Assembly: GCA_009602735.1 (NCBI GenBank) | Contig: WELA01002665.1 | Span: forward strand, 1-57,597 | Reading direction: 5' to 3' | DNA: 57,597 bases | Source of the DNA: Mesotaenium endlicherianum | Taxonomy: Eukaryota | Shown: one piece after another, positions 1 to 57,597 of the stretch | How the letters are laid out: the number at the start of each line of letters is the position of its first letter | Position numbering within the stretch: position 1 is the stretch's first letter | The notes under the pieces: model-generated | The model's input: the letters and a program-made list of their open reading frames with translations, nothing else | What the model was told of the DNA's origin: nothing | Database searches by the model: none | Translations under genes and position numbers: made by a program

Positions 1-943
1 ATTCTGTCCTCCTTCTGGTTCCAGCTTTTGACGAACTCCATTGCATTCAGCAACTTGCATCCTTCTGGAAGCCTCTTTCTTTCCTTCATTTGCCATCCAC
101 ACAGGACAAGAGGAAGAGCACTGGTGGGTGCCAAGTTAGTTTGCCCATCACTGGCTCCTCTCACTTTAACTGTACCTCTGCTCCAACACACTTCAGCTTG
201 ATGTCTATTAAGCCAGGACCTGCCTAGCACGAGATCATAAAAGCCAGTGTTGAGTACCTCAAATGTAAGCGTTTCAGTTAGAACTGCAATGCCAGAACCT
301 AACTGGACCTCAATAGGCTTGGTTATAACTCCTCCCGGGATACTTGAGGCATCTCCAAGGAATATTTTTCTATTCCCTTGGGTGACAGTAGGCAGCCTTA
401 GCCGCTTAACTAAGTCCTTGTGGATAAAAGTATGTGACGCCCCTCCGTCAACAAATGCCCTCACCTTCCTACCTGCAATCATGCAATGCAGTAGGATAGG
501 GGGGACTGTCTTTTCCTGACTTTCGCATTGTTCTCCTGACGTAGCAAAGAAATGTTGGACATCAGGTGGAACAAGAGCATCCAGAGTGTGCACTCTCTGG
601 ACGTCTATATTGCTGATGGTCTCCTTTATCTGGTTGTCAGGCATGCATAGTGAATCCAGTTCAGCAGGACCCATAATACCTGCTACGAGGGCAGCTAGTG
701 ACGACTCACTATCTCTAGCATCCTCACAGTCAGTAGACTGGATTACTGACTGTTGCTGTCTTTTAAAGGCTGGTCTTTTCTCTCGACCTTAGGCAGGTGC
801 TTGACTGGACACTGTTCTCTGTAGTGGCCTTTCTGCTGACAATGGTAGCAAGTAGATTTTGCTGAGGCTGGTCTCGGCTTAGTCCTACCACCACCCTTTC
901 CATAGCCACCTTGAGAGGAACCACCTCTACCTCTAGACTGTAT
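1..943 (-). mobile_element. Internal fragment (gag 3' end with CCHC knuckle, frameshift site, protease) of an inverted copy of the same gypsy family as 1644-10039; runs off the window edge
   Basis: Reverse complement aligns by eye to ~3186-4138. It encodes CYHCQQKGHYREQC and FVDGGA, with scattered substitutions relative to the + copy. Confidence 0.92.
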
Positions 944-952
944 AGAATTGAT

Positions 953-1643
953 AGCAAGTAATCTTTATGGTATTTTCCATTTACTGGTTAAACGGCAAAG
1001 GACAACACACTAGCAGTGAATAATACTCGTACGTCAAATGCGAGTAAACTAGCATCAATAATGCAAATTAGTAAACTCGTACATAAGCAAGGTTAGAAGA
1101 CAGTGCGTATCAATGGCTTCTCGCCTTGGATTCAGATCTCTCTCAGTAAGCTGTACAAGAGAGTTGGCCTCGTTTCCGAATGCCGAACTCGAGAGCAATG
1201 CCTAGCATATGTACATGGAATGAGTTTACTGTTCAACGGTCAGTGCGATGGCACCGCCTACCCGGGAGTTAACCACGTTGGTAGGACCTCGGTTAACCAA
1301 ATCCACCGCCATCTCCCATCATCCCGAATAGCCATCCATCATAGGGATGTCATCTGGCCATTCATCTAGCATATCGTGCTTAGGTGTATGTCAAGGCAGT
1401 TCGCTGCTACCGAGTACGGAAGTCAGCTGGCTGTCAAAGAATGGGTCAGCAAGCTGACTTATATGGACTTCAGCCTGTTGCTTCCGGCTGAGTCATTAAA
1501 CTGATAACTATGTAAAGTCCAGCAAACTGACTATTAACTAAAGTCCAGCAGACTGGCTATTAACTAAAGTTCAGCAGGCTGAACTTAATTAACTATTTAT
1601 ATTTAAATGAATATCATATCCACTAATATACTGATTCATTACA
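953..1643 (-). repeat. LTR of the inverted copy, 3'-truncated and fused through a 9-nt filler to the end of gag
   Basis: Reverse complement starts TGTAATGAATCAGTATATT, as at 9321, and follows that LTR up to ...AAAGATTACTTGCT. Confidence 0.9.
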
Positions 1644-1870
1644 GCGAGAAGCCATTGATATGCACTGTCTTCTAACCTTGCTTATGTATGAGTTTACTGA
1701 TTGCATTATTGATGCTAGTTTACTTGCATTTGATTTCCGAGTGTCGTTCACTGCTAGTGTGTTGTCCTTTTGCCGTTTAATCAGTTAACGGAAAATCCAT
1801 AAAGATTACTTGCTGATATAAAGATCTTTATTAATTGTTAATCGCCTATTCGGTAAGTCGATTCATTTCA
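1644..1870 (+). repeat. 3' part of the 5' LTR
   Basis: Nearly identical to 9813-10039; ends TTCATTTCA directly before the PBS. Confidence 0.93.
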
Positions 1871-1871
1871 G

Positions 1872-1883
1872 CGGTATCGGAGC
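1872..1883 (+). promoter_or_regulatory. Primer-binding site, tRNA-iMet type
   Basis: CGGTATCGGAGC 1 nt after the LTR end; canonical is TGGTATCAGAGC. Confidence 0.85.
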
Positions 1884-1904
1884 AGTTATCACAGTTTTCT
1901 TTGT

Positions 1905-3394
1905 ATGGTAAGGACAAGGTCTCAAACTAGCAACTCCCGAGACATGGAGAACCAGGATAACGAGAATGTTGAAAACGAGGCGGAAAGCCATGTAGCGGGA
2001 ACCCGTACCTATTCTGAAGCAGTGGCAGATATTGCAGCTAGAGAGGCTGCAGATAAGGCAGCTGCTATTGCCGCAGTCGCAGCACAGCAAGCTGAGAAGG
2101 AGAGAGCGAGATTAGAAGCTGAACAATTAGCAAAGGCCGTTGAAGATACAGAAAGGAGGGAAGGACAGCCAGCTGACGAGCGCACTGTTGAAGAACTTAT
2201 GGCATCAAGGGCCAACGTTCTGAACCCACCTCCTGCTGTACAACTCAATGTACCCCTAGGTCAAATACGTGACCGGCTGAATGCGGCAGGAAATGCTGCT
2301 GCAGGAGCGAGAGGGGCTGTTGAGGACACTACTCAGCGAGTAGATGCTAATGTTGCTGCTGCGTTTGCTAGACTACCACCCCAGAGTATAGGCTTGGGAG
2401 CATTGTTTGTTCAAATGCAGTCGCAAATGGCGACCATGTATCAGTCCCAACAGGAGGACACAAGAATCATAATGTCTCTACAGCGGGACAGAGACCAAAA
2501 ACTGGGGTCTCAAACCACTGGTGGTGGTGGCCGAGGGCCTAGTAAGCCCAAGCCGAAACCTCCCCAGGAATATGATCCTGAGGGAAACAGGAAATATTAC
2601 CTGATCAAGTTTCTCGCGGATGTTGAGCAGTGGCTAGAGAACTACCCAATACTGCAAGATCACGAGAAGGTCAGGCACACCGGTGCGCTACTGAAAGGCA
2701 GTGCCGCAGACTGGTGGCTTTACTGGAAAGGAGAGCGTAAGGCTCGGCAACTCGATGACCCTACGTGGGTAGAGTTTGTCAAGAAGTTGCATGAGAAGTT
2801 TGATGTCATCAACCAGCAGGAGAAAGCTATCTATGCGATGATCTCCCTGACACTGAAGCAGACCACTTCAGTTGCTGAGTTTGCTCAAAAGTTCCAGGAG
2901 AACATGATGAAGCAGCCAGACTTGCCAGAACGGTATAGGATAGCATACTTCAGGTATGGCTTGAAATCCTAAGTCTCTGCTCATTTCGCTGAGAAGAAGT
3001 ATGAGAAACTGGCTGACTTGATCCAGGATGCTGATGCCTGGGATCAGCAGCAATTCAATCACAAGCGCCAGAGTAATGCTTTGGTGTCTAAGATTGTCAA
3101 AAAGCCCCACGGTTCCTACAACGCCATTGAAGGAGACCAGGCTGAGGATGATCAGGGTGATGGATATGAGTATGAGTATAATGCCATACAGTCTAGAGGT
3201 AGAGGTGGTTNNNNNNNNNNNCTCGAGGCGGCTATGGAAGAGGTGGTGGTAGGACTAAGCCGAGACCAGCCTTAGCAAAATCGATTCGCTTCCATTGCCA
3301 GCAGCCAGGTCACTTCAGAGAGCAGTGTCCAGTCAAGCACCTCCCAAAGGTCGAGAGAAAAGACCAGCCTTTAAAAGACAGCAACAGTCAGTAA
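1905..3394 (+). pseudogene. gag: Gag (coiled-coil N-terminus, capsid, RGG, degenerate CCHC)
   Basis: LLKGSAADWW...WVEF...SVAEFAQKF...YFRYGLK capsid motifs. Premature TAA at 2970-2972 with the frame continuing; N gap at 3211-3221; RFHCQQPGHFREQC; stop at 3392-3394. Confidence 0.9.
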
Positions 3395-3411
3395 TCCAGT
3401 CTACTGACTGT
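3370..3411 (+). promoter_or_regulatory. -1 programmed ribosomal frameshift signal
   Basis: T TTA AAA in the gag frame, 7-nt spacer, perfect 10-bp stem ACAGTCAGTA/TACTGACTGT; the -1 frame is pol. Confidence 0.8.
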
Positions 3412-6400
3412 GAGGATGCTAGAGATAGTGAGTCGTCACTAGCTGCCCTCGTAGCAGGTATTATGGGTCCTGCTGAACTGGATTCACTATGCATGCCTGA
3501 CAACCAGATAAAGGAGACCATCAGCAATATAGACATCCAGAGAGTGCACACTCTGGATGCTCTTGTTCCACCTGATGTCCAACATTTCTTTGCTACGTCA
3601 GGAGAACAATGCGAAAGTCAGGAAAAGACAGTCCCCCCTATCGTACTGCATTGCATGATTGCAGGTAGGAAAGTGAGGGCATTTGTTGATGGAGGGGCGT
3701 CACATACCTTTATCTATAAGGACTTACTTAAGCGGCTAAGGCTGCCTACTATCACCCAAGGAAATAGAAAAATAATTCCTTGGATATGCCTCAAGTATCC
3801 CGGGAGGAGTTATAACCAAATCTATTGAGGTCCAGTTAGGTTCTGGCATTGCAGTTCTAACTGAAACGCTTACATTTGAGGTACTCAACACTGGCTTTTA
3901 TGATCTCGTGCTAGGCAGGTCCTGGCTTAACAGACATCAAGCTGAAGTGTGTTGGAGCAGAGGTACAGTTAAAGTGAGAGGAGCCAGTGATGGGCAGACT
4001 GACTTGGCACCCACCAGTGCTCTTCCTCTTGTCCTGTGTGGATGGCAAATGAAGGAAAAGAAGAGGCTTCCAGAAGGATGCAAGTTGCTGAATGCAATGG
4101 AGTTCGTCAAAAGCTGGAACCAGAAGGAAGACAGAATGTTCTGTCTGCTGCTAAGAGAGGTACCTCCTCAACCTGAAGAAGTGGTTGAGAAAAAGGTAAG
4201 CCCTCCGGAGCACCCTACTGCTGCAAAAATTGTTGCTCAGTACACGGATGTATTTAATATGCCTCCAGGACTACCCCCTAAGAGGGAAGTAGATCATAGG
4301 ATTGATCTATTACCTGGGAGTCAGCCACCTTGGCAACGCACGTATGGCTTGTCTTATGTGGAGAGCGAGGAGTTGAAAACACAGATTGCAGAGCTTGAGG
4401 AAAATGGTTATATTTCTCCCAGTAAATCACCTTATGGCGCACCCATCCTATTTGTTAAGAAAAAGGATGGCAGTATGCGGATGTGTGTGGATTACAAAGC
4501 CCTGAACAGAATTACGGTAAAGAGCAAGTATGCTTTACCCAGAATCGAGGACTTGCTTCATACCCTGTCTGGTGCTAAGGTGTTCAGTAAGATGGATCTG
4601 AAGAGTGGTTATCATCAAATCAGAATTGCTGAGGGGGATGAACACAAGACTGCCTTCCGCACACGTTATGGACACTATGAGTTCAACGTGATGCCATTTG
4701 GACTGACTAATGCTCCTGCCACCTTCATGGGTGCTATGAATGACATTTTCAGACTTTATTTGGATAAGTTTGTGCAAGTTTTCCTGGATGATATTTTAAT
4801 TTTCTCTAAAGATGAAGCTCAGCACACTGAACACTTAAAGTTTGTCCTGGACAATCTAAGGAAAAATCACTTATATGCTAAAATGAGCAAGTGTGATTTC
4901 TTTAAGGAAAGTATTGAATTCTTAGGCCACGTTGTCAGTAANNNNNNNNNNNNNNNNNNNNNNNNNNNNNNNNNNNNNNNNNNNNNNNNNNNNNNNNNCG
5001 GGACTGGCCAGTACCACAGTNNNNNNNNNNNNNNNNNNNNNNNNNNNNNNNNNNNNNNNNNNNNNNNNNNNNNNNNNNNNNNNNNNNNNNNNNNNNNNNN
5101 NNNNNNNNNNNNNNNNNNNNNNNNNNNNNNNNNNNNNNNTGACTGACCTTACTAAGAAAGACATAGGGTATGTGTGGGGGAAAGAGCAGCAGGCTGCCTT
5201 CCAGACCCTTAAAGATGCCCTTTGTTCTGCCCCAGTTCTAACCGTGTATGACCCCAGCAAACCCGTGCAGGTGGTCACTGATGCCTCTGACTTTGCCATG
5301 GGTGCTACATTGTTGCAGCCTGCTGACAAGACCACAAAGGATGGTAAGGTACGGCAGGAATGGCACCCTGTGTTGTACGAGTCTATGAAATTTAATCTAG
5401 CAGAGATTAATTACTCAGTGCATGATAAAGAGCTGCTAGCTATCATTCATGTGCTCAAACAATGGAGAGCATACTTACATGGTAAAGCCTTTAAGGTGAT
5501 TACAGATCATCTAGCTCTGACCCACTTTCAGAAGAAGTCCAAGCTGTCGAGGAGGGAGAACCGCTGGAGCCAGATGCTGGAGCAGTTCCAAGTCCANATG
5601 CTGGAGCAGTTCCTAGTCCAGATTGACTACAAACCAGGGAAGTTGAATCCTGCTGATGCACTCTCTAGAAGACCTGACTTGCAAAAAAGGGACTGTAGTC
5701 AACATGCTGTAGATAAAGTCCTTTGTGCACTCACTTCACTAAAGGTGAAAAAGTCCTTCCTTGAACAACTTAGGAAAGCCTACCTTTCTGACCCAACATT
5801 TGAGCCCAGCCCCACTACTGGTGTGTGTCGTGCTACTGCACTCGGATATACGCTTAAGGCAGGGGTCTGGGTGACTGAAACCACTTCAGGCAGGCTGAAG
5901 CTGGTCATTCCTAATAACTTGGAAATAAGGTCTCTCTTACTGAGTCAAGCACATGACAGTATCCTGGGTGGACATTTGGGGCAGGCAAAAATTGTTGGCA
6001 AACTGGCAAACCATTATCATTGGGAGGGGTTGCCCCGGGAGGTCTTGAAATATGTAAAGTCCTGTGACCAGTGTCAGAGAAATAAGTGTTGACACACACC
6101 ACCCGGAGGTCTCTTGCAACCACTGCCCATCCCAGCTCGACGCTGGGAAACTATATCCATGGACTGGGTGGTCTCACTACCAAGAACTGCCAATGGGCAT
6201 GATTCAATACTGGTAGTCGTGGATAAACTGACAAAAATGGTCATTTTTATTCCCACAACTGTCAAAGTGACTGCACTCGAAACAGCAAGACAGTTCTACA
6301 ACCACGTAGTATGCCAACATGGGCTCCCTTCTAATATCATCTCAGACAGAGCCTCAAAATTCACCTCTAAGTTCTGGAGAGCTTTAATGGGGTTAATGGA

Positions 6401-7254
6401 AGTCAAACAGCTGCTCAGCACAGCAAACCACCCTCAGACTGATGGGCAGACTGAAAGAACTAACCGAGTTTCGCAGGAGGTGCTGAGAGCATATATTAAC
6501 CAAAAACAAGATAATTGGGATGACCTGTTGCCTCAAATTCAGTTTGCGGTCAACAGTGCGGTGCACGCGTCAACGGGCAAGACTCCTTTTGAACTCAGCC
6601 TGGGTAGAGTCCCTAAGTCTCCTTTAGATGTACTGGGGGAGTCTTTAACTGACCCTGAAGGCCTTGACAACCCAGTCTCCCTCCAGTTAACTCAGGAATT
6701 TGCTGACACCCTGTCAGAAGTCCAACAAAACTTGCACAAAGCCCAAGAAAACCAACAAAAATACGCTAATCGACAACGTCGGGAGCTGACATTTTCTAAG
6801 GGCGATTTAGTCAAACTGCATTCTCAGAACCTGTACCTCCCTGGTGTGGTCAAGAAAAAGCTTGGCCCTGTTTGGGTCGGTTCATATTCGGTAGTGCGTC
6901 GTGTCAGTCAGAATGCTTACAAATTGAAAATGTCAGCTAACTACAAGGGTCACCCGGTCTTTAATGTCTCCTTCCTGGAACCATACATCAAAGGTGATAC
7001 ACTGTTCACAGGTCGGTTACTTGTCCAACCGGCACCGGTCCCTGCTGTCCGGGACGGCGACCCTGAGGAATATGAGGTCGATGAGAATTAGACGCTCGCT
7101 CGGTCCGTCGTCGTCTAAATATGTCATGAAGTACCTCATCCGATGGAAGGGTTACGATGCCTCTGGGGACACGTGGGAGTTTAAAGACCAGCTGACCAAT
7201 GCCAAAGGGGCGTTGAAACGGTTCCACCTTCGGGCGGCTGGGGCACCGCCCTAA
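3370..7254 (+). pseudogene. pol: Pol: protease, RT, RNase H, integrase, chromodomain
   Basis: [80 protein letters not shown]. Several frameshifts, stops and N gaps. Confidence 0.95.
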
Positions 7255-7578
7255 CTGTCCATTCAGTAGACATGGGAAGGTGACAGGAGGTCCTGTCTCC
7301 ATATAAGTAGAGGGGGATGTGACAGTTAGTGACAGTTGTGACAGGCAGCCCACCTTTAAAATTAAGTTGGAGGGAGTGGTATTCTCTGATCACCATAGAA
7401 CTCACTCAACCTGCGCTCACACTCACTTGCTCTCTAACTCCAATTTTCCCTTATATTCACTCACACCAGGTATTCCACACTAGGAACTCTCCCGATCGCG
7501 TTCCTCTTCATCAAGGGCACTCAGTAGCGGCAAAATATCATAACTTCACTAACTGCATTGTGTTTATGATTGAGCAGG

Positions 7579-9278
7579 ATGACTCAAAAGTCAGAGCTCA
7601 AGAGGAAGAGAAGGGCGGAAGAGGCACATGCAAAATACTTGCAATTCTGTGGAGACATCGAATCATCCTCCATCTCCGCTCGGAAATCACAACGACTCCA
7701 ACAACAGCGGGAGGCACAGAAGAAGAAGGAGGAGGAGGAACAGGCTAGACTGAGGCAGGAAGAAATGGACTGAAAAGCTGCAGAGGAGGCCAAGAAAGCA
7801 GAGGAGGAGAGGCAAGCCGAGGAGAAGCGGAAGCAGCAGGCTGAAGAAGAGGAACAGAGGAGAATCAGCAGCTACCGCTACACAGTGCTGGGCAAGGGCT
7901 TTGATCTACTGGAGGAGGCCTTCAAGTATGCCCAGAGAAGTCGCAGTGAGTCGCAGATTGAAATCCTCCAGAGGGAAGGGGAGACATCCAAAAACTTTGA
8001 CAAGTATATAGAGGTCAGCACGGGGCTCCTCCTCTACCACGATTACGCCAGGATGGTAGGATTATGGTCAGAGAGGCCAAGGCAATGGCCCAGGTGAACG
8101 AAGCAGGGGCTGTCTCGATTCCTGGTATCTGGGGGGAAGATAGGGTCATCAGGATGATCCCCATGGACGCGGACAGCTTCAAGGACTCAACACCCCATAA
8201 CAGGTTCAAGGCCATGTATAATGAGGTGGAGAGAAGGAGCTGGGAATTCTTGGCTAGGAAAACCAGTCAGCTGGACTTTGCAGGGCACTGGTACCCTTGT
8301 ACTCTTAAAAGGACAGACCCTGCCTTCTTCCAAAAGCCCACCGATTGGCGGTGGATGACCATCAACATGAGGGACCAGCAGAATGACAGGGCGACGGATG
8401 AGGATTTCCTGACAGACCTAAAGGGGAACATAGTATTGCCCCCTCACATTGCGGCTTGGGACCCAAGATTGGATGGAGTCAGAGACTGCATGAGCCAAGA
8501 GATGCAGGGGGACAGAAGCAGGGCCCGAGAGTCATTCTCAAAAGGGAAGCACGCTTATGCCAAATGGGCAAGTAAGCAGGGGGAAAAGGACCTCTATGCG
8601 GTCCGAACTCAGCAGCCCCCACCAGCACCCAAAAGGGGAAGGTTAGTAGGATATTCCTTTTCTTGGGAAGAGCTGGAGCAGCTGACAGAGGAGACCCCAG
8701 AAGTCTCTGAGGAACCCGGGGACGGAGAGGAGGAGGAGTCAGAGGAAGACGAGGAGGAAGGCAAGGAGGAGGACACTAGCCCCGCCGTGATCCTGACACG
8801 TGCCACATCCCCTGTAAGGGAGAAGACGGGGTTGGCCCTGCAGCAACTCGCTGAAGAGGAGGATATCACTTGGCTGGGAAATGCCAGAGGACAGAGCCCA
8901 GCTGCAGGCACGGAGACCCAGTCAGACAGGGCAGACAGGAGGGCTGCTCGGGAGATAGCCAGAGGCCTGCCAGCATCTCCCTCGCAGAGAGGGCATGTAC
9001 CCTTGGCTCATGTCATGCAACATCCTTTTGGGATGCCGGTATATGTACCTGTTAGTTTGCGGGCTGCCCAGGAGAAGGCTGCCTCCCTTCAATTTCAAAC
9101 TGTGCAGGAGGAAACAGCCCAGTTACTCGCTCTCCGCGGGGCCCCTACGCGGATCCCCCAGGCTTTAGGAGACCCCAAGACAGGAGGAGGTCGGACTCCC
9201 CTGAGTATAGGGCCTCAGGGACATCTCCCTCCTAATGGCAGTAGGCTGGGGACGGAAGGGACAGCACGCTGTTATTAG
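7579..9278 (+). pseudogene. Third ORF of the retrotransposon; unknown soluble protein (basic NLS-like start, charged coiled coil, Trp-rich core, acidic tract)
   Basis: ORFs 7570-7773 and 7885-8097 share a frame across one TGA; one frameshift near 8060 leads into the 404-aa ORF. It lies between pol and the PPT/3' LTR. Confidence 0.75.
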
Positions 9279-9305
9279 TGTTAATGTTGTCGAGGCCACA
9301 ACATG

Positions 9306-9319
9306 TTAAGTTGGAGGGA
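9306..9319 (+). promoter_or_regulatory. Polypurine tract region
   Basis: TTAAGTTGGAGGGA immediately before the TG of the 3' LTR. Confidence 0.75.
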
Positions 9320-9320
9320 T

Positions 9321-10039
9321 TGTAATGAATCAGTATATTGGTTGACATAATATACATTCAAATATAACAATTAAATATGTTCAGCCTGCTGAACTCTAGT
9401 TAATAATCAGTCTGCTGGACTTTATATTTAATATCAGTTTAATGACTCAGCCGAAAGCAACAGGCTGAAGTCAGCTTAAGTCAGCTTGCTGACACATTCT
9501 TTGACAGCCAGCTGACTTTCGTACTCGGTAGCAGCGAACTGCCTCAATATGCATCTAAGTGTGGTATGCTAGATGAATGGCCAGATGACATCCCTATGAT
9601 GGATGGCGATTCGGGATGATGGGAGATGGCGGTGGATTTGGTTAACCGAGGTTCTACCAACGTGGTTAACTCCCGGGTAGGCGGTGCCATCGCACTGGCG
9701 GTTGAACAATAGACTCATTCCATGTACATATGCTAGGCATTGCTCTCGAGTCGGTATTCGGAAACAAGGCCAACTCTCTTGTACAGCTTACTGAGAGAGA
9801 TTTGAATCCAAGGCGAGAAGCCATTGATACGCACTGTCTTCTAACCTTGCTTATGTATGAGTTTACTGATTGCATTATTGATGCTAGTTTACTTGCATTT
9901 GATTTACAAGTGTTGTTCACTGCTAGTGTGTTGTCCTTTTGCCGTTTAGCCAGTTAACGGAAAATCCATAAAGATTACTTGCTGATATAAAGATCTTTAT
10001 TAATTGTTAATTGCCTATTTGGTAAGTCGATTCATTTCA
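9321..10039 (+). repeat. 3' LTR (719 bp)
   Basis: TGTAATGAATC...GATTCATTTCA terminal inverted repeat; matches 1644-1870 and, inverted, 953-1643. Confidence 0.95.
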
Positions 10040-11293
10040 GACACGTACCACAGGCATATTTCATGTTAATCTGTGAGGTCTCCACAGATAGATAGCACAC
10101 ATATCATACAAACGAAGGATGTCAGAACCTGCGTGCGGAGCGAGTTGAGATTGAAGAAAAGGCGAGGCGAGGCGAGGCGAGGCAAGGTGCTTGATTTCCC
10201 CGGTAGCTTGGGGGGCTTGGGGTGGCTGGGTGGCTGAACCATGTCACGTGTCAGAGCCAGTGCTGACTCCCGACAACTCCAGGCGCATTCAGCATAAGGT
10301 TCAGGGTGGGAGCTCCTTGGGTTCAGGGCTGAAGTATGCTCTCTGGCTCAAGGGTTGACTTGGCCAGGTGGTCTGACAGGAGGCTCGTGCGCGGGGACCC
10401 CAACAATGGCACTGACGCTAAGTTGTTGGCATTCTCTGAGGTGCTCACGTGCCTGGGTCGTAGCAGCAAGGCACAGTTGTGTTCTCACTCACCGTCCATC
10501 TCGCTCCCACGTGCGCGTGCAGGCCTGCCGCCCGTGCGTCTAAAGTCACCTGTCGTAGAGCTCGGTCATCTACATGCTACACGTGCGGCTTGTGTCAAGA
10601 GCGTCTCAAGAATGCTACCACGTGAGCTGTTGAGCGGCACATGACTCAGCGTCAGGGCGCGGGTCTACCTGGCCAGCTGCAGGAGGGTGGGAGGCGCTGG
10701 TGGTGGAGGGGGTGGAGGAGGAGGAGGAGGAGAGTCTGGAGGCGTGGGCGCGCTGCCCCTAGCTGCCGGCTGAGCGCAGGCGTGCCGCCTACCGGCGCAA
10801 CTTCATGCGGTGCGTGTTTCCTCCCGCCCCTACGCGCGCATGCCTGCATGCGTTCGTGCCGGGCAGCGCAGTGGCAAGTCCTTGGAAGCGTGCAGACAAC
10901 TGCACCCATGGGCTTTCATTCCATTGAGAATTTAAGTGGAGGAGGGGCGTGCAAGGGCGGAGGGGGGGGGGTTCAGCATTTGGGGGTTGGGGGTTAGGGG
11001 GCAGGAAGGGCACCAGAAGATACTATGAGGCTTTGCTGGCAGCTTGTGATGCAATGATGCTCCCACCTGGGCGAGCAACGTGCACTCTCTTGCCCTTGCT
11101 GGCCCCAGCCTGGACTGCAGCAGCTGCCAGCCAGCTGCAGGATCTGAGCATTCTGGTAGAGCTCAATTTGCAGCGGCGAGACACCTTCTCACACGCTCGA
11201 GCGCTGAAAGTGAAACAAGCTAGTGAAACTGGTCAGCGTTCATCACATGCTGCGCGTGTCTTGTCACCACTTCCACTCACTCCCTCCCTCCAC

Positions 11294-11395
11294 GTGTGTG
11301 TGTGTGCATCTCTCCTTGTGTGTGCGCGCGTCCATGCGTGTGCATGTGTGTGTGTGTGCGTGTGTGTGTGTCGGTGGGTGGGTGTGCGCGCGTGT
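11294..11395. repeat. Degenerate (GT/GC)n microsatellite
   Basis: Visible gtgtgt/gtgcgc runs. Confidence 0.85.
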
Positions 11396-12127
11396 CTCTT
11401 CCTTGGCATTGGAATGTGTTCTGCAATGCAACAGGCAATGAAGTAGTGACGCATTTCCAGGAAGCCCCCTCGCCCTTTGGGGTTACCAGGTGGCCGGCTC
11501 CCAGCGACAAGCAGGACATGTGGCGGCTGACATTTGCATAGGTGCGCGAGTGCACCAGTGACCAAGTTCCAACGACTTTGTCGTCGACAACATCGTTGGC
11601 AAAGACAGCATCCACCGGGTCTATAGTAAGCCGTAAGAATGGCCCACCCCTTTGCTCGCTCTCGCTTGCCACGCTTGTGTGTGACAGTGTGTGCGTGGCG
11701 GTCATGCTCAATATTGTTGCCTCATTCACTGGGAGGAGGGGAGACGGGAGGACGGGAGGAGGGGGAGATTATGCCACTCCTGCATGGCGTGGAGGTAATG
11801 TTATAACGCCATGGCATTGGAGTTGATGGACTCGTACACATGCAGAGCTGGCCCCGTTCTAACCTGCAGCAGCTGCTGTTGCTGTTGCTGTTGCTGCAGC
11901 TGCGCCTGCTTTTTTGGGCCGACCGCATGGGTGCATGCCTGCCTCATACATCATCGTGGCTCTCGTCTCCCTCTCACCCTTCTCGTCTCTCTCCCCTCTC
12001 GCGTCTTTTGTTTCTCCTCTGCCTCGTCTCTCCCACGTTCCCGCCTCTCTCGTCTCCCTTGTCTCCCGCGTCCCTTGCCTACGCCGCTCTCGTCGTGCCC
12101 GTCGTCTCCTGCAGCGTCGTGCTGCAG

Positions 12128-12343
12128 GTAGGCCAGGAGGAGGGCAGGGGTGAGAGAGCTCGAGTACGCCGCCAGCGGGACACTTGGCGCGCCCTCCTTC
12201 ACGCACGCTGTGGAGATCTACGGGCGGCTGATGCATCCGGACGTGGTCAAGATTGTGGCTTTTGCAATTTGCTGCGAGGACGACAGCCGCCTGCTCATTT
12301 TTGAGTTCGTCCTGAACCTGCCCCTTGGACCATCACTTGTACA
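12128..12343 (+). pseudogene. Degenerate RLK/Pelle-family protein kinase exon (subdomains ~II-V)
   Basis: AVEIYGRLMHPDVVKIV..CCEDDSRLLIFEFV resembles EVExLGRLxHPNLVKLxGYCxEDDxRLLVYEF; CAG acceptor before and GTAAGT donor after. Confidence 0.7.
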
Positions 12344-13249
12344 GTAAGTCCCCCCCCCCNCTTCCCCTCCCTCAGGCACGAGAAGGATCGAAAAATTGCC
12401 GGCCGGCCGGCCGGCTGGACGCGTCTGTCTCACATATGTTTATTGTCGATCAATCCAAATAGGAGGGGGTGGACAGGGGCTGAGATGCAGCCGCAGTTCT
12501 GCCTAGGTGCAACTCCCAAGTCTACAGCAAGGACAAGAAAGCAGCCAGGCATGCGCGCTCAGCAGCCTGGCCGGGCATCAATGCCAGGTGTCAGTTCCAC
12601 ATGCCAGCTAGAGGTAGGTGACACATCGCGGGGCAGTGGTGGGAGGTGTCATCCATATAGTAATTTTGGCGCCTTGAATAGGAGTGCAGCGAGCGCGGCG
12701 GCACTGGAGAATGCATAGCCAGCTCTCATCGGTTTGGGTGTTAGTAGATTGAATGGAGCACTCCCGTAGCCGCCTAAGGAAGAGATAAAAAAGGCTATGT
12801 CGAGGAAGCCGTTGCAACTAAAGCGTCCTCCCTCCCTCGAGCTCGGAGCTTTTTGACTCCATAGAGGCCCACGTAGGCTTGAACATTGACGAGTCACATT
12901 CTCTGCATGGGCGCACGATCTCGTATGTGACCAGAGACCAAACTCTAGCTGATGCATAAAGCCGCAAAAATGATTGCATCAATGCACCACGCAAAATAGG
13001 ATACTAAATTACACATATACGAGGCTAGCACAGATTACTACAAGCTTGGCCTTTATTATTGTAACGTGCGTGTTTTTATATTTGAGATGCTATGACTATA
13101 GTATAACAACACATTGTCTCTTAATTTAAGATTAAAATGAGAGCCTGCTTGCGTTTACGTCAAGTGCGTTACGCATTCGGAGCTGCATCATTTTGGTTGA
13201 TCTCATCTCACGTTGCTAAAGCTCTCTTTCCTTTCCGCGTGTACGTAAG

Positions 13250-13472
13250 ACTCTGGGCTTTTGTGCAAGTCGCGCATGTGCTCCACTTGGCACTCATGCA
13301 GCGTTCCTGTCCTCTGTCCCCGCCTATGCACCGCCAGTTGTGCTTTGTCCTAGATCTTTGTTCTAAAGGACTTATATGTCACTCCAGCCGCAGCAGCAGG
13401 CATCTTACTATGCTATGACCCTGTTCGTTGTGTTCCTCTCCCACATCTACGCACACAAGTTATCCCTACTCT
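13250..13472 (+). repeat. Diverged direct repeat, copy 1 (copy 2 at 28729-28930)
   Basis: Shared blocks ACTCTGGGCT, TGCAAGTCGC, CACCGCCAG, AGGACTTATATGkCACTCC, CCTCTCCCACA, CCTACTCT in the same order. Confidence 0.85.
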
Positions 13473-13479
13473 AAGAATA

Positions 13480-14466
13480 TTAACGTCTAGTACACGGCTT
13501 CGAATAGCTCTTGGGTACACAAAACTGTGATCTCGGCGGCGTAACTAACGCAGAAGTTCCAGCGCCACGACTATGAGTAGTCACGACACCTTTGTTACGA
13601 AAAATGTAGTTGCTGATACCGCATTCCCCCCATACCACCACACGCACCACGTAGATGGAGCAAGGTAGAGGCCAGTGTTTCCCTCGCTCCAACACCATCA
13701 TGCGCATCAGATCGGCCCTCACCAGGTTTTCCCCTTTGACTACGGGTCCCAGGTGCCATAACCCCTCTTCCGGTTGTGGGCACGTAGGGTGGCCGGGAAG
13801 GCAACGGCCCTTTGCAGCACGCTTCTTTGCAAGGCTCTCAAGAAGCGAGCATTCAGAGGGGTCCTTGCACTGCTGACCAGCCAGCGGCCATTCCATGCCA
13901 GCTTAGCATGCAGCGAGGCCCAAAAAAACTTCCAAGGAAGCCGTAAACTGCATAAGGGTCAGGCTTGATCAACCTGGCGGCCAGGTTGGGCCTCCCGCAG
14001 CTCCCCCAGTGGTAGCACCCAAGTCAATCGCCTGGAGCGTGGCCCTGGCTTGTGACGTGTCAGAGGAGGTCCATTGCTCGGAGAAATAAACGCACTGGCA
14101 ATGACAGGAGTCCAATGGATGGATATCGATCGACACAACTCGCGAGGGGTCCAACAGTGAAAAAATGCAAAAGGGGGAAGGAAAACTTGCTGGCAGTCTG
14201 TGGGATCAGCATAGAACCCAAATGGCCGACCCACACAAGAAAGTGAAAGCACAGGGGGGAGGAGGAAACTGCAGGTCCAGCAATGACAAAGCGAGGGGCC
14301 AGGCGAGAGGGTGGGTTTGGAGAGGCAAGGAGAAGGGAGGGGGGCAGGAACGCTTGACTGTGGGGGCAGGGAGCGAGGGGGCGCAATAGAAGAAGGAATT
14401 GTGGAGGGGCCGATGACTGCGGGGGCGGGGAGGTAGGACAGGCACTTGCCAAAGGAGCAAGAGGTA
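13480..14466 (-). pseudogene. 3' part of an unknown Pro-rich gene split by the DNA transposon
   Basis: Removing 14467-26065 restores the frame ...PPNTEPQPL/PLAPLASACPTSPPPQ. Confidence 0.55.
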
Positions 14467-16853
14467 CACTCTAGATTTTCTTAGCACCCCCCTGAAATTA
14501 TTATGACATGAAAGTAATTTGACCGGGCAAAAAGACCCTTTCCGAGTCAACGCAGTCGGAATTCACTACTCAACATCTTAAAACGTCATTTCCGCTGATT
14601 TAGACGAACCTTAATTGTGTGAAGTGTTGACGTTCACAAACTCGCTTGGGCCGGTAATTGCCTATTATTTGACAAAATGGGTCCACTGACATAATCGTCG
14701 AGGGTCTGCTTCACATGTGCCGTTCCTTCATCGAAGCACTGTTGTGAACAATGCGTCAAGTGATCCCTTCATTAAAGCTTAGACGACCACAACGGGTCGA
14801 GCTCCCGCATTGATTCGTTGATAACGGAACTCTCAAGCCCGCTTCGACCAACAAGAGCCTCAATTTTTCCTTCATAACTACTGCATGCTTTCTTGCAGCA
14901 TCTATTTTCTCACGCAGCCAGTCATCTACAATTCTCACCCATTTTTATCAGCACAGGTCCCTGTAGCCGAGTATGCCTTTCACTACAGAGTAGCTTAATC
15001 ACCGCTTTACAGATGATGTTATTGCCATTTGTTTACATCCTACGTTGTCTTTCCTTTGCTCTCCTTCTCTACCAACCTCATTCCATGAACGGAAATACGA
15101 GAAAACGTCATGTGGATAAGAAAGCAGCGTACTTTTGTTCCCATCCTTTACCTGATGAAAGCATGTGTTCATTCTCCCTGAAGCCCAATTACAATGACAG
15201 ACTACTGGACCATCACAATGCTCAAATCCATGGCATTTTCCATTTCTGTATGTTCATGGGTTGCACATCTAGATACACAAACCGGTTCAATCTTGCATTC
15301 CACCAGGTCCAATCACGGTGAGTTTATTGCTCCATACCCATGCTATAGAGTGAAGATTGTTCTCTCCCTTTCCAACGTTTTTATTACTTTACCTGGTGGG
15401 ATGAATTGCTCCGATGTAACTCCTTCTGCACCCCATGCTCTTTATACTAACTTCTGAATTGTATTATTTTCAGGCAACAAGGTGTTGGCTTCCACTCACA
15501 CCAATATTGCAATGCCTCTCACTAGTACCTGTTCACTGACTTCCTGTTATTGACCCCTGTGTATATATCTTATACCCGTCTCTTTGCTACTTTGCGTTTT
15601 GGATACTACAAATATGATATCTATTTTTCTATCATTTCATTTTTCATCTTCGCCATATAACTACTGCTAGTTCGTGAGCTCACTTCTCACCAGTCCTCTC
15701 CACTTCCTGTCTTTCTGTTGTAGGAAATCCACTTCAAGAGAGTCAACCAATTCTCAAGTCTGCCACTACTTTAGTACAGGCAACATCTACGAATTATGAT
15801 GGTCCAACTGGTCTTGTTTCTGAGTCCAATCATCTGCTGCAGCTACAAGGTTGACTTCTTAATCAAATTACCAAATAGCTTATATTGTGGACACATTCAT
15901 TCTCGTTGTTTTCCAAGCCTTACCCTCTTGGATCTACTGTAATTCATTCCATACGGTTGTCTTCCCTTTTGTTTAAAATATTGCCTTTCGTCCATGAATA
16001 CTGTTTGACTTATTGTTCACGAAGCTTTGCGTCCTCCTCCGCATACTGCGAAAGTCACATAACTGGAAGCAGGCTACCTTCTCCCTTGCCGTATAGCAGG
16101 CGTCTGCCCCTTTGTGTCCTCTATTCATTGCTCTCTCCCTTGGACTAATTTGTCCGCTCTTTCTCTTCCATCGAACTTGCTCCCTCCTTCTCTCTCGCTG
16201 CTTCTTTCTTTATAACTATCACGTTCCCTTCTTTGTTTCCTTGAAGCTGTCTTACTCTGTGTTTACACTTATACATCTTGGTTTGTGGAACCTATGTGTT
16301 CAGGTGCAGTGCGTGAAACAGGGCAGCCTGCCAGTGCTTTTGCAAGTCCAACAACCATGCGGCTTGGAAGTGCTGCACTCTTGAATCAAAGGGCGCCCAT
16401 TATTGTACAAAATATTGACCAATATGAAAGTATGTTCTGTTCCAATATCGTTCATGTGCTCTCACATTTCCACTGAAATTCTTCTTGCCTGCCTGTTTCA
16501 TGTGTACGCTAGTTTTTATTCCATTTACTATGTGCGTCTTACTGTTGTTTGCACATATGCCCAGTACATCTTCATGTTCATAATTCTCAGGATGTTCTTG
16601 AATTTACTACTTTATACGTCTTTTGTCATTTTTTTTTGCCTCTGTTGCTGCTTTGTTATTTGCACTTACATATTACAAAACTCAGTGTTCTCCCTTGCCT
16701 CTTCCATCAACGTCATCCAATGCCCCTTAACCCTTCCCCCCTACTGGTTTCCCCCCTTCATGTATCGCTATTCTTTTGGGCATGGTCTCCTTTTTGTCAG
16801 TACTGGTTTTCACTCAATTGTCTCATTCTTCGTTTCATGCTCCATTTATGTAG

Positions 16854-17872
16854 CTCCCCTCGGTAGTTCGTCGTCTACCTCTTCACGGCAACAGAGGAGA
16901 AGAAAGGCTGCAAAGAGGCGTCGTGCTGTCATCAACTCCATCAGTTCTCTTTCTGATTCCTCGTCACATTTGGGTGTACCCTTATGTGAACCATTGCATG
17001 CCTCTGTACCTCTCCAGAACCCCTCTCCATGCCCTCCTCTATATACGTATCCTGCTCTACATAATGGTATTATTTCGTCTTCCTCACTTGGTACATCTCC
17101 CTCTAGTCACTCTACCCCATCTTTACTTACGACTGACCTCTCCTCTCCAGAACATTCTAATCCAAAATCCCCTTTGTCTTCACCCTGCATGTCGCCAGTA
17201 TTTAATGCTTACCATTCAGACCATGAAACTCGTCACCACACATACTCTGAATGTTGTACCCCATCTGGCTCTCCGAATGGTGGCACTCAGTCAGGAGACT
17301 CTGAGGATTTTGAGACTTTCGTGGACAACGTTAATCGCTCTCGAACACGTCCTGTAATGTCAAACACCACCTTTGGTGACCCTCTTGTCAGACCATACGG
17401 GCGCCTGAGGTCCTTCACATTTGCTGTTGTGTTTGCACACTACATGTTGGTTTCTCCAGATGCCCAAAGAATTAGCAGGGAACTCATAGCTGAGATTCTA
17501 AGCCACCAAAAGTTTTCTGTGAAAGACTTCTTGAGACAACCACGCACAGATTTGAGAAATTAAAGAAACAACTTGGTGAGGTTGGTGTGAAGCAATTTGT
17601 CATGCCGGATGGTGAAATTCCATACTATAGAAGCATAGTTGACACTCTTACTTCATGTCTTTCTGATCCTCGTTACACCGATCACATCCATTGGAAACCA
17701 GAATACACGCGCGGGGGGTTAGTAACCGGTATTTACAATGCACCTTTTGTTACTGACGATCATGATGACGATTTTTTCAAAGAGTATAAAGCTAGTTTCA
17801 GGACTTCTGGAGGTGCGGACCTCACTCTTCATCTTGGAGATAACGTTGTTTTCCATGAGACGACGTCGAATG
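16854..17872 (+). pseudogene. N-terminal exon of a CMC-type transposase, truncated before the catalytic core
   Basis: YGRLRSFTFA and GLVTGIYNAPFVTDD match YGKLRNFSFA and GVVTGVHNAPFVTDD of the transposase near 57500-57130; TAG/GT boundaries; stop and frameshift near 17561-17587. Confidence 0.75.
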
Positions 17873-18264
17873 GTAAATGTTAGCCACATATTTGCTTTTC
17901 TTTTTGTTTGCCCTGTCATGCATAGGGGTATGGATCTCTGTGAATTCCTTCCTTTCCCTATGCTCACCCAGTACTTATGTTCATGCTCCCTTGTGCTTGG
18001 TTTTTTGTATTCCATGCTTGTACGTTCTCATATATATGCTAGGCACGTCTGGGAGGCATGTGGTGCATGTTTCTCTTTTATGGTCGTACATATCTGCATT
18101 GCCCATTATGTCTCCCAGAACTTGCAGATCTTCATTAAAATTCTTCGTAACCACATTTGTGCATGCTTGGATTGCTCTCTAATTAATGTGCATGGTATAC
18201 AACTTACCCTCCAGTCTTGCCATGCAACTGTTTCCACTCTCTTTTCTCTTAGCACCCTCTTAGC

Positions 18265-18267
<3 letters not shown>

Positions 18268-18312
<45 letters not shown>
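18268..18312. repeat. (CT)n microsatellite
   Basis: Perfect CT run. Confidence 0.95.
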
Positions 18313-18314
<2 letters not shown>

Positions 18315-19121
18315 TACCCTCCGTCCTCACCCTAACTGTGCTCTGATCATGTGGCCTTTTCTTTCCCCTTTATGTATGTTACTCAGAGACCTCCATGTGG
18401 TAAGAGTTGATTATTTTGTTGCAGGGCACGTGAGAGGTGGCCATTTTGGGTTACTACACAGCAAACGCTGCTGCATCTTTGAACCTGGTGTGGCCATTGT
18501 ACGGGTGTATGGTTGTGGAGGAAGCAACATAGCATATGCTTTGCAATTGTCAGCAGGTAGGTGTGTTTTTGTGGTCATTGTGTTTTGTGCTAAGATTGTT
18601 TTCCGGCATGTAGCTTGGTATGAGTAAAATAATCATTTAGCTTCTAACTCTACGTCTATTTGGCCACCTTTATGCGTGCCTTCCTGCTCTTTGTGTAGGT
18701 GTGTAGGTGTGCTCGTTTGCACGTGCAACAATGTAATGTGAATGTGTGTCTGTCAATCTGTAAGTGTGTCGTTTGCGCATCTGGGGGTTGGAGGAGGTTG
18801 CTACTTAGGCTGACCTGGCGTCCTATAAAGTGGCGGCTTGCCTGCCTGTTGGCCTAGTAATTGAAAATTTCTTCCCAAGGCTATGAGCATGCATGCAGTA
18901 TTTGAGGCCAAGGCGCATGCGTGTGTTGCAAGCAAGTTTGTGATTAGGCAGAACTAGCGCCCTCATATGTGCATGCCCCGCACCTTGCTCCAACACGGGT
19001 GTGCTCGCGCACCTACAGGGTGCTGTGTCCAACCCCACAGGCCGCATAGCAGACTTACGAGGGGGGAGGCGCGTGTGTGCGTGCGTGCGCGTGGCGGGGG
19101 GGGGGGCGGCAAGGGGCGCAG

Positions 19122-19892
19122 GTGCATGGCAGACTGCGGGTGGATCGCGGGGCACTCGTACATGGTGTACAGCTCGCTGCTCAACGGGGGCGCGCAGGTG
19201 GTGCTTGAGGGCGTGCCTAGCTTCCCCGGCTGGGGGCACACCTGCCAGGTGGCGGAGGTGCACCAGGTGTCCATCTTGTACACAGCGCCCACCACCTTCC
19301 GCGCGCAGATGCGCACCGACGACGACGTGCGTCTGACCCTCTCCCTCCCTCTTGCCCCCTTCATGGTCCATTGTGCGTGCTTGCGTGCATGGGCTTATCC
19401 CATTAGCAGGAAAGGGGGGGGGGGGGGGGGGGGGNGGGGGGGGGCAGCGGGGGGTTGGATGACTGCTTCTCTGCTCGTGAGTAAGAGAAGGCGCCCTTCT
19501 CTTACACTCTGCATGTGCGTGCATGTGTGCTGTGTGCGAGTGTGCTGTGCGTCAGCATCCTGGGGTACGTGTCTGTGTAGCAAAAGCCACGGGAGAGGAG
19601 CACGCTTGCCCTCACAGTGCACGCCATCCACTCGCGCGTTGCCTGCATGCCACCGCCAGCCAACCACGACTTGTACGCGGGCTTTTTTCAGCTAGTGGGC
19701 CTGTCCCGCGCCCTCTCCTACTCCCAGTATCAGCAGCAAAGGTGTGTTCATTTTGGTTCTGTGGGCGCGGGGCTGGTGGCAGGGGGGGCAAGGGGGTGGG
19801 CGGCATTGGGCAGTGCGTGATGAGGTATACTTGCAGAAGTCGCTGCGTGCGCTGGGCTGCGTGGGAGAGCCCATCAACCCCCCAGCCTGGAG
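19122..19892 (+). pseudogene. ACS: Acetyl-CoA synthetase fragment, two exons (19122-19326, 19814-19892)
   Basis: CMADCGWIAGHSY..LLNG..EGVP..ILYTAPT and KSLRALGCVGEPINPPAWR are AcsA signature segments; CAG/GT splice sites; frameshift in exon 2. Confidence 0.9.
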
Positions 19893-20541
19893 GTGCGCCG
19901 ACCTCCTCTCTACCTCCTTCCTCCTCCCCTCCCTCCCTCCCCTCCTCCCCCCTCGGCCCCTCTCTTGCTGCAGCTGAATATCTCTCCCCCCTTGAAGAGC
20001 GAGCATGATATTGATGGCACATGCATGAGTCATGCTTGTCCGTGCTGGGCTGTGTGCTGCCTGCTATGCGCGCGCGCGGGGGTGCTGTCACATATTTCAG
20101 GTAACATACTTGATTCTTGAGTTTATGAGTGTCGTTCACCAACCTCACAGAAATGATGTTACCTCAATTGACTAACATTATTGCTGTTTATATGCACTAC
20201 ATCACAGGTTGTCACACATTGTGTGAAGTTAGTTGCATAATTTATGAACATAATTTTTCAAAGATGTTACTTGCTACTAATCTTATGCATAAAACAGGTA
20301 GTATTGCTGCAAAGTGCACATGCTATAAGACAAATATCGGAAGTGCAAAGACGATACATGCATCATGAGGTACACATTCAAAATTGTCATTTGGATGTCA
20401 AGATGGCATATGTGAAAATGTCAATTATTAGCAGACTTTGATAGCAGTGTCTTACAATCGGCGACATCACTCACTTACTACACAATGAAGGCAGGGATTT
20501 ACAACGAGGTACAGCCATGGATAACACAAAGTATATAGTAA

Positions 20542-21640
20542 TCATAAATAAGAAGGTACTATACATTGCTCAACATCATCTAGCAATCTCAACAAATCAC
20601 AAGGCTCATCCTCATTGCTGTCAGAAGGTAAAACCACATTATTGAAAATCGGAGAAACATTCTGCTCCAATGATTGTATCGTACTAAGATCTTGCTCATC
20701 TCCTGCATACAAACTTTCATTGTGTAGTGCCGCTTCTGACATCCCCTCAGGCAACTGCAATTGTTCTGTACTATTCTCCATCTCCACGCCAGCAGGTCTG
20801 CGATCACCATCTAGTCTCACACAAGTACGTGTGGGGGGCTCCCGCGGGTGTGACCGAATTTGTAACAGGAAAAAAAGAGAGGTTCATGTGTCAACAATAT
20901 TGATTGAAATATGTTGAGGGACACCGGAATCGCATGTGCAAAGGAAAATGGGGTGGGATGACAAGGTTCACGTACCACTTCTGGCCTGGAAGCGGGGTGA
21001 CATAAGATGAACATCATGCTGGACTTGCGCAGAAAACGTGACACCCGGTACTTATTTCCTAGAGAGCAAAAGATCTTGATGCGGGCAGGGATCTGCATAG
21101 AAACAGTAACAAACTCAATGTCATTCATTTTGTGAGGGTACAAAACAACACAAAAATTGCTATTAATGAAATTGTTCACTGCGAAAGCATCATGAAAAAA
21201 AATTATAATAGAACAAAGCATGTGTAAAATGTATACATACACACAAGCTGCAAATGGCACATGTGTGGAGAGAGTTGAAAGTGTACTACTTACAGCGTAG
21301 TCAGAGGGCTCAAAGTATGTCACAAAACCCTTGAGAGAAGCAAGTTTGCTGTCAACAAGCTTTGCCAGGTAATAGGCGTTCATTGCAGCTATGTGACCAA
21401 TTTGGGTACCGCGAGGACTGTGAACTTCAATAGCGTTGAAATCAAAGGGGTTGCAAGGATTCCTTTTCAGTGTCACTGTTTGCATATAACCAACATAAAT
21501 AATGTAATGTGCGTGTGGAAAGGAATAAAAAAGAAGGAACTTTCACATAAAACTTGCATTTTACCTGATGGGCAGCTGGTCACACCAGCCTACATACCAT
21601 CACATCTAAATAGGGGCATTATAGTGAACATACACATAGG
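20542..21640 (-). pseudogene. Stand-alone HIRAN-domain gene with acidic tail (multi-exon)
   Basis: VTLKRNPCNPFDFNAIEVHSPRGTQIGHIAAMNAYYLAKLVD is the HIRAN motif. A phase-0 GTAAGT..CAG intron (21293-21093) joins it to IPARIKIF. No helicase follows. Confidence 0.8.
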
Positions 21641-22358
21641 GACTGTATAGTCGACAAACATATAACAATAAAGGCAGAAGCGAGGAGTTGGGAGAAATAG
21701 GCCCGGGAGGGAATGGGAGCAAAGGTGAAGAAGGGCTTGTACACAAATAAAAAGATGTGCCAGCTAAAACACACAACCGAGCAGGCTGTAGGCAGCTCAC
21801 TTGGGATCATGAGATCTGACAAGTGTAGCAAGCCTTGCATAATTTATGAACATGATAAAACTAAGGGAAAGAGTATATGGAGGAATGCATATAAAGACAT
21901 TCAGCCCCATCATGCAAGGTCAAGGTCAAAGAGCACCCCACAAAACAAGATGCAATATGCACCCACATACTTAACTCTCACCAAGAGCACACGCACAAGA
22001 GGTAGCAGGCGTCAGGCACAAAACGGGGCACTTGATTGAGGCGGAACCTGACGGACGCACGTAAATGTTCAAACAATTGCGTATTGAAGTGAGCAACTGT
22101 CTCCGAGGCGGTATAAGACTGTAAAGAGCACGTAAGTGTTAGTACGATGAGGTATACGACGTGTCGATACGACAGCCGAGGATTACGTACGTGAGGTACA
22201 AGTGTTTAACATGGACATTGAACATTGAGAGGATAACGAGTGCAGCATGAGAATGACGAACAGTGGTCAAAAGCGGCGCATAAATGGCTACCCTGGAGTA
22301 GTCACCATCATCGTTAGTTACACAGTGAAGGTCTTTTTAAGTATAATATTGTGCACTT

Positions 22359-25190
22359 ATGGAAGACTCTACGTCGAAAGGGGCTTCTGAAGAGAGAAGC
22401 GAGAGTTCAAATGGAGGAAGTTTAGCCAAACGTGCAGATGGGGAAGGAACCTGTGTTGAAGGGAGAAATAGGTCCATCAGAACTAGGCAGCCTAGTGCTA
22501 AGGTGAGGGAATCGCAAATGGCTGAGGATGACGGAATGCAGGATGTTTTGAAAGGTGTGCAAGGGTCATTAGTAATCTCTAAGGAAGAAAAAGCACAAGC
22601 AAAAAAGCAAGAAATTCTTGTGGAGAACTACGTAGCACGGGTTGAAGTGAAGAGTAGAAACAGGGTAGAAAGAGTAGGCCAGAAAGTGAAATCTATCAGT
22701 GCAGTCGATAACGCTGCACAAACTGTCGTTGCTCCTGTAGGTGGCCCACCTGCTACATGTAAGCCTTTGTCAGTAGCTCAGAGAGCTTCTTTGGAAGCAG
22801 CTAAGGATGGTGCAAAAGAGGGAGTAAAAGAAGGTATGTCGGAGTTTTTTATGGGACATGACAACTTTAAACAATTCCATGACATACCTTTGACCATTCT
22901 GCAGGCAGTGGCTGTGAATGTTGAGAGGCTGGTGAGGAAATCACGGGTAGGTATTGAGGGATATAATGGGGAGAACGATACTTATGCTACAGATATTTTG
23001 GACAAGGGCATGGAAGACTTGAAAAGGAAAAGCGAGGCGCTATTAGAGCGAGAGACACAGTTTGTAGATGTAGTGGAACTATTGAAAGAGGCGACGGAGA
23101 AGTGGGACAACATTGAGGAATCACTCAAGCGCGTGAAAGCAACTTTGGCGACTGGGGTAGAAGGAAGGCGCGTCAACCACCGAAGGAAGTGAAGAAGGAA
23201 GATGACCCTTTGGAGGTATTGTGTATTTTCCTCATGCTGCAGTTGTGACTTTGTTTAGTGGTTTGCAATTTATGGTCATGTAAGCTAAGGGGTTGCCAGT
23301 TCTTGCATTTATTTTGTACAACACTTGCATTAGCAGACTTAGACGTTAAATATGGCAGTATTATTAATGCAAGTACAACATGCACAATTGTGCAGTGATC
23401 GCAAACCTACCCCACATGTTGCTGTTGAATGCCAGGCGTGTCTTATTGAACACCCACTGGTAGTGCAAAACACGTGGTGTATGTTGTATGAGGGCGTACA
23501 ATTCTGTTTTGCAGCTCAAGTGCACCAGAGAGGTATGGGAGGAGAAAAGAGCGAAGGTCATTGTTGGCCTTTTCAACAGAAGCGAGTATGCAAAGCAGCT
23601 CATGTGGATGGATGTATTGGCCAAAATGAAGGTGCATGAGCATGAAGAGATGATGCATGGCGCCTCCGACTTGGCTAAGAAGCTTTTGGAAATGCAAGAG
23701 GATGAAATTGTGAACGAGACAATATTGAACCCCATGAAGAAGGTAAGGGACCTCTACTACAGCAAGTTCAATTTGGCATGTTGCATACATCCTGCTTCTC
23801 AAAGAGTGCTATTTGTGTGCATAGCAAGTAGTTCCTGTTCATGTTGGGAAGTGAAGACCTGGTTTACTCTGTATATGTATTGTGGTCTGTCGGTAAGGTT
23901 CTTGTTGTAATGCAGGTGTGAAATACTTGCATAAATCCGAATTAATGAACAATAATGTGTGTGCATAAATCAAGTGAAGCCAGCAATGCAACTACTTGGT
24001 CTTCCTCTCAACAAGTTTAGAGTATATTCAGTAGTGTTCCAAATGCTGAGTACGCCTATGTTGGAGTGCAGTAAATGGGGTGTTTATGGATCCAGAGCAA
24101 TGGCGACTTCAACAAGTACATCACCCTGGATCGCACCTTGAGGGGGAACAAGATTGAGGATAGTTATTGAGGTGAGGACGGTACACTTGCATTGGAACAT
24201 GCAACAGTCATTGCCAAGCGGGTCTTGAATACTCGCTTTCCTTGGAAAGAATGGTACAAAACTGCACCTAAAGGGAAGGAGAGAATTGCACTGGAGATTG
24301 AGGGCGTGAAATATGTCGTGGCTTACTACAAGGACAAGCAGGTGAGTAGTTGTGTGCATTTTGATAGCAGCAGTATAATATCATAGAAATAATGTAAGAT
24401 GGATTATTTGTTTGCAAGTACATGGTTGAGTGACGCTCATATTGGCATTTTGAAACATGTCTTGCAGGGCAAGCTGGATGCCCTTGCTCCTGTGCCTCTA
24501 ACGGACGTTGCGGTGCCCAGGAATGGTGCGGTCAACAGTATTGCATCACGAGGAGGTAAGTCATGCTGTGAAAAGTGGAAGTCCACAAAGAGGTAGAATG
24601 GCTGTTGACAAGCATTGAGGGTGTATGGTTGGAAGTTAGCGTTGGTCTGGTCAAAGAATGTGCCACTTGGCGTATATTTGTTGGCATTTGACAGAGTGCA
24701 AATATTGCTGTGAGGACCTGTTGTGGTGCTGCCGTGGTGCATTGCATGCCATGGTATTGGGGCGGGGGGGTTCAAAGAGCTTTTTATGATGCATACATGT
24801 TCAAGAGGGCTGTGGTTGATAGTGATGTAAGTACTAAGGTGTCTACTTGTCGTCTCAAATACATTTCTTGTGGTCTGGTTTTGAATATAGGGTCTTGGTG
24901 TGCTGTGGCCGATAGTGGGCATGCCTGGCATTGGGACGGGGGCTACAGAGTGATTATTATGATGCACACAAGCAGGGGTTATTTGGGTACTCGTGATTTT
25001 GGCCTGTCAACGAATGCTGTGCGATGATTGCCGTTGTTGCCGCACGCATTACCTGACTAATTTGTTTTGTTTGTGACAGAGACAATGGCAAGTGAAAGCA
25101 ACATGTGGGCACAATCAACAAGTGGATTGGGAATAGCAAGTGAGGGAGGGTTGAGAAAGAAGATGAAGAAGTTACATAGACATGAGTGAT
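22359..25190 (+). pseudogene. Unknown multi-exon transposon accessory gene (low-complexity N-terminus, coiled coil)
   Basis: 277-aa ORF, then coding-like exons ending at GT donors (~23742, ~24341, ~24556). Lies inside the TIRs. 3' limit approximate. Confidence 0.55.
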
Positions 25191-26065
25191 GAGACCAGAG
25201 TTATATTAATATGACGGATTAATGTACCTGACAAAGGCAACTTGTAATGAGCATTGCTATAGCTAGATAATACAGTAGATGGTAGGCATAGTTATACACA
25301 ATTTCTTTTGTCATATTTCATTTCTGCAAGTAGGAGTACAGGATCTGTATAAGAGCATTATTATTTGGTGGTACATAATAAAATGCAATGTTTTCAGTGC
25401 ATACTTGTCCGTAGCCATTACAGTGTGTGGGCCAATGTACTTTGGGTTTAACTCAGTAATGAATAGCAATAGTTTGTTTATGAAGCACTCATAAGTGACA
25501 AATGAATGATAGGGGAGACTAATTGTGATGGTAGAGTCATGGTTGAGTCGGTGGAAAAGGCTTCGTATGCTATATATGTGAATATGATTCATGAGCACGG
25601 TGTGTGAAATGAAATACTGAAATGGACCCTAAGAAGTTCTATTGAATAAGGTGGAAGGGAATGCAAGTTCTTAGGGCAGCTATATAAGCAGGTGTCAATG
25701 ACAACGAAAATGAAGGACGTTCATACAGGGCAGGACTGGAAAGGGCCGTCGGACACAATGACAGAGAAAACACTGTTCGGCGACAGTGACGCCGAACTTT
25801 GTCAGGTATTTTAGACTTGAACGGCGTCAGACATCTTGTGCTGCGACAACGCTTATTTGAAATGAAAAATGAAGTACATGCGGAATGGACACTTGTGGAC
25901 GCGGCGTCATTTCAAGATCTGTCCCACGCGCAGGCCTCTGATGATTTTGTCTGAGACTGCGTCTAACGCGGGTCGCCGGCCTGAAGCCGGCCTGAAAATC
26001 ATTTTCATATCGACAAGTCGCGGACTTTCAGAGCACTTTCAGACGAAGGGAAAATCTAGAGTGTA

Positions 26066-27950
26066 GTGGTTGAGGCTCCGTGTTGGGGGGCACCGCAGGG
26101 GATGGAGACGATCTGGGCAGAGAGGCTGGAGGGTGAGTTGGCTAGGCAGCCGGTGTTGCTGGCTCAGCCTTGGGGGCGCCTGGCACAAGTCACTCCAGCT
26201 TGGGTGTGGCCGACAAGTGGCCCTCCAGCAAGCGAGGGAGGTAACCTGCCAAGTGGACATTTTGTGGCACGTGGCACTCGACAGGAAGTGCGAACGGCTC
26301 CCCCGCTGACGCGTGGGCGGCAGGTGGCAGCTCTTCAGCTGGGGTGTGGGTGACAGGTGGCACTCCAGCAAGAAAGGAAGGTGGCCCGCCAACTGGACTT
26401 TTAGTGGCAGGTGGCGCTCCGAGAGGAAGTGTGGGCGGCTCCACAATTGACGTGTGGGTGACAGGTGGCAGTCCGACAGGAAGTGCGGGCAGCTCTCCAG
26501 CTGGGATGCGGGTGACAGGTTGCGTTGCTGCATGGGAGACAGGTGGCACTCCCGCAGGGAAGGCAGGTGGTGCTGCAGCGGGGGTAGTTGCACCACGTGG
26601 CACTCCGGAGGGTCTGTATGTGACAGGTGACGGAACCCCAAGCGTAGCAGGGTTGTCGGAAGCAGGTGCCGACGATCCAAGAAGACTTGGGCTGCCAGGC
26701 CCTCCCGGGGTGGCCTGGGTGGGCGACTCTCCAACCGGCAGCACGGGGGGGTTGCTTTACGGCGTAGCGGGCGGCAGAGGGGCGGCTCTGGTTGGTGGGC
26801 TGCTGCTGCTGCCGCTGCTCCTGCCGCTGCTGCTCCTCCGCAATAGGGAGAAGGGGAGGAGGGAATTGCGCTGCTATCTGTCCCTCATCTGCTGGAGGCG
26901 GTGTTGATACGGCCTCCGGCAAGTCCCCTGGAGGAGGAGGAGCTGCGAGGAGCATGAGGGAGAAAAAAAGGGGAATGAGAAAAGAGATGACAAAGGAAGA
27001 GAAATGGACTAGCTTTCTCCCAGTCATGGCTGCCGGCTGCTTCTTGCCATCCTGAGCACGCAAGACATTCAAAGTGCAAACACTTGCAAAGACGCACTAT
27101 CGGGATTTGAGCGGGGTGGATCGCAGACCAGATGATGAGGGCCCCGCATGTACATTTTCTATCACGTTCACGCCTACCAGCAGCACAGCATCACTGGGAG
27201 AGCCGTAGGATAAAATAGCCAATCTGTTCAGGCCCCAGGGTACGGACAAAATTGGTGCCAAACTTCTCTTTTGCGAGAGCTTTAAGATAATCGGGGCAAA
27301 CAATGCACCTGAAGGAGGAGTGGGCGGCGCTTGCAGAACGACAGCGGCGGGACAATGAGCCCGTCCACGCCCCGCATGGAGATCCGGCCGTCCAAGTCCA
27401 CGTCAGGGTTTACGGCCCTCACAAGCCCTGGCAAGGCCTGCAGCAGGCGCCTCCTTGAAGGGGACACGGTGAAGAAGGCCGTGGCGGCGTCGAGGTTGAA
27501 GAAGAGCCCGCCGTCGACGACAGATGTCAGGACAAAGTTCCCCAATACCGTCTCCAGCTTGCTAATGGCGCCCATCAGGTCCGCAAACGTGTAGTACTTT
27601 GGGATGGCAAGCTGCTGACGTGGATGCTCCGCCAGGCGACGAGTTGGGTGAGGCACTTGGGGGCCCTGCTGATCTCAAAGGTAGGAGGGACAGCAGTGGT
27701 GGAGGAGGCAAAAGAACGCCGCAGTTCCCCCATGGCGCGAGCACTGGCGATAGGGAAACGTGCGGGAGGGTGAGGAGTCGGGGGAAGGTGGCAGCACGTG
27801 CGATAAAAGTGATGCAGGTGTGAAGAACGGTGTGAAGAACCTGCAGGCGGAGGCCCCTACCCAAGCAATGGATGGTGATGTAGGTGGCGGAGGCAGTACA
27901 GAGCCTGGGGTTTCAGCAGCTGGCGCAGAAGAGAGGAAGAGGAAAGACAA
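26066..27950 (-). pseudogene. 5' part of the unknown Pro-rich gene, with ~20-aa GVPPVTH-type repeats
   Basis: Overlapping ORFs 27282-27656, 26401-27072 and 26190-26744; repeated GTGACAGGTGGCA motif; continues in frame at 14466. Confidence 0.5.
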
Positions 27951-28728
27951 GACAAGGCACGAGCGTGGTAAGGAGGAGAGCGAGCTGGTATGGCGAGGAG
28001 GAGCACAGTGGCAGTCTTGCTACGGAGGGCGAGGAGCGCAAGGACAACATGGGGGATGTGGAAGAGGGGGAGGCAAAGGAGCAGGACCAAAGAGAGATGC
28101 CAAAGGAGAGCGAGGGGGAGGCGGGAGTCGGTAACTTGTCTTGCTAATTGGCCTTTGATGAGCCTTGGTACTATGTACAAGCATGACTGCTGGCCAAGAC
28201 TGTACTTGATTGTGCTGAGGCGCTGACTGCCAGCAGATTATGAATGGAATGTGTTATTTGTGGTTATGGATTCGTAAGGTAGAATTGGCTATAGTCCACA
28301 TGGATGCGAAAATATCTGGATTATAAGTTGTGGTTAAGATGATCCTACATGTATACACTGCAAAATATTTTGCCATCTTCTGCAATTCTCAGCTTGAGTC
28401 GGCTTGGCACATGAAGGATGATCGAAGACTAAAGACTTTAGCACGATGCATCTTGGCATCGCTAACTTGTGCATGCAGAGGGGCCCATCTTGATTGCCTC
28501 CCACAAAAAGCCCGTTTCTTTTGACGTTATATGCATGCATAGTGGGTTCTGGAAGCACTTAGTCCAGATGTGATGAGTTTGCAGATATCTTAAGTTGACA
28601 GTAGTCTGGGTCACGCAACGTGTAGATTCAGCATGCGTGCACGTATGTCTCCATGGATAAAAGACAAGGCTGCTATACACGCATGCCAGAAACTAGCAGT
28701 ACAAGAAGAAGATTTGTCTATACATTCA

Positions 28729-28930
28729 ACTCTGGGCTACATGCAAGTCGCAAACGTGCTCAACGGGGCACTCGTGCAGCTTTTCTGTCCTCCGGCCCCA
28801 CCTAATCACCGCCAGCTGCGCAGCGTACGAGAGGACTTATATGGCACTCCGAATGCGCGCGCATCACACTATGCGTGACCTTGTTTGGTGTGCCCCTCTC
28901 CCACAGCTATGCGTCAGCTGTACCTACTCT
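28729..28930 (+). repeat. Diverged direct repeat, copy 2
   Basis: Colinear with 13250-13472; cut off by the LTR starting at 28934. Confidence 0.85.
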
Positions 28931-31221
28931 GAATGTAAGGTTATGAAAGTGTAGTTTGTTTCTTTCTAGTATTTTATATGCATAGAGTGTGATCTTAGAA
29001 GAACTTTGGCCTTTATTTCAAGTCATTTGGACAAGTATTGAGGTAGTTATGAATTTGGGAAGTTTTTAGTGAGTTTTTAATGTTACAGATTCTATTTAGT
29101 GACAAGGACAAGTCCAGTGACGAAAATTTTGGTTGGAGTCCAGGAAGTAGGACATTGAAACATGAGGGTTCTAGAAAGTACGTACAATTATGTAGAGTGC
29201 CAAAGTGATCGTGGAATTTCTAGAAACTCCGTGAGGAGTTAGTGGATTGTGTAGTAGAATATTCTAGAGTGTGATTGTGTGCGTGTGAGTGTGCTAGCTG
29301 TGCGCTAGGGCTTTGTGCGCAGCCAGGGTTTATGCCTTGGTGGTGCGCAGCCGTGAGCGCGTCGTCGGAGTTCCAGCCGGCAATCGGGCCGCACAGCGCA
29401 ATCGAGGATGCCCCCCCTTGCGTGGGAATGCTAGGCACGACCGTTGGCCGTGCCGGGACGTGTGCGCATGACACGGGTTGACGTGAGCACGTAGCTGCTC
29501 GGTGTACTAGGCAAGGTCACCTACATGGAAGGAGCCATAGGAGAAGGTTCTGGAGGTACTTTGCTAGAGAGGACACTTAGAGTTAAAGGATAAATGGGAA
29601 GCACAAGGAAGTAGAGGGGGCTTATTCTAGTCTAACCTTCTTATCTTGCACGACTTTTCTTAATAAAGTGAGTTCTTTTCCACTCCTCTCTCATGTAGCC
29701 CTCTAACTCTTACAAGGGTGGCATACCACCAGGCCACTCCTCCTTGTGTATGCAACTAGGAAAGGTCCTCGTGCACGCTTCCACTCGCGGGTGAGGGTGC
29801 GTGAGTGTGTGTGGGCGCACTCCCCGCACCCTTCCCCCTTTCACATGGTATCGGAGCTACTTAGTTGCTTCATTTGGAGGACTTTGGTTGGTGATGCTTG
29901 TAGGAGTGTAGAGAGGGTAGAGAGGAGAAACAAGGATGATTTATAAGTTGCTAAGGGCAGCCATGAAGACATTGATGCAAGCTAGCATCTCACTCTCTTG
30001 AAGGAGGGAGGAGATGGGAAGAGGGAGGTGCTCCAAGAAGTGTTAACTTGGATGCAACCAGATTTTCGTACGTCTTCTTTATAGTATAAGAAGGTTGCCC
30101 AAGCATGGTAGTGATATAATTAATATAGAGCAACCTTTGCTTGAGTATGGAGGCATATGAGCATGAAGAAAATCTGGAGTCTACACGGCTGAATTTTCCC
30201 TTGAAGATGCAAGCTCTTTGGTGTTAAGCACTTTCTTTGAGGGGGGCTTAGCATAGAGGTGATAGTGGCTAAAAAGGAGTGTGTGCCCATCTTTATTTCA
30301 GATCTTCAATGAAGGTGGAGCAGATTTTAAGGGTAGGCAACCAGGGACTTAGCAAGCATGTGTACTTGCAAGTCTAGAAGCTTTGGCGGGCATGGCACTC
30401 GCAAGCCAAGAGGAGCTCATGAGAAGCTCAAGAGAGGGTGCACCGGGGTGTTGCACCAAGTTGGCCAAGTATGTGGCCAGATTTGGGTTGCCTTGCATCA
30501 CTCCTATATAGCCACTGGATATGTTGACCAGCCATGGAGCTTGGTCATTCTTATGGAGATTGATGAAACCTCAAGTGAAGAAAAGCGCCGTGGAGAAGGC
30601 TTGGAGCAAGAAGAAGTGACACAGATTTTTCTTCAAGCAAGATAAGTGGAGATGGAGCCTTTCAAGTTCAGATTTTTCTTTTTCTTATGGAGGAGACTAC
30701 TATGGAGTACTTCATGGTGAGAGCTATGATGAAGATAAGCCTATGGTGCGGAAGAAGAAGCAAGGTATGAAGTTGGTGCAAGAGGGCTAGTGCAAGAGAT
30801 GTCTCCCACTAGAAGTGCGTGTGCGAATAGTGTTGTGTTGGGCATAGTTAAGGGGCAGATTTTGGTGCATCTATGGAAGCTCTTCATGTGAAAGTAGAGC
30901 ACCAAGGCAAGCTGGGTTTAGTAGTAAGAAGTGTCATTGGGGTGACCAAGGCTAGAGTGCACTCAAGAAGCTAAGCATGTGGAAGGAGTTGCACAAAGAG
31001 AGTAGCCTATCCTCTAGTGCTTTAGTGCACGGGTCAAGTGAAGACCAAGGAGGACTATGGTCAAGTGAGGTTAGTGAAATAGGTGGAGGTAGATATGACC
31101 ACAAGTAGCTATCTTCAGCCCGCTAGCAAAGAAGCGACGCGGGAAGGTGAAGGTGAAGGAGAAGCGCTTGTTTTGGTGACCTTGGCCCGGTCATCACACG
31201 GAGCAAGCGTGCCTCCTAACA

Positions 31222-32163
31222 TGTGACGTTTCTGCTTTTCGAGAGGATCTTTCCTTGGTATTCAAGAAATATTTAATTCAAGTGGGAGGAAAATCTGTAC
31301 ACTTGTGGAAATTGACGAATACTCAAAAGAGCGAAAGTGAAAACTAACGTACAATGTGTGCTTGTGAGAGTTGCACTCACAATGACTCTGCAGGTAGTTA
31401 TACATGCACAACATGAGGCACTGGAGTGCTTCGAGTCACCACCTAGGGCACTGGTTCATGTTTAACGAAAACGGTCGAAGGGACGTGTCCCATTCGGCCG
31501 AATGCTCGAAACGCGCAGTTGGCTGTTTGGAGACTCTTCGACGGTTTCCGAAAAACCGTTTCGCGCCAAACGGGCGTTTTCGCGTTCTTGCAACTTTCCA
31601 AAAAAGTCGCGATTGATCGCGGAGTCGCGTACACATGCGTTCGTCATGAATCGGTAGTTTAAAAAGCTACTTTGGCCAATCGGTTAGGTGTGAACGTTTC
31701 AAACGAAAGTTGCGGGTTCGAATCCGCTCGGATGCAAAGCGACTTTGCATATTTCGTTTCGTTTGACTTTACGACTGTTTGTTCGTATTAATGATACGAC
31801 AGTGTCTTCGTATTACGACTAGTCGTAACCCGAAATCTGTGATTGTCCATTATTCGTAAAAATGACAATCAAAATAACTTAATCAAACAATGATTAATTA
31901 AATTATCATCTCATAATTATTCAAAGTAACTTTATGAATAATTATGTCGTACTTTTGCGAAGTAGTCGAATTACGTTACGACGCTTTTTGCAATAGTATC
32001 TCGGTCGTTTCGCCAATCGACCGGGAATTAATCGGCACACGCGTGTGGCGAATGATTCAATGTGATGCAATCATTTATCAAATAACTTATGATAAATAGT
32101 ATAACGTATTTTAAGTAATTGGGAAAACGTCCCAAATACGCCTAAAAAGCTCAAATCGTTACA
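31222..32163 (-). mobile_element. Solo LTR (942 bp) with TSD TAACA
   Basis: TGTGACG...CGTTACA ends; TAACA at 31217-31221 and 32164-32168; host element is contiguous when it is removed. Strand inferred from a TATAA-like motif. Confidence 0.9.
31666..31736 (+). ncRNA. tRNA-like Pol III A/B-box segment (pseudo-tRNA) inside the solo LTR
   Basis: A box TGGCCAATCGG (31673-31683), B box GGTTCGAATCC (31715-31725), tRNA-like spacing and T-arm; acceptor and anticodon stems pair poorly. Confidence 0.55.
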
Positions 32164-33057
32164 TAACAACCTTGGCGAGCGCGCATCGCCGGTGGAGCAA
32201 GTAGAGGTGTATGATCCCCTTGCTCATGTATAGAGCAGACCCCAATTGCTCAAGTGGAGGAGCTCCTAGAAAGTGAGCTCAAGAGAAGCCCGCTTGCAAG
32301 ACGACGTGTGTGCGTGCACAAGATGAGGTGCAAGCACTAAGAGTATGTGCGTATGCCCAAGTTATGGAGCTCTTGGAGGCGTTCCAGATGTGTTTCTTGG
32401 AGCCTTGTGTGAAGGCTGACCTTCAAGAAGAGCCAGAGGTATGTGGGAGTGAGCATCTAGCCAAGGAGAAGACTATGATGGAGTTTGGTGCACCACGAGC
32501 GAGACTACGCGCTCATGTGTAGTGATTTGAGTCATAATATATTAGTTGGCATATATTTTAATGTTTTCAAATATATTTGGAGTAGTATTGTGTGGAGTCA
32601 AGTGTGAATAGGTACTCTAGTAACTTGGTTCATGTCCTTTGAACCTTCTAAGGCATTTTCGAAGTTAGAGGAAAGACCTAGAAGAACTCCATGTGGCAAA
32701 AGTCAAATGTGCCTTTTTTAGGTCAAAAGGACATGTGTACATTATTCTAGAAAGAGGTGGCAAGTTTTGGGATGTGTTGGGTGCCAACACATCAACATAC
32801 ACCTTCCTAGAAATTACTTATGTAGCAAGTATATAAACAAGAGCTAGAACATAGAAAGACATTCCAGAATCACTCTTGTACTTGCCAAAATCCAGAAATA
32901 TATTAACTTTCAAGAAGCCATCTCTCTTTCAAGAAGCTACCACTTGTGTTCAAAGATCCTTGTCTTGAATAGATAAAGTATTCTGTTTTACTAAGTACTT
33001 TATCTATCTGTTTCACTACAGTGGTATCGGAGCTAGGCACTTTGGTAGCACAAGAAG

Positions 33058-34338
33058 ATGGCCGATCCTCAAGACCAACAGCAAGCTTTCGAAGGAAGCC
33101 CTTCCTCTCCAAGACACCCTCCTCCAGCGCCGATGGGAGAGCCCACTCAAGAAAATCTGCAACAACAAGAAGCACCACAAGGAGGAGCACATCCTCCTCC
33201 AGCGTCGATGGGAGAGCCTACTCAAGGAAATCTGCAACAACAAGAAGCACCACAAGGAGGAGCACCGTCAAATCCCGTGGCAGCCGCTGTAGCAAAGTTA
33301 ACCCCACCACAAGGAGTTCCCGCAAATGAGTGGGCAGCCTTCCTAATGACCGTCCACAACCAAGTAGGCTTGGCCACCTATGAAGCAACCGTGCAAGCGT
33401 CAAGAGAAGCTATGGCTGCCATGGTTGCCCCTATTGCGAGCAATGCTCAAAATCCAGCCCCGGCTCAAGCGCCTCCACAAGAGCCAACGAGAGCAAGGAA
33501 ACTCATCAAGCCCGGCAAACCCGACACTTTCAACCCCGGGAAAGGTGCCAACCTGAATTTATGGCTCTACCAAGTGGAGACGTACCTCGCGTTCCTTGAA
33601 GTACCCGAGGAGGACTACGTTCCCTTTGCCGTTACCTTACTTAGAGGAGCAGCAACATCATGGTGGCGTAACTATCAAGCGGCTATATATCAAGCTATGG
33701 CGCACCCCATGCTCGGCCAAGAGCCCCCACCATCATATGCAAGATGGGCAGATTTTCGTGAGGCCCTCAAGAAGCAATTCATGCCCATCAATGCGGAGAA
33801 GATTGCCCGAGGAAAGCTCCACCATCTCAAGCAAACGACGTCCGTTTAAGAGTATACATCCAGATTTCACGCCCTCACTCTTGAGATCCCCAACACGTCT
33901 CTCGAGGAGAAGATTGACCGCTACATCTTTGGCCTCAAACCCAAGGTGGCAATGGAAGTGGCATTACGCGACTTGACGGACTTCTCAAGGATCATTGAAG
34001 TGGCCCGAAAGGTGGATACCTTGGATTTCAAGCACTCCGTGCCTTCATCTTCACGGGTACCGGCGACGCGGATGTACGCAGCCCCTTCCACATCCGAATC
34101 TGGACCCACACCCATGGAAATCGGAGTTATTAAAAGGGACCCCGCGGCTGCCCGGAAGAGTGGAAGACCCTCCAATGACACTTATGATGCAAGAAACCAG
34201 CAAGGAGTGAAAGCAAGACTCTCCCCGGCTGAAAAAGAAGCTCTCATGACGGCTGGACTATGCTTCTATTGCAAGGAAAAGGGCCATCGTGCACTTTCAT
34301 GCCCCAAAAAGTTGTCAAAAAACGGACAGCGCCGGTAG
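33058..34338 (+). pseudogene. gag: Gag with CCHC knuckle
   Basis: [40 protein letters not shown]; single in-frame TAA at 33847-33849. Confidence 0.92.
33118..33267 (+). repeat. 75-bp x2 tandem repeat in the gag N-terminus
   Basis: PPPAPMGEPTQENLQQQEAPQGGAH repeated. Confidence 0.9.
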
Positions 34339-34352
34339 GCCAGGAGCCTACC
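34317..34352 (+). promoter_or_regulatory. -1 frameshift signal
   Basis: A AAA AAC in the gag frame followed by hairpin GGTAGGC-CAGGA-GCCTACC. Confidence 0.78.
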
Positions 34353-37300
34353 ACCCCAAGACCCACTTCACGAGAAGGCAACACGCCAAGTGAGGTGGAG
34401 ACCCCCGTTGAAGACGACGTTCCAGCCCCAATGAGTTTGAGAGGTTACCTTGGAGGAGAGAAGGTCCACATCTTGGTGGATAGCGGAGCTCAAGGCAACT
34501 TCATTGCTGCAGATTTTGCCACCAAGCACGGTATTACTATGCGAACTCTTGACCACGACGAGGAGATTATGATGCCCGATGGATTCTCCTATACTACCCC
34601 TTCCAAGAAGACGTACCCCTTGGCACTCTCTATCAAGTCCTTCAAGGATAGAGTAGTGTTCTCCCCCATGCAATTGGGCAAGTACGACGTCATCCTAGGG
34701 ACGCCTTGGTTGACCAAGCACAACCCCCAAGTTGATTGGAGGACCGGTACTATCAAGATCAAGAATGACATCACTTCAAGAATCTGTATTTTGCGCGCAA
34801 TCCAGAATATCCAGACCCAAGACATCGAGAAGCCGGCACACGAGATACTATTGCCCGTCCTCCAACTCAAGAGACTTGTGAGGAAGGGACATGAGCTTCT
34901 TTTGGCCTTGATCACGCCAAAAGACATCAAGAAAGACATCGAGAGTCAAGAAGGCAGCCCCGTTCCCAAGGAGATACAAGAAGTCTTAGAGGACTACAAA
35001 AAAGTGTTCTCCCCGGAATTGCCCAAGGGCTTACCCCCCAAAAGATTCGTAGACCACAAGATAGAGTTGGAGCCCGGAAGCAAGCCCATCTCTCGGCCTA
35101 CGTTCAAAATGTCATACACGGAGCTAGACGAAGTCAAGAAGCAAATCAAGGAGCTACTGGAGCATGGCTTCATTCGACCTAGCAAGTCGCCATTTGGAGC
35201 CCCGGTGCTATTTGTCAAGAAGAAAGATGGTACCTTGAGGATGTGTGTGGACTATCGCGCCCTCAACAAGATCACCATCAAGAATCGATACCCGCTGCCG
35301 CGCATGGATGAGCTCATGGACCGGCTGGTTGGAGCCAAGTACTTCACGAAGATTGACTTACGGAGCGGCTACCACCAGATTCGCATCGCAGAACCGGACA
35401 TAGAGAAGACGGCATTCAGGACAAGATATGGACATTTTGAGTTCATGGTCTTGCCATTTGGACTCACCAACGCGCCAGCAACTTTCATGACTATGATGAA
35501 CACCATAATTCAGCCCATGTTGGACAGATTTGTGGTGGTATTCATCGATGACATCCTTATCTACAGCAAGACCCTTCAAGAGCATGCGAGACACTTGAAA
35601 GAAGTCCTCGAAATATTGAAGCAAAACAAGCTATTTGCAAAGGAGTCAAAGTGCGAGTTTGCCAAACAAGAAGTGGAGTTCCTAGGTCTCCACGTGACTG
35701 CTGATGGCATCAAGATGGACCCCAAGAAGACCACGGTGGTGGAGGAATGGCCAACCCCCACGACCAAGAAAGAACTCCAGTCATTCTTGGGATTTGCCAA
35801 TTGGTACAGAAAATTCATCCAAGGCTTCTCGCACATAGCAGCCCCCCTGACAGATCTACTCAAGAAGGACAGGCTATATACATGGACCGAGAAAGAGGAA
35901 GAGGCATTTCAAGAGTTAAAGCGAAGATTGACCACATCCCCGGTGCTCACACTCCCAAGTCCAAACCCAGATTGGCCCTTCCACGTCATCACCGATGCAT
36001 CTTCCTATGCAATAGGAGCAATCTTGCTTCAAGACCAAGGCAAGGGAATGCAGCCCATTGCCTACGAGTCAAGAAAGNAGCTAAATCCGGCCGAGCAAAA
36101 TTATACAACCACGGAGCGAGAGGCATTGGCGATTGTACATGCCTTGAAGGTTTGGCGCTGCTACGTTGAAGGACGCAAAGTACTGGTCACCACGGACCAC
36201 GAGGCGTTAAAGCACCTCCAGACGCAGCCGTATCTCTCAAGGAGACAAGCAAGATGGAGCGGATACTTGCAACAATACAACATCACGATTCAGTACCAGC
36301 CCGGCAAAACAAACCCTGCTGACCCCCTCTCAAGACTGCAATTAAATGCAATGATGGTATTCCTGAAGACAGATCTGGAAGCTCGATTTTCAGCCGCCTA
36401 TGAAAGAGACCCTTACTACAAGAACGGAGAAGCAGCCTTAGACCCATACAAGAAGCAAGAAGGCAATTATTGGGTGAGGCAAGATACGGGCTAGAGATGT
36501 GTTCCTAATGACATAGACCTCCGGCTCTTGCTTCTACGAGAAGCACACGACAACCCTCTTAGAGGACACTTTGGAATCCTAAGGACCACGGGCGTTCTAG
36601 GTAGGACTTATTGTTGGCCAGGCATGTCTAAGCACGTCAAGGAGTACTGCAGGAGCTGTGACACATGCCAAAGAATCAAGCCATCATCGCAAAAGGCAAG
36701 AGGACTCCTCCAACCACTACCAATCCCCGAAAGACAATGGACGGACATCTCAATGGACCTTATCGTGGACTTGCCCGTGACACCTCGAGGCGATAATGCA
36801 ATACTCACGGTGGTGGACAGACTTACCAAGATGGCTCATTTTATTCCCACGACGACTAAGGCTACAGCACCACAACTTGCAAGACTCATCTTTGACAACA
36901 TCTTCCGACTCCATGGACTACCATCAAGAATTGTGTCAGATAGAGACCCAAGATTCACAAGCAATTTCTGGAAAAATCTCTTTAAGAACTTGGGTACATC
37001 GCTGGATATGTCCACTGCCTACCACCCGCAATCAGATGGGCAAACCGAGCGTATGAATCGTACCCTAAAGACCTCTCTAAAGGCCTACGTGTCTACCCTC
37101 GAGCAAGACTGGGACATGTACTTGACCCCCCTCGAGTTTGCCTACAACAACACTACGCAGGCCTCTACCCAAGAGTCCCCATTCTTCCTCAACTATGGCT
37201 TCCATTCAACCACGCCGCTGAGCTTCACGGCTGGCCATGATGAAGTACCTGCAGCCACAGATTTTATGGAGACATTAGAAGCAGCCCTTACAGCAGCGAA

Positions 37301-37426
37301 GAAAGCTCTACAACACGCGCAAGATGCTCAAGCAAGAGTAACGAACAGATCCAGAAGAGAAATTACGTACAGAGTGGGTGACAACGTGTTACTATCATCC
37401 AAGAATATTTCTCTGAACAACAAGCC
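34317..37426 (+). pseudogene. pol: Pol (PR, RT, RNase H, integrase)
   Basis: LVDSGA, FIDD, TDAS, HHCC, ISMDL, HPQSDGQTER; one in-frame TAG at 36492-36494; truncated before any chromodomain. Confidence 0.95.
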
Positions 37427-39074
37427 GCTAGAGCGCCGAACAGGCCAGCCTGCGTGCCGGGCTAAGCGCCAGACTGCGAATCGCTGATGTTGAGCACGAG
37501 GTCGGCGAATTCGGTGTACTTGAACGCGCTCTCGCTCAGGAGGACCTCCAGGGGCGTTGCAGCGTCTGCAAACCCTGCAGCCCAATAGGCCCATCTTGAA
37601 GATTCCTATCGTTGCATGCACACCTTTCAGCAAGCTCGCTCGAGCAGCTAGCAAGACAGACAGTTGTTTTGACAATGTCAAAGGCAGTGGAGATGAGAAG
37701 AGATTGCGCACCGGGTGGGGGTGGCGCAACTGTCGCTGGCAATGCTGCGGGGGGAGGGGGGGACAGCGTGGGCGGCGCGATCAGCGGCGGAGGAGGGGCT
37801 GCCCCGGAAGAAGCTGGGGCACCGGGAGTTGCCTTGTGCGCGGGGGGAGGAGGGGTGCGAGTGCTCTGCCCCAGCGGCAATGGCGGCGGCGACGGCGGAG
37901 AGGGAGCAAGCGAGGACGGAAAGCGTTGGGGGCAGACCCTGAGCTTGCTGGAGTTTTTGACGATGGAAGACGTGAGGTTGCCGCTGAAGAGAGCGGGGGA
38001 GCCCGGGCTGAGGGCCACCAAGCAGGAGCGCCTGCCCACCCACACGTCCGCCGCAACGGCAGCCTGCAGCGGGCACAGAAGGGACATGAGAAAGACCCAG
38101 GTTGGACACTAGATCACCCTCCGAAGGGGTCGCAGCCTCGCATGACCATCATGGTTGACCCATCATGGCATGAGAAAGACACCACTTATTGAGAAGGACT
38201 CGGGACTGATGAAATGCATGAGTGAGCGCACGCGGGGGGGGGGGGGTAAGTGGGGTGGCGTTTACATACCGGCACGCGGTCTACAAAGAGTGAAAAGTCG
38301 ACGGTGTTGTTTGCAAAGGAGACGCCGCACAGGTACATCTCGGAGTAGCCTGTAAACTGCAGAGCCTTGCCCGCAGCCTGCCACGCGCGAGCACACACTC
38401 TTGCACAGTCATCATGCCAGCTCACTTATGACTGCTTCTTGGTCGCCTAGCTGCCACATGTGGCTGAGAAGTCATCATCTGACATCACACAAAACCCCCC
38501 CCACAGCTAACCCAGACACCCCTGCTCAGCTTTTCTCTTTGACCGCCTGTCTTCCTGCCTTCCTGCCTGCCTGCCCTCCTGTCTCACACCGCAAAACAAG
38601 CGTTCAAGCTGGTCCGGTGAGATACGTAGGCTCATATATGAGTCAAGGGAGCGGGCAATGCGCCGGCAATCCTATTGGCAACCCCACAATCAAACTGCTC
38701 AAAGTCAAGGCCTTGCAGCAGACAAGTCGCCGGCGGGCTATCCTCACCACCTGTCTAGTGTGCAACTACAAGAGCTACCGTCACGCTTTTTTGAGTTTCA
38801 AGCAGCCACCACCCGCAGTGAACCAGTCTCAGAGTTGGCGGCTTGGTAAAACATCAACTCAAATGTAGCCCTTCCTGTGAGCTCATGACATTGCGTGCGG
38901 GAATGGAGTGTATGAGCCAGAGCCACCTGGCACTTCACCTAGATTTTTAACAATGGAGGAGCTGAAGCTAATCCCTCAAAAAAGAGAAGAGGGTAGGCAA
39001 AGGAGAAGGAGAGAGAAGGGGAGCGGGAGCGTGAGCGGGAGGGGAAAGCGGACGGGGGAGAGCGGAAGTCTCAC

Positions 39075-42000
39075 CGCATAGTTGTCTTGAATGACACTGT
39101 TGAGAATCGTCACCTGCGATCCAATGTTGGCGCTGATGGCAGCGCCCCTCGCGTCCGTGACAGCCTGGGCAGTATATATGCAAAGTACAAAAGCAAGATG
39201 CCAAGACTCATTTACCATCTCTCGTGGGTAACCTTATAGCCCACGTACGTACACCACAGCCCCTGCCTCCCACACCGAGATGACATACTCAAAGCAAGTC
39301 AACCTTCGTGCAATTATGGCCTGCTTCTGTGCAGGGTGTTGAAGTGTACACTTGATTGTAGGAAAGGATGATGCTTTACGCGGATTCATAAAGTCTTGCT
39401 TAATCTCGCTTCATCATGACACAACAGCTAGGTGCACTACAACATGTACATACAAGGAAGCCCTCCGGGAAATCATTTGCTTTTGCTCTATATCCACAAG
39501 TCACTCACCAGGCTGTCAGATGGCGAGAGATGGAACCTCTTAACAACCGTGTTGAAGAAGGAGACTTGCGGGCCCCTTCCCGCCTTGGCCTTCCCTTTCC
39601 CCACAATGTAGATGCCGGACTGCGTGCCAGGTAGGATCACCAAAAGATTAGATACAAGACATAATCAGTGGATGAGCACTGTCCCCCCCACACACATAAC
39701 AAACTCGCAACCTGGCTGGACGAAGATCCAACTCAACCCTTTCATGGTCCAGACCCTTCATTGTAAGGTCATAGGTTTATAAAGTGCATTTTTGAGTTTC
39801 ATAAAAGTATGTTTTGATTGTATAGTAGTGTAGAGTGCATTTTTGTGGTCATTTTGATATAAAGCTCATCGAATTTGGTCAAGTATTGAGAGAGTTACGA
39901 ATTTATGAAGTTTAATTGGTTTTGAGGTCGGTTGACGACTGTCCTTAATTCGCGGTGAGCGCAACCGTCGGATTGACCGACAGCGTCGAGCGATCTGGGC
40001 CGTTAGAATGAACTCAAACCTTCACGTAAGTTCGGCTGACGCGGAGTGCCGACTAGGTCAATTTACCTAGAAGTTTCGGTTTAGCCTAGCGCGTCTAAGA
40101 TAGAATATTCTAGTAATGCTGATGCATGTATGTGGACGTCATTTCGGCCCGACACGTCAGATTAGACTGATCTGGCTTTTTCACGAATATTCTGGAAGGG
40201 ACGATTTGACGAACACTTAGGAAAATCCGTAGCTTCCTCCTAGAGAGGAGCACTTAGGCATAAAATTATAAATAGGCATAACTTCTTTGTTTCTTATCAG
40301 TTTTCACTTCTGTAAATCTACGGGTTTGTAATGCCAAGGCCTTTCATCCTAAACCGTTTGTGAGCAGTTTCTTGCAACTCAAAATGTTGAGTATTTTTCC
40401 TAAGCTTTGTTAGTGATATGCCGCTGCACTCTGTAGTATGATGGCGACTAGTTCCTTTCCTCGTGAGTCACTATGCTTCCACTAGGGCACTTTGCCCCTT
40501 TCATTTGGTATCGGAGCAGGGCTAGTTTGCATATTATATTATGGAGTCGCAGTCGGCAACTGGAGGAGGCAAACATGTCAAGCATGTTGAGCGCACGGGG
40601 CAGCGGGCACCACCAACGATGACCAGAGAGCAACAAGAGATGCAGGCGATGCTGAGGCAAATGGCGAATGCAATTGGAGGAGAAGTCTACACCCAGTTTC
40701 AACAAAATATGCGCGCGGAGGTGGAGAGAATGGTGCGAGTTGTTATGGGGAACACCGCTTTGACGAGTTCGGCACCTATACCTGTTGTGCCACCAATTCA
40801 TGTTAACCCAGTGGTGCAACCAATTATTCCACCCGCATCGGGAGTGCGTGCGCCTAAGCCTGAAGTGTACACTGGAGAGCGTGGATCGCCGCCTGTTCAT
40901 CAATGGATTTTTGGAGTGAAGAAATTTATGGAGTACTCTGCGCTCACGCCCGACAGGCAAGTCGCCTTTGTCATAACTTTGCCGCAGAAGAGTGCTGGAG
41001 CTTGGTATGAGCGAGAGGAGCAGCTGTCTGGAGTTCCTGCTACTGTTGATCAACTCTTTGAAGGCTTGAAGAGGCAATTTCAACCTATTGCACCCGAGGC
41101 TACTGCTCGAGATTTATTGGTGCGCCTTCGTCAACGAGCAAGCGTTCAAGAGTATGTATCGCGCTTCAACGAGCTGGTGCTTCAATGTCCATCCATGCAC
41201 GAGTCGGAGATGATAGACAAGTTCAAGAGGGGACTTAAGCCAACTGTGGCCAAAAAAGTGGCGCTCAAGGACCCTACCAGTCTTGGAGAAATGATGGCAT
41301 TGGCAACAAGGGTCGACGCTGTGGAGTATAGTCAGAGGCAGTGGGGCAGCCACAACTTTGGAGGATATCGACACTTTGGATCTCAAGCGCCAAGCACGAG
41401 TGTTCAAGGTCCAGTACCTATGGAGTTGGGACTTGTGCAGTACCAGCGCAGGCAGTAGAATCTCAAGCCGAGAGGACCCTGCTGTAATTGCGGCAAGCTT
41501 GGACATCTGGCTCGAGACTGTTACGTGAAGGCGAAGCAACCTCAACAGCAGGAAAAAGGAGGACGCCAGTAAGTCGTTCTGGGGTGTCTACTGGCGTGAA
41601 GACAAGAACTCACAAGGAGGTTATCCCCAGGAGCCTGCCGAGAAGCGAAGGACGAGATGTTGACAAGCCTATCATCGTGGAAGGAGTGGTCGACGGCAAC
41701 AAGGCGAAGTGTATGGTCAACAGTGGCGCAAGTGCAAATTTTGTGCACAAGAAGCTGGTGAAACAGTGGCAAATCCCTGTGCAGAAGCATTATGAGCCTA
41801 AGGAGGCAATTTTGGCGAATGGGCAGAGACTCAAGTGTGGTGCACCTACGGAAGCTATTCACGTGGAAGTAGCGGGGCACCAGAGTACTGAAGTTATGGA
41901 GCAGGCAGAGTTGGGTCACCATGAGGTGATATTGGGCCGACCATGGCCCAGAAAAGCCAACCCTCAAGTGCACTGGAGCACGAGACAAGTGAAGGTCCAA

Positions 42001-45000
42001 GGGCGTGATGGTCGAATGGAGACAGCGAAACAGGTGGAGGTAGATACGACCACAAGTAACTGTCTTCTGTAAAGCCTGCAAGTTAAGAAGCTATGCAGGG
42101 CGAATCAGGTGAAGGAGATGTACCTTGTTTCGGTGGCCCTGGCCAGGTCATCAGATGGAGCAAGCGTGAATCCTAACAGCCTGGGCGAATGTACATCGCC
42201 GGAGGAGCAAGTAGTGGTGTCTGATCCCCTTGCTCAGAAGGAGCAGAGCCCAACTGCTCAAGAGAAGAAGCCTGCTGAGATGCCTGCCCAAATTAAGGCG
42301 CTGTTGGAGGATTTCAAGTGCGTGTTTCCTGAGGAGCTAACTGCAGGATTACCTCCACAGAGAGCTATGGAGCACAAGATCGAATTGGAACCAGGGAGCA
42401 AGCCACCAGTGAGACCCGCCTATCGTCAATCGTTTGCGTAGTTCGATGAGTTGTAGAAGCAGCTGACAGAGTTATTGGAGAAGGGATTCATCTGACCCAG
42501 CGAGTCCCCATTTGCAGCGCCAGTCTTGTTTTGTAAAGAAGAGGGATGGGACTACGAGGATGTGTGTCAACTACTGGGCACTCAACAAGGTCACCATCAA
42601 GAACAAGTACCCACTTCCACGAGTGGACGAGTTGATTGACAGGTTTGTCGGGGCGAAGTATTTCTCGAAGATCGATTTGAGGAGTGGCTATCACCAGGAA
42701 CGGATTGCGGAAGGAGACGTTCAAAAGACTGCTTTCAGAACTCGCTATGGTTTGTTCGAGTTCACAGTCATGCCTTTTGGATTGACTAATGCACCTGCTA
42801 CATTCATGGGACTCATGAATAGTATCTTCAGACCCTACTTGGACCAATTTGTGGTGGTATTTTTGGACGACATCCTGATCTATTCGAAGACCTTGGAAGA
42901 GCATGTGGAGCATCTGAGGAAGGTGTTGGAGGTCTTGAGAGATCAAAAGCTGTATGGGAAGATGAGCAAGTGCGACTTCTGTCTCAAGGAGGTCGAGTTT
43001 CTTGGACATATAGTGGGAGCTGAAGGAGTCAAGGTGGAGCAAAAGTAGGTGCAAGCAGTCAGAGATTGGCCGGTGCCTGCTGATATTCATCAACTCAGGA
43101 GTTTCCTCGGCATGGCAAATTATTATCGACGCTTCATTGAAAGATTTGCCAAGGTATGTGCACCGCTCACGGACATGTTGAAGAAGCAGGAGAAGTGGCT
43201 ATGGGGTGACAAGGAGCAGCAAGCCTTCGAGAAGATTAAGGAGCTGTTGACACAGGCACCTGTGTTGGCAATTGCCAGTCCAGAGCTTCCTTTCACCATC
43301 ATCACAGACGCATCAAACTTTGCAGTGGGAGCCATTCTTCTCCAGGTCCAAGGCAAGGGATTACAACCTGTGGCATATGAGAGCAGGAAGTTGAGTCCTG
43401 CTGAGCAGATTTATGCAGCACACGAGCGGGAGATGTTGGCTATTATCCAGGCTTTGAGGATTTGGCGATGTTATGTGGACGGCTGGAAGGTGTTCATAAA
43501 GACCGACCACAAGAGCTTGGAGAAGTTTATGACGCAGCCAACATTGACACCAAGATAGGCAAGGTGGATGGAGTTTCTGCAACAGTTCGACCACAAGATT
43601 GAGTACTTACCTGGGAAGATCAACCCTGCAGACGCTTTATCCAGGAGATGTGACCTTGCAGCTGTCTCGGTCATCAAGGAGAATATGGACTTCAAGGAGA
43701 AACTTCAAAGAGGTTATGAGGAGGACCCAAAGTTTGCTGATGGTGGAGCAGCTGAGTTCAACGCGAGTATGCTGAAGAAGGACGGCATATGGTATTACAG
43801 TGATTCCAACAGAGTGGTGGTACCTGACATCAAGGAGCTACGAGACTTACTACTTGCGGAGCATCATGACTGCTTATATGCTGGACACTTTGGAAGCGAA
43901 AAGACGNAAAGACGGCAAGCGTGCTGAAATGGGAGTACTATCGGAGGAATATGGACAAGGACATCGAGGAGTGGATCAGGAGTTGCGATGCGTGCCAACG
44001 TAACAAGACACCAAATCAAAAGAAGGGAGGTACATTGCAGCCCCTGCCTATTCCAGAGTATCCTTGGGAGCAGATTGCTATGGACTTCATCACGTCGTTA
44101 TCAGTCAGTGGTCAAGGGCACGATGCAGTTTGGGTTGTATCTGATAGACTCAGCAAGATGGCTCACTTCATTCCCGTGAAGGAGACTTCTACGGCAGCGG
44201 ATGTGGCACGATTATTCTTTGATCATATTTTTGGGCTACATGGGTTGCCGAAGGTGATTGTTTCAGATCGGGATCCAAGGTTTACTAGCAACTTCTGGCG
44301 GTCATTGTTTACTTTGATGGGGACCAAGTTGAGTATGAGCACTTCCTATCACCCTCAGACAGACGGGCAGAGTGAGAGGCTCAACAGAACTTTGCAAGAG
44401 GTGCTCAGGAGTTTCACTATGGAGGACCCTTTAGAGTGGGACAAGAAGCTACCAGTGTTGGAGTTTGCCTACAACAACAGCATGCAGGGATCGACGAAGC
44501 AGTCACCATTCGCTATGGTTTATGGGAGAGAAGTATATCATCCAGGGAACATCTTGTTGGAGAAGGCCAAGGAGACTCAAGTTCCCACTACACAAGCGTT
44601 TATGGAGCAGATGGCGAAGACTTGGGATATGGCAAAGACGTGTATTTGGAAGGCACAGGAGTAACAGGTCAAGCATGCTAACAAGCACAGGAGGGAAGTG
44701 ACATTCCATGTGGGCGACAAAGTAGTCTTGTCCACAGAGAACCTACCTTTCGCAGGTAAGAGGAAACTGCGGGCACGGTTTACAGGTCCCTTTGTAGTGC
44801 TCAAGCAGGTGAATCTAGTGACCTACAAGTTGGAACTTCCTTCAGGCTGGCACATCCATGATGTGTTCCATGTCAGTTGTCTGCGGCCATACGTTGACCC
44901 GAATGAAGGACATCCAGGACGACTACCTACACCGCCACCACCGGTCGAGATCGATGATGTATTGGAGTATGAAGTGGAGGCGATTGTCGGCGATCGACGA

Positions 45001-46707
45001 GTCAAACGAGGTCAACAATTTGTCCAAGAGTATCTGGTCAAGTGGAAAGGCTACCATGCGGACGACAACACTTGGGAGCCAGAGGCCAACTTGACTCATT
45101 GTAAGAGTAAGTTGAGACGTTATCTGCAGAATGCATCGAGGACGTCGCATCTTGAGGAGGGGGATGATGTAAGGTCATAGGTTCATAAAGTGCAGTTTTG
45201 AGTTTCATAAAAGTATGTTTTGATTGTATAGTAGTGTAGAGTGCATGTTTTTGGTCATTTTGATATAAAGTTCATCAAATTTGGTCAAGTATTAAGAGAG
45301 TTACGGATTTATGAAGTTTAATTAGTTTTGAGGTCGGTTGACGACTGTCCTTAACTCGCGGTGAGCGCGACCGTCAGATTGACCAACAACGTCGAGCGAT
45401 CTGGCCCGTTAGAATGAACTCGAACCTTCACGTAAGTTCGGCTGACGCGAAGTGCCGACTAGGTCGATTTACCTAGAAGTTTCGATTTAGCCTAGCGCGT
45501 CTGAGATAGAATATTCTAGTAATGTCGATGCATGTATGTGGACGTCAATTCGGCCCGACACGTCAAATTAGACTNACTGATCTGGCTTTTTCACAAATAT
45601 TCTGGAAGGGACGATTTGACGAACACTTAGGAAAATCCGTAGCTTCCTCCTAGAGAGGAGCACTTAGGCAGAAAATTATAAATAGGCATAACTTCTTTGT
45701 TTCTCTTCAACTTTCACTTCTGTAAATTTCTACGTGTTTGTAATGACAAGGCCTTTCATCCTAAACCATTTGTGAGCAGTTTCTTGCCACTCAAAATGTT
45801 AAGTATTTTTCCCAAGCTTTGTTAGTGATATGTCGCTGCACTCTCTAGTATGATGGCAACTAGTTCCTTTCCTCGTGAGTCACTACGCTTCCACTAGGGC
45901 ACTTTGCCCCTTTCATTCATGGTCCAGATTGATGAAGACATGAACATACCTTTGCTCAAGGGGGATGCGCACAGGCTGACAAGAATGATTGCAAGAGAGT
46001 TTACACCTATAACTCTCTACTCAAGCAATAGAAGTCTCCTCCAGCCAATCCTCTCGATTCTTAACTCCAATGGAATTTTCTGGTGTATACCCAATTGAGC
46101 CTTAACTGCTACACCCAGGTAAGTTGCTGCATACTGTCATGAAAACACTTGATTACTATTGTAAACTGTCCCAGGAAGCTTAGCTCCATCGTGAGCTAAG
46201 CAATATCACATCTAGTGAGCGCGGTTTAGAGTGCATTTGAAGCCCAAAGAGGTAACTAAAAAGAGGCCCCTGGGGGGGGCCAGAAGCACTTACCAGGTGG
46301 CGGTCGATGCCCAAGCCATCGAAGGTCGCGTTGGAGAAGGAGACTCGCAATTTGCGGTTACCCTGCACTTTGATGGCATAAGAGGTCGCTTGGGCGGCCC
46401 CTCCAAACTCTATGGTGTGGTAAGCTGAGCCCGAGGAGAAGATCTGCAGGCTCTTCTCAACCTTGACGCTTGACGAGATGGCGAAGGAGCTCGTAAGTGC
46501 CACCTTGTCACCTCCGACAGCACTGTTGATGGCTTGCCTGAGTGCTGACTCGCTCCCAGCTGCCGCAAGTAAGGAGTGACACAAAGGAATGACACAAAGA
46601 AGTAAAAAGATTCTGTCAGCAGCTGATTCTCTGTAAAAACGCAACAGCCCCCGTATGGCAATGGCATTTTTGTGCCACAGAATTGAGTCATGGCAAACAT
46701 ATTTCAC
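39075..46707 (-). CDS. Host gene, probable secreted right-handed beta-helix (pectin-lyase-fold / Pmp-like) protein; exons 46707-46294 and 39164-39075; remainder not traced
   Basis: Hydrophobic leader, [19 protein letters not shown], then [24 protein letters not shown] (GGAI / FxxN-like); compatible phase-0 GTAAGT..CAG intron. Confidence 0.55.
39762..40503 (+). repeat. 5' LTR
   Basis: TGTAAGG...CCTTTCA; about 9 differences from the 3' LTR in the first ~165 bp, counted by eye. Confidence 0.96.
40541..41572 (+). pseudogene. gag: Gag with CCHC knuckle
   Basis: [33 protein letters not shown]; in-frame TAG at 41456-41458, then [14 protein letters not shown]. Confidence 0.92.
41551..45180 (+). pseudogene. 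pol: Pol (PR, RT, RNase H, integrase, chromodomain); stop codon lies inside the 3' LTR
   Basis: MVNSGA (catalytic D lost), [43 protein letters not shown]; many stops. Confidence 0.95.
45168..45915 (+). repeat. 3' LTR
   Basis: Direct repeat of 39762-40503. Confidence 0.96.
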
Positions 46708-47426
46708 ACTTTATTTGGCATATTTGCCACTTACTGCCAGACAGGCTTCATATGCCATTTGCAGACGTGCGCATGGCAGCAGTGCCATAGTGAAGATGAT
46801 GTGCCACTTAGAGTTTACATGGGGGTTGTTGTCATGCGGTGCTTGCGTGGCATGGCATTCAGAATGGCCAACGTTGGCACACAACCGCAAGCGTTATTAA
46901 TCAGTGGGCCAAAAGGCTACAAGTTAATCGACGACGAGCGAATAATGAAAAGTTTATTACTATTATGTCTCCTTATGTCTCATAATACTAAAGAGAATCT
47001 ATGCACTTTGACGGTACTACAAGTCCTCCATATAAGTCTTAGGCGCAGGCTCCCGCAAATTTCCCCACTCGCCCAGCAAGTGCTGCAACATCTGCATGCA
47101 GACGCGCGTGGAAGTGTGTCAGTACCTTGGAAGGGAACGGGTAGTGTACAGTATGTGTATTGCATCAGCGCGCTGACCCGTCCATGTAGAGACTCACTCC
47201 TTCACAGGCAGCGTCCGCCGCTATTCCCCCACACCACCCTCTGCAGGTGCTCTTTTCCGCCAGCCTCACTCCATTGTTTCTGCTCTAACTATCTTGCATT
47301 GCCCGACATGCACTCATCTGGCGACTAAGCAAAGGGCAAGCTGATGAGGTGCGTGCAGTAAAGAGGGGCACTCGAGGGCAAGCAGTGAGGGTGGGCAGAG
47401 GAAGCCTGTAGATGGGCTCACCTGCG

Positions 47427-50100
47427 TCAATCCTCCGTCTCTTCATCATCCTCATAGGCTGAGAGCTGCGTCTCGACATCGTCATCGTTGTCGTGGCCGT
47501 TGGTATGCTCCCTCCCCTCGCTGCCAGCGTCTCCGTTGCCGTCTCCGTCAGCGTTGGCTCGTCCGGTGATGTCAATGAGCCCGTCGAACAAGCTGGCATA
47601 CTTGTCAGCATGCTTTGCAGCCGCCTCTCCTCCCCCCCCTGCGCACACCTCGTCCATGTGCTGCCCGCACACAGTTGCACACACCACACATGACGTACTC
47701 CTGTCATTGTTATGCATTGACTACAAAATTTTGCAACACAAAATGCGCGTTTAAAAGAAACTCTAACGCGAATCGCTGCTCACCTTGGCAACCGTATCCG
47801 CCACCTTGGAGCTCGTCCCCTTCCTGTTCTTCAACCACTCCCTCGTCTTATCCAGGACCCGGTCCCCTTCCTTCAACACGGTGAGGCATTGCTCCTTGGC
47901 CAGGTCACTGCCTTCCTCGAGCATAGCAGCCCAAGCACGACCGCCCCTGGGCAGCAGCTTGGTGAGGCCTTCACGCCAGTTCCCTTCTCTCAGGAAAGCC
48001 TTCTCAGCCAACCGCAGCGCGAGGTCGTCCGGGATCTCATTAAAATTGCTGCAGTTGTGCACAGCATCGAGCTCAGCCCCCTCGCGACAAAGTAACACCC
48101 TCACCTGCCTGCCAAACTCGCTCCCGCGATTCACCCACCTCGATCTCATCTGCGCCCCCCCCCNNNNNNNNNNNNNNNNNNNNNNNNNNNNNNNNNNNNN
48201 NNNNNNNNNNNCCCCCCCCCCCACCCCGTGGCGTGGCGCCCCTTGATTGGTTATGCCTTGCTCCAACAAGAGGACGAATACATACCAGTAAAAGACCAGC
48301 GAGGTGATTGCAGATGACGCAATGAGAATGGAGGCGGAAGCAACAACGTATGGCAAACATAGGAAGATGAACCCGCGGGGTAATGTACCTTTTCCATGAT
48401 GAGGTTCACCAGGTGCTTGTCCTTCGTCGCACCGAATTGCACCCTCCTGAGTGCGCGGCCCTGAAGCTGGTTCGCCGCCTCCATAACCTTTAGCACCTCC
48501 GTCACGTGCTCCTGTTGGACCACGGCGTCGTCCAGCGCGCCTCCCGTCAGGCACGTCTTCTTGAGTACATTGAAGACTTTGAGGCAGGCCTTGTCCTGCC
48601 CATGTAGGCCCCAACAAAATTATGAGTTCTTGGTGTGCTGTCATTACCAAAAACACCACACGTCATAAGACATACACAGACTTGGGACAAGCAGCACAAG
48701 CAGAGTGTGCAGGAAAAAATGACAGCCAAAATAATGAAATAAATAAAAATCGAAACCTGCACACACGGCCACCCATCCCCATGTTGACAATACTTTGATA
48801 ACATTCGCACTTGCAAACACAGAGAGCAGTGGGAAGAGAGCAGATTTGAGAGACGGCAGATGCGTGTAGGCAGAACAAAGAGACCAGCAAGAGCCACACA
48901 AAGCAATGAGCAACGAGCAACACACAGCACAAACAGATGAAGCGGCAAGAGATCACAGCGGCGAGAGCAAAGAGGGAGCAGAGAGAAGAGAGCATAACAG
49001 AGAGCTAAAGGCAGAAATCTTAAAGGGGCATAGCACAGAAAGCGTAGAGGCTAGAGAGAAGTGGAGAGAGAGGAGAGCAGATGCCTTAAGAGGAACACAG
49101 GGAGAGCGAGGCACATCATCGTTGCAAGAGCCAAAGAGAACACAGGGAGTGATGACAGCACAGAACACTAAGAGACAAGTGGGACAAAGTGCATGTGCAG
49201 AGAGTGGTACTAAGAGAGTGGTACTAAGAGCACACATAGCAGCCAAAAAGTGAGGGGAACGAGCACAGTCGCAGCAAGAGCAGAGCCTCGAAGGGGTACA
49301 CCAGAGTTTTCTTGTCACTTACCATGTCGTCATCTTTCTTGCTTTTACCGCGCGCCGACTTCGGATCCAAACTTGCCAGGGGCCCCAATTCAGCCCGAAC
49401 CATCTCCTGCAGAGCCTTTTCCCCATTCTCCATCCCCTCGCATATGCTGCCTGATACATAACTGATGAGCTTGGCTTGTTGCTCTTCCATATGCAACGCG
49501 ATCCTCTGTTCCAACCTAGGAAACATCTTCTGCTCTAGCAGTAAAAGAAGCGCTTTCTCCATTGCACCAAACTTACTTATCATGGCATCCGTCATCCCAG
49601 GTATCTTACAGCGGACCCTGTGCCCGACAACGTCACCCAATGACTCCTTCTAATGCTCTATCACTAGTTCTTGAGGAGTTTTGCCGCGCTCCACATTGGC
49701 TGGTTTTTCTTGTAGGGGCTGAATTCGTGTGCTCATGATTGTCTACAGGCTGCGGATCTTTCCCCCCCCTCGAGGTTTTGGGTGTGTTCGGGGGACTGGT
49801 CTGTGCCTTCCTCTTGGACTTTGAACCTCCCTCTCCCATCTCAGCCCGCGAAGCAGCACGCAATTCAGCTGCCTCGATTTGATCTAACGCCTTTTCCTTC
49901 CGCATAGCTAACGCCCGAACGTGATCTGAAGGTGCAGCGCTTTCCCTGACTGGTCTAGTAGACTTGCCTGCTTGGGAGCCACGGGTAGACTTGCCTGCCT
50001 GGGAGCCACCGATAGATTTGCTTGCCTGGGAGCCACCTGGGAAAGTTTGTGGTGGAAATTTCTCAAACCGTGTTCGAGGAGTCTTCCATCGAGACGTCAT
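47427..50100 (-). pseudogene. Unknown multi-exon gene (27-bp x3 GSQAGKST repeat, helical middle, acidic C-terminus); probable transposon accessory gene
   Basis: Coding-like blocks 50100-49324, ~48597-48392, ~48150-47805 and ~47670-47427 separated by CT-rich GT-AG introns; frameshift near 49635. Confidence 0.55.
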
Positions 50101-52546
50101 GGCGCTCCAATTGTTATTGCACTACTTGCTGCATAGTCATACCCACACCAAAGAGAAGACAACCACATGGTTAATAACGTAAAATATCAGCAGGTGAGGG
50201 AAACTAGTTAACAAAAAGTGGTAGCATCCAATGAATGATAATGAATAAAACTCACCCTCCATGGCACTGTCTTGGACTTTTGCCAGACAGAAGTTCCTGA
50301 CACCTTTGCTCCTTATATCCCCGGGCCTGCTCACAGATCCACCACACACCCCACTCACTGAATTGTACTGACCATGGCCTGAAGGGTGCATTCTGCCAGC
50401 ACCTGCAGCCTAAACTTCCATTTAAGAAATGTTGGTGGAAAACGAGACATCCTTGGTGGGTCAGCCTTTCTGACAATATTGAAAAGGAATTGTAAGATTC
50501 TTCATCTGCTATGTCCTGTCAACCCCGCCCTCCTGCTGTTGAAACTCGACGAGAGACAAGAGCACAAGTTGTCAGCACACAGTGCTTAGAAACCTTAGTG
50601 AGGACCCTAGAAATTGCTGGACAATAGCAGATCAGGTTGTTGACAAATATGCCAAGCAAGCACGTGAACTAACGGCGTTGCCCAACAGAACCTGGATGTA
50701 AGATATAGCATGCACAAAATTGTAAATCAGACCTTTGTGCATCAGATCAAGAAGTAGCCAGAAATATGCAGCAGCCCAAGGCTGAGACTGACAATACAAT
50801 TCACCATCCATTGGCCAGGTGATGCACGAGGACCCTCCCAAGCAAGTGCATCCCCATTCATCCCACCCACCACTTACAGGCATAAGCAGATTGCTTACCT
50901 GGCAGTTTCTGTTACCCCCTTGCGCCTATTATGGGATCTCGGGGAAACCACGAGCCTGCGACAAATTGATCACTGACAATGGAAATCAAGATATTTGACA
51001 ACTTCAACAGCTACCAAGACAAAATTACAAGACATGCTGGATCACTGACAATGGAAGATCTGGCTGCTGAAGTGCACGGCTATTATGTACTAAAGTATAG
51101 ATGCCGCAACAAGTTCCAATTAGAAGAATTATGAATAGTGAAACAACAAGATGAAACAGAACCATCTGCATTAGCCCAAGAGCTTGCCTGACGGTCTTCT
51201 TTATCTTCTGCTGCAAGGGCCTTTTCTACTGCAAGTTTGAGTAGATCCCGACGACAAAAAGATGTGCTCATAATCCTTTTACTCTTATGCTGAAAGGGTC
51301 CTGCAGATTTCCGCTTTCACCACAGTTTCTTAACTGTACATGCAAGAAAGTTGCAGGCAAACACGATAACTTTTTTAACTTTTTTTTTTGTGAAGATTTC
51401 AGGGGAGTCAAATAGGCAACAAGTTCAATGTCAATAAGGCACAAGGATGGCAGAAGGCACAACGACTGAAGAATGACATGCAGTTCAGAAATAGAATGCA
51501 GATCTTGCTCGAGTTAGCCACTCTCCTGCATGCTCCTACACCAATCACATTCTGAGTAGGTACAAGTACCAACCACATTGTTTGCCGCAGCAGCGGAAGA
51601 CCCATCATCTTGACTACGCCTCTGGAGTACTGAGAGCTACGATTGCAAGAAGTGTAACCATAGATAGTTAGCAAAATAAGAAGCGTTGCCCAACATGCAG
51701 GATACTGCAGCCTCACTTCTGACAGGGGTCTTTCTTTAGAAGATATAATTCTCAATGCAGTAGATACTCCAATCAATGTCCAGGACACACACTTGGACCA
51801 TAGCTTGTAGACTGATATGCGAGTTGCTTTGGTCCAGGCTTGGCTGCAACACGACGGAGGGAGGCAAAAGCGGTTGAAGCAAAAGATGCAGGAAACAAAA
51901 TGGCTGAAGCTTGAAGTGAAGTGGGAAAGTGAAAGTTGAAGATGCAAAACTTGACCTACTAGGTGGTCTCCGTCGTAGTTTTGGCGCTAGGATTGAGGGC
52001 GTTTATGAGTCGTCCACGTTCTTTGTGCTGAGGAACATTGACGGCCACATAGAGAAGAAATTTACATCATCGTAAGATCACATGAATAATCGAATCTCAG
52101 GCCTTCATCGCACTGTGCTCGAGCGACTGCAGGGTGACGCATGCCACGACCCCATGCTAGGCAACTTTTTCTTTTGAGATGCATTTTTTGTTTGGGCATT
52201 GGTCTTCGCAATTATTATTTCTCGCACCTACGTGTCATCGACAGCAATATTCCGTCATTTTTCAAGTCACACTTTCCAGCCTCTCCATTGTCTAACTACA
52301 TTTCCTCTTACTTTGACATTTTTAGTCGGCCTGGAACACTAGTTTTTAGGTGACGCACTCAAGGTGTAGCCCGTCTCAGAATTATATGAAATGAGTCACA
52401 TAACGCGACACATATTAAGTATGTAGAATAATGTCAGACCTATACGTTGCGCTGCTTGGTTGCATTACAGAATTGTATAACTAGAATTGTCATTTGAATG
52501 TGAAGAGATCACATGATAACACCCACCTTTGGCACTTCGGACATAG

Positions 52547-52602
52547 CCCTAAACCCTAAAACCTAAGCTCTAAACCCTAGGTTTATTTTTTGTCTAGGGT
52601 TT
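52547..52602. repeat. Degenerate plant-type telomere / telo-box motifs (CCCTAAA)
   Basis: CCCTAAACCCTAAAACCTAAGCTCTAAACCCTAGG...CTAGGGTTTA. Confidence 0.6.
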
Positions 52603-53699
52603 ATAGCCTGGTTTCCTCGCAAGAAGATGCACGGAGCTGTCGTGCTTGAATTGTGGACACCAGATGCTACTTGTTGCACACGGTTTTACGATGACGTATA
52701 AGAATTTTTATCGGTTGCTTTCCTTGCACACCATCCGCATTGAGGCATCACATGCTTGAAATTAATTTGGAGTAGTGAATAAGTATGCAAGCAACCTCAT
52801 TGTTTTTCACCACGCACAACGTAGTATATTGGAAGCTGTGTGTGTTACTCACTTAAGAGGTCCCCTTCTTTCATTATCCAAAGCCACCACAATGCAACGT
52901 CTTAGCTTCCTAATTTTTTACACCCACAGCAACGTGATGCAATGTTCTTAGTAGCACTGATGCAGATGATGCAAAATTACTACGTTGTGTGATATGCACA
53001 CGACTATGGCGTCAAAAGTATTCACGTCGTACTCCACGTTCAAGTAGCGGCTCGGTTGTAGCGGCTGACTGCCCCCATCACGTAAGCGGCCTACTCCTTG
53101 AAGAACCGATTTGCAGCGCCTCCGTCTGCTCGCCAAGAGAAATGTGCCACCTGTCAGTGGTTGAACCTACCCCATTTCTCTTTGCCTCCACTCCCGTCGG
53201 CACCCCCCTCCACCCCCATTCCTGTCCATCCCTCCCTCCCCCATCCTCTCCCTCCCACCCTTCCGCTCTTCCCCTCTCTGGCTCAACGGCTCTTTGCCAG
53301 GAGCTCACATGGGTGAAATCAAAACGTGTGCAGAATAAAACAACAACGACACAAAAGTAACCGGAGATTGCCGAGCGGGGTCATTCATTGACGCCACCAC
53401 CCCCCCATCCTCTCCCCCCCACCCCCTCATCATTTCTGGCTCATCTAGTGAGCACGTCAACGTGTGGCGTGCAAGGAGTGACATGCGCCACTCGAACGTG
53501 GCAGTGCCGTCTGCAGCAAACTGTCTAGTGGGCCCAAGGTTGCACTCTACCCTACCCTTCACGGCACCCCTACCAAAGCCCCTCACACCAGCCCAAAACC
53601 AAAACCTGACGCCTTATATCCCTAGACGCACACGCACACACTCCAGCAGCCTGTGTGGAAAGACACTCACGCAGTCCACACGCTAGCACACCAACGTAA

Positions 53700-54530
53700 C
53701 AAGCTTTGAAATTATGTTGGTGACGAGTAGTACCTGGAGGTGGCTGCAGGAGTCTCTCCATTGCAGGAGCTCCCGATGCGTTGACGTTGACCAGGAACTT
53801 GTTGTCGTCCTGGTGGACCATGAGCTTCTTCAGCAGCCGTCTTGTCAAGTGCCGCCTGCCCATGCACTCTTCAGCCCTCTTCCTTCCGTGCTCCATACAG
53901 CAGTCCTGTAGCATGCACCTGGCCTCTTCGTCGTCCCATTCATTGTCATCTCCACGAGGCCAGCAGTAGTGAGAATGTGCAGCCCCTGACTAAATTTGCA
54001 CAACGGCACAAGGACCGGCCTCTGTTGGCTTCTCAGCTCCAGAATGGGGTAGCCGGTCCAGTGTATGTCGCAAAGGAATGGCCCGTCCCTGTCTGTGCCC
54101 ACGCTCAAGTCGTAGTAGCGCACCTGAGCCCACGCGTACTCTCCTCCGTCATTTCCCCTGTGGACAAAGAGATTGGTCACCCTGGCTGCCCATAGTGGGC
54201 CGTCAGCCGCCAAACGGCCATTGCGAGCAGGCAGCGCCAGTATGCCAACGTCATGGCTACGTTGAAGACTTCATGCGGGCCCCTGCCTACTCTCCTGCAC
54301 ACGTGGATTTTGAACGAGTCCAGGCGAGTCCACTGCATGTTGAGCGTGGTGGGGTCTTTGTATCCTCTAAGGAGGTCGGCGGCGGTCAGTCCTTTGTGAG
54401 GGAGGAAGGTCTTGTTGCGTGCCTCCCCTCCACTGTCCACCCACCTACGTCCATGAAACAAGCAAGGAATTGTTTAAACCTCAACGGATTGCAGTTTGGG
54501 ATGGATGCGTGCAATATTAGGGACGTACAG
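53700..54530 (-). pseudogene. Probable C-terminal exon of the transposase, BAH-like beta domain
   Basis: WAARVTNLFVHRGNDGGEYAWAQVRYY; follows the GTGAGT donor at ~55145; frameshifted. Confidence 0.5.
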
Positions 54531-54799
54531 CCTGCCCAAGCAGATCTTGCTGCTAACAGGTAGCCAGCGATGCTTCTCAAATGCTCCCTTCTCAACGAAG
54601 CTTGTCGTTGACAGACTAACAGCAGGCAAGCAGCGCGGCGCGGACGCCGCTGCCCCGACAAAAATGAACATCAAACAGCAGAGCTACACGGCCAGCTAAA
54701 TTGAACCGTCTTGACCGACAAGAAAGAAGCAGGGAGGTACACCAGCACAAGACTCGTCGGCAATCGCCTACAGCGTCTAACGATCAATTCAACTCAAAG

Positions 54800-54868
54800 T
54801 TAGGGTTCGGGTTACGCTTAGGGTTCTAGTCCAGGGTTTGAATGAGGCTTAGGGTAGCATTAGGGTTT
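54800..54868. repeat. Degenerate TTAGGG-type motifs
   Basis: TTAGGGT occurs four times, with variants in between. Confidence 0.55.
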
Positions 54869-55145
54869 CAGATCGGGGCCAAAGGATGGGGGGCTGGCGG
54901 CGTGAAGCGATTGCTACCTTACATCCCATCCCAAGTTTGTTCTAGCACCCAGTACCAGGTTAGGCTTTATAGCATGAGGAATCCCGCTGCCGGCTGTGCA
55001 TACTGACAGCATACTGGCCATGCAGACGATACCGCCTCGACAAACCTTACACTCAACAAACACGCAGCTGCGCTGCGCAGACGCTGCTGCCTCAAATTGA
55101 GATTGACTGATAGCAAAGCAGGGACTTAGGCACATTACTACTCAC

Positions 55146-57548
55146 TTGGAAGGGATCCCGCCGTAGCAGGTGCGGTTGACGTCGGTTCGTTTGTTGCGAG
55201 GCTGGTACCTGTTGAGCACGGTGCCTTCGCCGGTCAGCTGTTGAACTTTGTACGACATGCCACCCTCTTGACTGTCCTCGAGCATGTCCATCACCGCATC
55301 GCATCGAAGAGCGAGCACCGCACCCCTCGACATCTGCAGGTCGTTGATCACACTCCCGTCCATGTCTTGGACACACGCCCGCAGGGTTGCCACAGCCTCC
55401 CCGTGGATCAACGCCCACTTTTCAATGTCCGCTGACACCCTGCCGCTAGTCCTCGCTATATGCTGCTTGACCTACTTGTGCTTCGCCTCGTACTCCTGGG
55501 CCCAGAATTGTAAGAGGGGTCCTAAGCTCTCCAGGTACTCCGATAAGTGCATTAGAAGATGCATGTTATGATTTCCCGCGTTCAGCGCATTCCCAACTCT
55601 GGGCCAAGCATCCCTAAACAGAGCATGGAACTTGCGCGCGAGTTCTAGCAACTTCTCAAAATGTTGCCTGCCTGTTTGGTGTTCAAAAGCATAGTTGACG
55701 AGTCGCAGCAGCGACTTCCACAGGTCGTACAGAGCACGTCGTTGCTCACGTTTTCGAGGCTGGACATTGCGGGGGTCGCAGAGGGCTGCATTATCAGCGG
55801 CATGTACTTCACCATATGCAGAAGCTTCATACCTGTCATAGAATGTGGGTGAGTGCCAGGCCTCCAAACCTTGGCCACACCAGGAGGGTATTTCAGCGAC
55901 GCAGCATGCCAATCCAGGTCATGCCGATCGCGTCGCCCACTCTTAGAAAGTAGCATGTTAGAGTACTTGAGCAAAAGTTTTGGCAAGCCAATCGCCAGGG
56001 CATGGAAGGGATCAGGGGGGTTATCCCTGTACCTATTGTACCCTGGCAGCTTCGTCAACGGGCTTGCAACGGCAGTGTATCCTGTGTCTCTCACCCTCTG
56101 CCTCACCTCCGCTTCACTCAGCCCAGCACATTCAGCGACAAAATCCCTTGCATCCTGCTCCGTCCTCGCCCCGCAACAATATCCCAGACGCCTAGCTCGT
56201 GATCCTCTCCCCTACATAAGACGTTGCAATTTGGGCAAGGCCTATGTGCCCCTATACCTACAACCTTCATGGTCTTCAACCTCTGCATCATATCCTGGAT
56301 GAAAATGGGCTTCGCGCGCACCAACACAAACCTGTCCAACGGGGCAAAGTACATGCGCACGCCACGCGCTAAGGGGATGAGGTCCAGGTGGACCATAAGC
56401 TCAACAACCTGGTCCTGGGGAGCCCCCTTGGGGGATGAAAATGACCTGGTGGATGGACGAGGCTCGTTGCGCGACGCTCAACTCCAATGACCCCAGCCTC
56501 CAATACACGCCTCCGAGCGCCTGGTGACCTGTTCTGCGGGCACGAAAGTCGTCAATGAAGATGGAGACGACAAGGTTGACGACGGTGAGACCTTTGGGGT
56601 TGTCAATCCTTGGAAGCAAAGGCACACCCAATTCCAACCTGGAAACCGGCTTGACAGCGACGTCGACGGCCACAAACTCCTCGTCTAGCATTCGACTACG
56701 GCAGAAGAATGTGGGCTGCCCGTTGTGTACCTGCCCCGCCCCGTCTGCAAGCTGTACAAAGTCCCTCAGACCTGCTATCTGCCACTCCTCCCACGAGATA
56801 ACTACACAGTGCAAAGCAAAGTTGCGCACTGACAGATCCAACCTGCGAAGACAGAGCAGTTCCCCGTCCGAGGATGCACACGCGCCTACGTCGTGCCTGT
56901 GCACGGCCTCGACAATCATGAACATGTCGCACTCTAGTTGGGCGTGCGGCGGTCCCTCCCTGGTGACGTCGCTCCACAACACACGTCGCGGCCTAGCAAT
57001 GAACTGGTAATCGGTATCGTGCCCCTCACGGTAGTAATTAGCAAGTCTGAAGCAGCCCCCCACAGGTAACAAGGACTCTACGCCCCCTACGTCGTGCACC
57101 TGCACCCCCCCCTCCATGAAGAACGGATCATCGGTGACAAAGGGGGCGTTGTGCACGCCCGTGACCACACCCTTGACAGGATACTCGGCCCTGTAGTGAA
57201 TACTCCGTCCCAACTCCCGGTTCCCCAACACCCGCTTGAGGTGTACGTGAATGGGCTGGTATGAGACTTCTTTGCCGGTGCGCAAGACGTACCTCTGCAC
57301 GGCCAGTTTCCCATAAAGTGCTCGAGGGCCATCTTGCGCTCGAACGAGTAGTCGCTAAGCCACTCAGCCAAGGAAAAGTAGGGATGCCGGCAAATCCGGA
57401 TCTCGGCATTTGTGCCAGCCTGTGTCCTAGGATCCATCAGGGTGTGGACACAAAATTTTGTTGCAAAGCTGAAGTTGCGCAGCTTCCCATACACAGCCCC
57501 CTCCATATCATAGGACTCCTCTACGCGCGGGCCGTCGTCCGCGTCCAA
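55146..57548 (-). pseudogene. CMC-superfamily (EnSpm/Plavaka-like) DDE transposase with BAH-like insertion
   Basis: IFIDDF..HQALGGVYWRLGSL (D1), IQDMMQ (D2), CPNC (CxxC), DPFH, NMHLLMH (Hx3H), YEAKH (E); at least four frameshifts or stops. Confidence 0.82.
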
Positions 57549-57597
57549 TGTGCTGCCTTCGGGCTCGTTGAATGGAGAACCCCCCCCCCCCCCGCCT

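Follow-up and report, generated by a model that had tools for sequence, protein, structure and literature searches.

A chromovirus in a genome assembly of Mesotaenium endlicherianum carries a third gene between its chromodomain and its 3′ LTR, and this gene is common to many copies of the family and has evolved under selection, a conclusion that we hold with high confidence. The family is a high-copy chromovirus, and the copy described here lies in a stretch of 57,597 nucleotides (contig WELA01002665.1; hereafter, the window). A first-pass annotation made from the letters of this DNA had described a Ty3/gypsy element with a chromodomain whose env position is occupied by such a gene, and the Pfam domains, the other copies, and the length of the open frame all bear this out. 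How the gene might be expressed and what its product might do are read from sequence signals and from analogy with known elements.

The Pfam comparison gave the Ty3/gypsy domain order of capsid, protease, reverse transcriptase, RNase H, integrase, SH3-like part, and chromodomain; the pol scores were 9e−41 for RVT_1, 5e−33 for RT_RNaseH, 5e−17 for Integrase_H2C2, and 3e−6 for rve. The other features of a chromovirus were also found, namely, LTR ends of the form TG...CA, a PBS, a PPT, and a chromodomain at the end of the integrase (Pfam Chromo, E = 6e−7, above the cut-off, downstream of a frame break near 7088). The PBS was assigned to what we take to be the initiator-Met tRNA. The gag-pol of this copy is dead: in addition to the stop in gag, there is a stop in the integrase at 6090, and frame breaks occur in the protease region as well as near 7088. 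In place of the lost upstream portion of the 5′ LTR stands an inverted sister copy, whose LTR is joined to its gag-end/protease piece across a deletion. Because of the decay of gag-pol and the truncation of the 5′ LTR, this copy cannot transpose and is probably without a promoter. The donor motif first described in U5 stands in both LTRs; the 5′ LTR itself is not intact.

Table 1. Features of the element in the window (positions are those of the window)
Feature	Position	Strand	Remarks
Deleted gag-end/protease piece of sister copy	1–949	−	95% to 3180–4137, opposite strand
Inverted LTR of sister copy	953–1643	−	88% to 9321–9983, opposite strand
5′ LTR remnant, last 227 bases	1644–1870	+	8 differences in 227 bases from 9813–10039
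Acceptor-like motif in LTR (CTAAC, T-rich run, TAG)	1672–1718	+	Strict motif scan; 3′ LTR counterpart ends at 9887
Candidate donor GTAAGT in U5	1853–1858	+	12 bases before LTR end; predicted only
PBS, presumed initiator-Met tRNA type	1872–1883	+	Same motif after LTR in RNA reads and in 2 other elements of the window
gag, approximate end	1905–3395	+	Ty3_capsid, E = 4e−10; stop at 2970
pol with stops and frame breaks	3259–7254	+	Protease, RT, RNase H, integrase, SH3-like, chromodomain
Two PPT-like runs right after pol	7305–7317, 7362–7375	+	Within 7305–7375
First candidate acceptor (CTAAC at 7434, pyrimidine run, CAG to 7469), then donor-like GTATTC at 7470	7434–7475	+	
Second candidate acceptor (CACTAAC, T-rich run, CAG to 7577)	7547–7577	+	ATG at 7566 in predicted intron
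Third gene, first part	7579–8062	+	KRKRR, long charged helix, additional helices; interrupted here by a stop at 7771
Third gene, second part	8063–9278	+	Trp/aromatic core (reaching about 8690), then PKRGR, D/E tract, and tail of low complexity
3′ PPT	9306–9320	+	Abuts LTR start
3′ LTR, 719 bases, TG...CA	9321–10039	+	Donor motif at 10022–10027; both ends are loose ends of reads/contigs

Between the end of pol at 7254 and the PPT, the open frame lies in three pieces (7579–7773, with a TGA at 7771; 7774–8097; and 8001–9278). The longest of these frames has 425 codons, a length reached by none of 1,000 dinucleotide shuffles of positions 7255–9320 (mean, 138; maximum, 293). Base use by codon position resembled that of gag. 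With the gag-pol frames of the window as its training set, a codon model favored the ORF frame in most 150-base blocks, with the best-scoring frame switching near 8000, at the frame break. With at least 250 codons located after pol and ahead of the 3′ LTR, on the pol strand, the gene is a sense additional ORF of the class summarized in PMC6317226 as eORF-3′F (250+ codons, 3′ forward). The first-pass annotation had drawn one ORF of approximately 570 codons interrupted by a TGA and a frameshift; both are present, the frameshift near 8062, but the second part is probably broken again near 9127, so that the last 50 or so codons, as drawn to 9278, are probably out of frame. Because the break near 9127 differs in other copies, the gene would end before 9278 in those copies.

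The stretch was present in 20 of the 24 listed public runs, which came from 7 studies under 5 organism labels; among the 24, no run with the stretch was recorded as RNA. The best-matching runs may be the source of the window DNA. In the run designated X1, 6,815 contigs fell on positions 7330–9370. A contig of run X5 (7274–8179) joins the post-pol spacer to the gene, and a contig of run X6 (8026–9336) joins the core to the LTR; thus, the gene is tied to spacer and LTR in other copies. We considered the possibility that the region is a nested insertion in one copy, or a chance open frame. The locus does hold a nested or rearranged sister copy, in its 5′ LTR; however, in contigs labeled as other organisms, the connections of the region to spacer and LTR fall at identical positions, and the shuffles did not attain the frame length. 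This reading is largely refuted and, in our estimation, very improbable: the public runs and contigs place the third gene in many copies of the family, so it is not a one-off capture.

The defects of the window copy are absent from many other copies. At the 7771 stop, the sequence is different in 201,669 of 201,727 of the X1 depth and also in X6. Runs X5 and X6 and 21 X1 contigs (approximately a quarter of the depth there, plus 10 loose ends) depart from the window copy at the break near 8062, and X5, X6, and 6–7 X1 contigs do so at the break near 9127. Only 8 gap rows were listed over 2 kb, and the frame breaks sit in the window copy. For the test of silent change, 27 in-frame rows from DNA copies were taken from the 40 listed of 130 differences, omitting 4 rows that came from unrelated reads (8739–8750), 8 that fell beyond the limits of the gene, and 1 that followed the 9127 break. 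Silent differences made up 14 of the 27, against 21–29% expected without selection (p = 0.0004–0.009); they accounted for 6 of 8 differences at sites varying among copies (shared by only part of them) and for 8 of 19 near-fixed differences. The corresponding rough omega of the third gene is 0.25–0.37 (from 27 differences), and in the comparison with pol, 12 of 28 listed differences were silent. The first-pass annotation had staked its reading on the presence of the ORF in other copies and on constraint of its codons; the region is present in those copies, and silent changes are in excess.

The depth of coverage bears on how the gene came to be there. Summed X1 depth was approximately 220,000–420,000 over the gene and approximately 580,000–1,080,000 over pol, so that the gene has about one-third to one-half of the pol depth. 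At 7308, 52 X1 contigs depart from the stretch. Together, these observations suggest that in some pol relatives the 3′ region is different or has diverged further. A reading of the contigs leaving at 7308 as copies without the third gene was set aside, because their letters resemble the next bases of the window; they may be a diverged version instead. The second PPT-like run after pol is identical over 14 bases (7362–7375) to the 3′ PPT (9306–9319), and the PPT of a neighboring element sits at the end of its chromodomain. Because the PPT-like runs after pol lie where the neighboring chromovirus has its true PPT, entry of the gene at an old PPT is suggested; the gene likely entered there, with the old tract having stayed or serving as a second priming site. 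A segment of host or foreign DNA captured in this way could also have been copied along with a successful element while being of little use to it. The 14-base repeat flanking the segment, the gene depth below the pol depth, and the contigs leaving at 7308 fit such a passenger, but the excess of silent differences between copies, the few gap rows with frame breaks in the window copy, and the finding of no host-type homolog among 1.84 billion representatives make it improbable.

The predicted product begins with a basic motif, KRKRR, at residues 8–12, with PKRGR further on. The next conspicuous part is a 64-residue stretch with 36 E/K/R and 5 large hydrophobic residues, which was predicted as one long helix; this composition better fits a charged single helix than the coiled coil first proposed. 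The core holds 7 Trp and 21 aromatics in 199 residues, the acidic tract has 19 D/E in 30 residues and is followed by the low-complexity tail, and there are few cysteines. Counts in the translation thus agree with the first description of KRKRR, the aromatic core, and the D/E tract. The highest 19-residue hydropathy over the three pieces was 0.82, so that the membrane segment expected of an env protein is absent, as had been claimed. No Arg-rich RNA-binding motif or export motif was found among those tested. The protein is probably soluble and nuclear, as far as its predicted sequence indicates; both a nuclear location and the anti-silencing or chaperone role suggested earlier would be read from composition.

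Searches for relatives showed that the third-gene product is an orphan, with no relative or fold pointing to function. In a word-index protein search, none of 7,995 proteins of near length scored as related to the 425 residues, and none of 99 shorter proteins was related to the core. A HMMER search over 1.84 billion representatives gave a single match, P0001, which was rejected because it added up eight weak matches along the tandem repeat of an SNF2-type protein. Scans of metagenome and viral contigs with the core yielded no relatives, and Pfam gave only below-cut-off matches of the composition type, with no match at E up to 5 to the plant mobile domain, Transposase_28, Athila ORF1, or chromatin models. 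The best match among PDB sequences had an E-value of 0.73, and the ESM Atlas gave no usable match for the core. AlphaFold2 produced no usable fold from the single core sequence (pLDDT 33) and long helices for positions 7774–8061 (pLDDT 69; pTM 0.32).

The signals from which expression may be judged lie in the LTR and just upstream of the gene. The motifs named in the first-pass annotation (donors, CACTAAC, CAG, ATG, and frames) were all at the places given for them. On the acceptor side, the sequence signals are strong. The CACTAAC at 7547–7553 is the sole plus-strand copy in the 57.6-kb window, and the CAG at 7575–7577 is followed by one G and then the ATG at 7579. Under a strict acceptor rule that was set after the sequence had been seen (CTAAC, at least 10 T in 25 bases, and YAG), the only occurrences of the motif in the element are those of the LTR (1718/9887) and those at 7469 and 7577; two of the three distinct motifs thus lie shortly before the third-gene ATG. 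Among 2,000 shuffles of the leader, 7 had one such motif and 1 had two, whereas a looser rule was satisfied in 170 of 2,000 shuffles and at 47 sites in the element. Of these 47 candidate acceptors, 7469 is the one with the strongest pyrimidine run, and it is accompanied by a branch point. We consider that a third-gene message would probably use the acceptor at 7577, perhaps via 7469.

On the donor side, GTAAGT occurs only twice in positions 1–10100, once in each LTR. The first-pass annotation had called this donor perfect; the contexts are TCG/GTAAGT or TTG/GTAAGT, not AG/GT, and among 427 GT sites, the two ranked 6th and 3rd when scored with an approximate matrix. GTAAGT appeared in 278 of 2,000 shuffles of the LTR (14%) and GGTAAGT in 60 of 2,000, and a neighboring element without a third gene (39762–45917) has both GTAAGT and GTGAGT in both of its LTRs. 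Because the motif is frequent in shuffles and is present in the neighbor, the LTR donor is weak evidence, and the chances are evenly balanced that the message starts in the LTR and uses the U5 donor. From 9882 onward (the last 158 bases), the LTR is free of ATG, and none occurs between the acceptor-like motif of the LTR and the U5 donor. Since a splice to 7578 would also drop the out-of-frame ATG at 7566, the third-gene ATG could come first in such a message. A donor-like GTAAGG after the gag ATG (1908) was rejected as a source of the third protein, as it joins out of frame.

The junction CAG/GTATTC at 7469/7470 would permit either of two arrangements: a two-step splice of the long intron, or a 108-base leader intron (7470–7577) in a transcript from an internal promoter. 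In the latter case, the gene would be real but would have its own promoter within 7318–7469, and the LTR donor would be incidental or would serve LTR transcription. The site at 7469/7470 is a usable donor whose intron would remove the ATG at 7566, donor motifs are common in LTRs, and the extra gene of Grande has its own promoter, though it is antisense (PMC7264820). However, an internal first exon would have no need of the branch point and the strongest pyrimidine run at 7469, and no reads with the 108-base intron removed were seen at a depth near zero; we regard a promoter of this kind as rather unlikely.

Two poly(A) runs under the same species label, of which about 6% and 12% were covered, supplied the RNA data; a junction was listed only with at least 3 reads. 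On 5140–10150, the runs gave 241 and 297 reads, mostly from the LTR and the integrase, and none of the 15 listed of 170 joints was supported by RNA. Reads running unspliced from LTR to PBS across the donor numbered 4 and 7 (11 in total). On 7330–9370, there were 43 and 37 reads, and none of the 15 listed of 17 joints was RNA-supported. Junctions of the 1852^7578 type and the local alternative 7469^7578 were not seen, at near-zero read depth on the gene, and because of that depth, the junction test had little power. Loose ends occurred at 8724, 8758, 9321, and 9367, with none listed at 7469 or 7577, and about 4 reads per run crossed the acceptor region unspliced. The gene body had 11 reads with 3 start points near 7990–8022 in one run and approximately one pair in the other. 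Reads at 8724–8758 (19 and 6) were rejected as gene reads, with loose ends on both sides that mark another locus. Read direction differed between pol and the gene body and flipped near 9750 in the LTR, a pattern that we do not take as one of sense versus antisense. These data show that the third gene is close to silent in these two poly(A) samples.

The explanation that we put forward, with a likelihood somewhat short of even, combines the gene with splicing from the LTR and a nuclear regulatory role, the exact target being left free. An LTR transcript would be spliced from the U5 donor to the acceptor at 7577, perhaps via 7469; the message would thereby lose the PBS, gag, and pol, leaving the third-gene ATG first; the translated protein would enter the nucleus, where it may help the unspliced RNA of the element to persist and to leave. 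Since the same splice sites would make the genomic RNA an intron-holding one, its protection or export would be the most economical job for the protein. That the protein is an adaptor for the export of this RNA, by analogy with CERV and Rev, is therefore offered as a tentative and fairly unlikely specific case, to which anti-silencing and histone binding are close rivals. By whatever route it is expressed, the protein might be an anti-silencing factor or a histone-binding helper of integration. The basic import signals, the acidic tract, and the disordered tail fit a chromatin protein, the family has a very high copy number, and nuclear or DNA-binding roles have been proposed for extra ORFs of Grande and Retand (PMC7264820 and PMC11963269). 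Against this, the Pfam chromatin, plant mobile domain, and Transposase_28 models did not match, acidic tracts are common in transposon proteins, and the family was close to silent in the two poly(A) libraries; on balance, we judge such a role unlikely. A bolder form of the splicing explanation, which we regard as doubtful, is that a chromovirus of a probably algal lineage has become “complex” in the manner of foamy virus or HIV, with an LTR donor ahead of the PBS and possibly recursive splicing at 7469/7470. An unpackageable message without a PBS would then encode a protein of a new family, which would govern what becomes of the genomic RNA or lift silencing.

The element probably belongs to an algal lineage. 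Its integrase relatives were at most 50% identical, and the named ones among the best 120 were from Closterium, Haematococcus, and Entomortierella, with one from rice; that is, mainly from green algae and an early-diverging fungus. A quick integrase tree of 119 of the best 120 relatives, in which the row for another element of the window (element 3) was in the wrong frame, left the element on a long, weakly supported branch without placing it. Scans of metagenome and viral contigs with the integrase found no relatives. Elements of the Tcn1 clade are 83% self-priming according to PMC6317226, and thus the tRNA-type PBS argues against a typical Tcn1 element.

Sense extra ORFs and spliced env-position genes are already known as kinds. 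The premise of the first-pass annotation that chromoviruses encode only gag-pol was too strong, because REXdb, as reported in PMC6317226, gives Tekay extra ORFs in all four positions. That survey counts 3,372 Ty3/gypsy elements with extra ORFs in 314 groups; its Tekay ORFs have 250+ codons, with 18% in the 3′-forward column (blank cells of the table may shift the columns), and its summary table lists no extra ORFs for Chlamyvir (44 algal elements), Tcn1, Reina, Galadriel, or CRM. Tekay thus shares a sense 3′ extra ORF with the element described here, which is, however, nearest to green algal and early fungal integrases at no more than 50% identity. Additional ORFs in fungal elements are also named in a figure legend of PMC2864245. 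Extra ORFs are common in LTR elements of plant type, and almost none has a known function; what is added here is a selected orphan gene, with exact candidate splice coordinates, in a group of chromoviruses that has no extra ORFs listed in the reference survey. In the literature covered, which was mostly open access, we found no description of an algal chromovirus with a third gene that is sense and spliced and whose product lacks a membrane segment.

Retroviruses and errantiviruses express env from spliced RNAs. Their env occupies the same position, and splicing is predicted here as well, but the protein described here has neither a signal-peptide-like nor a membrane segment. The retroviral donor mostly lies after the PBS, with foamy viruses as the exception, whereas the predicted donor of the present element lies before it. 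Among plant elements, spliced subgenomic RNA has been reported for Athila and Bagy-2 (for Athila, an ORF2 message described as spliced in PMC7197481), which resemble the present family in having an env-position gene in sense orientation that is present family-wide. Sense env-position genes elsewhere belong to non-chromoviruses or copia elements, and some encode membrane segments, which this protein lacks; sense ORFs without membrane segments are described for Retand in PMC11963269. Grande, Retand, and the fungal element Boty carry an extra gene in the interval from pol to the 3′ LTR, and the product of Grande is nuclear with a proposed regulatory role (PMC7264820); those genes are antisense with a promoter of their own, whereas the gene described here is sense and its product lacks Transposase_28 and the plant mobile domain.

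The system to which our proposed explanation is compared most directly is CERV of the Cer1 element of C. elegans, described in PMC10309623 as a 517-residue nuclear protein without homologs, whose mRNA is spliced and includes an exon at the env position, and which is needed for export of the genomic RNA. The likeness extends to an env-position ORF that is not env-like and has no homologs, a length of approximately 520–560 residues, a basic import signal, and helical parts. In contrast, Cer1 falls outside the chromoviruses, cerv and gag have exons in common while the message predicted here would contain no gag codons, and splicing and function have been demonstrated for CERV, whereas the spliced mRNA of the present gene is a prediction. 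If both the splice and the nuclear role are true, a retrotransposon would have evolved a Rev/CERV-like or anti-silencing factor independently, and the third-gene product would form a new protein family.

Over the integrase, chromodomain, and spacer of the decayed main chromovirus (5980–7800), the RNA depth was low (up to 11), and almost all of the reads ran in one direction and derived from diverged copies. In its 3' LTR (9321–10039), the direction of the RNA reads flipped near position 9750, and many reads extended into the non-element flanks at both ends, with 39 and 58 reads at position 10039. The flip and the flank-running reads could reflect either host read-through into the LTRs or a two-way promoter.

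The strict acceptor motif (CTAAC, at least 10 T in 25 bases, and YAG) occurs inside the LTR, with three ATGs shortly upstream and none downstream. A possible GC donor, AAG|GCGAGA at position 9813, coincides with the truncation point of the 5' LTR. The LTR of the main element may contain an intron of its own. The 5' LTR remnant adjoins an inverted sister copy, whose own LTR is fused straight to the end of gag; the terminal part of that LTR has been lost, as have the PBS and the greater part of gag, and this join is not GT-AG. The copy arose by nested insertion or inversion, or is an assembly error.

Within the main element, pol overlaps gag, and the heptamer TTTAAAA lies in the phase expected for a putative −1 ribosomal frameshift. 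Two of the three polypurine tract (PPT)-like runs are identical over 14 bases, and the third-gene segment is located between these two.

Features located in the window
Feature	Position	Basis or remark
Inverted sister copy	1–1643	
Acceptor motif, 5' LTR remnant	1672–1718	motif scan
Heptamer TTTAAAA	3370–3376	
PPT-like runs	within 7305–7375; 9306–9319	
Acceptor motif, 3' LTR	9841–9887	motif scan
Open frames	16385–17563; 22347–23192; 47763–48662; 56401–57354	280–390 codons
Fragment with weak AMP-binding match	18958–19695	Pfam, E 8e−7, below cut-off
Degenerate repeats	26190–26610	spacing 54–140 bases
Second Ty3/gypsy element	33049–37487	PBS type same as main element
Third element, chromovirus	39762–45917	both LTRs present, 94% alike

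Elsewhere, the fragment with the weak AMP-binding match is likely a piece of a broken acyl-CoA synthetase, and the open frames had no Pfam match above the cut-off. Several frames are open across the degenerate repeats. The second Ty3/gypsy element ends after the integrase, with neither a chromodomain nor a second LTR seen. The third element, which has no third gene and carries its PPT at the chromodomain end, served as the control for the main element.

Follow-up and report, generated by a model that had tools for sequence, protein, structure and literature searches.

A probable non-autonomous CMCT-type transposon copy with CACTC ends, TA flanks and a captured host fragment in Mesotaenium endlicherianum

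An 11.6-kb stretch of the Mesotaenium endlicherianum genome is best explained as one old, non-autonomous cut-and-paste copy of the CMCT clade (CACTA/EnSpm-Plavaka-ESTA). It probably belongs to a Plavaka-like branch that has a BAH-like insert, and was likely inserted through the 2-base staggered cut of a DDE transposase. We put the probability of this reading at roughly three in four. The stretch lies in contig WELA01002665.1, positions 1–57,597 of which were analyzed and are referred to below as the window. Homology and exon reading confirm the full set of contents named in the original prediction, which are a transposase remnant, exons labeled ACS, and a divergently arranged pair made up of a HIRAN gene and a gene for an unknown protein, here called ORF3 (Table 1).

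The ends of the element are perfect 14-bp terminal inverted repeats (TIRs), CACTCTAGATTTTC, that start with CACTC and have TA on both flanks; this much of the original prediction is borne out by the sequence, by assembled contigs and by chance controls. Identity between the two TIRs ends at base 15, with no similarity past base 14, and the flanks (GTA/TAG) show no repeat over 3 bases. The TIR together with its TA is found perfectly at just these two places in the window, with a third match carrying 2 mismatches; by chance, 0.33 matches would be expected in the window at ≤3 mismatches. In 30 windows simulated under a dinucleotide model, the longest perfect TIR inside TACA..TGTA measured 8–11 bp, compared with 14 bp here, and 0/30 reached 12 bp or more. 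Base composition shifts at the ends as well: in 100-bp windows, the left end shows a drop in GC content from 0.62 to 0.43 and the right end a rise from 0.51 to 0.66, and the flanks have values of 0.56 and 0.63 compared with 0.42–0.45 for the element apart from its ACS block. Both the 5'-CA..TG-3' termini with TIRs that characterize CMCT elements and, at this copy, a target-site duplication (TSD) within their 2–5-bp range (TA/TA) are found, and no clear subterminal repeat array was detected in the element.

Table 1 Features of the element and of the related transposase in the same window.
Feature	Position	Strand	Basis and remarks
Left TSD copy, TA	14465..14466	no strand	By sequence
Left TIR, 14 bp, CACTC start	14467..14480	+	Sequence; 0-difference contig 13400–18256 across junction
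Possible 5' exon, C2H2-like Cys/His pattern	15082..15318	+	By eye, no Pfam match; may belong to transposase gene
Transposase remnant, N-terminal, to start of BAH-like region	17189..17876	+	Frameshift near 17531; homology to 56404–57354
Next transposase exon, in-frame stops	18425..18556	+	Spliced to ACS exon in one contig
Host block, ACS exons 19122–19326 and about 19814–19892 plus intron	18900..20085	+	GC, homology, host transcript
HIRAN gene, multi-exon, acidic tail	20542..22120	-	HIRAN exon 21295–21484; candidate upstream exon has stop
ORF3, ~six exons, protein without known domain	22359..25190	+	Frameshift near 23170, stop at 24168
Right TIR, 14 bp	26050..26063	-	Sequence; 0-difference contig 22901–26563 across junction; paralogous ends stop at 26063–26068
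Right TSD copy, TA	26064..26065	no strand	By sequence
Dead transposase, related family, outside element	55148..57500	-	Full core by eye; used to classify remnant

The duplication had also been argued from an open reading frame, PPNTEPQPL-PLAPLASACP, that is rejoined when the element and one TA are taken out. The frame does exist, but it provides no test of the TSD, as other offsets give frames that are equally long. Removing the element plus 0, 1, 2 or 3 bases leaves longest open frames of 442, 408, 359 and 441 aa, respectively, and because long frames arise at every offset in this GC-rich target, the rejoined frame carries no weight for the TSD.

Related copies were surveyed in contigs from 4 of the 24 runs listed, two of them DNA runs of one sample that is perhaps the assembly's own source. 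In the two DNA runs, 0-difference contigs bridge both junctions at a depth of ~60–70, equal to that of the flanks, which indicates that a second, near-identical copy is absent; contigs are interrupted at a CT microsatellite near 18260–18320. ORF3 is common to a diverged copy, as a 3827-nt contig matches two of its exons at 84% (32/199 bases differ) and 81% identity (55/290 differ), and equal-depth joints extend this paralogous contig to 25992. Two DNA contigs deviate from the window at 26035–26036, and at least one of them, as read from the alignment end, continues through the TA to 26068. A 453-nt contig from run X5 (depth 3.1) aligns to 25993–26063 with 10 differences and then runs into 116 unlike letters. 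Diverged relatives therefore have the right terminus in common, in support of the boundary. Judging by the X5 contig, TA does not appear to lie next to the TIR in every copy; an end that stops exactly at the TIR is not what strict TA targeting would predict, and such targeting is at best a possibility for the family. No left-end paralog was found at ≥85% identity in the DNA runs, and none of the joints listed (15 of 26) leaves out precisely the element. A joint from 14157 to 26813, with a side of 21 letters, is present in both DNA runs; it might reflect an empty paralog that has diverged, or else an artefact of a microsatellite. Two metagenome matches to the 20-bp left end (L001 and L002) span 21–23 bases only and were taken as chance.

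The transposase remnant was classified through a related transposase that lies outside the element, at 55.1–57.5 kb in the window. The two share 35% identity over 88 aa (E 9e-14), with a second match of 37% over 46 aa. In the neighbor, motifs read by eye with no reference alignment comprise a D in the 56559 region, C(2)C at 56237 between the first and second D, a D (with His) in the 56016 region, H(3)H at 55561 and an E in the 55498 region; the available portions of two descriptions (PMC12730594, PMC4592977) give the same motifs for the CMC/CMCT clade. The neighbor contains 4 frameshifts and one stop, and no second TIR pair bounded by TA+CA was found for it in the window, beyond which its left end lies. 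The window also contains chromodomain Ty3 elements, GC-rich introns with GT repeats, and, at three places, a primer site that we take to be of the methionine-tRNA type.

When eight pieces of the neighboring transposase were compared with all frames of the element, a plus-strand excess over shuffles was seen only for the two N-terminal pieces (scores of 121 vs 46 for the piece just before BAH and 68 vs 61). None of the 6 BAH, core and C-terminal pieces rose clearly above 20 shuffles, the best scoring 52 against a maximum of 51 and on the wrong strand. The DDE core and its C(2)C and H(3–4)H motifs, present in the homologue as read by eye, are absent from the element copy, which, with its catalytic motifs missing, is unable to move by itself. 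Judged by its sequence, the element is a dead, non-autonomous deletion derivative that has no catalytic core.

Searches with the remnant and with pieces of its neighbor matched no transposase family in Pfam, EnSpm domains and Plavaka included, and the Plavaka model PF18759 gave no HMM match up to E 1 or 10. The neighbor pieces likewise returned no protein relatives among longer proteins at E 1e-3, 0.1 or 10, and none in 1.84 billion representatives, PDB sequences or viral contigs, while a single-sequence AlphaFold model had a pLDDT of 31.5 and was unusable. Atlas features relate the N-terminal piece, as leads only, to a BAH-domain cluster (0.86) and to two Plavaka-bearing clusters (0.81 and 0.80), and relate the second-D region, at 0.95, to clusters with PF18759 in 25% and 12% of their members; 25 of the 30 matches listed for this region fall in clusters without a common family. 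The remnant has no direct family match, and the clade call is taken over from the 35%-identical neighbor. The sub-lineage is left unplaced, being Plavaka-like by language-model features alone.

Directly after the last transposase exon, at the place where the catalytic core would be expected, the element contains an ~1.2-kb block with a GC content of 0.65 vs 0.42–0.45 for the remainder. The block matches residues 303–368 of acetyl-CoA synthetase (E 1.2e-17) and PF00501 (E 5.8e-7); a reading of the label ACS as ACC synthase is ruled out by the acetyl-CoA synthetase match. A presumed host ACS mRNA is spliced and deeply covered in runs X5 and X8 (depth 146 and 356), which we take to be RNA because their contigs are spliced. 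It differs from the ACS exons of the element at 25/206 and 8/65 bases (88% identity), and the second of these exons has two extra bases relative to the host transcript. Among the 20 differences listed, codon positions 1, 2 and 3 account for 7, 6 and 7, as under neutral decay. The ACS exons are not a gene of the element's own: as far as these comparisons of sequence go, they are a captured host fragment of the Pack type in neutral decay. The arrangement itself is that of a Pack-type element, with a host fragment and its intron between TIRs and no catalytic transposase of its own. A transposase–ACS chimera is formed by one low-depth X8 contig of 411 nt (depth 2.9), which passes with 0 differences from 18408–18556 into 19122–19326 across an intron at 18557–19121 with GT..AG borders. 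Only a single copy of the element was seen at near identity, and the capture may have taken place where the copy now sits, without later movement.

The HIRAN gene is convergent with the transposase and divergent from ORF3. Its domain is recognized by PF08797 (E 8.5e-11) and by the HIRAN domain of HLTF (E 3.9e-10), and a CxxHxxC motif is absent from its coding part. The GC content of the gene, 0.42, equals that of the element and is unlike that of the ACS block, suggesting that the gene has been resident for long, and no paralog covering the gene at 85% was found in the contigs examined. ORF3 has no Pfam family, and no signal emerged (best z 0.7) when its exon A was aligned with five pieces of the gene that lies downstream of the second transposase. 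The HIRAN domain of HLTF holds 3'-OH DNA ends, and on this basis one may speculate that the HIRAN protein is a resident accessory factor that would keep hold of such ends, either at the cut element or at the donor site. HIRAN was not found as cargo of CMCT-type elements in the available portions of the literature searched.

Other readings of the ends and of the affiliation have to be set against this evidence. We consider it highly improbable that the inverted repeat arose by chance and that the 11.6 kb were pieced together from unrelated debris. Somewhere in 17/30 simulated windows there is an inverted repeat that is perfect over 16 bp, so that such a repeat is by itself not rare, the window is rich in repeats, and the joints listed contain no empty site; however, the ends sit exactly at both GC steps, a TIR of this length that starts with TA+CAC is outside the range of the simulations, a transposase is enclosed, and paralogs end at the same point. 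There is equally little to recommend a 16-bp TIR (TACAC...) that includes the TA and leaves either no duplication or a 1-bp duplication of G. As TA is palindromic, the inverted match is indeed perfect over 16 bp with a G on both sides, but one paralogous end breaks off at 26063, short of the TA, and CMCT elements, in the accounts available, mostly start with CA and make 2–5-bp TSDs.

A possible, if doubtful, reading places the element in the ESTA/CNEST branch, as a strictly TA-targeting member in a green alga. The CMCT clade comprises EnSpm/CACTA, Mirage, Chapaev, Transib and Plavaka as well as ESTA and Lanisha (PMC12730594), and within it the EnSpm-like ESTA elements of rust fungi have TA TSDs by definition and are mostly 7–14 kb long (Kojima 2025, PMC12730594). 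The element resembles ESTA in its CAC start, TA flanks, size and room for an extra gene, and 41/41 ESTA starts among those listed in the source begin with CAC. None of these 41 listed families starts with CACTC, however; the fifth and later bases differ, ESTA hosts are rusts, and ESTA cargo is TET/JBP rather than HIRAN, ORF3 and an ACS piece. CNEST of Cryptococcus neoformans, as described in the available text, also has a CMC transposase, a CAC start and a TA TSD that was shown on new insertions, but its 33-bp TIR starts with CACGG and it is an active element of 7.2 kb with one gene (10.1101/2025.05.19.654958). Across insertions, the element here has TA and one DNA paralog aligns through TA by its alignment end, as the branch would lead one to expect, whereas the X5 paralog matches up to the TIR and is followed by a base that is probably not T. 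Further against strict membership, Atlas neighbors of the transposase carry Plavaka, and the variable 2-bp TSDs of Plavaka, in the portion of the source available, include TA too.

The affiliation that we prefer, a Plavaka-like branch of CMCT, is consistent with the CMCT motifs, 2-bp TSDs, several accessory genes and mostly decayed copies of Plavaka elements as far as these are described in the available text, and with the nearest Atlas clusters. Fungal PlavakaA and PlavakaB differ in having TGT (TGT..ACA) and CATCA (CATCA..TGATG) termini and variable 2–3-bp TSDs (PMC12730594, available in part). Neither Plavaka-type termini nor PF18759 was found in the element, nor were any of the Plavaka accessory domains (methylase, SET, ParB, 2OG). 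Among algae and mosses, the accessible parts of the literature report giant multi-gene Plavaka/EnSpm elements in red algae, with accessory genes PAG1–3 in the giant Plavaka (10.1101/2025.02.11.637652), Plavaka candidates in chlorophytes, streptophyte algae and a moss (PMC13519894), giant EnSpm elements with extra genes and pseudogenised transposases in the brown alga Ectocarpus, and active EnSpm in Chlamydomonas. Sly1-1 of Neurospora crassa is similar as an 11.5-kb CMC element that shows the C(2)C motif as well as H(3)H and encodes a transposase and an unknown gene, but it is active and fungal, has a TSD of at least 3 bases and contains two divergent genes only (PMC4592977, in part). Lanisha (MT647524), from the moss Ceratodon, is EnSpm-like, resides in a green plant and is listed in CMCT (PMC8245031, in part). 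The element works like ESTA/CNEST or Plavaka elements, yet it fits none of the named sub-lineages.

Plant CACTA/EnSpm elements have CACTA or CACTG termini and make a 3-bp TSD, and Pack-CACTA elements have CACTA ends and a TSD of 3 bp. In contrast, the element starts with CACTC, its flanking bases are not repeated over three positions, and it has no EnSpm match in Pfam. A broader description, in the available part of the source, gives plant CACTA/EnSpm CAC..GTG termini with a 3-bp TSD (PMC12730594). The Pack-CACTAs of Arabidopsis are comparable in being non-autonomous TIR elements with a captured fragment that includes an intron and with a chimeric transcript (PMC6379663, PMC13317346, each in part), but the present copy retains two resident genes and part of the transposase. 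To the extent covered by these sources, CAC ends with a TA duplication, multi-gene algal EnSpm/Plavaka elements and Pack-CACTAs are already published, and each feature but HIRAN has precedent. Of the proposed gene-rich, poorly described CMC lineage there remains a gene-rich CMC/CMCT element with a TA duplication at this locus; CAC/TA and multi-gene elements are in print, and the copy is dead.

The steps of excision and insertion that we propose are drawn from general knowledge of DDE transposons. The transposase of an autonomous relative would bind the TIRs in trans and excise the element, which would then be joined to a target whose strands are cut at a distance of two bases, with repair doubling those two bases. 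The native layout would have been transposase > < HIRAN > ORF3. The core may have been lost and the host ACS piece gained in one repair event, when the template was switched as a gap was being repaired; from then on the copy would be mobile only in trans, and the captured ACS exon would have come to be spliced onto the orphaned transposase exon. A Pack-CACTA route via two adjacent copies (PMC6379663, PMC13317346) fits less well, since the gene order at both sides looks like one element. We regard as improbable a green-algal lineage of CMCT that has CACTC ends, a 2-bp duplication, a BAH-bearing transposase too divergent for database matches, and its own HLTF-type HIRAN as an accessory protein that grips 3'-OH ends and so directs how the excision break is repaired. 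Such steering, if true, would explain how copies swap their catalytic core for host exons.

If the CMCT reading is correct, CAC-ended elements of this clade with 2-bp duplications, described in fungi, would extend to Mesotaenium endlicherianum, and HIRAN and ORF3 would be cargo new for the clade as far as the literature searched goes. The locus offers a snapshot, at a single site, of gene capture in which host exons, spliced to the remaining transposase exon, appear to have taken the place of the catalytic core. Should HIRAN be a conserved gene of the family, it would offer a case, open to testing, of a repair factor that binds DNA ends and is encoded by a transposon.

The dead 11.6-kb CACTA-like transposon at 14467..26063 sits within a GC-rich target unit of roughly 3.6 kb, which is flanked by direct repeats (13250-13452 and 28729-28912; 71% over 203 nt) and of which diverged paralogs exist. 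In the second exon of the acetyl-CoA synthetase (ACS) fragment captured inside this transposon, positions 19826-19829 read TATA against a single TA in the host transcript. This duplication of two bases could have arisen either by slippage or as an excision footprint.

Around a Ty3 element, long inverted duplications pair 1-915 with 3222-4137 and 997-1871 with 9321-10040 at 93-97%, and these reflect either rearranged LTRs or an artefact of assembly. The extra ORF inside the first Ty3 element matches no Pfam family. Of the two Ty3/gypsy retrotransposons listed below, the one beginning near 28935 contains a 3-kb stretch free of ORFs between primer sites 29846 and 33022, and the LTRs of the other are about 95% alike.

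Additional features of the window.
Feature	Position	Strand	Remarks
Pro-rich tandem array	26190-26630		in target unit
Extra ORF, 425 aa	8001-9278	plus	inside first Ty3 element; antisense-type, between integrase and LTR
Ty3/gypsy retrotransposon	about 28935-37490
Ty3/gypsy retrotransposon	about 39760-45920		chromodomain integrase
Dead transposase		minus	second element; full DDE core, BAH-like insert
Multi-exon gene, product unknown	about 50120-47430	minus	second element, after transposase

A second element, related to but distinct from the one at 14467..26063, occupies 46700-57597 on the minus strand (GC 0.54-0.57) and extends past the window end; a search for its termini within the window found none. 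The minus-strand interval 46183-46710, whose sole domain match is a weak one to CBM60 (E 0.05), is probably an exon of a host gene for a secreted protein, with a hydrophobic leader and a beta-rich character.

Follow-up and report, generated by a model that had tools for sequence, protein, structure and literature searches.

A HIRAN domain gene inside a DNA transposon

Why does a DNA transposon carry a gene for a stand-alone HIRAN domain, and does that gene serve the element? These questions are raised by a locus in a stretch of DNA of 57,597 nucleotides (hereafter, the window). An initial annotation of the locus described an intron-containing HIRAN domain with an acidic tail and lacking SNF2 and RING parts, and suggested that the domain be verified with its Pfam profile and that its phylogeny be compared with that of host HLTF. 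The annotation also suggested that the product might cap ends, steer gap repair, or target replication forks, all of which are putative functions.

The HIRAN domain is encoded on the minus strand at positions 21475-20976 and is split by one intron. In a Pfam profile search, the stretch 20820-21542 matches PF08797 with a score of 42 bits (cut-off 24.7; E 8.5e-11), and the exon at 21294-21488 matches by itself with an E-value of 1.6e-10. A PDB search with the window HIRAN finds human HLTF HIRAN chains (E 2e-9). The core exon (21294..21475) carries equivalents of the HLTF residues N91, D94, and H110, with F at the position of Y93. The exon at 20976..21092, which is collinear with residues 142-178 of the most similar protein (P0001, see below), encodes the last strand and the C-terminal helix. 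These two exons are separated by a GT..AG intron of 201 nt (21093..21293), whose excision yields an alignment to P0001 of 97 columns without gaps. The annotated intron-containing domain is therefore borne out by the profile search and the intron, and SNF2 and RING domains are missing, as stated, from the 48 window stretches scanned with Pfam (17 + 11 + 20 stretches; the window has 228 open reading frames [ORFs] of at least 80 amino acids).

The gene was also described as AT-rich like the element, and its GC content is indeed 0.42, compared with 0.65 in a host-like fragment at 19000-20085. GC3 is 0.53 for the HIRAN gene, 0.36-0.42 for the genes of the element, and 0.94 for a captured host exon. 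As annotated, the HIRAN gene is head-to-head with an ORF that starts at 22359.

Exon structure and transcription

The span given in the initial annotation ended at 21640, but the gene starts upstream of this position. A 5' exon on the minus strand (22292..22311), with an ATG at 22311, is followed by a GT..AG intron of 173 nt (22119..22291) and a predicted second exon (21982..22118). A predicted small exon (21598..21642), with GT/AG sites and an open frame, occupies the expected place of the first HIRAN strand and the loop that contains Y72. An exon chain from 22311, in which all introns are of the GT-AG type, can create an open frame of 219 codons. The ATG of the 5' exon is less than 50 bases from that of the divergent 22359 gene, and the two genes likely share a bidirectional promoter.

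Evidence for transcription comes from run X5, which behaves as RNA in that the host acetyl-CoA synthetase donor gene (see below) is spliced in it. One X5 contig of low depth has a loose end of 14 letters that fits the canonical minus-strand intron 22291-22119. Thus, the transcript would start at 22306 or beyond. The same contig end supports the acceptor of the second exon, whose donor is predicted only. X5 pieces across the HIRAN exons are unspliced and have a depth of 2-3. Depth over 20305-21525 is zero in the raw RNA runs X18 and X21, for which 6% and 13% of the reads, from an unknown strain, were used.

The acidic tail described in the initial annotation stands as an open frame. This frame of 106 codons (20542..20862, minus strand) is likely a former last exon; 21 of the 106 residues encoded by 20862-20545 are D or E, and its codon-position GC is like that of other element genes. 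However, its sole acceptor led by a polypyrimidine tract, at ~20860, has AA where the terminal AG should be, and an X5 contig crosses the acceptor region unspliced. Because of these two observations, the acidic frame is no more than a putative part of the HIRAN gene. P0001 has no such tail, ending ~15 residues past the stretch that it has in common with the window copy.

The transposon carrying the gene

The annotated placement of the gene within a transposon is confirmed by the ends of the element. A DNA transposon of 11.6 kb (14467..26063) with CAC..GTG ends is delimited by a perfect inverted pair of 14 bp, with the left repeat at 14467..14480 (plus strand) and the right repeat at 26050..26063 (minus strand). 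TA dinucleotides flank this one insertion on both sides (14465-14466 and 26064-26065), and GC content is 0.44 inside versus 0.61 outside the right end. A shuffle control produced one CAC-started 14-bp pair with the same flanks in 30 shuffled windows, and the only other real pair of this kind in the window falls within a long inverted duplication. The HIRAN gene is probably a gene belonging to this element. The element is inserted into a family of GC-rich repeats with a period of 54 bp, which make up the right flank (26193-26607), are multi-copy in DNA, and have other copies that are expressed.

CMCT/ESTA transposons are characterized by inverted repeats with CA..TG termini and by a TA target-site duplication, both of which are present here. 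Judging from these termini, the 11.6-kb element apparently has ESTA-like ends, belongs to the CMCT clade, and is non-autonomous. No Pfam, PDB, or homologue match to a DDE transposase with C(2)C and H(3-4)H motifs was found for the element genes. Because a transposase core was not identified, the superfamily assignment is drawn from the ends alone.

The left part of the element contains a broken gene, termed gene A (16850..18558, plus strand), whose ORF frames indicate a frame change near 17550. Gene A has no Pfam or PDB match and no recognizable catalytic core, and presumably resembles the N-terminal part of EnSpm/Plavaka-type transposases. Directly after it, where the transposase core would be expected, lies instead a captured fragment of a host gene resembling acetyl-CoA synthetase (18920..20085, plus strand). 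This AMP-binding fragment (PF00501, E 1.7e-6, below the cut-off) comprises exons and intron DNA, with a GC content of 0.65 and an exon GC3 of 0.94. Its donor is a second, spliced, and expressed copy with at least 25 differences in ~190 exon bases (~87% alike).

This neighbor suggests an alternative origin for the HIRAN gene, namely an old, passive capture of the Pack type, in which the element acquired the 3' part of a P0001-like, stand-alone host HIRAN gene, before it took up the acetyl-CoA synthetase fragment, and this part plays no role in transposition. Pack-CACTA elements offer a precedent, because those described in PMC6379663 are non-autonomous elements that contain host fragments with introns, like the proven acetyl-CoA synthetase piece here. 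That piece has its donor elsewhere, and this donor is evident in DNA run X1, whereas the HIRAN exons have none at 82% identity. Depth in X1 is flat at 64, and no second contig at least 82% alike is present over 20305-21525, although X1 is a possible source of the window sequence and hence not independent of it. The single copy at this identity is a point in favor of passive capture. The HIRAN gene differs from a fresh Pack-CACTA capture as presented in that source by having no close host donor and by selection-like conservation (see below). Moreover, its GC3 is element-like, and the gene, with a 5' exon and intron of its own, is oriented away from the neighboring element gene.

To the right lies a divergent multi-exon gene of no known family (22359..25190, plus strand), in which the ORF 22359-23192 is followed by exons near 23506-23745, 24084-24341, 24405-24566, and 25070-25186. 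This gene has a premature stop at 24168 and a probable frame change near 23165. Thus, both element genes that flank the HIRAN gene are broken. The 22359 gene is a candidate TnpA-like partner gene; Pfam, homologue, and PDB searches did not reveal its family. An Atlas search with the 22359 ORF produced leads that were all under 0.9. A word-based homologue search found no match for the HIRAN frame, the 22359 ORF, or the 24084 exon, but these blanks carry little weight because the method also missed P0001. A single, weak PDB match of the 22359 ORF to MarR (E 0.043) was taken as chance.

Another X1 contig matches 23508-23706 at 84% and 24059-24348 at 81%, with joints out to 25992, which points to one or more diverged siblings in the family. 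Around 24059-24348, at least two diverged relatives of the 22359-25190 region occur among the X1 contigs. When the flanks of the element are joined, the minus-strand frames are open in all three phases, which is uninformative.

Damage to the window copy

The initial annotation overlooked damage to this copy of the HIRAN gene. The first strand and the Y72 loop were sought upstream of the core exon in any frame, by using a frameshift-tolerant search whose scores were compared with those of shuffled sequence. Scores of 11-17 were obtained, compared with shuffle means of 14-17 and with 43-57 for intact members of the family. The predicted exon at 21598..21642 has no detectable similarity to the first HIRAN strand, and its profile score is at the level of shuffles. 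An alignment at 21660-21600 was considered as the missing strand and rejected, as it is gap-hungry and no better than shuffles. Likewise, when the N-terminal 68 residues of the 219-codon chain are compared with P0001, 245 of 500 shuffles score as high. The complete barrel, with its first strand and Y72 loop, is present in P0001 and incomplete in the window copy, which most likely makes no working, folded HIRAN domain.

The absence of the first strand also fits passive capture, as it resembles a capture truncated at its 5' side. Together with the evidence that this element captures host DNA passively, it is a point against an accessory gene.

A stand-alone relative and the ancestry of the gene

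Among 1.84 billion representatives, 21 matches were found at E<=0.001, of which P0001 is the best (E 1.6e-21; the next is 1.5e-7). This protein has 193 amino acids, and HIRAN (56.3 bits) is its sole Pfam family, with no SNF2 or RING domain. Its cluster comprises the twin gene models jgi/Mesen1 ME000202S02754 and ME000276S04610, which reside on different scaffolds and are identical except at 1 of 193 residues. These twins may reflect a segmental duplication or a doubling in the assembly. The same Mesen1 annotation includes a third HIRAN-only model, P0006; Mesen1 presumably denotes the zygnematophyte alga Mesotaenium endlicherianum, and the window probably derives from this alga or a relative. 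No loci related to P0001 were found in metagenome contigs, and viral contigs likewise yielded no related loci.

The two core exons of the window match P0001 at 57 of 97 residues, with no gap and no stop, whereas the best HIRAN domain linked to SNF2 matches at 34 of 88. Divergence between the window copy and P0001 spares conserved positions. The two are identical at 26 of 33 family-conserved columns versus 20 of 39 variable columns (Fisher p 0.026; rank test p 0.0006), and by this protein-level proxy the conservation of the domain looks selected. At columns where the two differ, the residue of the window copy resembles the family no less than that of P0001 (17.2 vs 6.5), and in this comparison of protein sequences erosion has gone no further in the window copy than in P0001.

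These observations speak against passive capture. At 41% amino-acid divergence, the core exons still have neither stops nor gaps, and the window copy is no more eroded than P0001. Furthermore, the donor would be near-identical twins on two scaffolds. Weighing both sides, we regard old passive capture as somewhat unlikely.

A different origin would be a host HLTF/RAD5 gene whose 5' exons were captured recently and neutrally. The matches to the window include some short HIRAN-only entries from short contigs that are perhaps fragments, which would suit such a capture. However, no donor at least 82% alike is found in X1, SNF2-linked HIRAN domains match less well than the stand-alone protein, and GC3 is 0.53 versus 0.94 in the captured host exon.

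The phylogeny adds a further line of evidence. In a tree of 23 rows, the window copy and P0001 are grouped in 200 of 200 bootstrap trees (branch 79/96, unstarred). The pair falls outside a starred clade that contains two plant-like SNF2-linked rows, and is placed loosely with bacterial-type stand-alone HIRAN rows (91/88, unstarred). However, a grouping of the pair with the plant-like SNF2-linked HIRAN domains survives an AU test (p 0.076), which leaves a plant HLTF-like origin compatible with the data, and none of the matches was identified as the HLTF of the host itself. Taken together, the P0001 match, the tree, GC3, and X1 disfavor a recent capture of host HLTF exons, which we consider very improbable. 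The description of the gene as long-resident rather than a recent HLTF capture is accordingly retained.

Because intact, near-identical stand-alone relatives exist in the algal gene set, the gene is likely an old passenger of the transposon family. The intact relatives may likewise be carried by such elements, for which the twins on two scaffolds are at most indirect evidence of several copies. Our preferred reading is that the locus is a damaged stand-alone HIRAN gene in a broken ESTA-like transposon and represents an old accessory gene of that family, a reading to which we assign an even chance.

One database protein, P0002, has 724 amino acids and carries three HIRAN stretches ahead of an SNF2 domain.

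The end-binding pocket and a possible function

R71 and K113 of the HLTF HIRAN domain have backbone roles. In the same domain, the 3'-OH is recognized by D94, the last two bases are held between Y72 and Y93, and function requires N90/N91 (PMC5773155; PMC4666394). Among the changes described in the part of PMC4666394 used here, the N90/N91 double change alone fully impaired function. In the alignment columns, the window copy keeps N91, D94, and H110, has F at 93 and C at 90, and lacks the segment with Y72. P0001 keeps Y72, N91, D94, and H110, and has V at 93, G at 90, A at 113, and S at 71. In the other rows, residue 93 is aromatic in 13 of 13 and residue 113 is basic in 10 of 13. The predicted model of P0001 superimposes on the HLTF HIRAN domain with an rmsd of 1.3-1.5, and P0001 is closer to this domain (E 6e-17) than to the bacterial structure 3K2Y (E 6e-4). 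Free 3' DNA ends are the predicted ligand of the intact relative, although V93, A113, and S71 mean that end binding may be weak or lost.

Loss of end binding would be expected if the accessory gene has changed its job, so that its product acts by contacting other proteins, perhaps decoying partners of host Rad5/HLTF, or binds element DNA in another way. The lack of Y93, of a basic residue at 113, and of R71 in P0001 is consistent with such a change. So is the loose placement of the pair among bacterial-type stand-alone HIRAN domains, which are predicted antitoxins with a non-repair role in the account given in PMC11706625. However, P0001 retains N91, D94, H110, and Y72, the window copy retains an aromatic residue at 93 (F), and in HLTF full impairment took the double change noted above. 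A changed job is thus doubtful in our estimation.

If the HIRAN gene is an accessory gene that retains end binding, its role might be to compete for the ends that excision creates. In vitro, the isolated human HLTF HIRAN domain is a dominant negative that inhibits resection and keeps full-length HLTF from removing Cas9 from a break, as described in PMC11237066, and this behavior is the reason for choosing a reading based on competition for 3'-OH ends. By this precedent at Cas9 breaks, a HIRAN domain with no motor would bind 3'-OH ends made at excision and compete with host HLTF/Rad5. The competition would delay both removal of the transposase and resection, and delayed clearance would in turn favor templated gap repair of the donor site. 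Given an accessory gene, we hold this mechanism to be possible, although short of an even chance. The broader proposal is that a family of ESTA-like algal transposons keeps, under selection, several copies of a motor-less HIRAN anti-repair factor, derived from the end sensor of the host, that occupies 3'-OH ends at transposition breaks and blocks host HLTF/Rad5. We consider this proposal unlikely.

Relation to known systems

The window gene and P0001 resemble the HIRAN domains of human HLTF and yeast Rad5 (PDB 5BNH, 4S0N, 6KCS) in sequence, in the predicted fold of P0001, and in N91, D94, and H110. Unlike HLTF and Rad5, the gene encodes no SNF2 motor or RING domain and resides in a transposon. 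The window copy further lacks the first strand and Y72, and P0001 differs from HLTF by V in place of Y93 and by the absence of a basic residue at 113.

ESTA elements of rust fungi are EnSpm-like transposons of the CMCT clade with a TA duplication, and share with the element described here a CAC start, TA flanks, and an accessory gene (PMC12730594). The three ESTA families in Table S1 of that report measure 12.1-14.3 kb, compared with 11.6 kb here. ESTA elements as presented there are fungal and carry TET/JBP cargo, whereas the present element likely has an algal host, carries HIRAN as cargo, and yielded no transposase core.

The Plavaka elements of red algae with PAG1-3 (bioRxiv 10.1101/2025.02.11.637652) are likewise large, CMCT-type elements with long-kept accessory genes and mostly degenerate copies. 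The PAG cargo described in that preprint is methylase/SET and oxygenase-like rather than a repair module, and the ends are TGT or CATCA, versus CACTC here.

Stand-alone HIRAN proteins of bacteria and phages (lp_0118, PDB 3K2Y; HipI) are similar in being single domains, in their link to mobile DNA, and in the loose tree grouping, to the extent described in PMC3417536 and PMC11706625. In contrast, the gene described here is eukaryotic, contains introns, lies in a cut-and-paste element, and is closer to HLTF than to 3K2Y. No report of a transposon-borne HIRAN gene in a eukaryote was found among the matches listed from the open-access literature. Cargo-carrying CMCT elements and stand-alone HIRAN proteins of bacteria and phages are thus already known, and HIRAN is probably new as a type of cargo.

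Accessory genes of large eukaryotic cut-and-paste transposons, in the accounts used here, act on chromatin marks or silencing and include TET/JBP, SET, and methylase genes (PMC12730594; bioRxiv 10.1101/2025.02.11.637652). If the HIRAN gene is truly an accessory gene with the proposed function, its 3'-end-binding repair module would open a second front, namely control over the processing of excision breaks. Under the rival explanations, the gene would be just another decayed passenger of a Pack-type element.

Other features of the window

A large inverted duplication occupies 1-4137, in which 1-915 and 3222-4137 are 95-97% alike. It overlaps a Ty3/gypsy element whose LTR-like repeats lie at 1644-1871 and 9813-10040. 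The region 29000-46000 contains two or more additional Ty3/gypsy elements. One of these (33049-37487) has gag, RT, RNase H, and integrase, and another (40526-44664) has gag, RT, and integrase, with LTR-like repeats at 39762 and 45168 that are ~94% alike.
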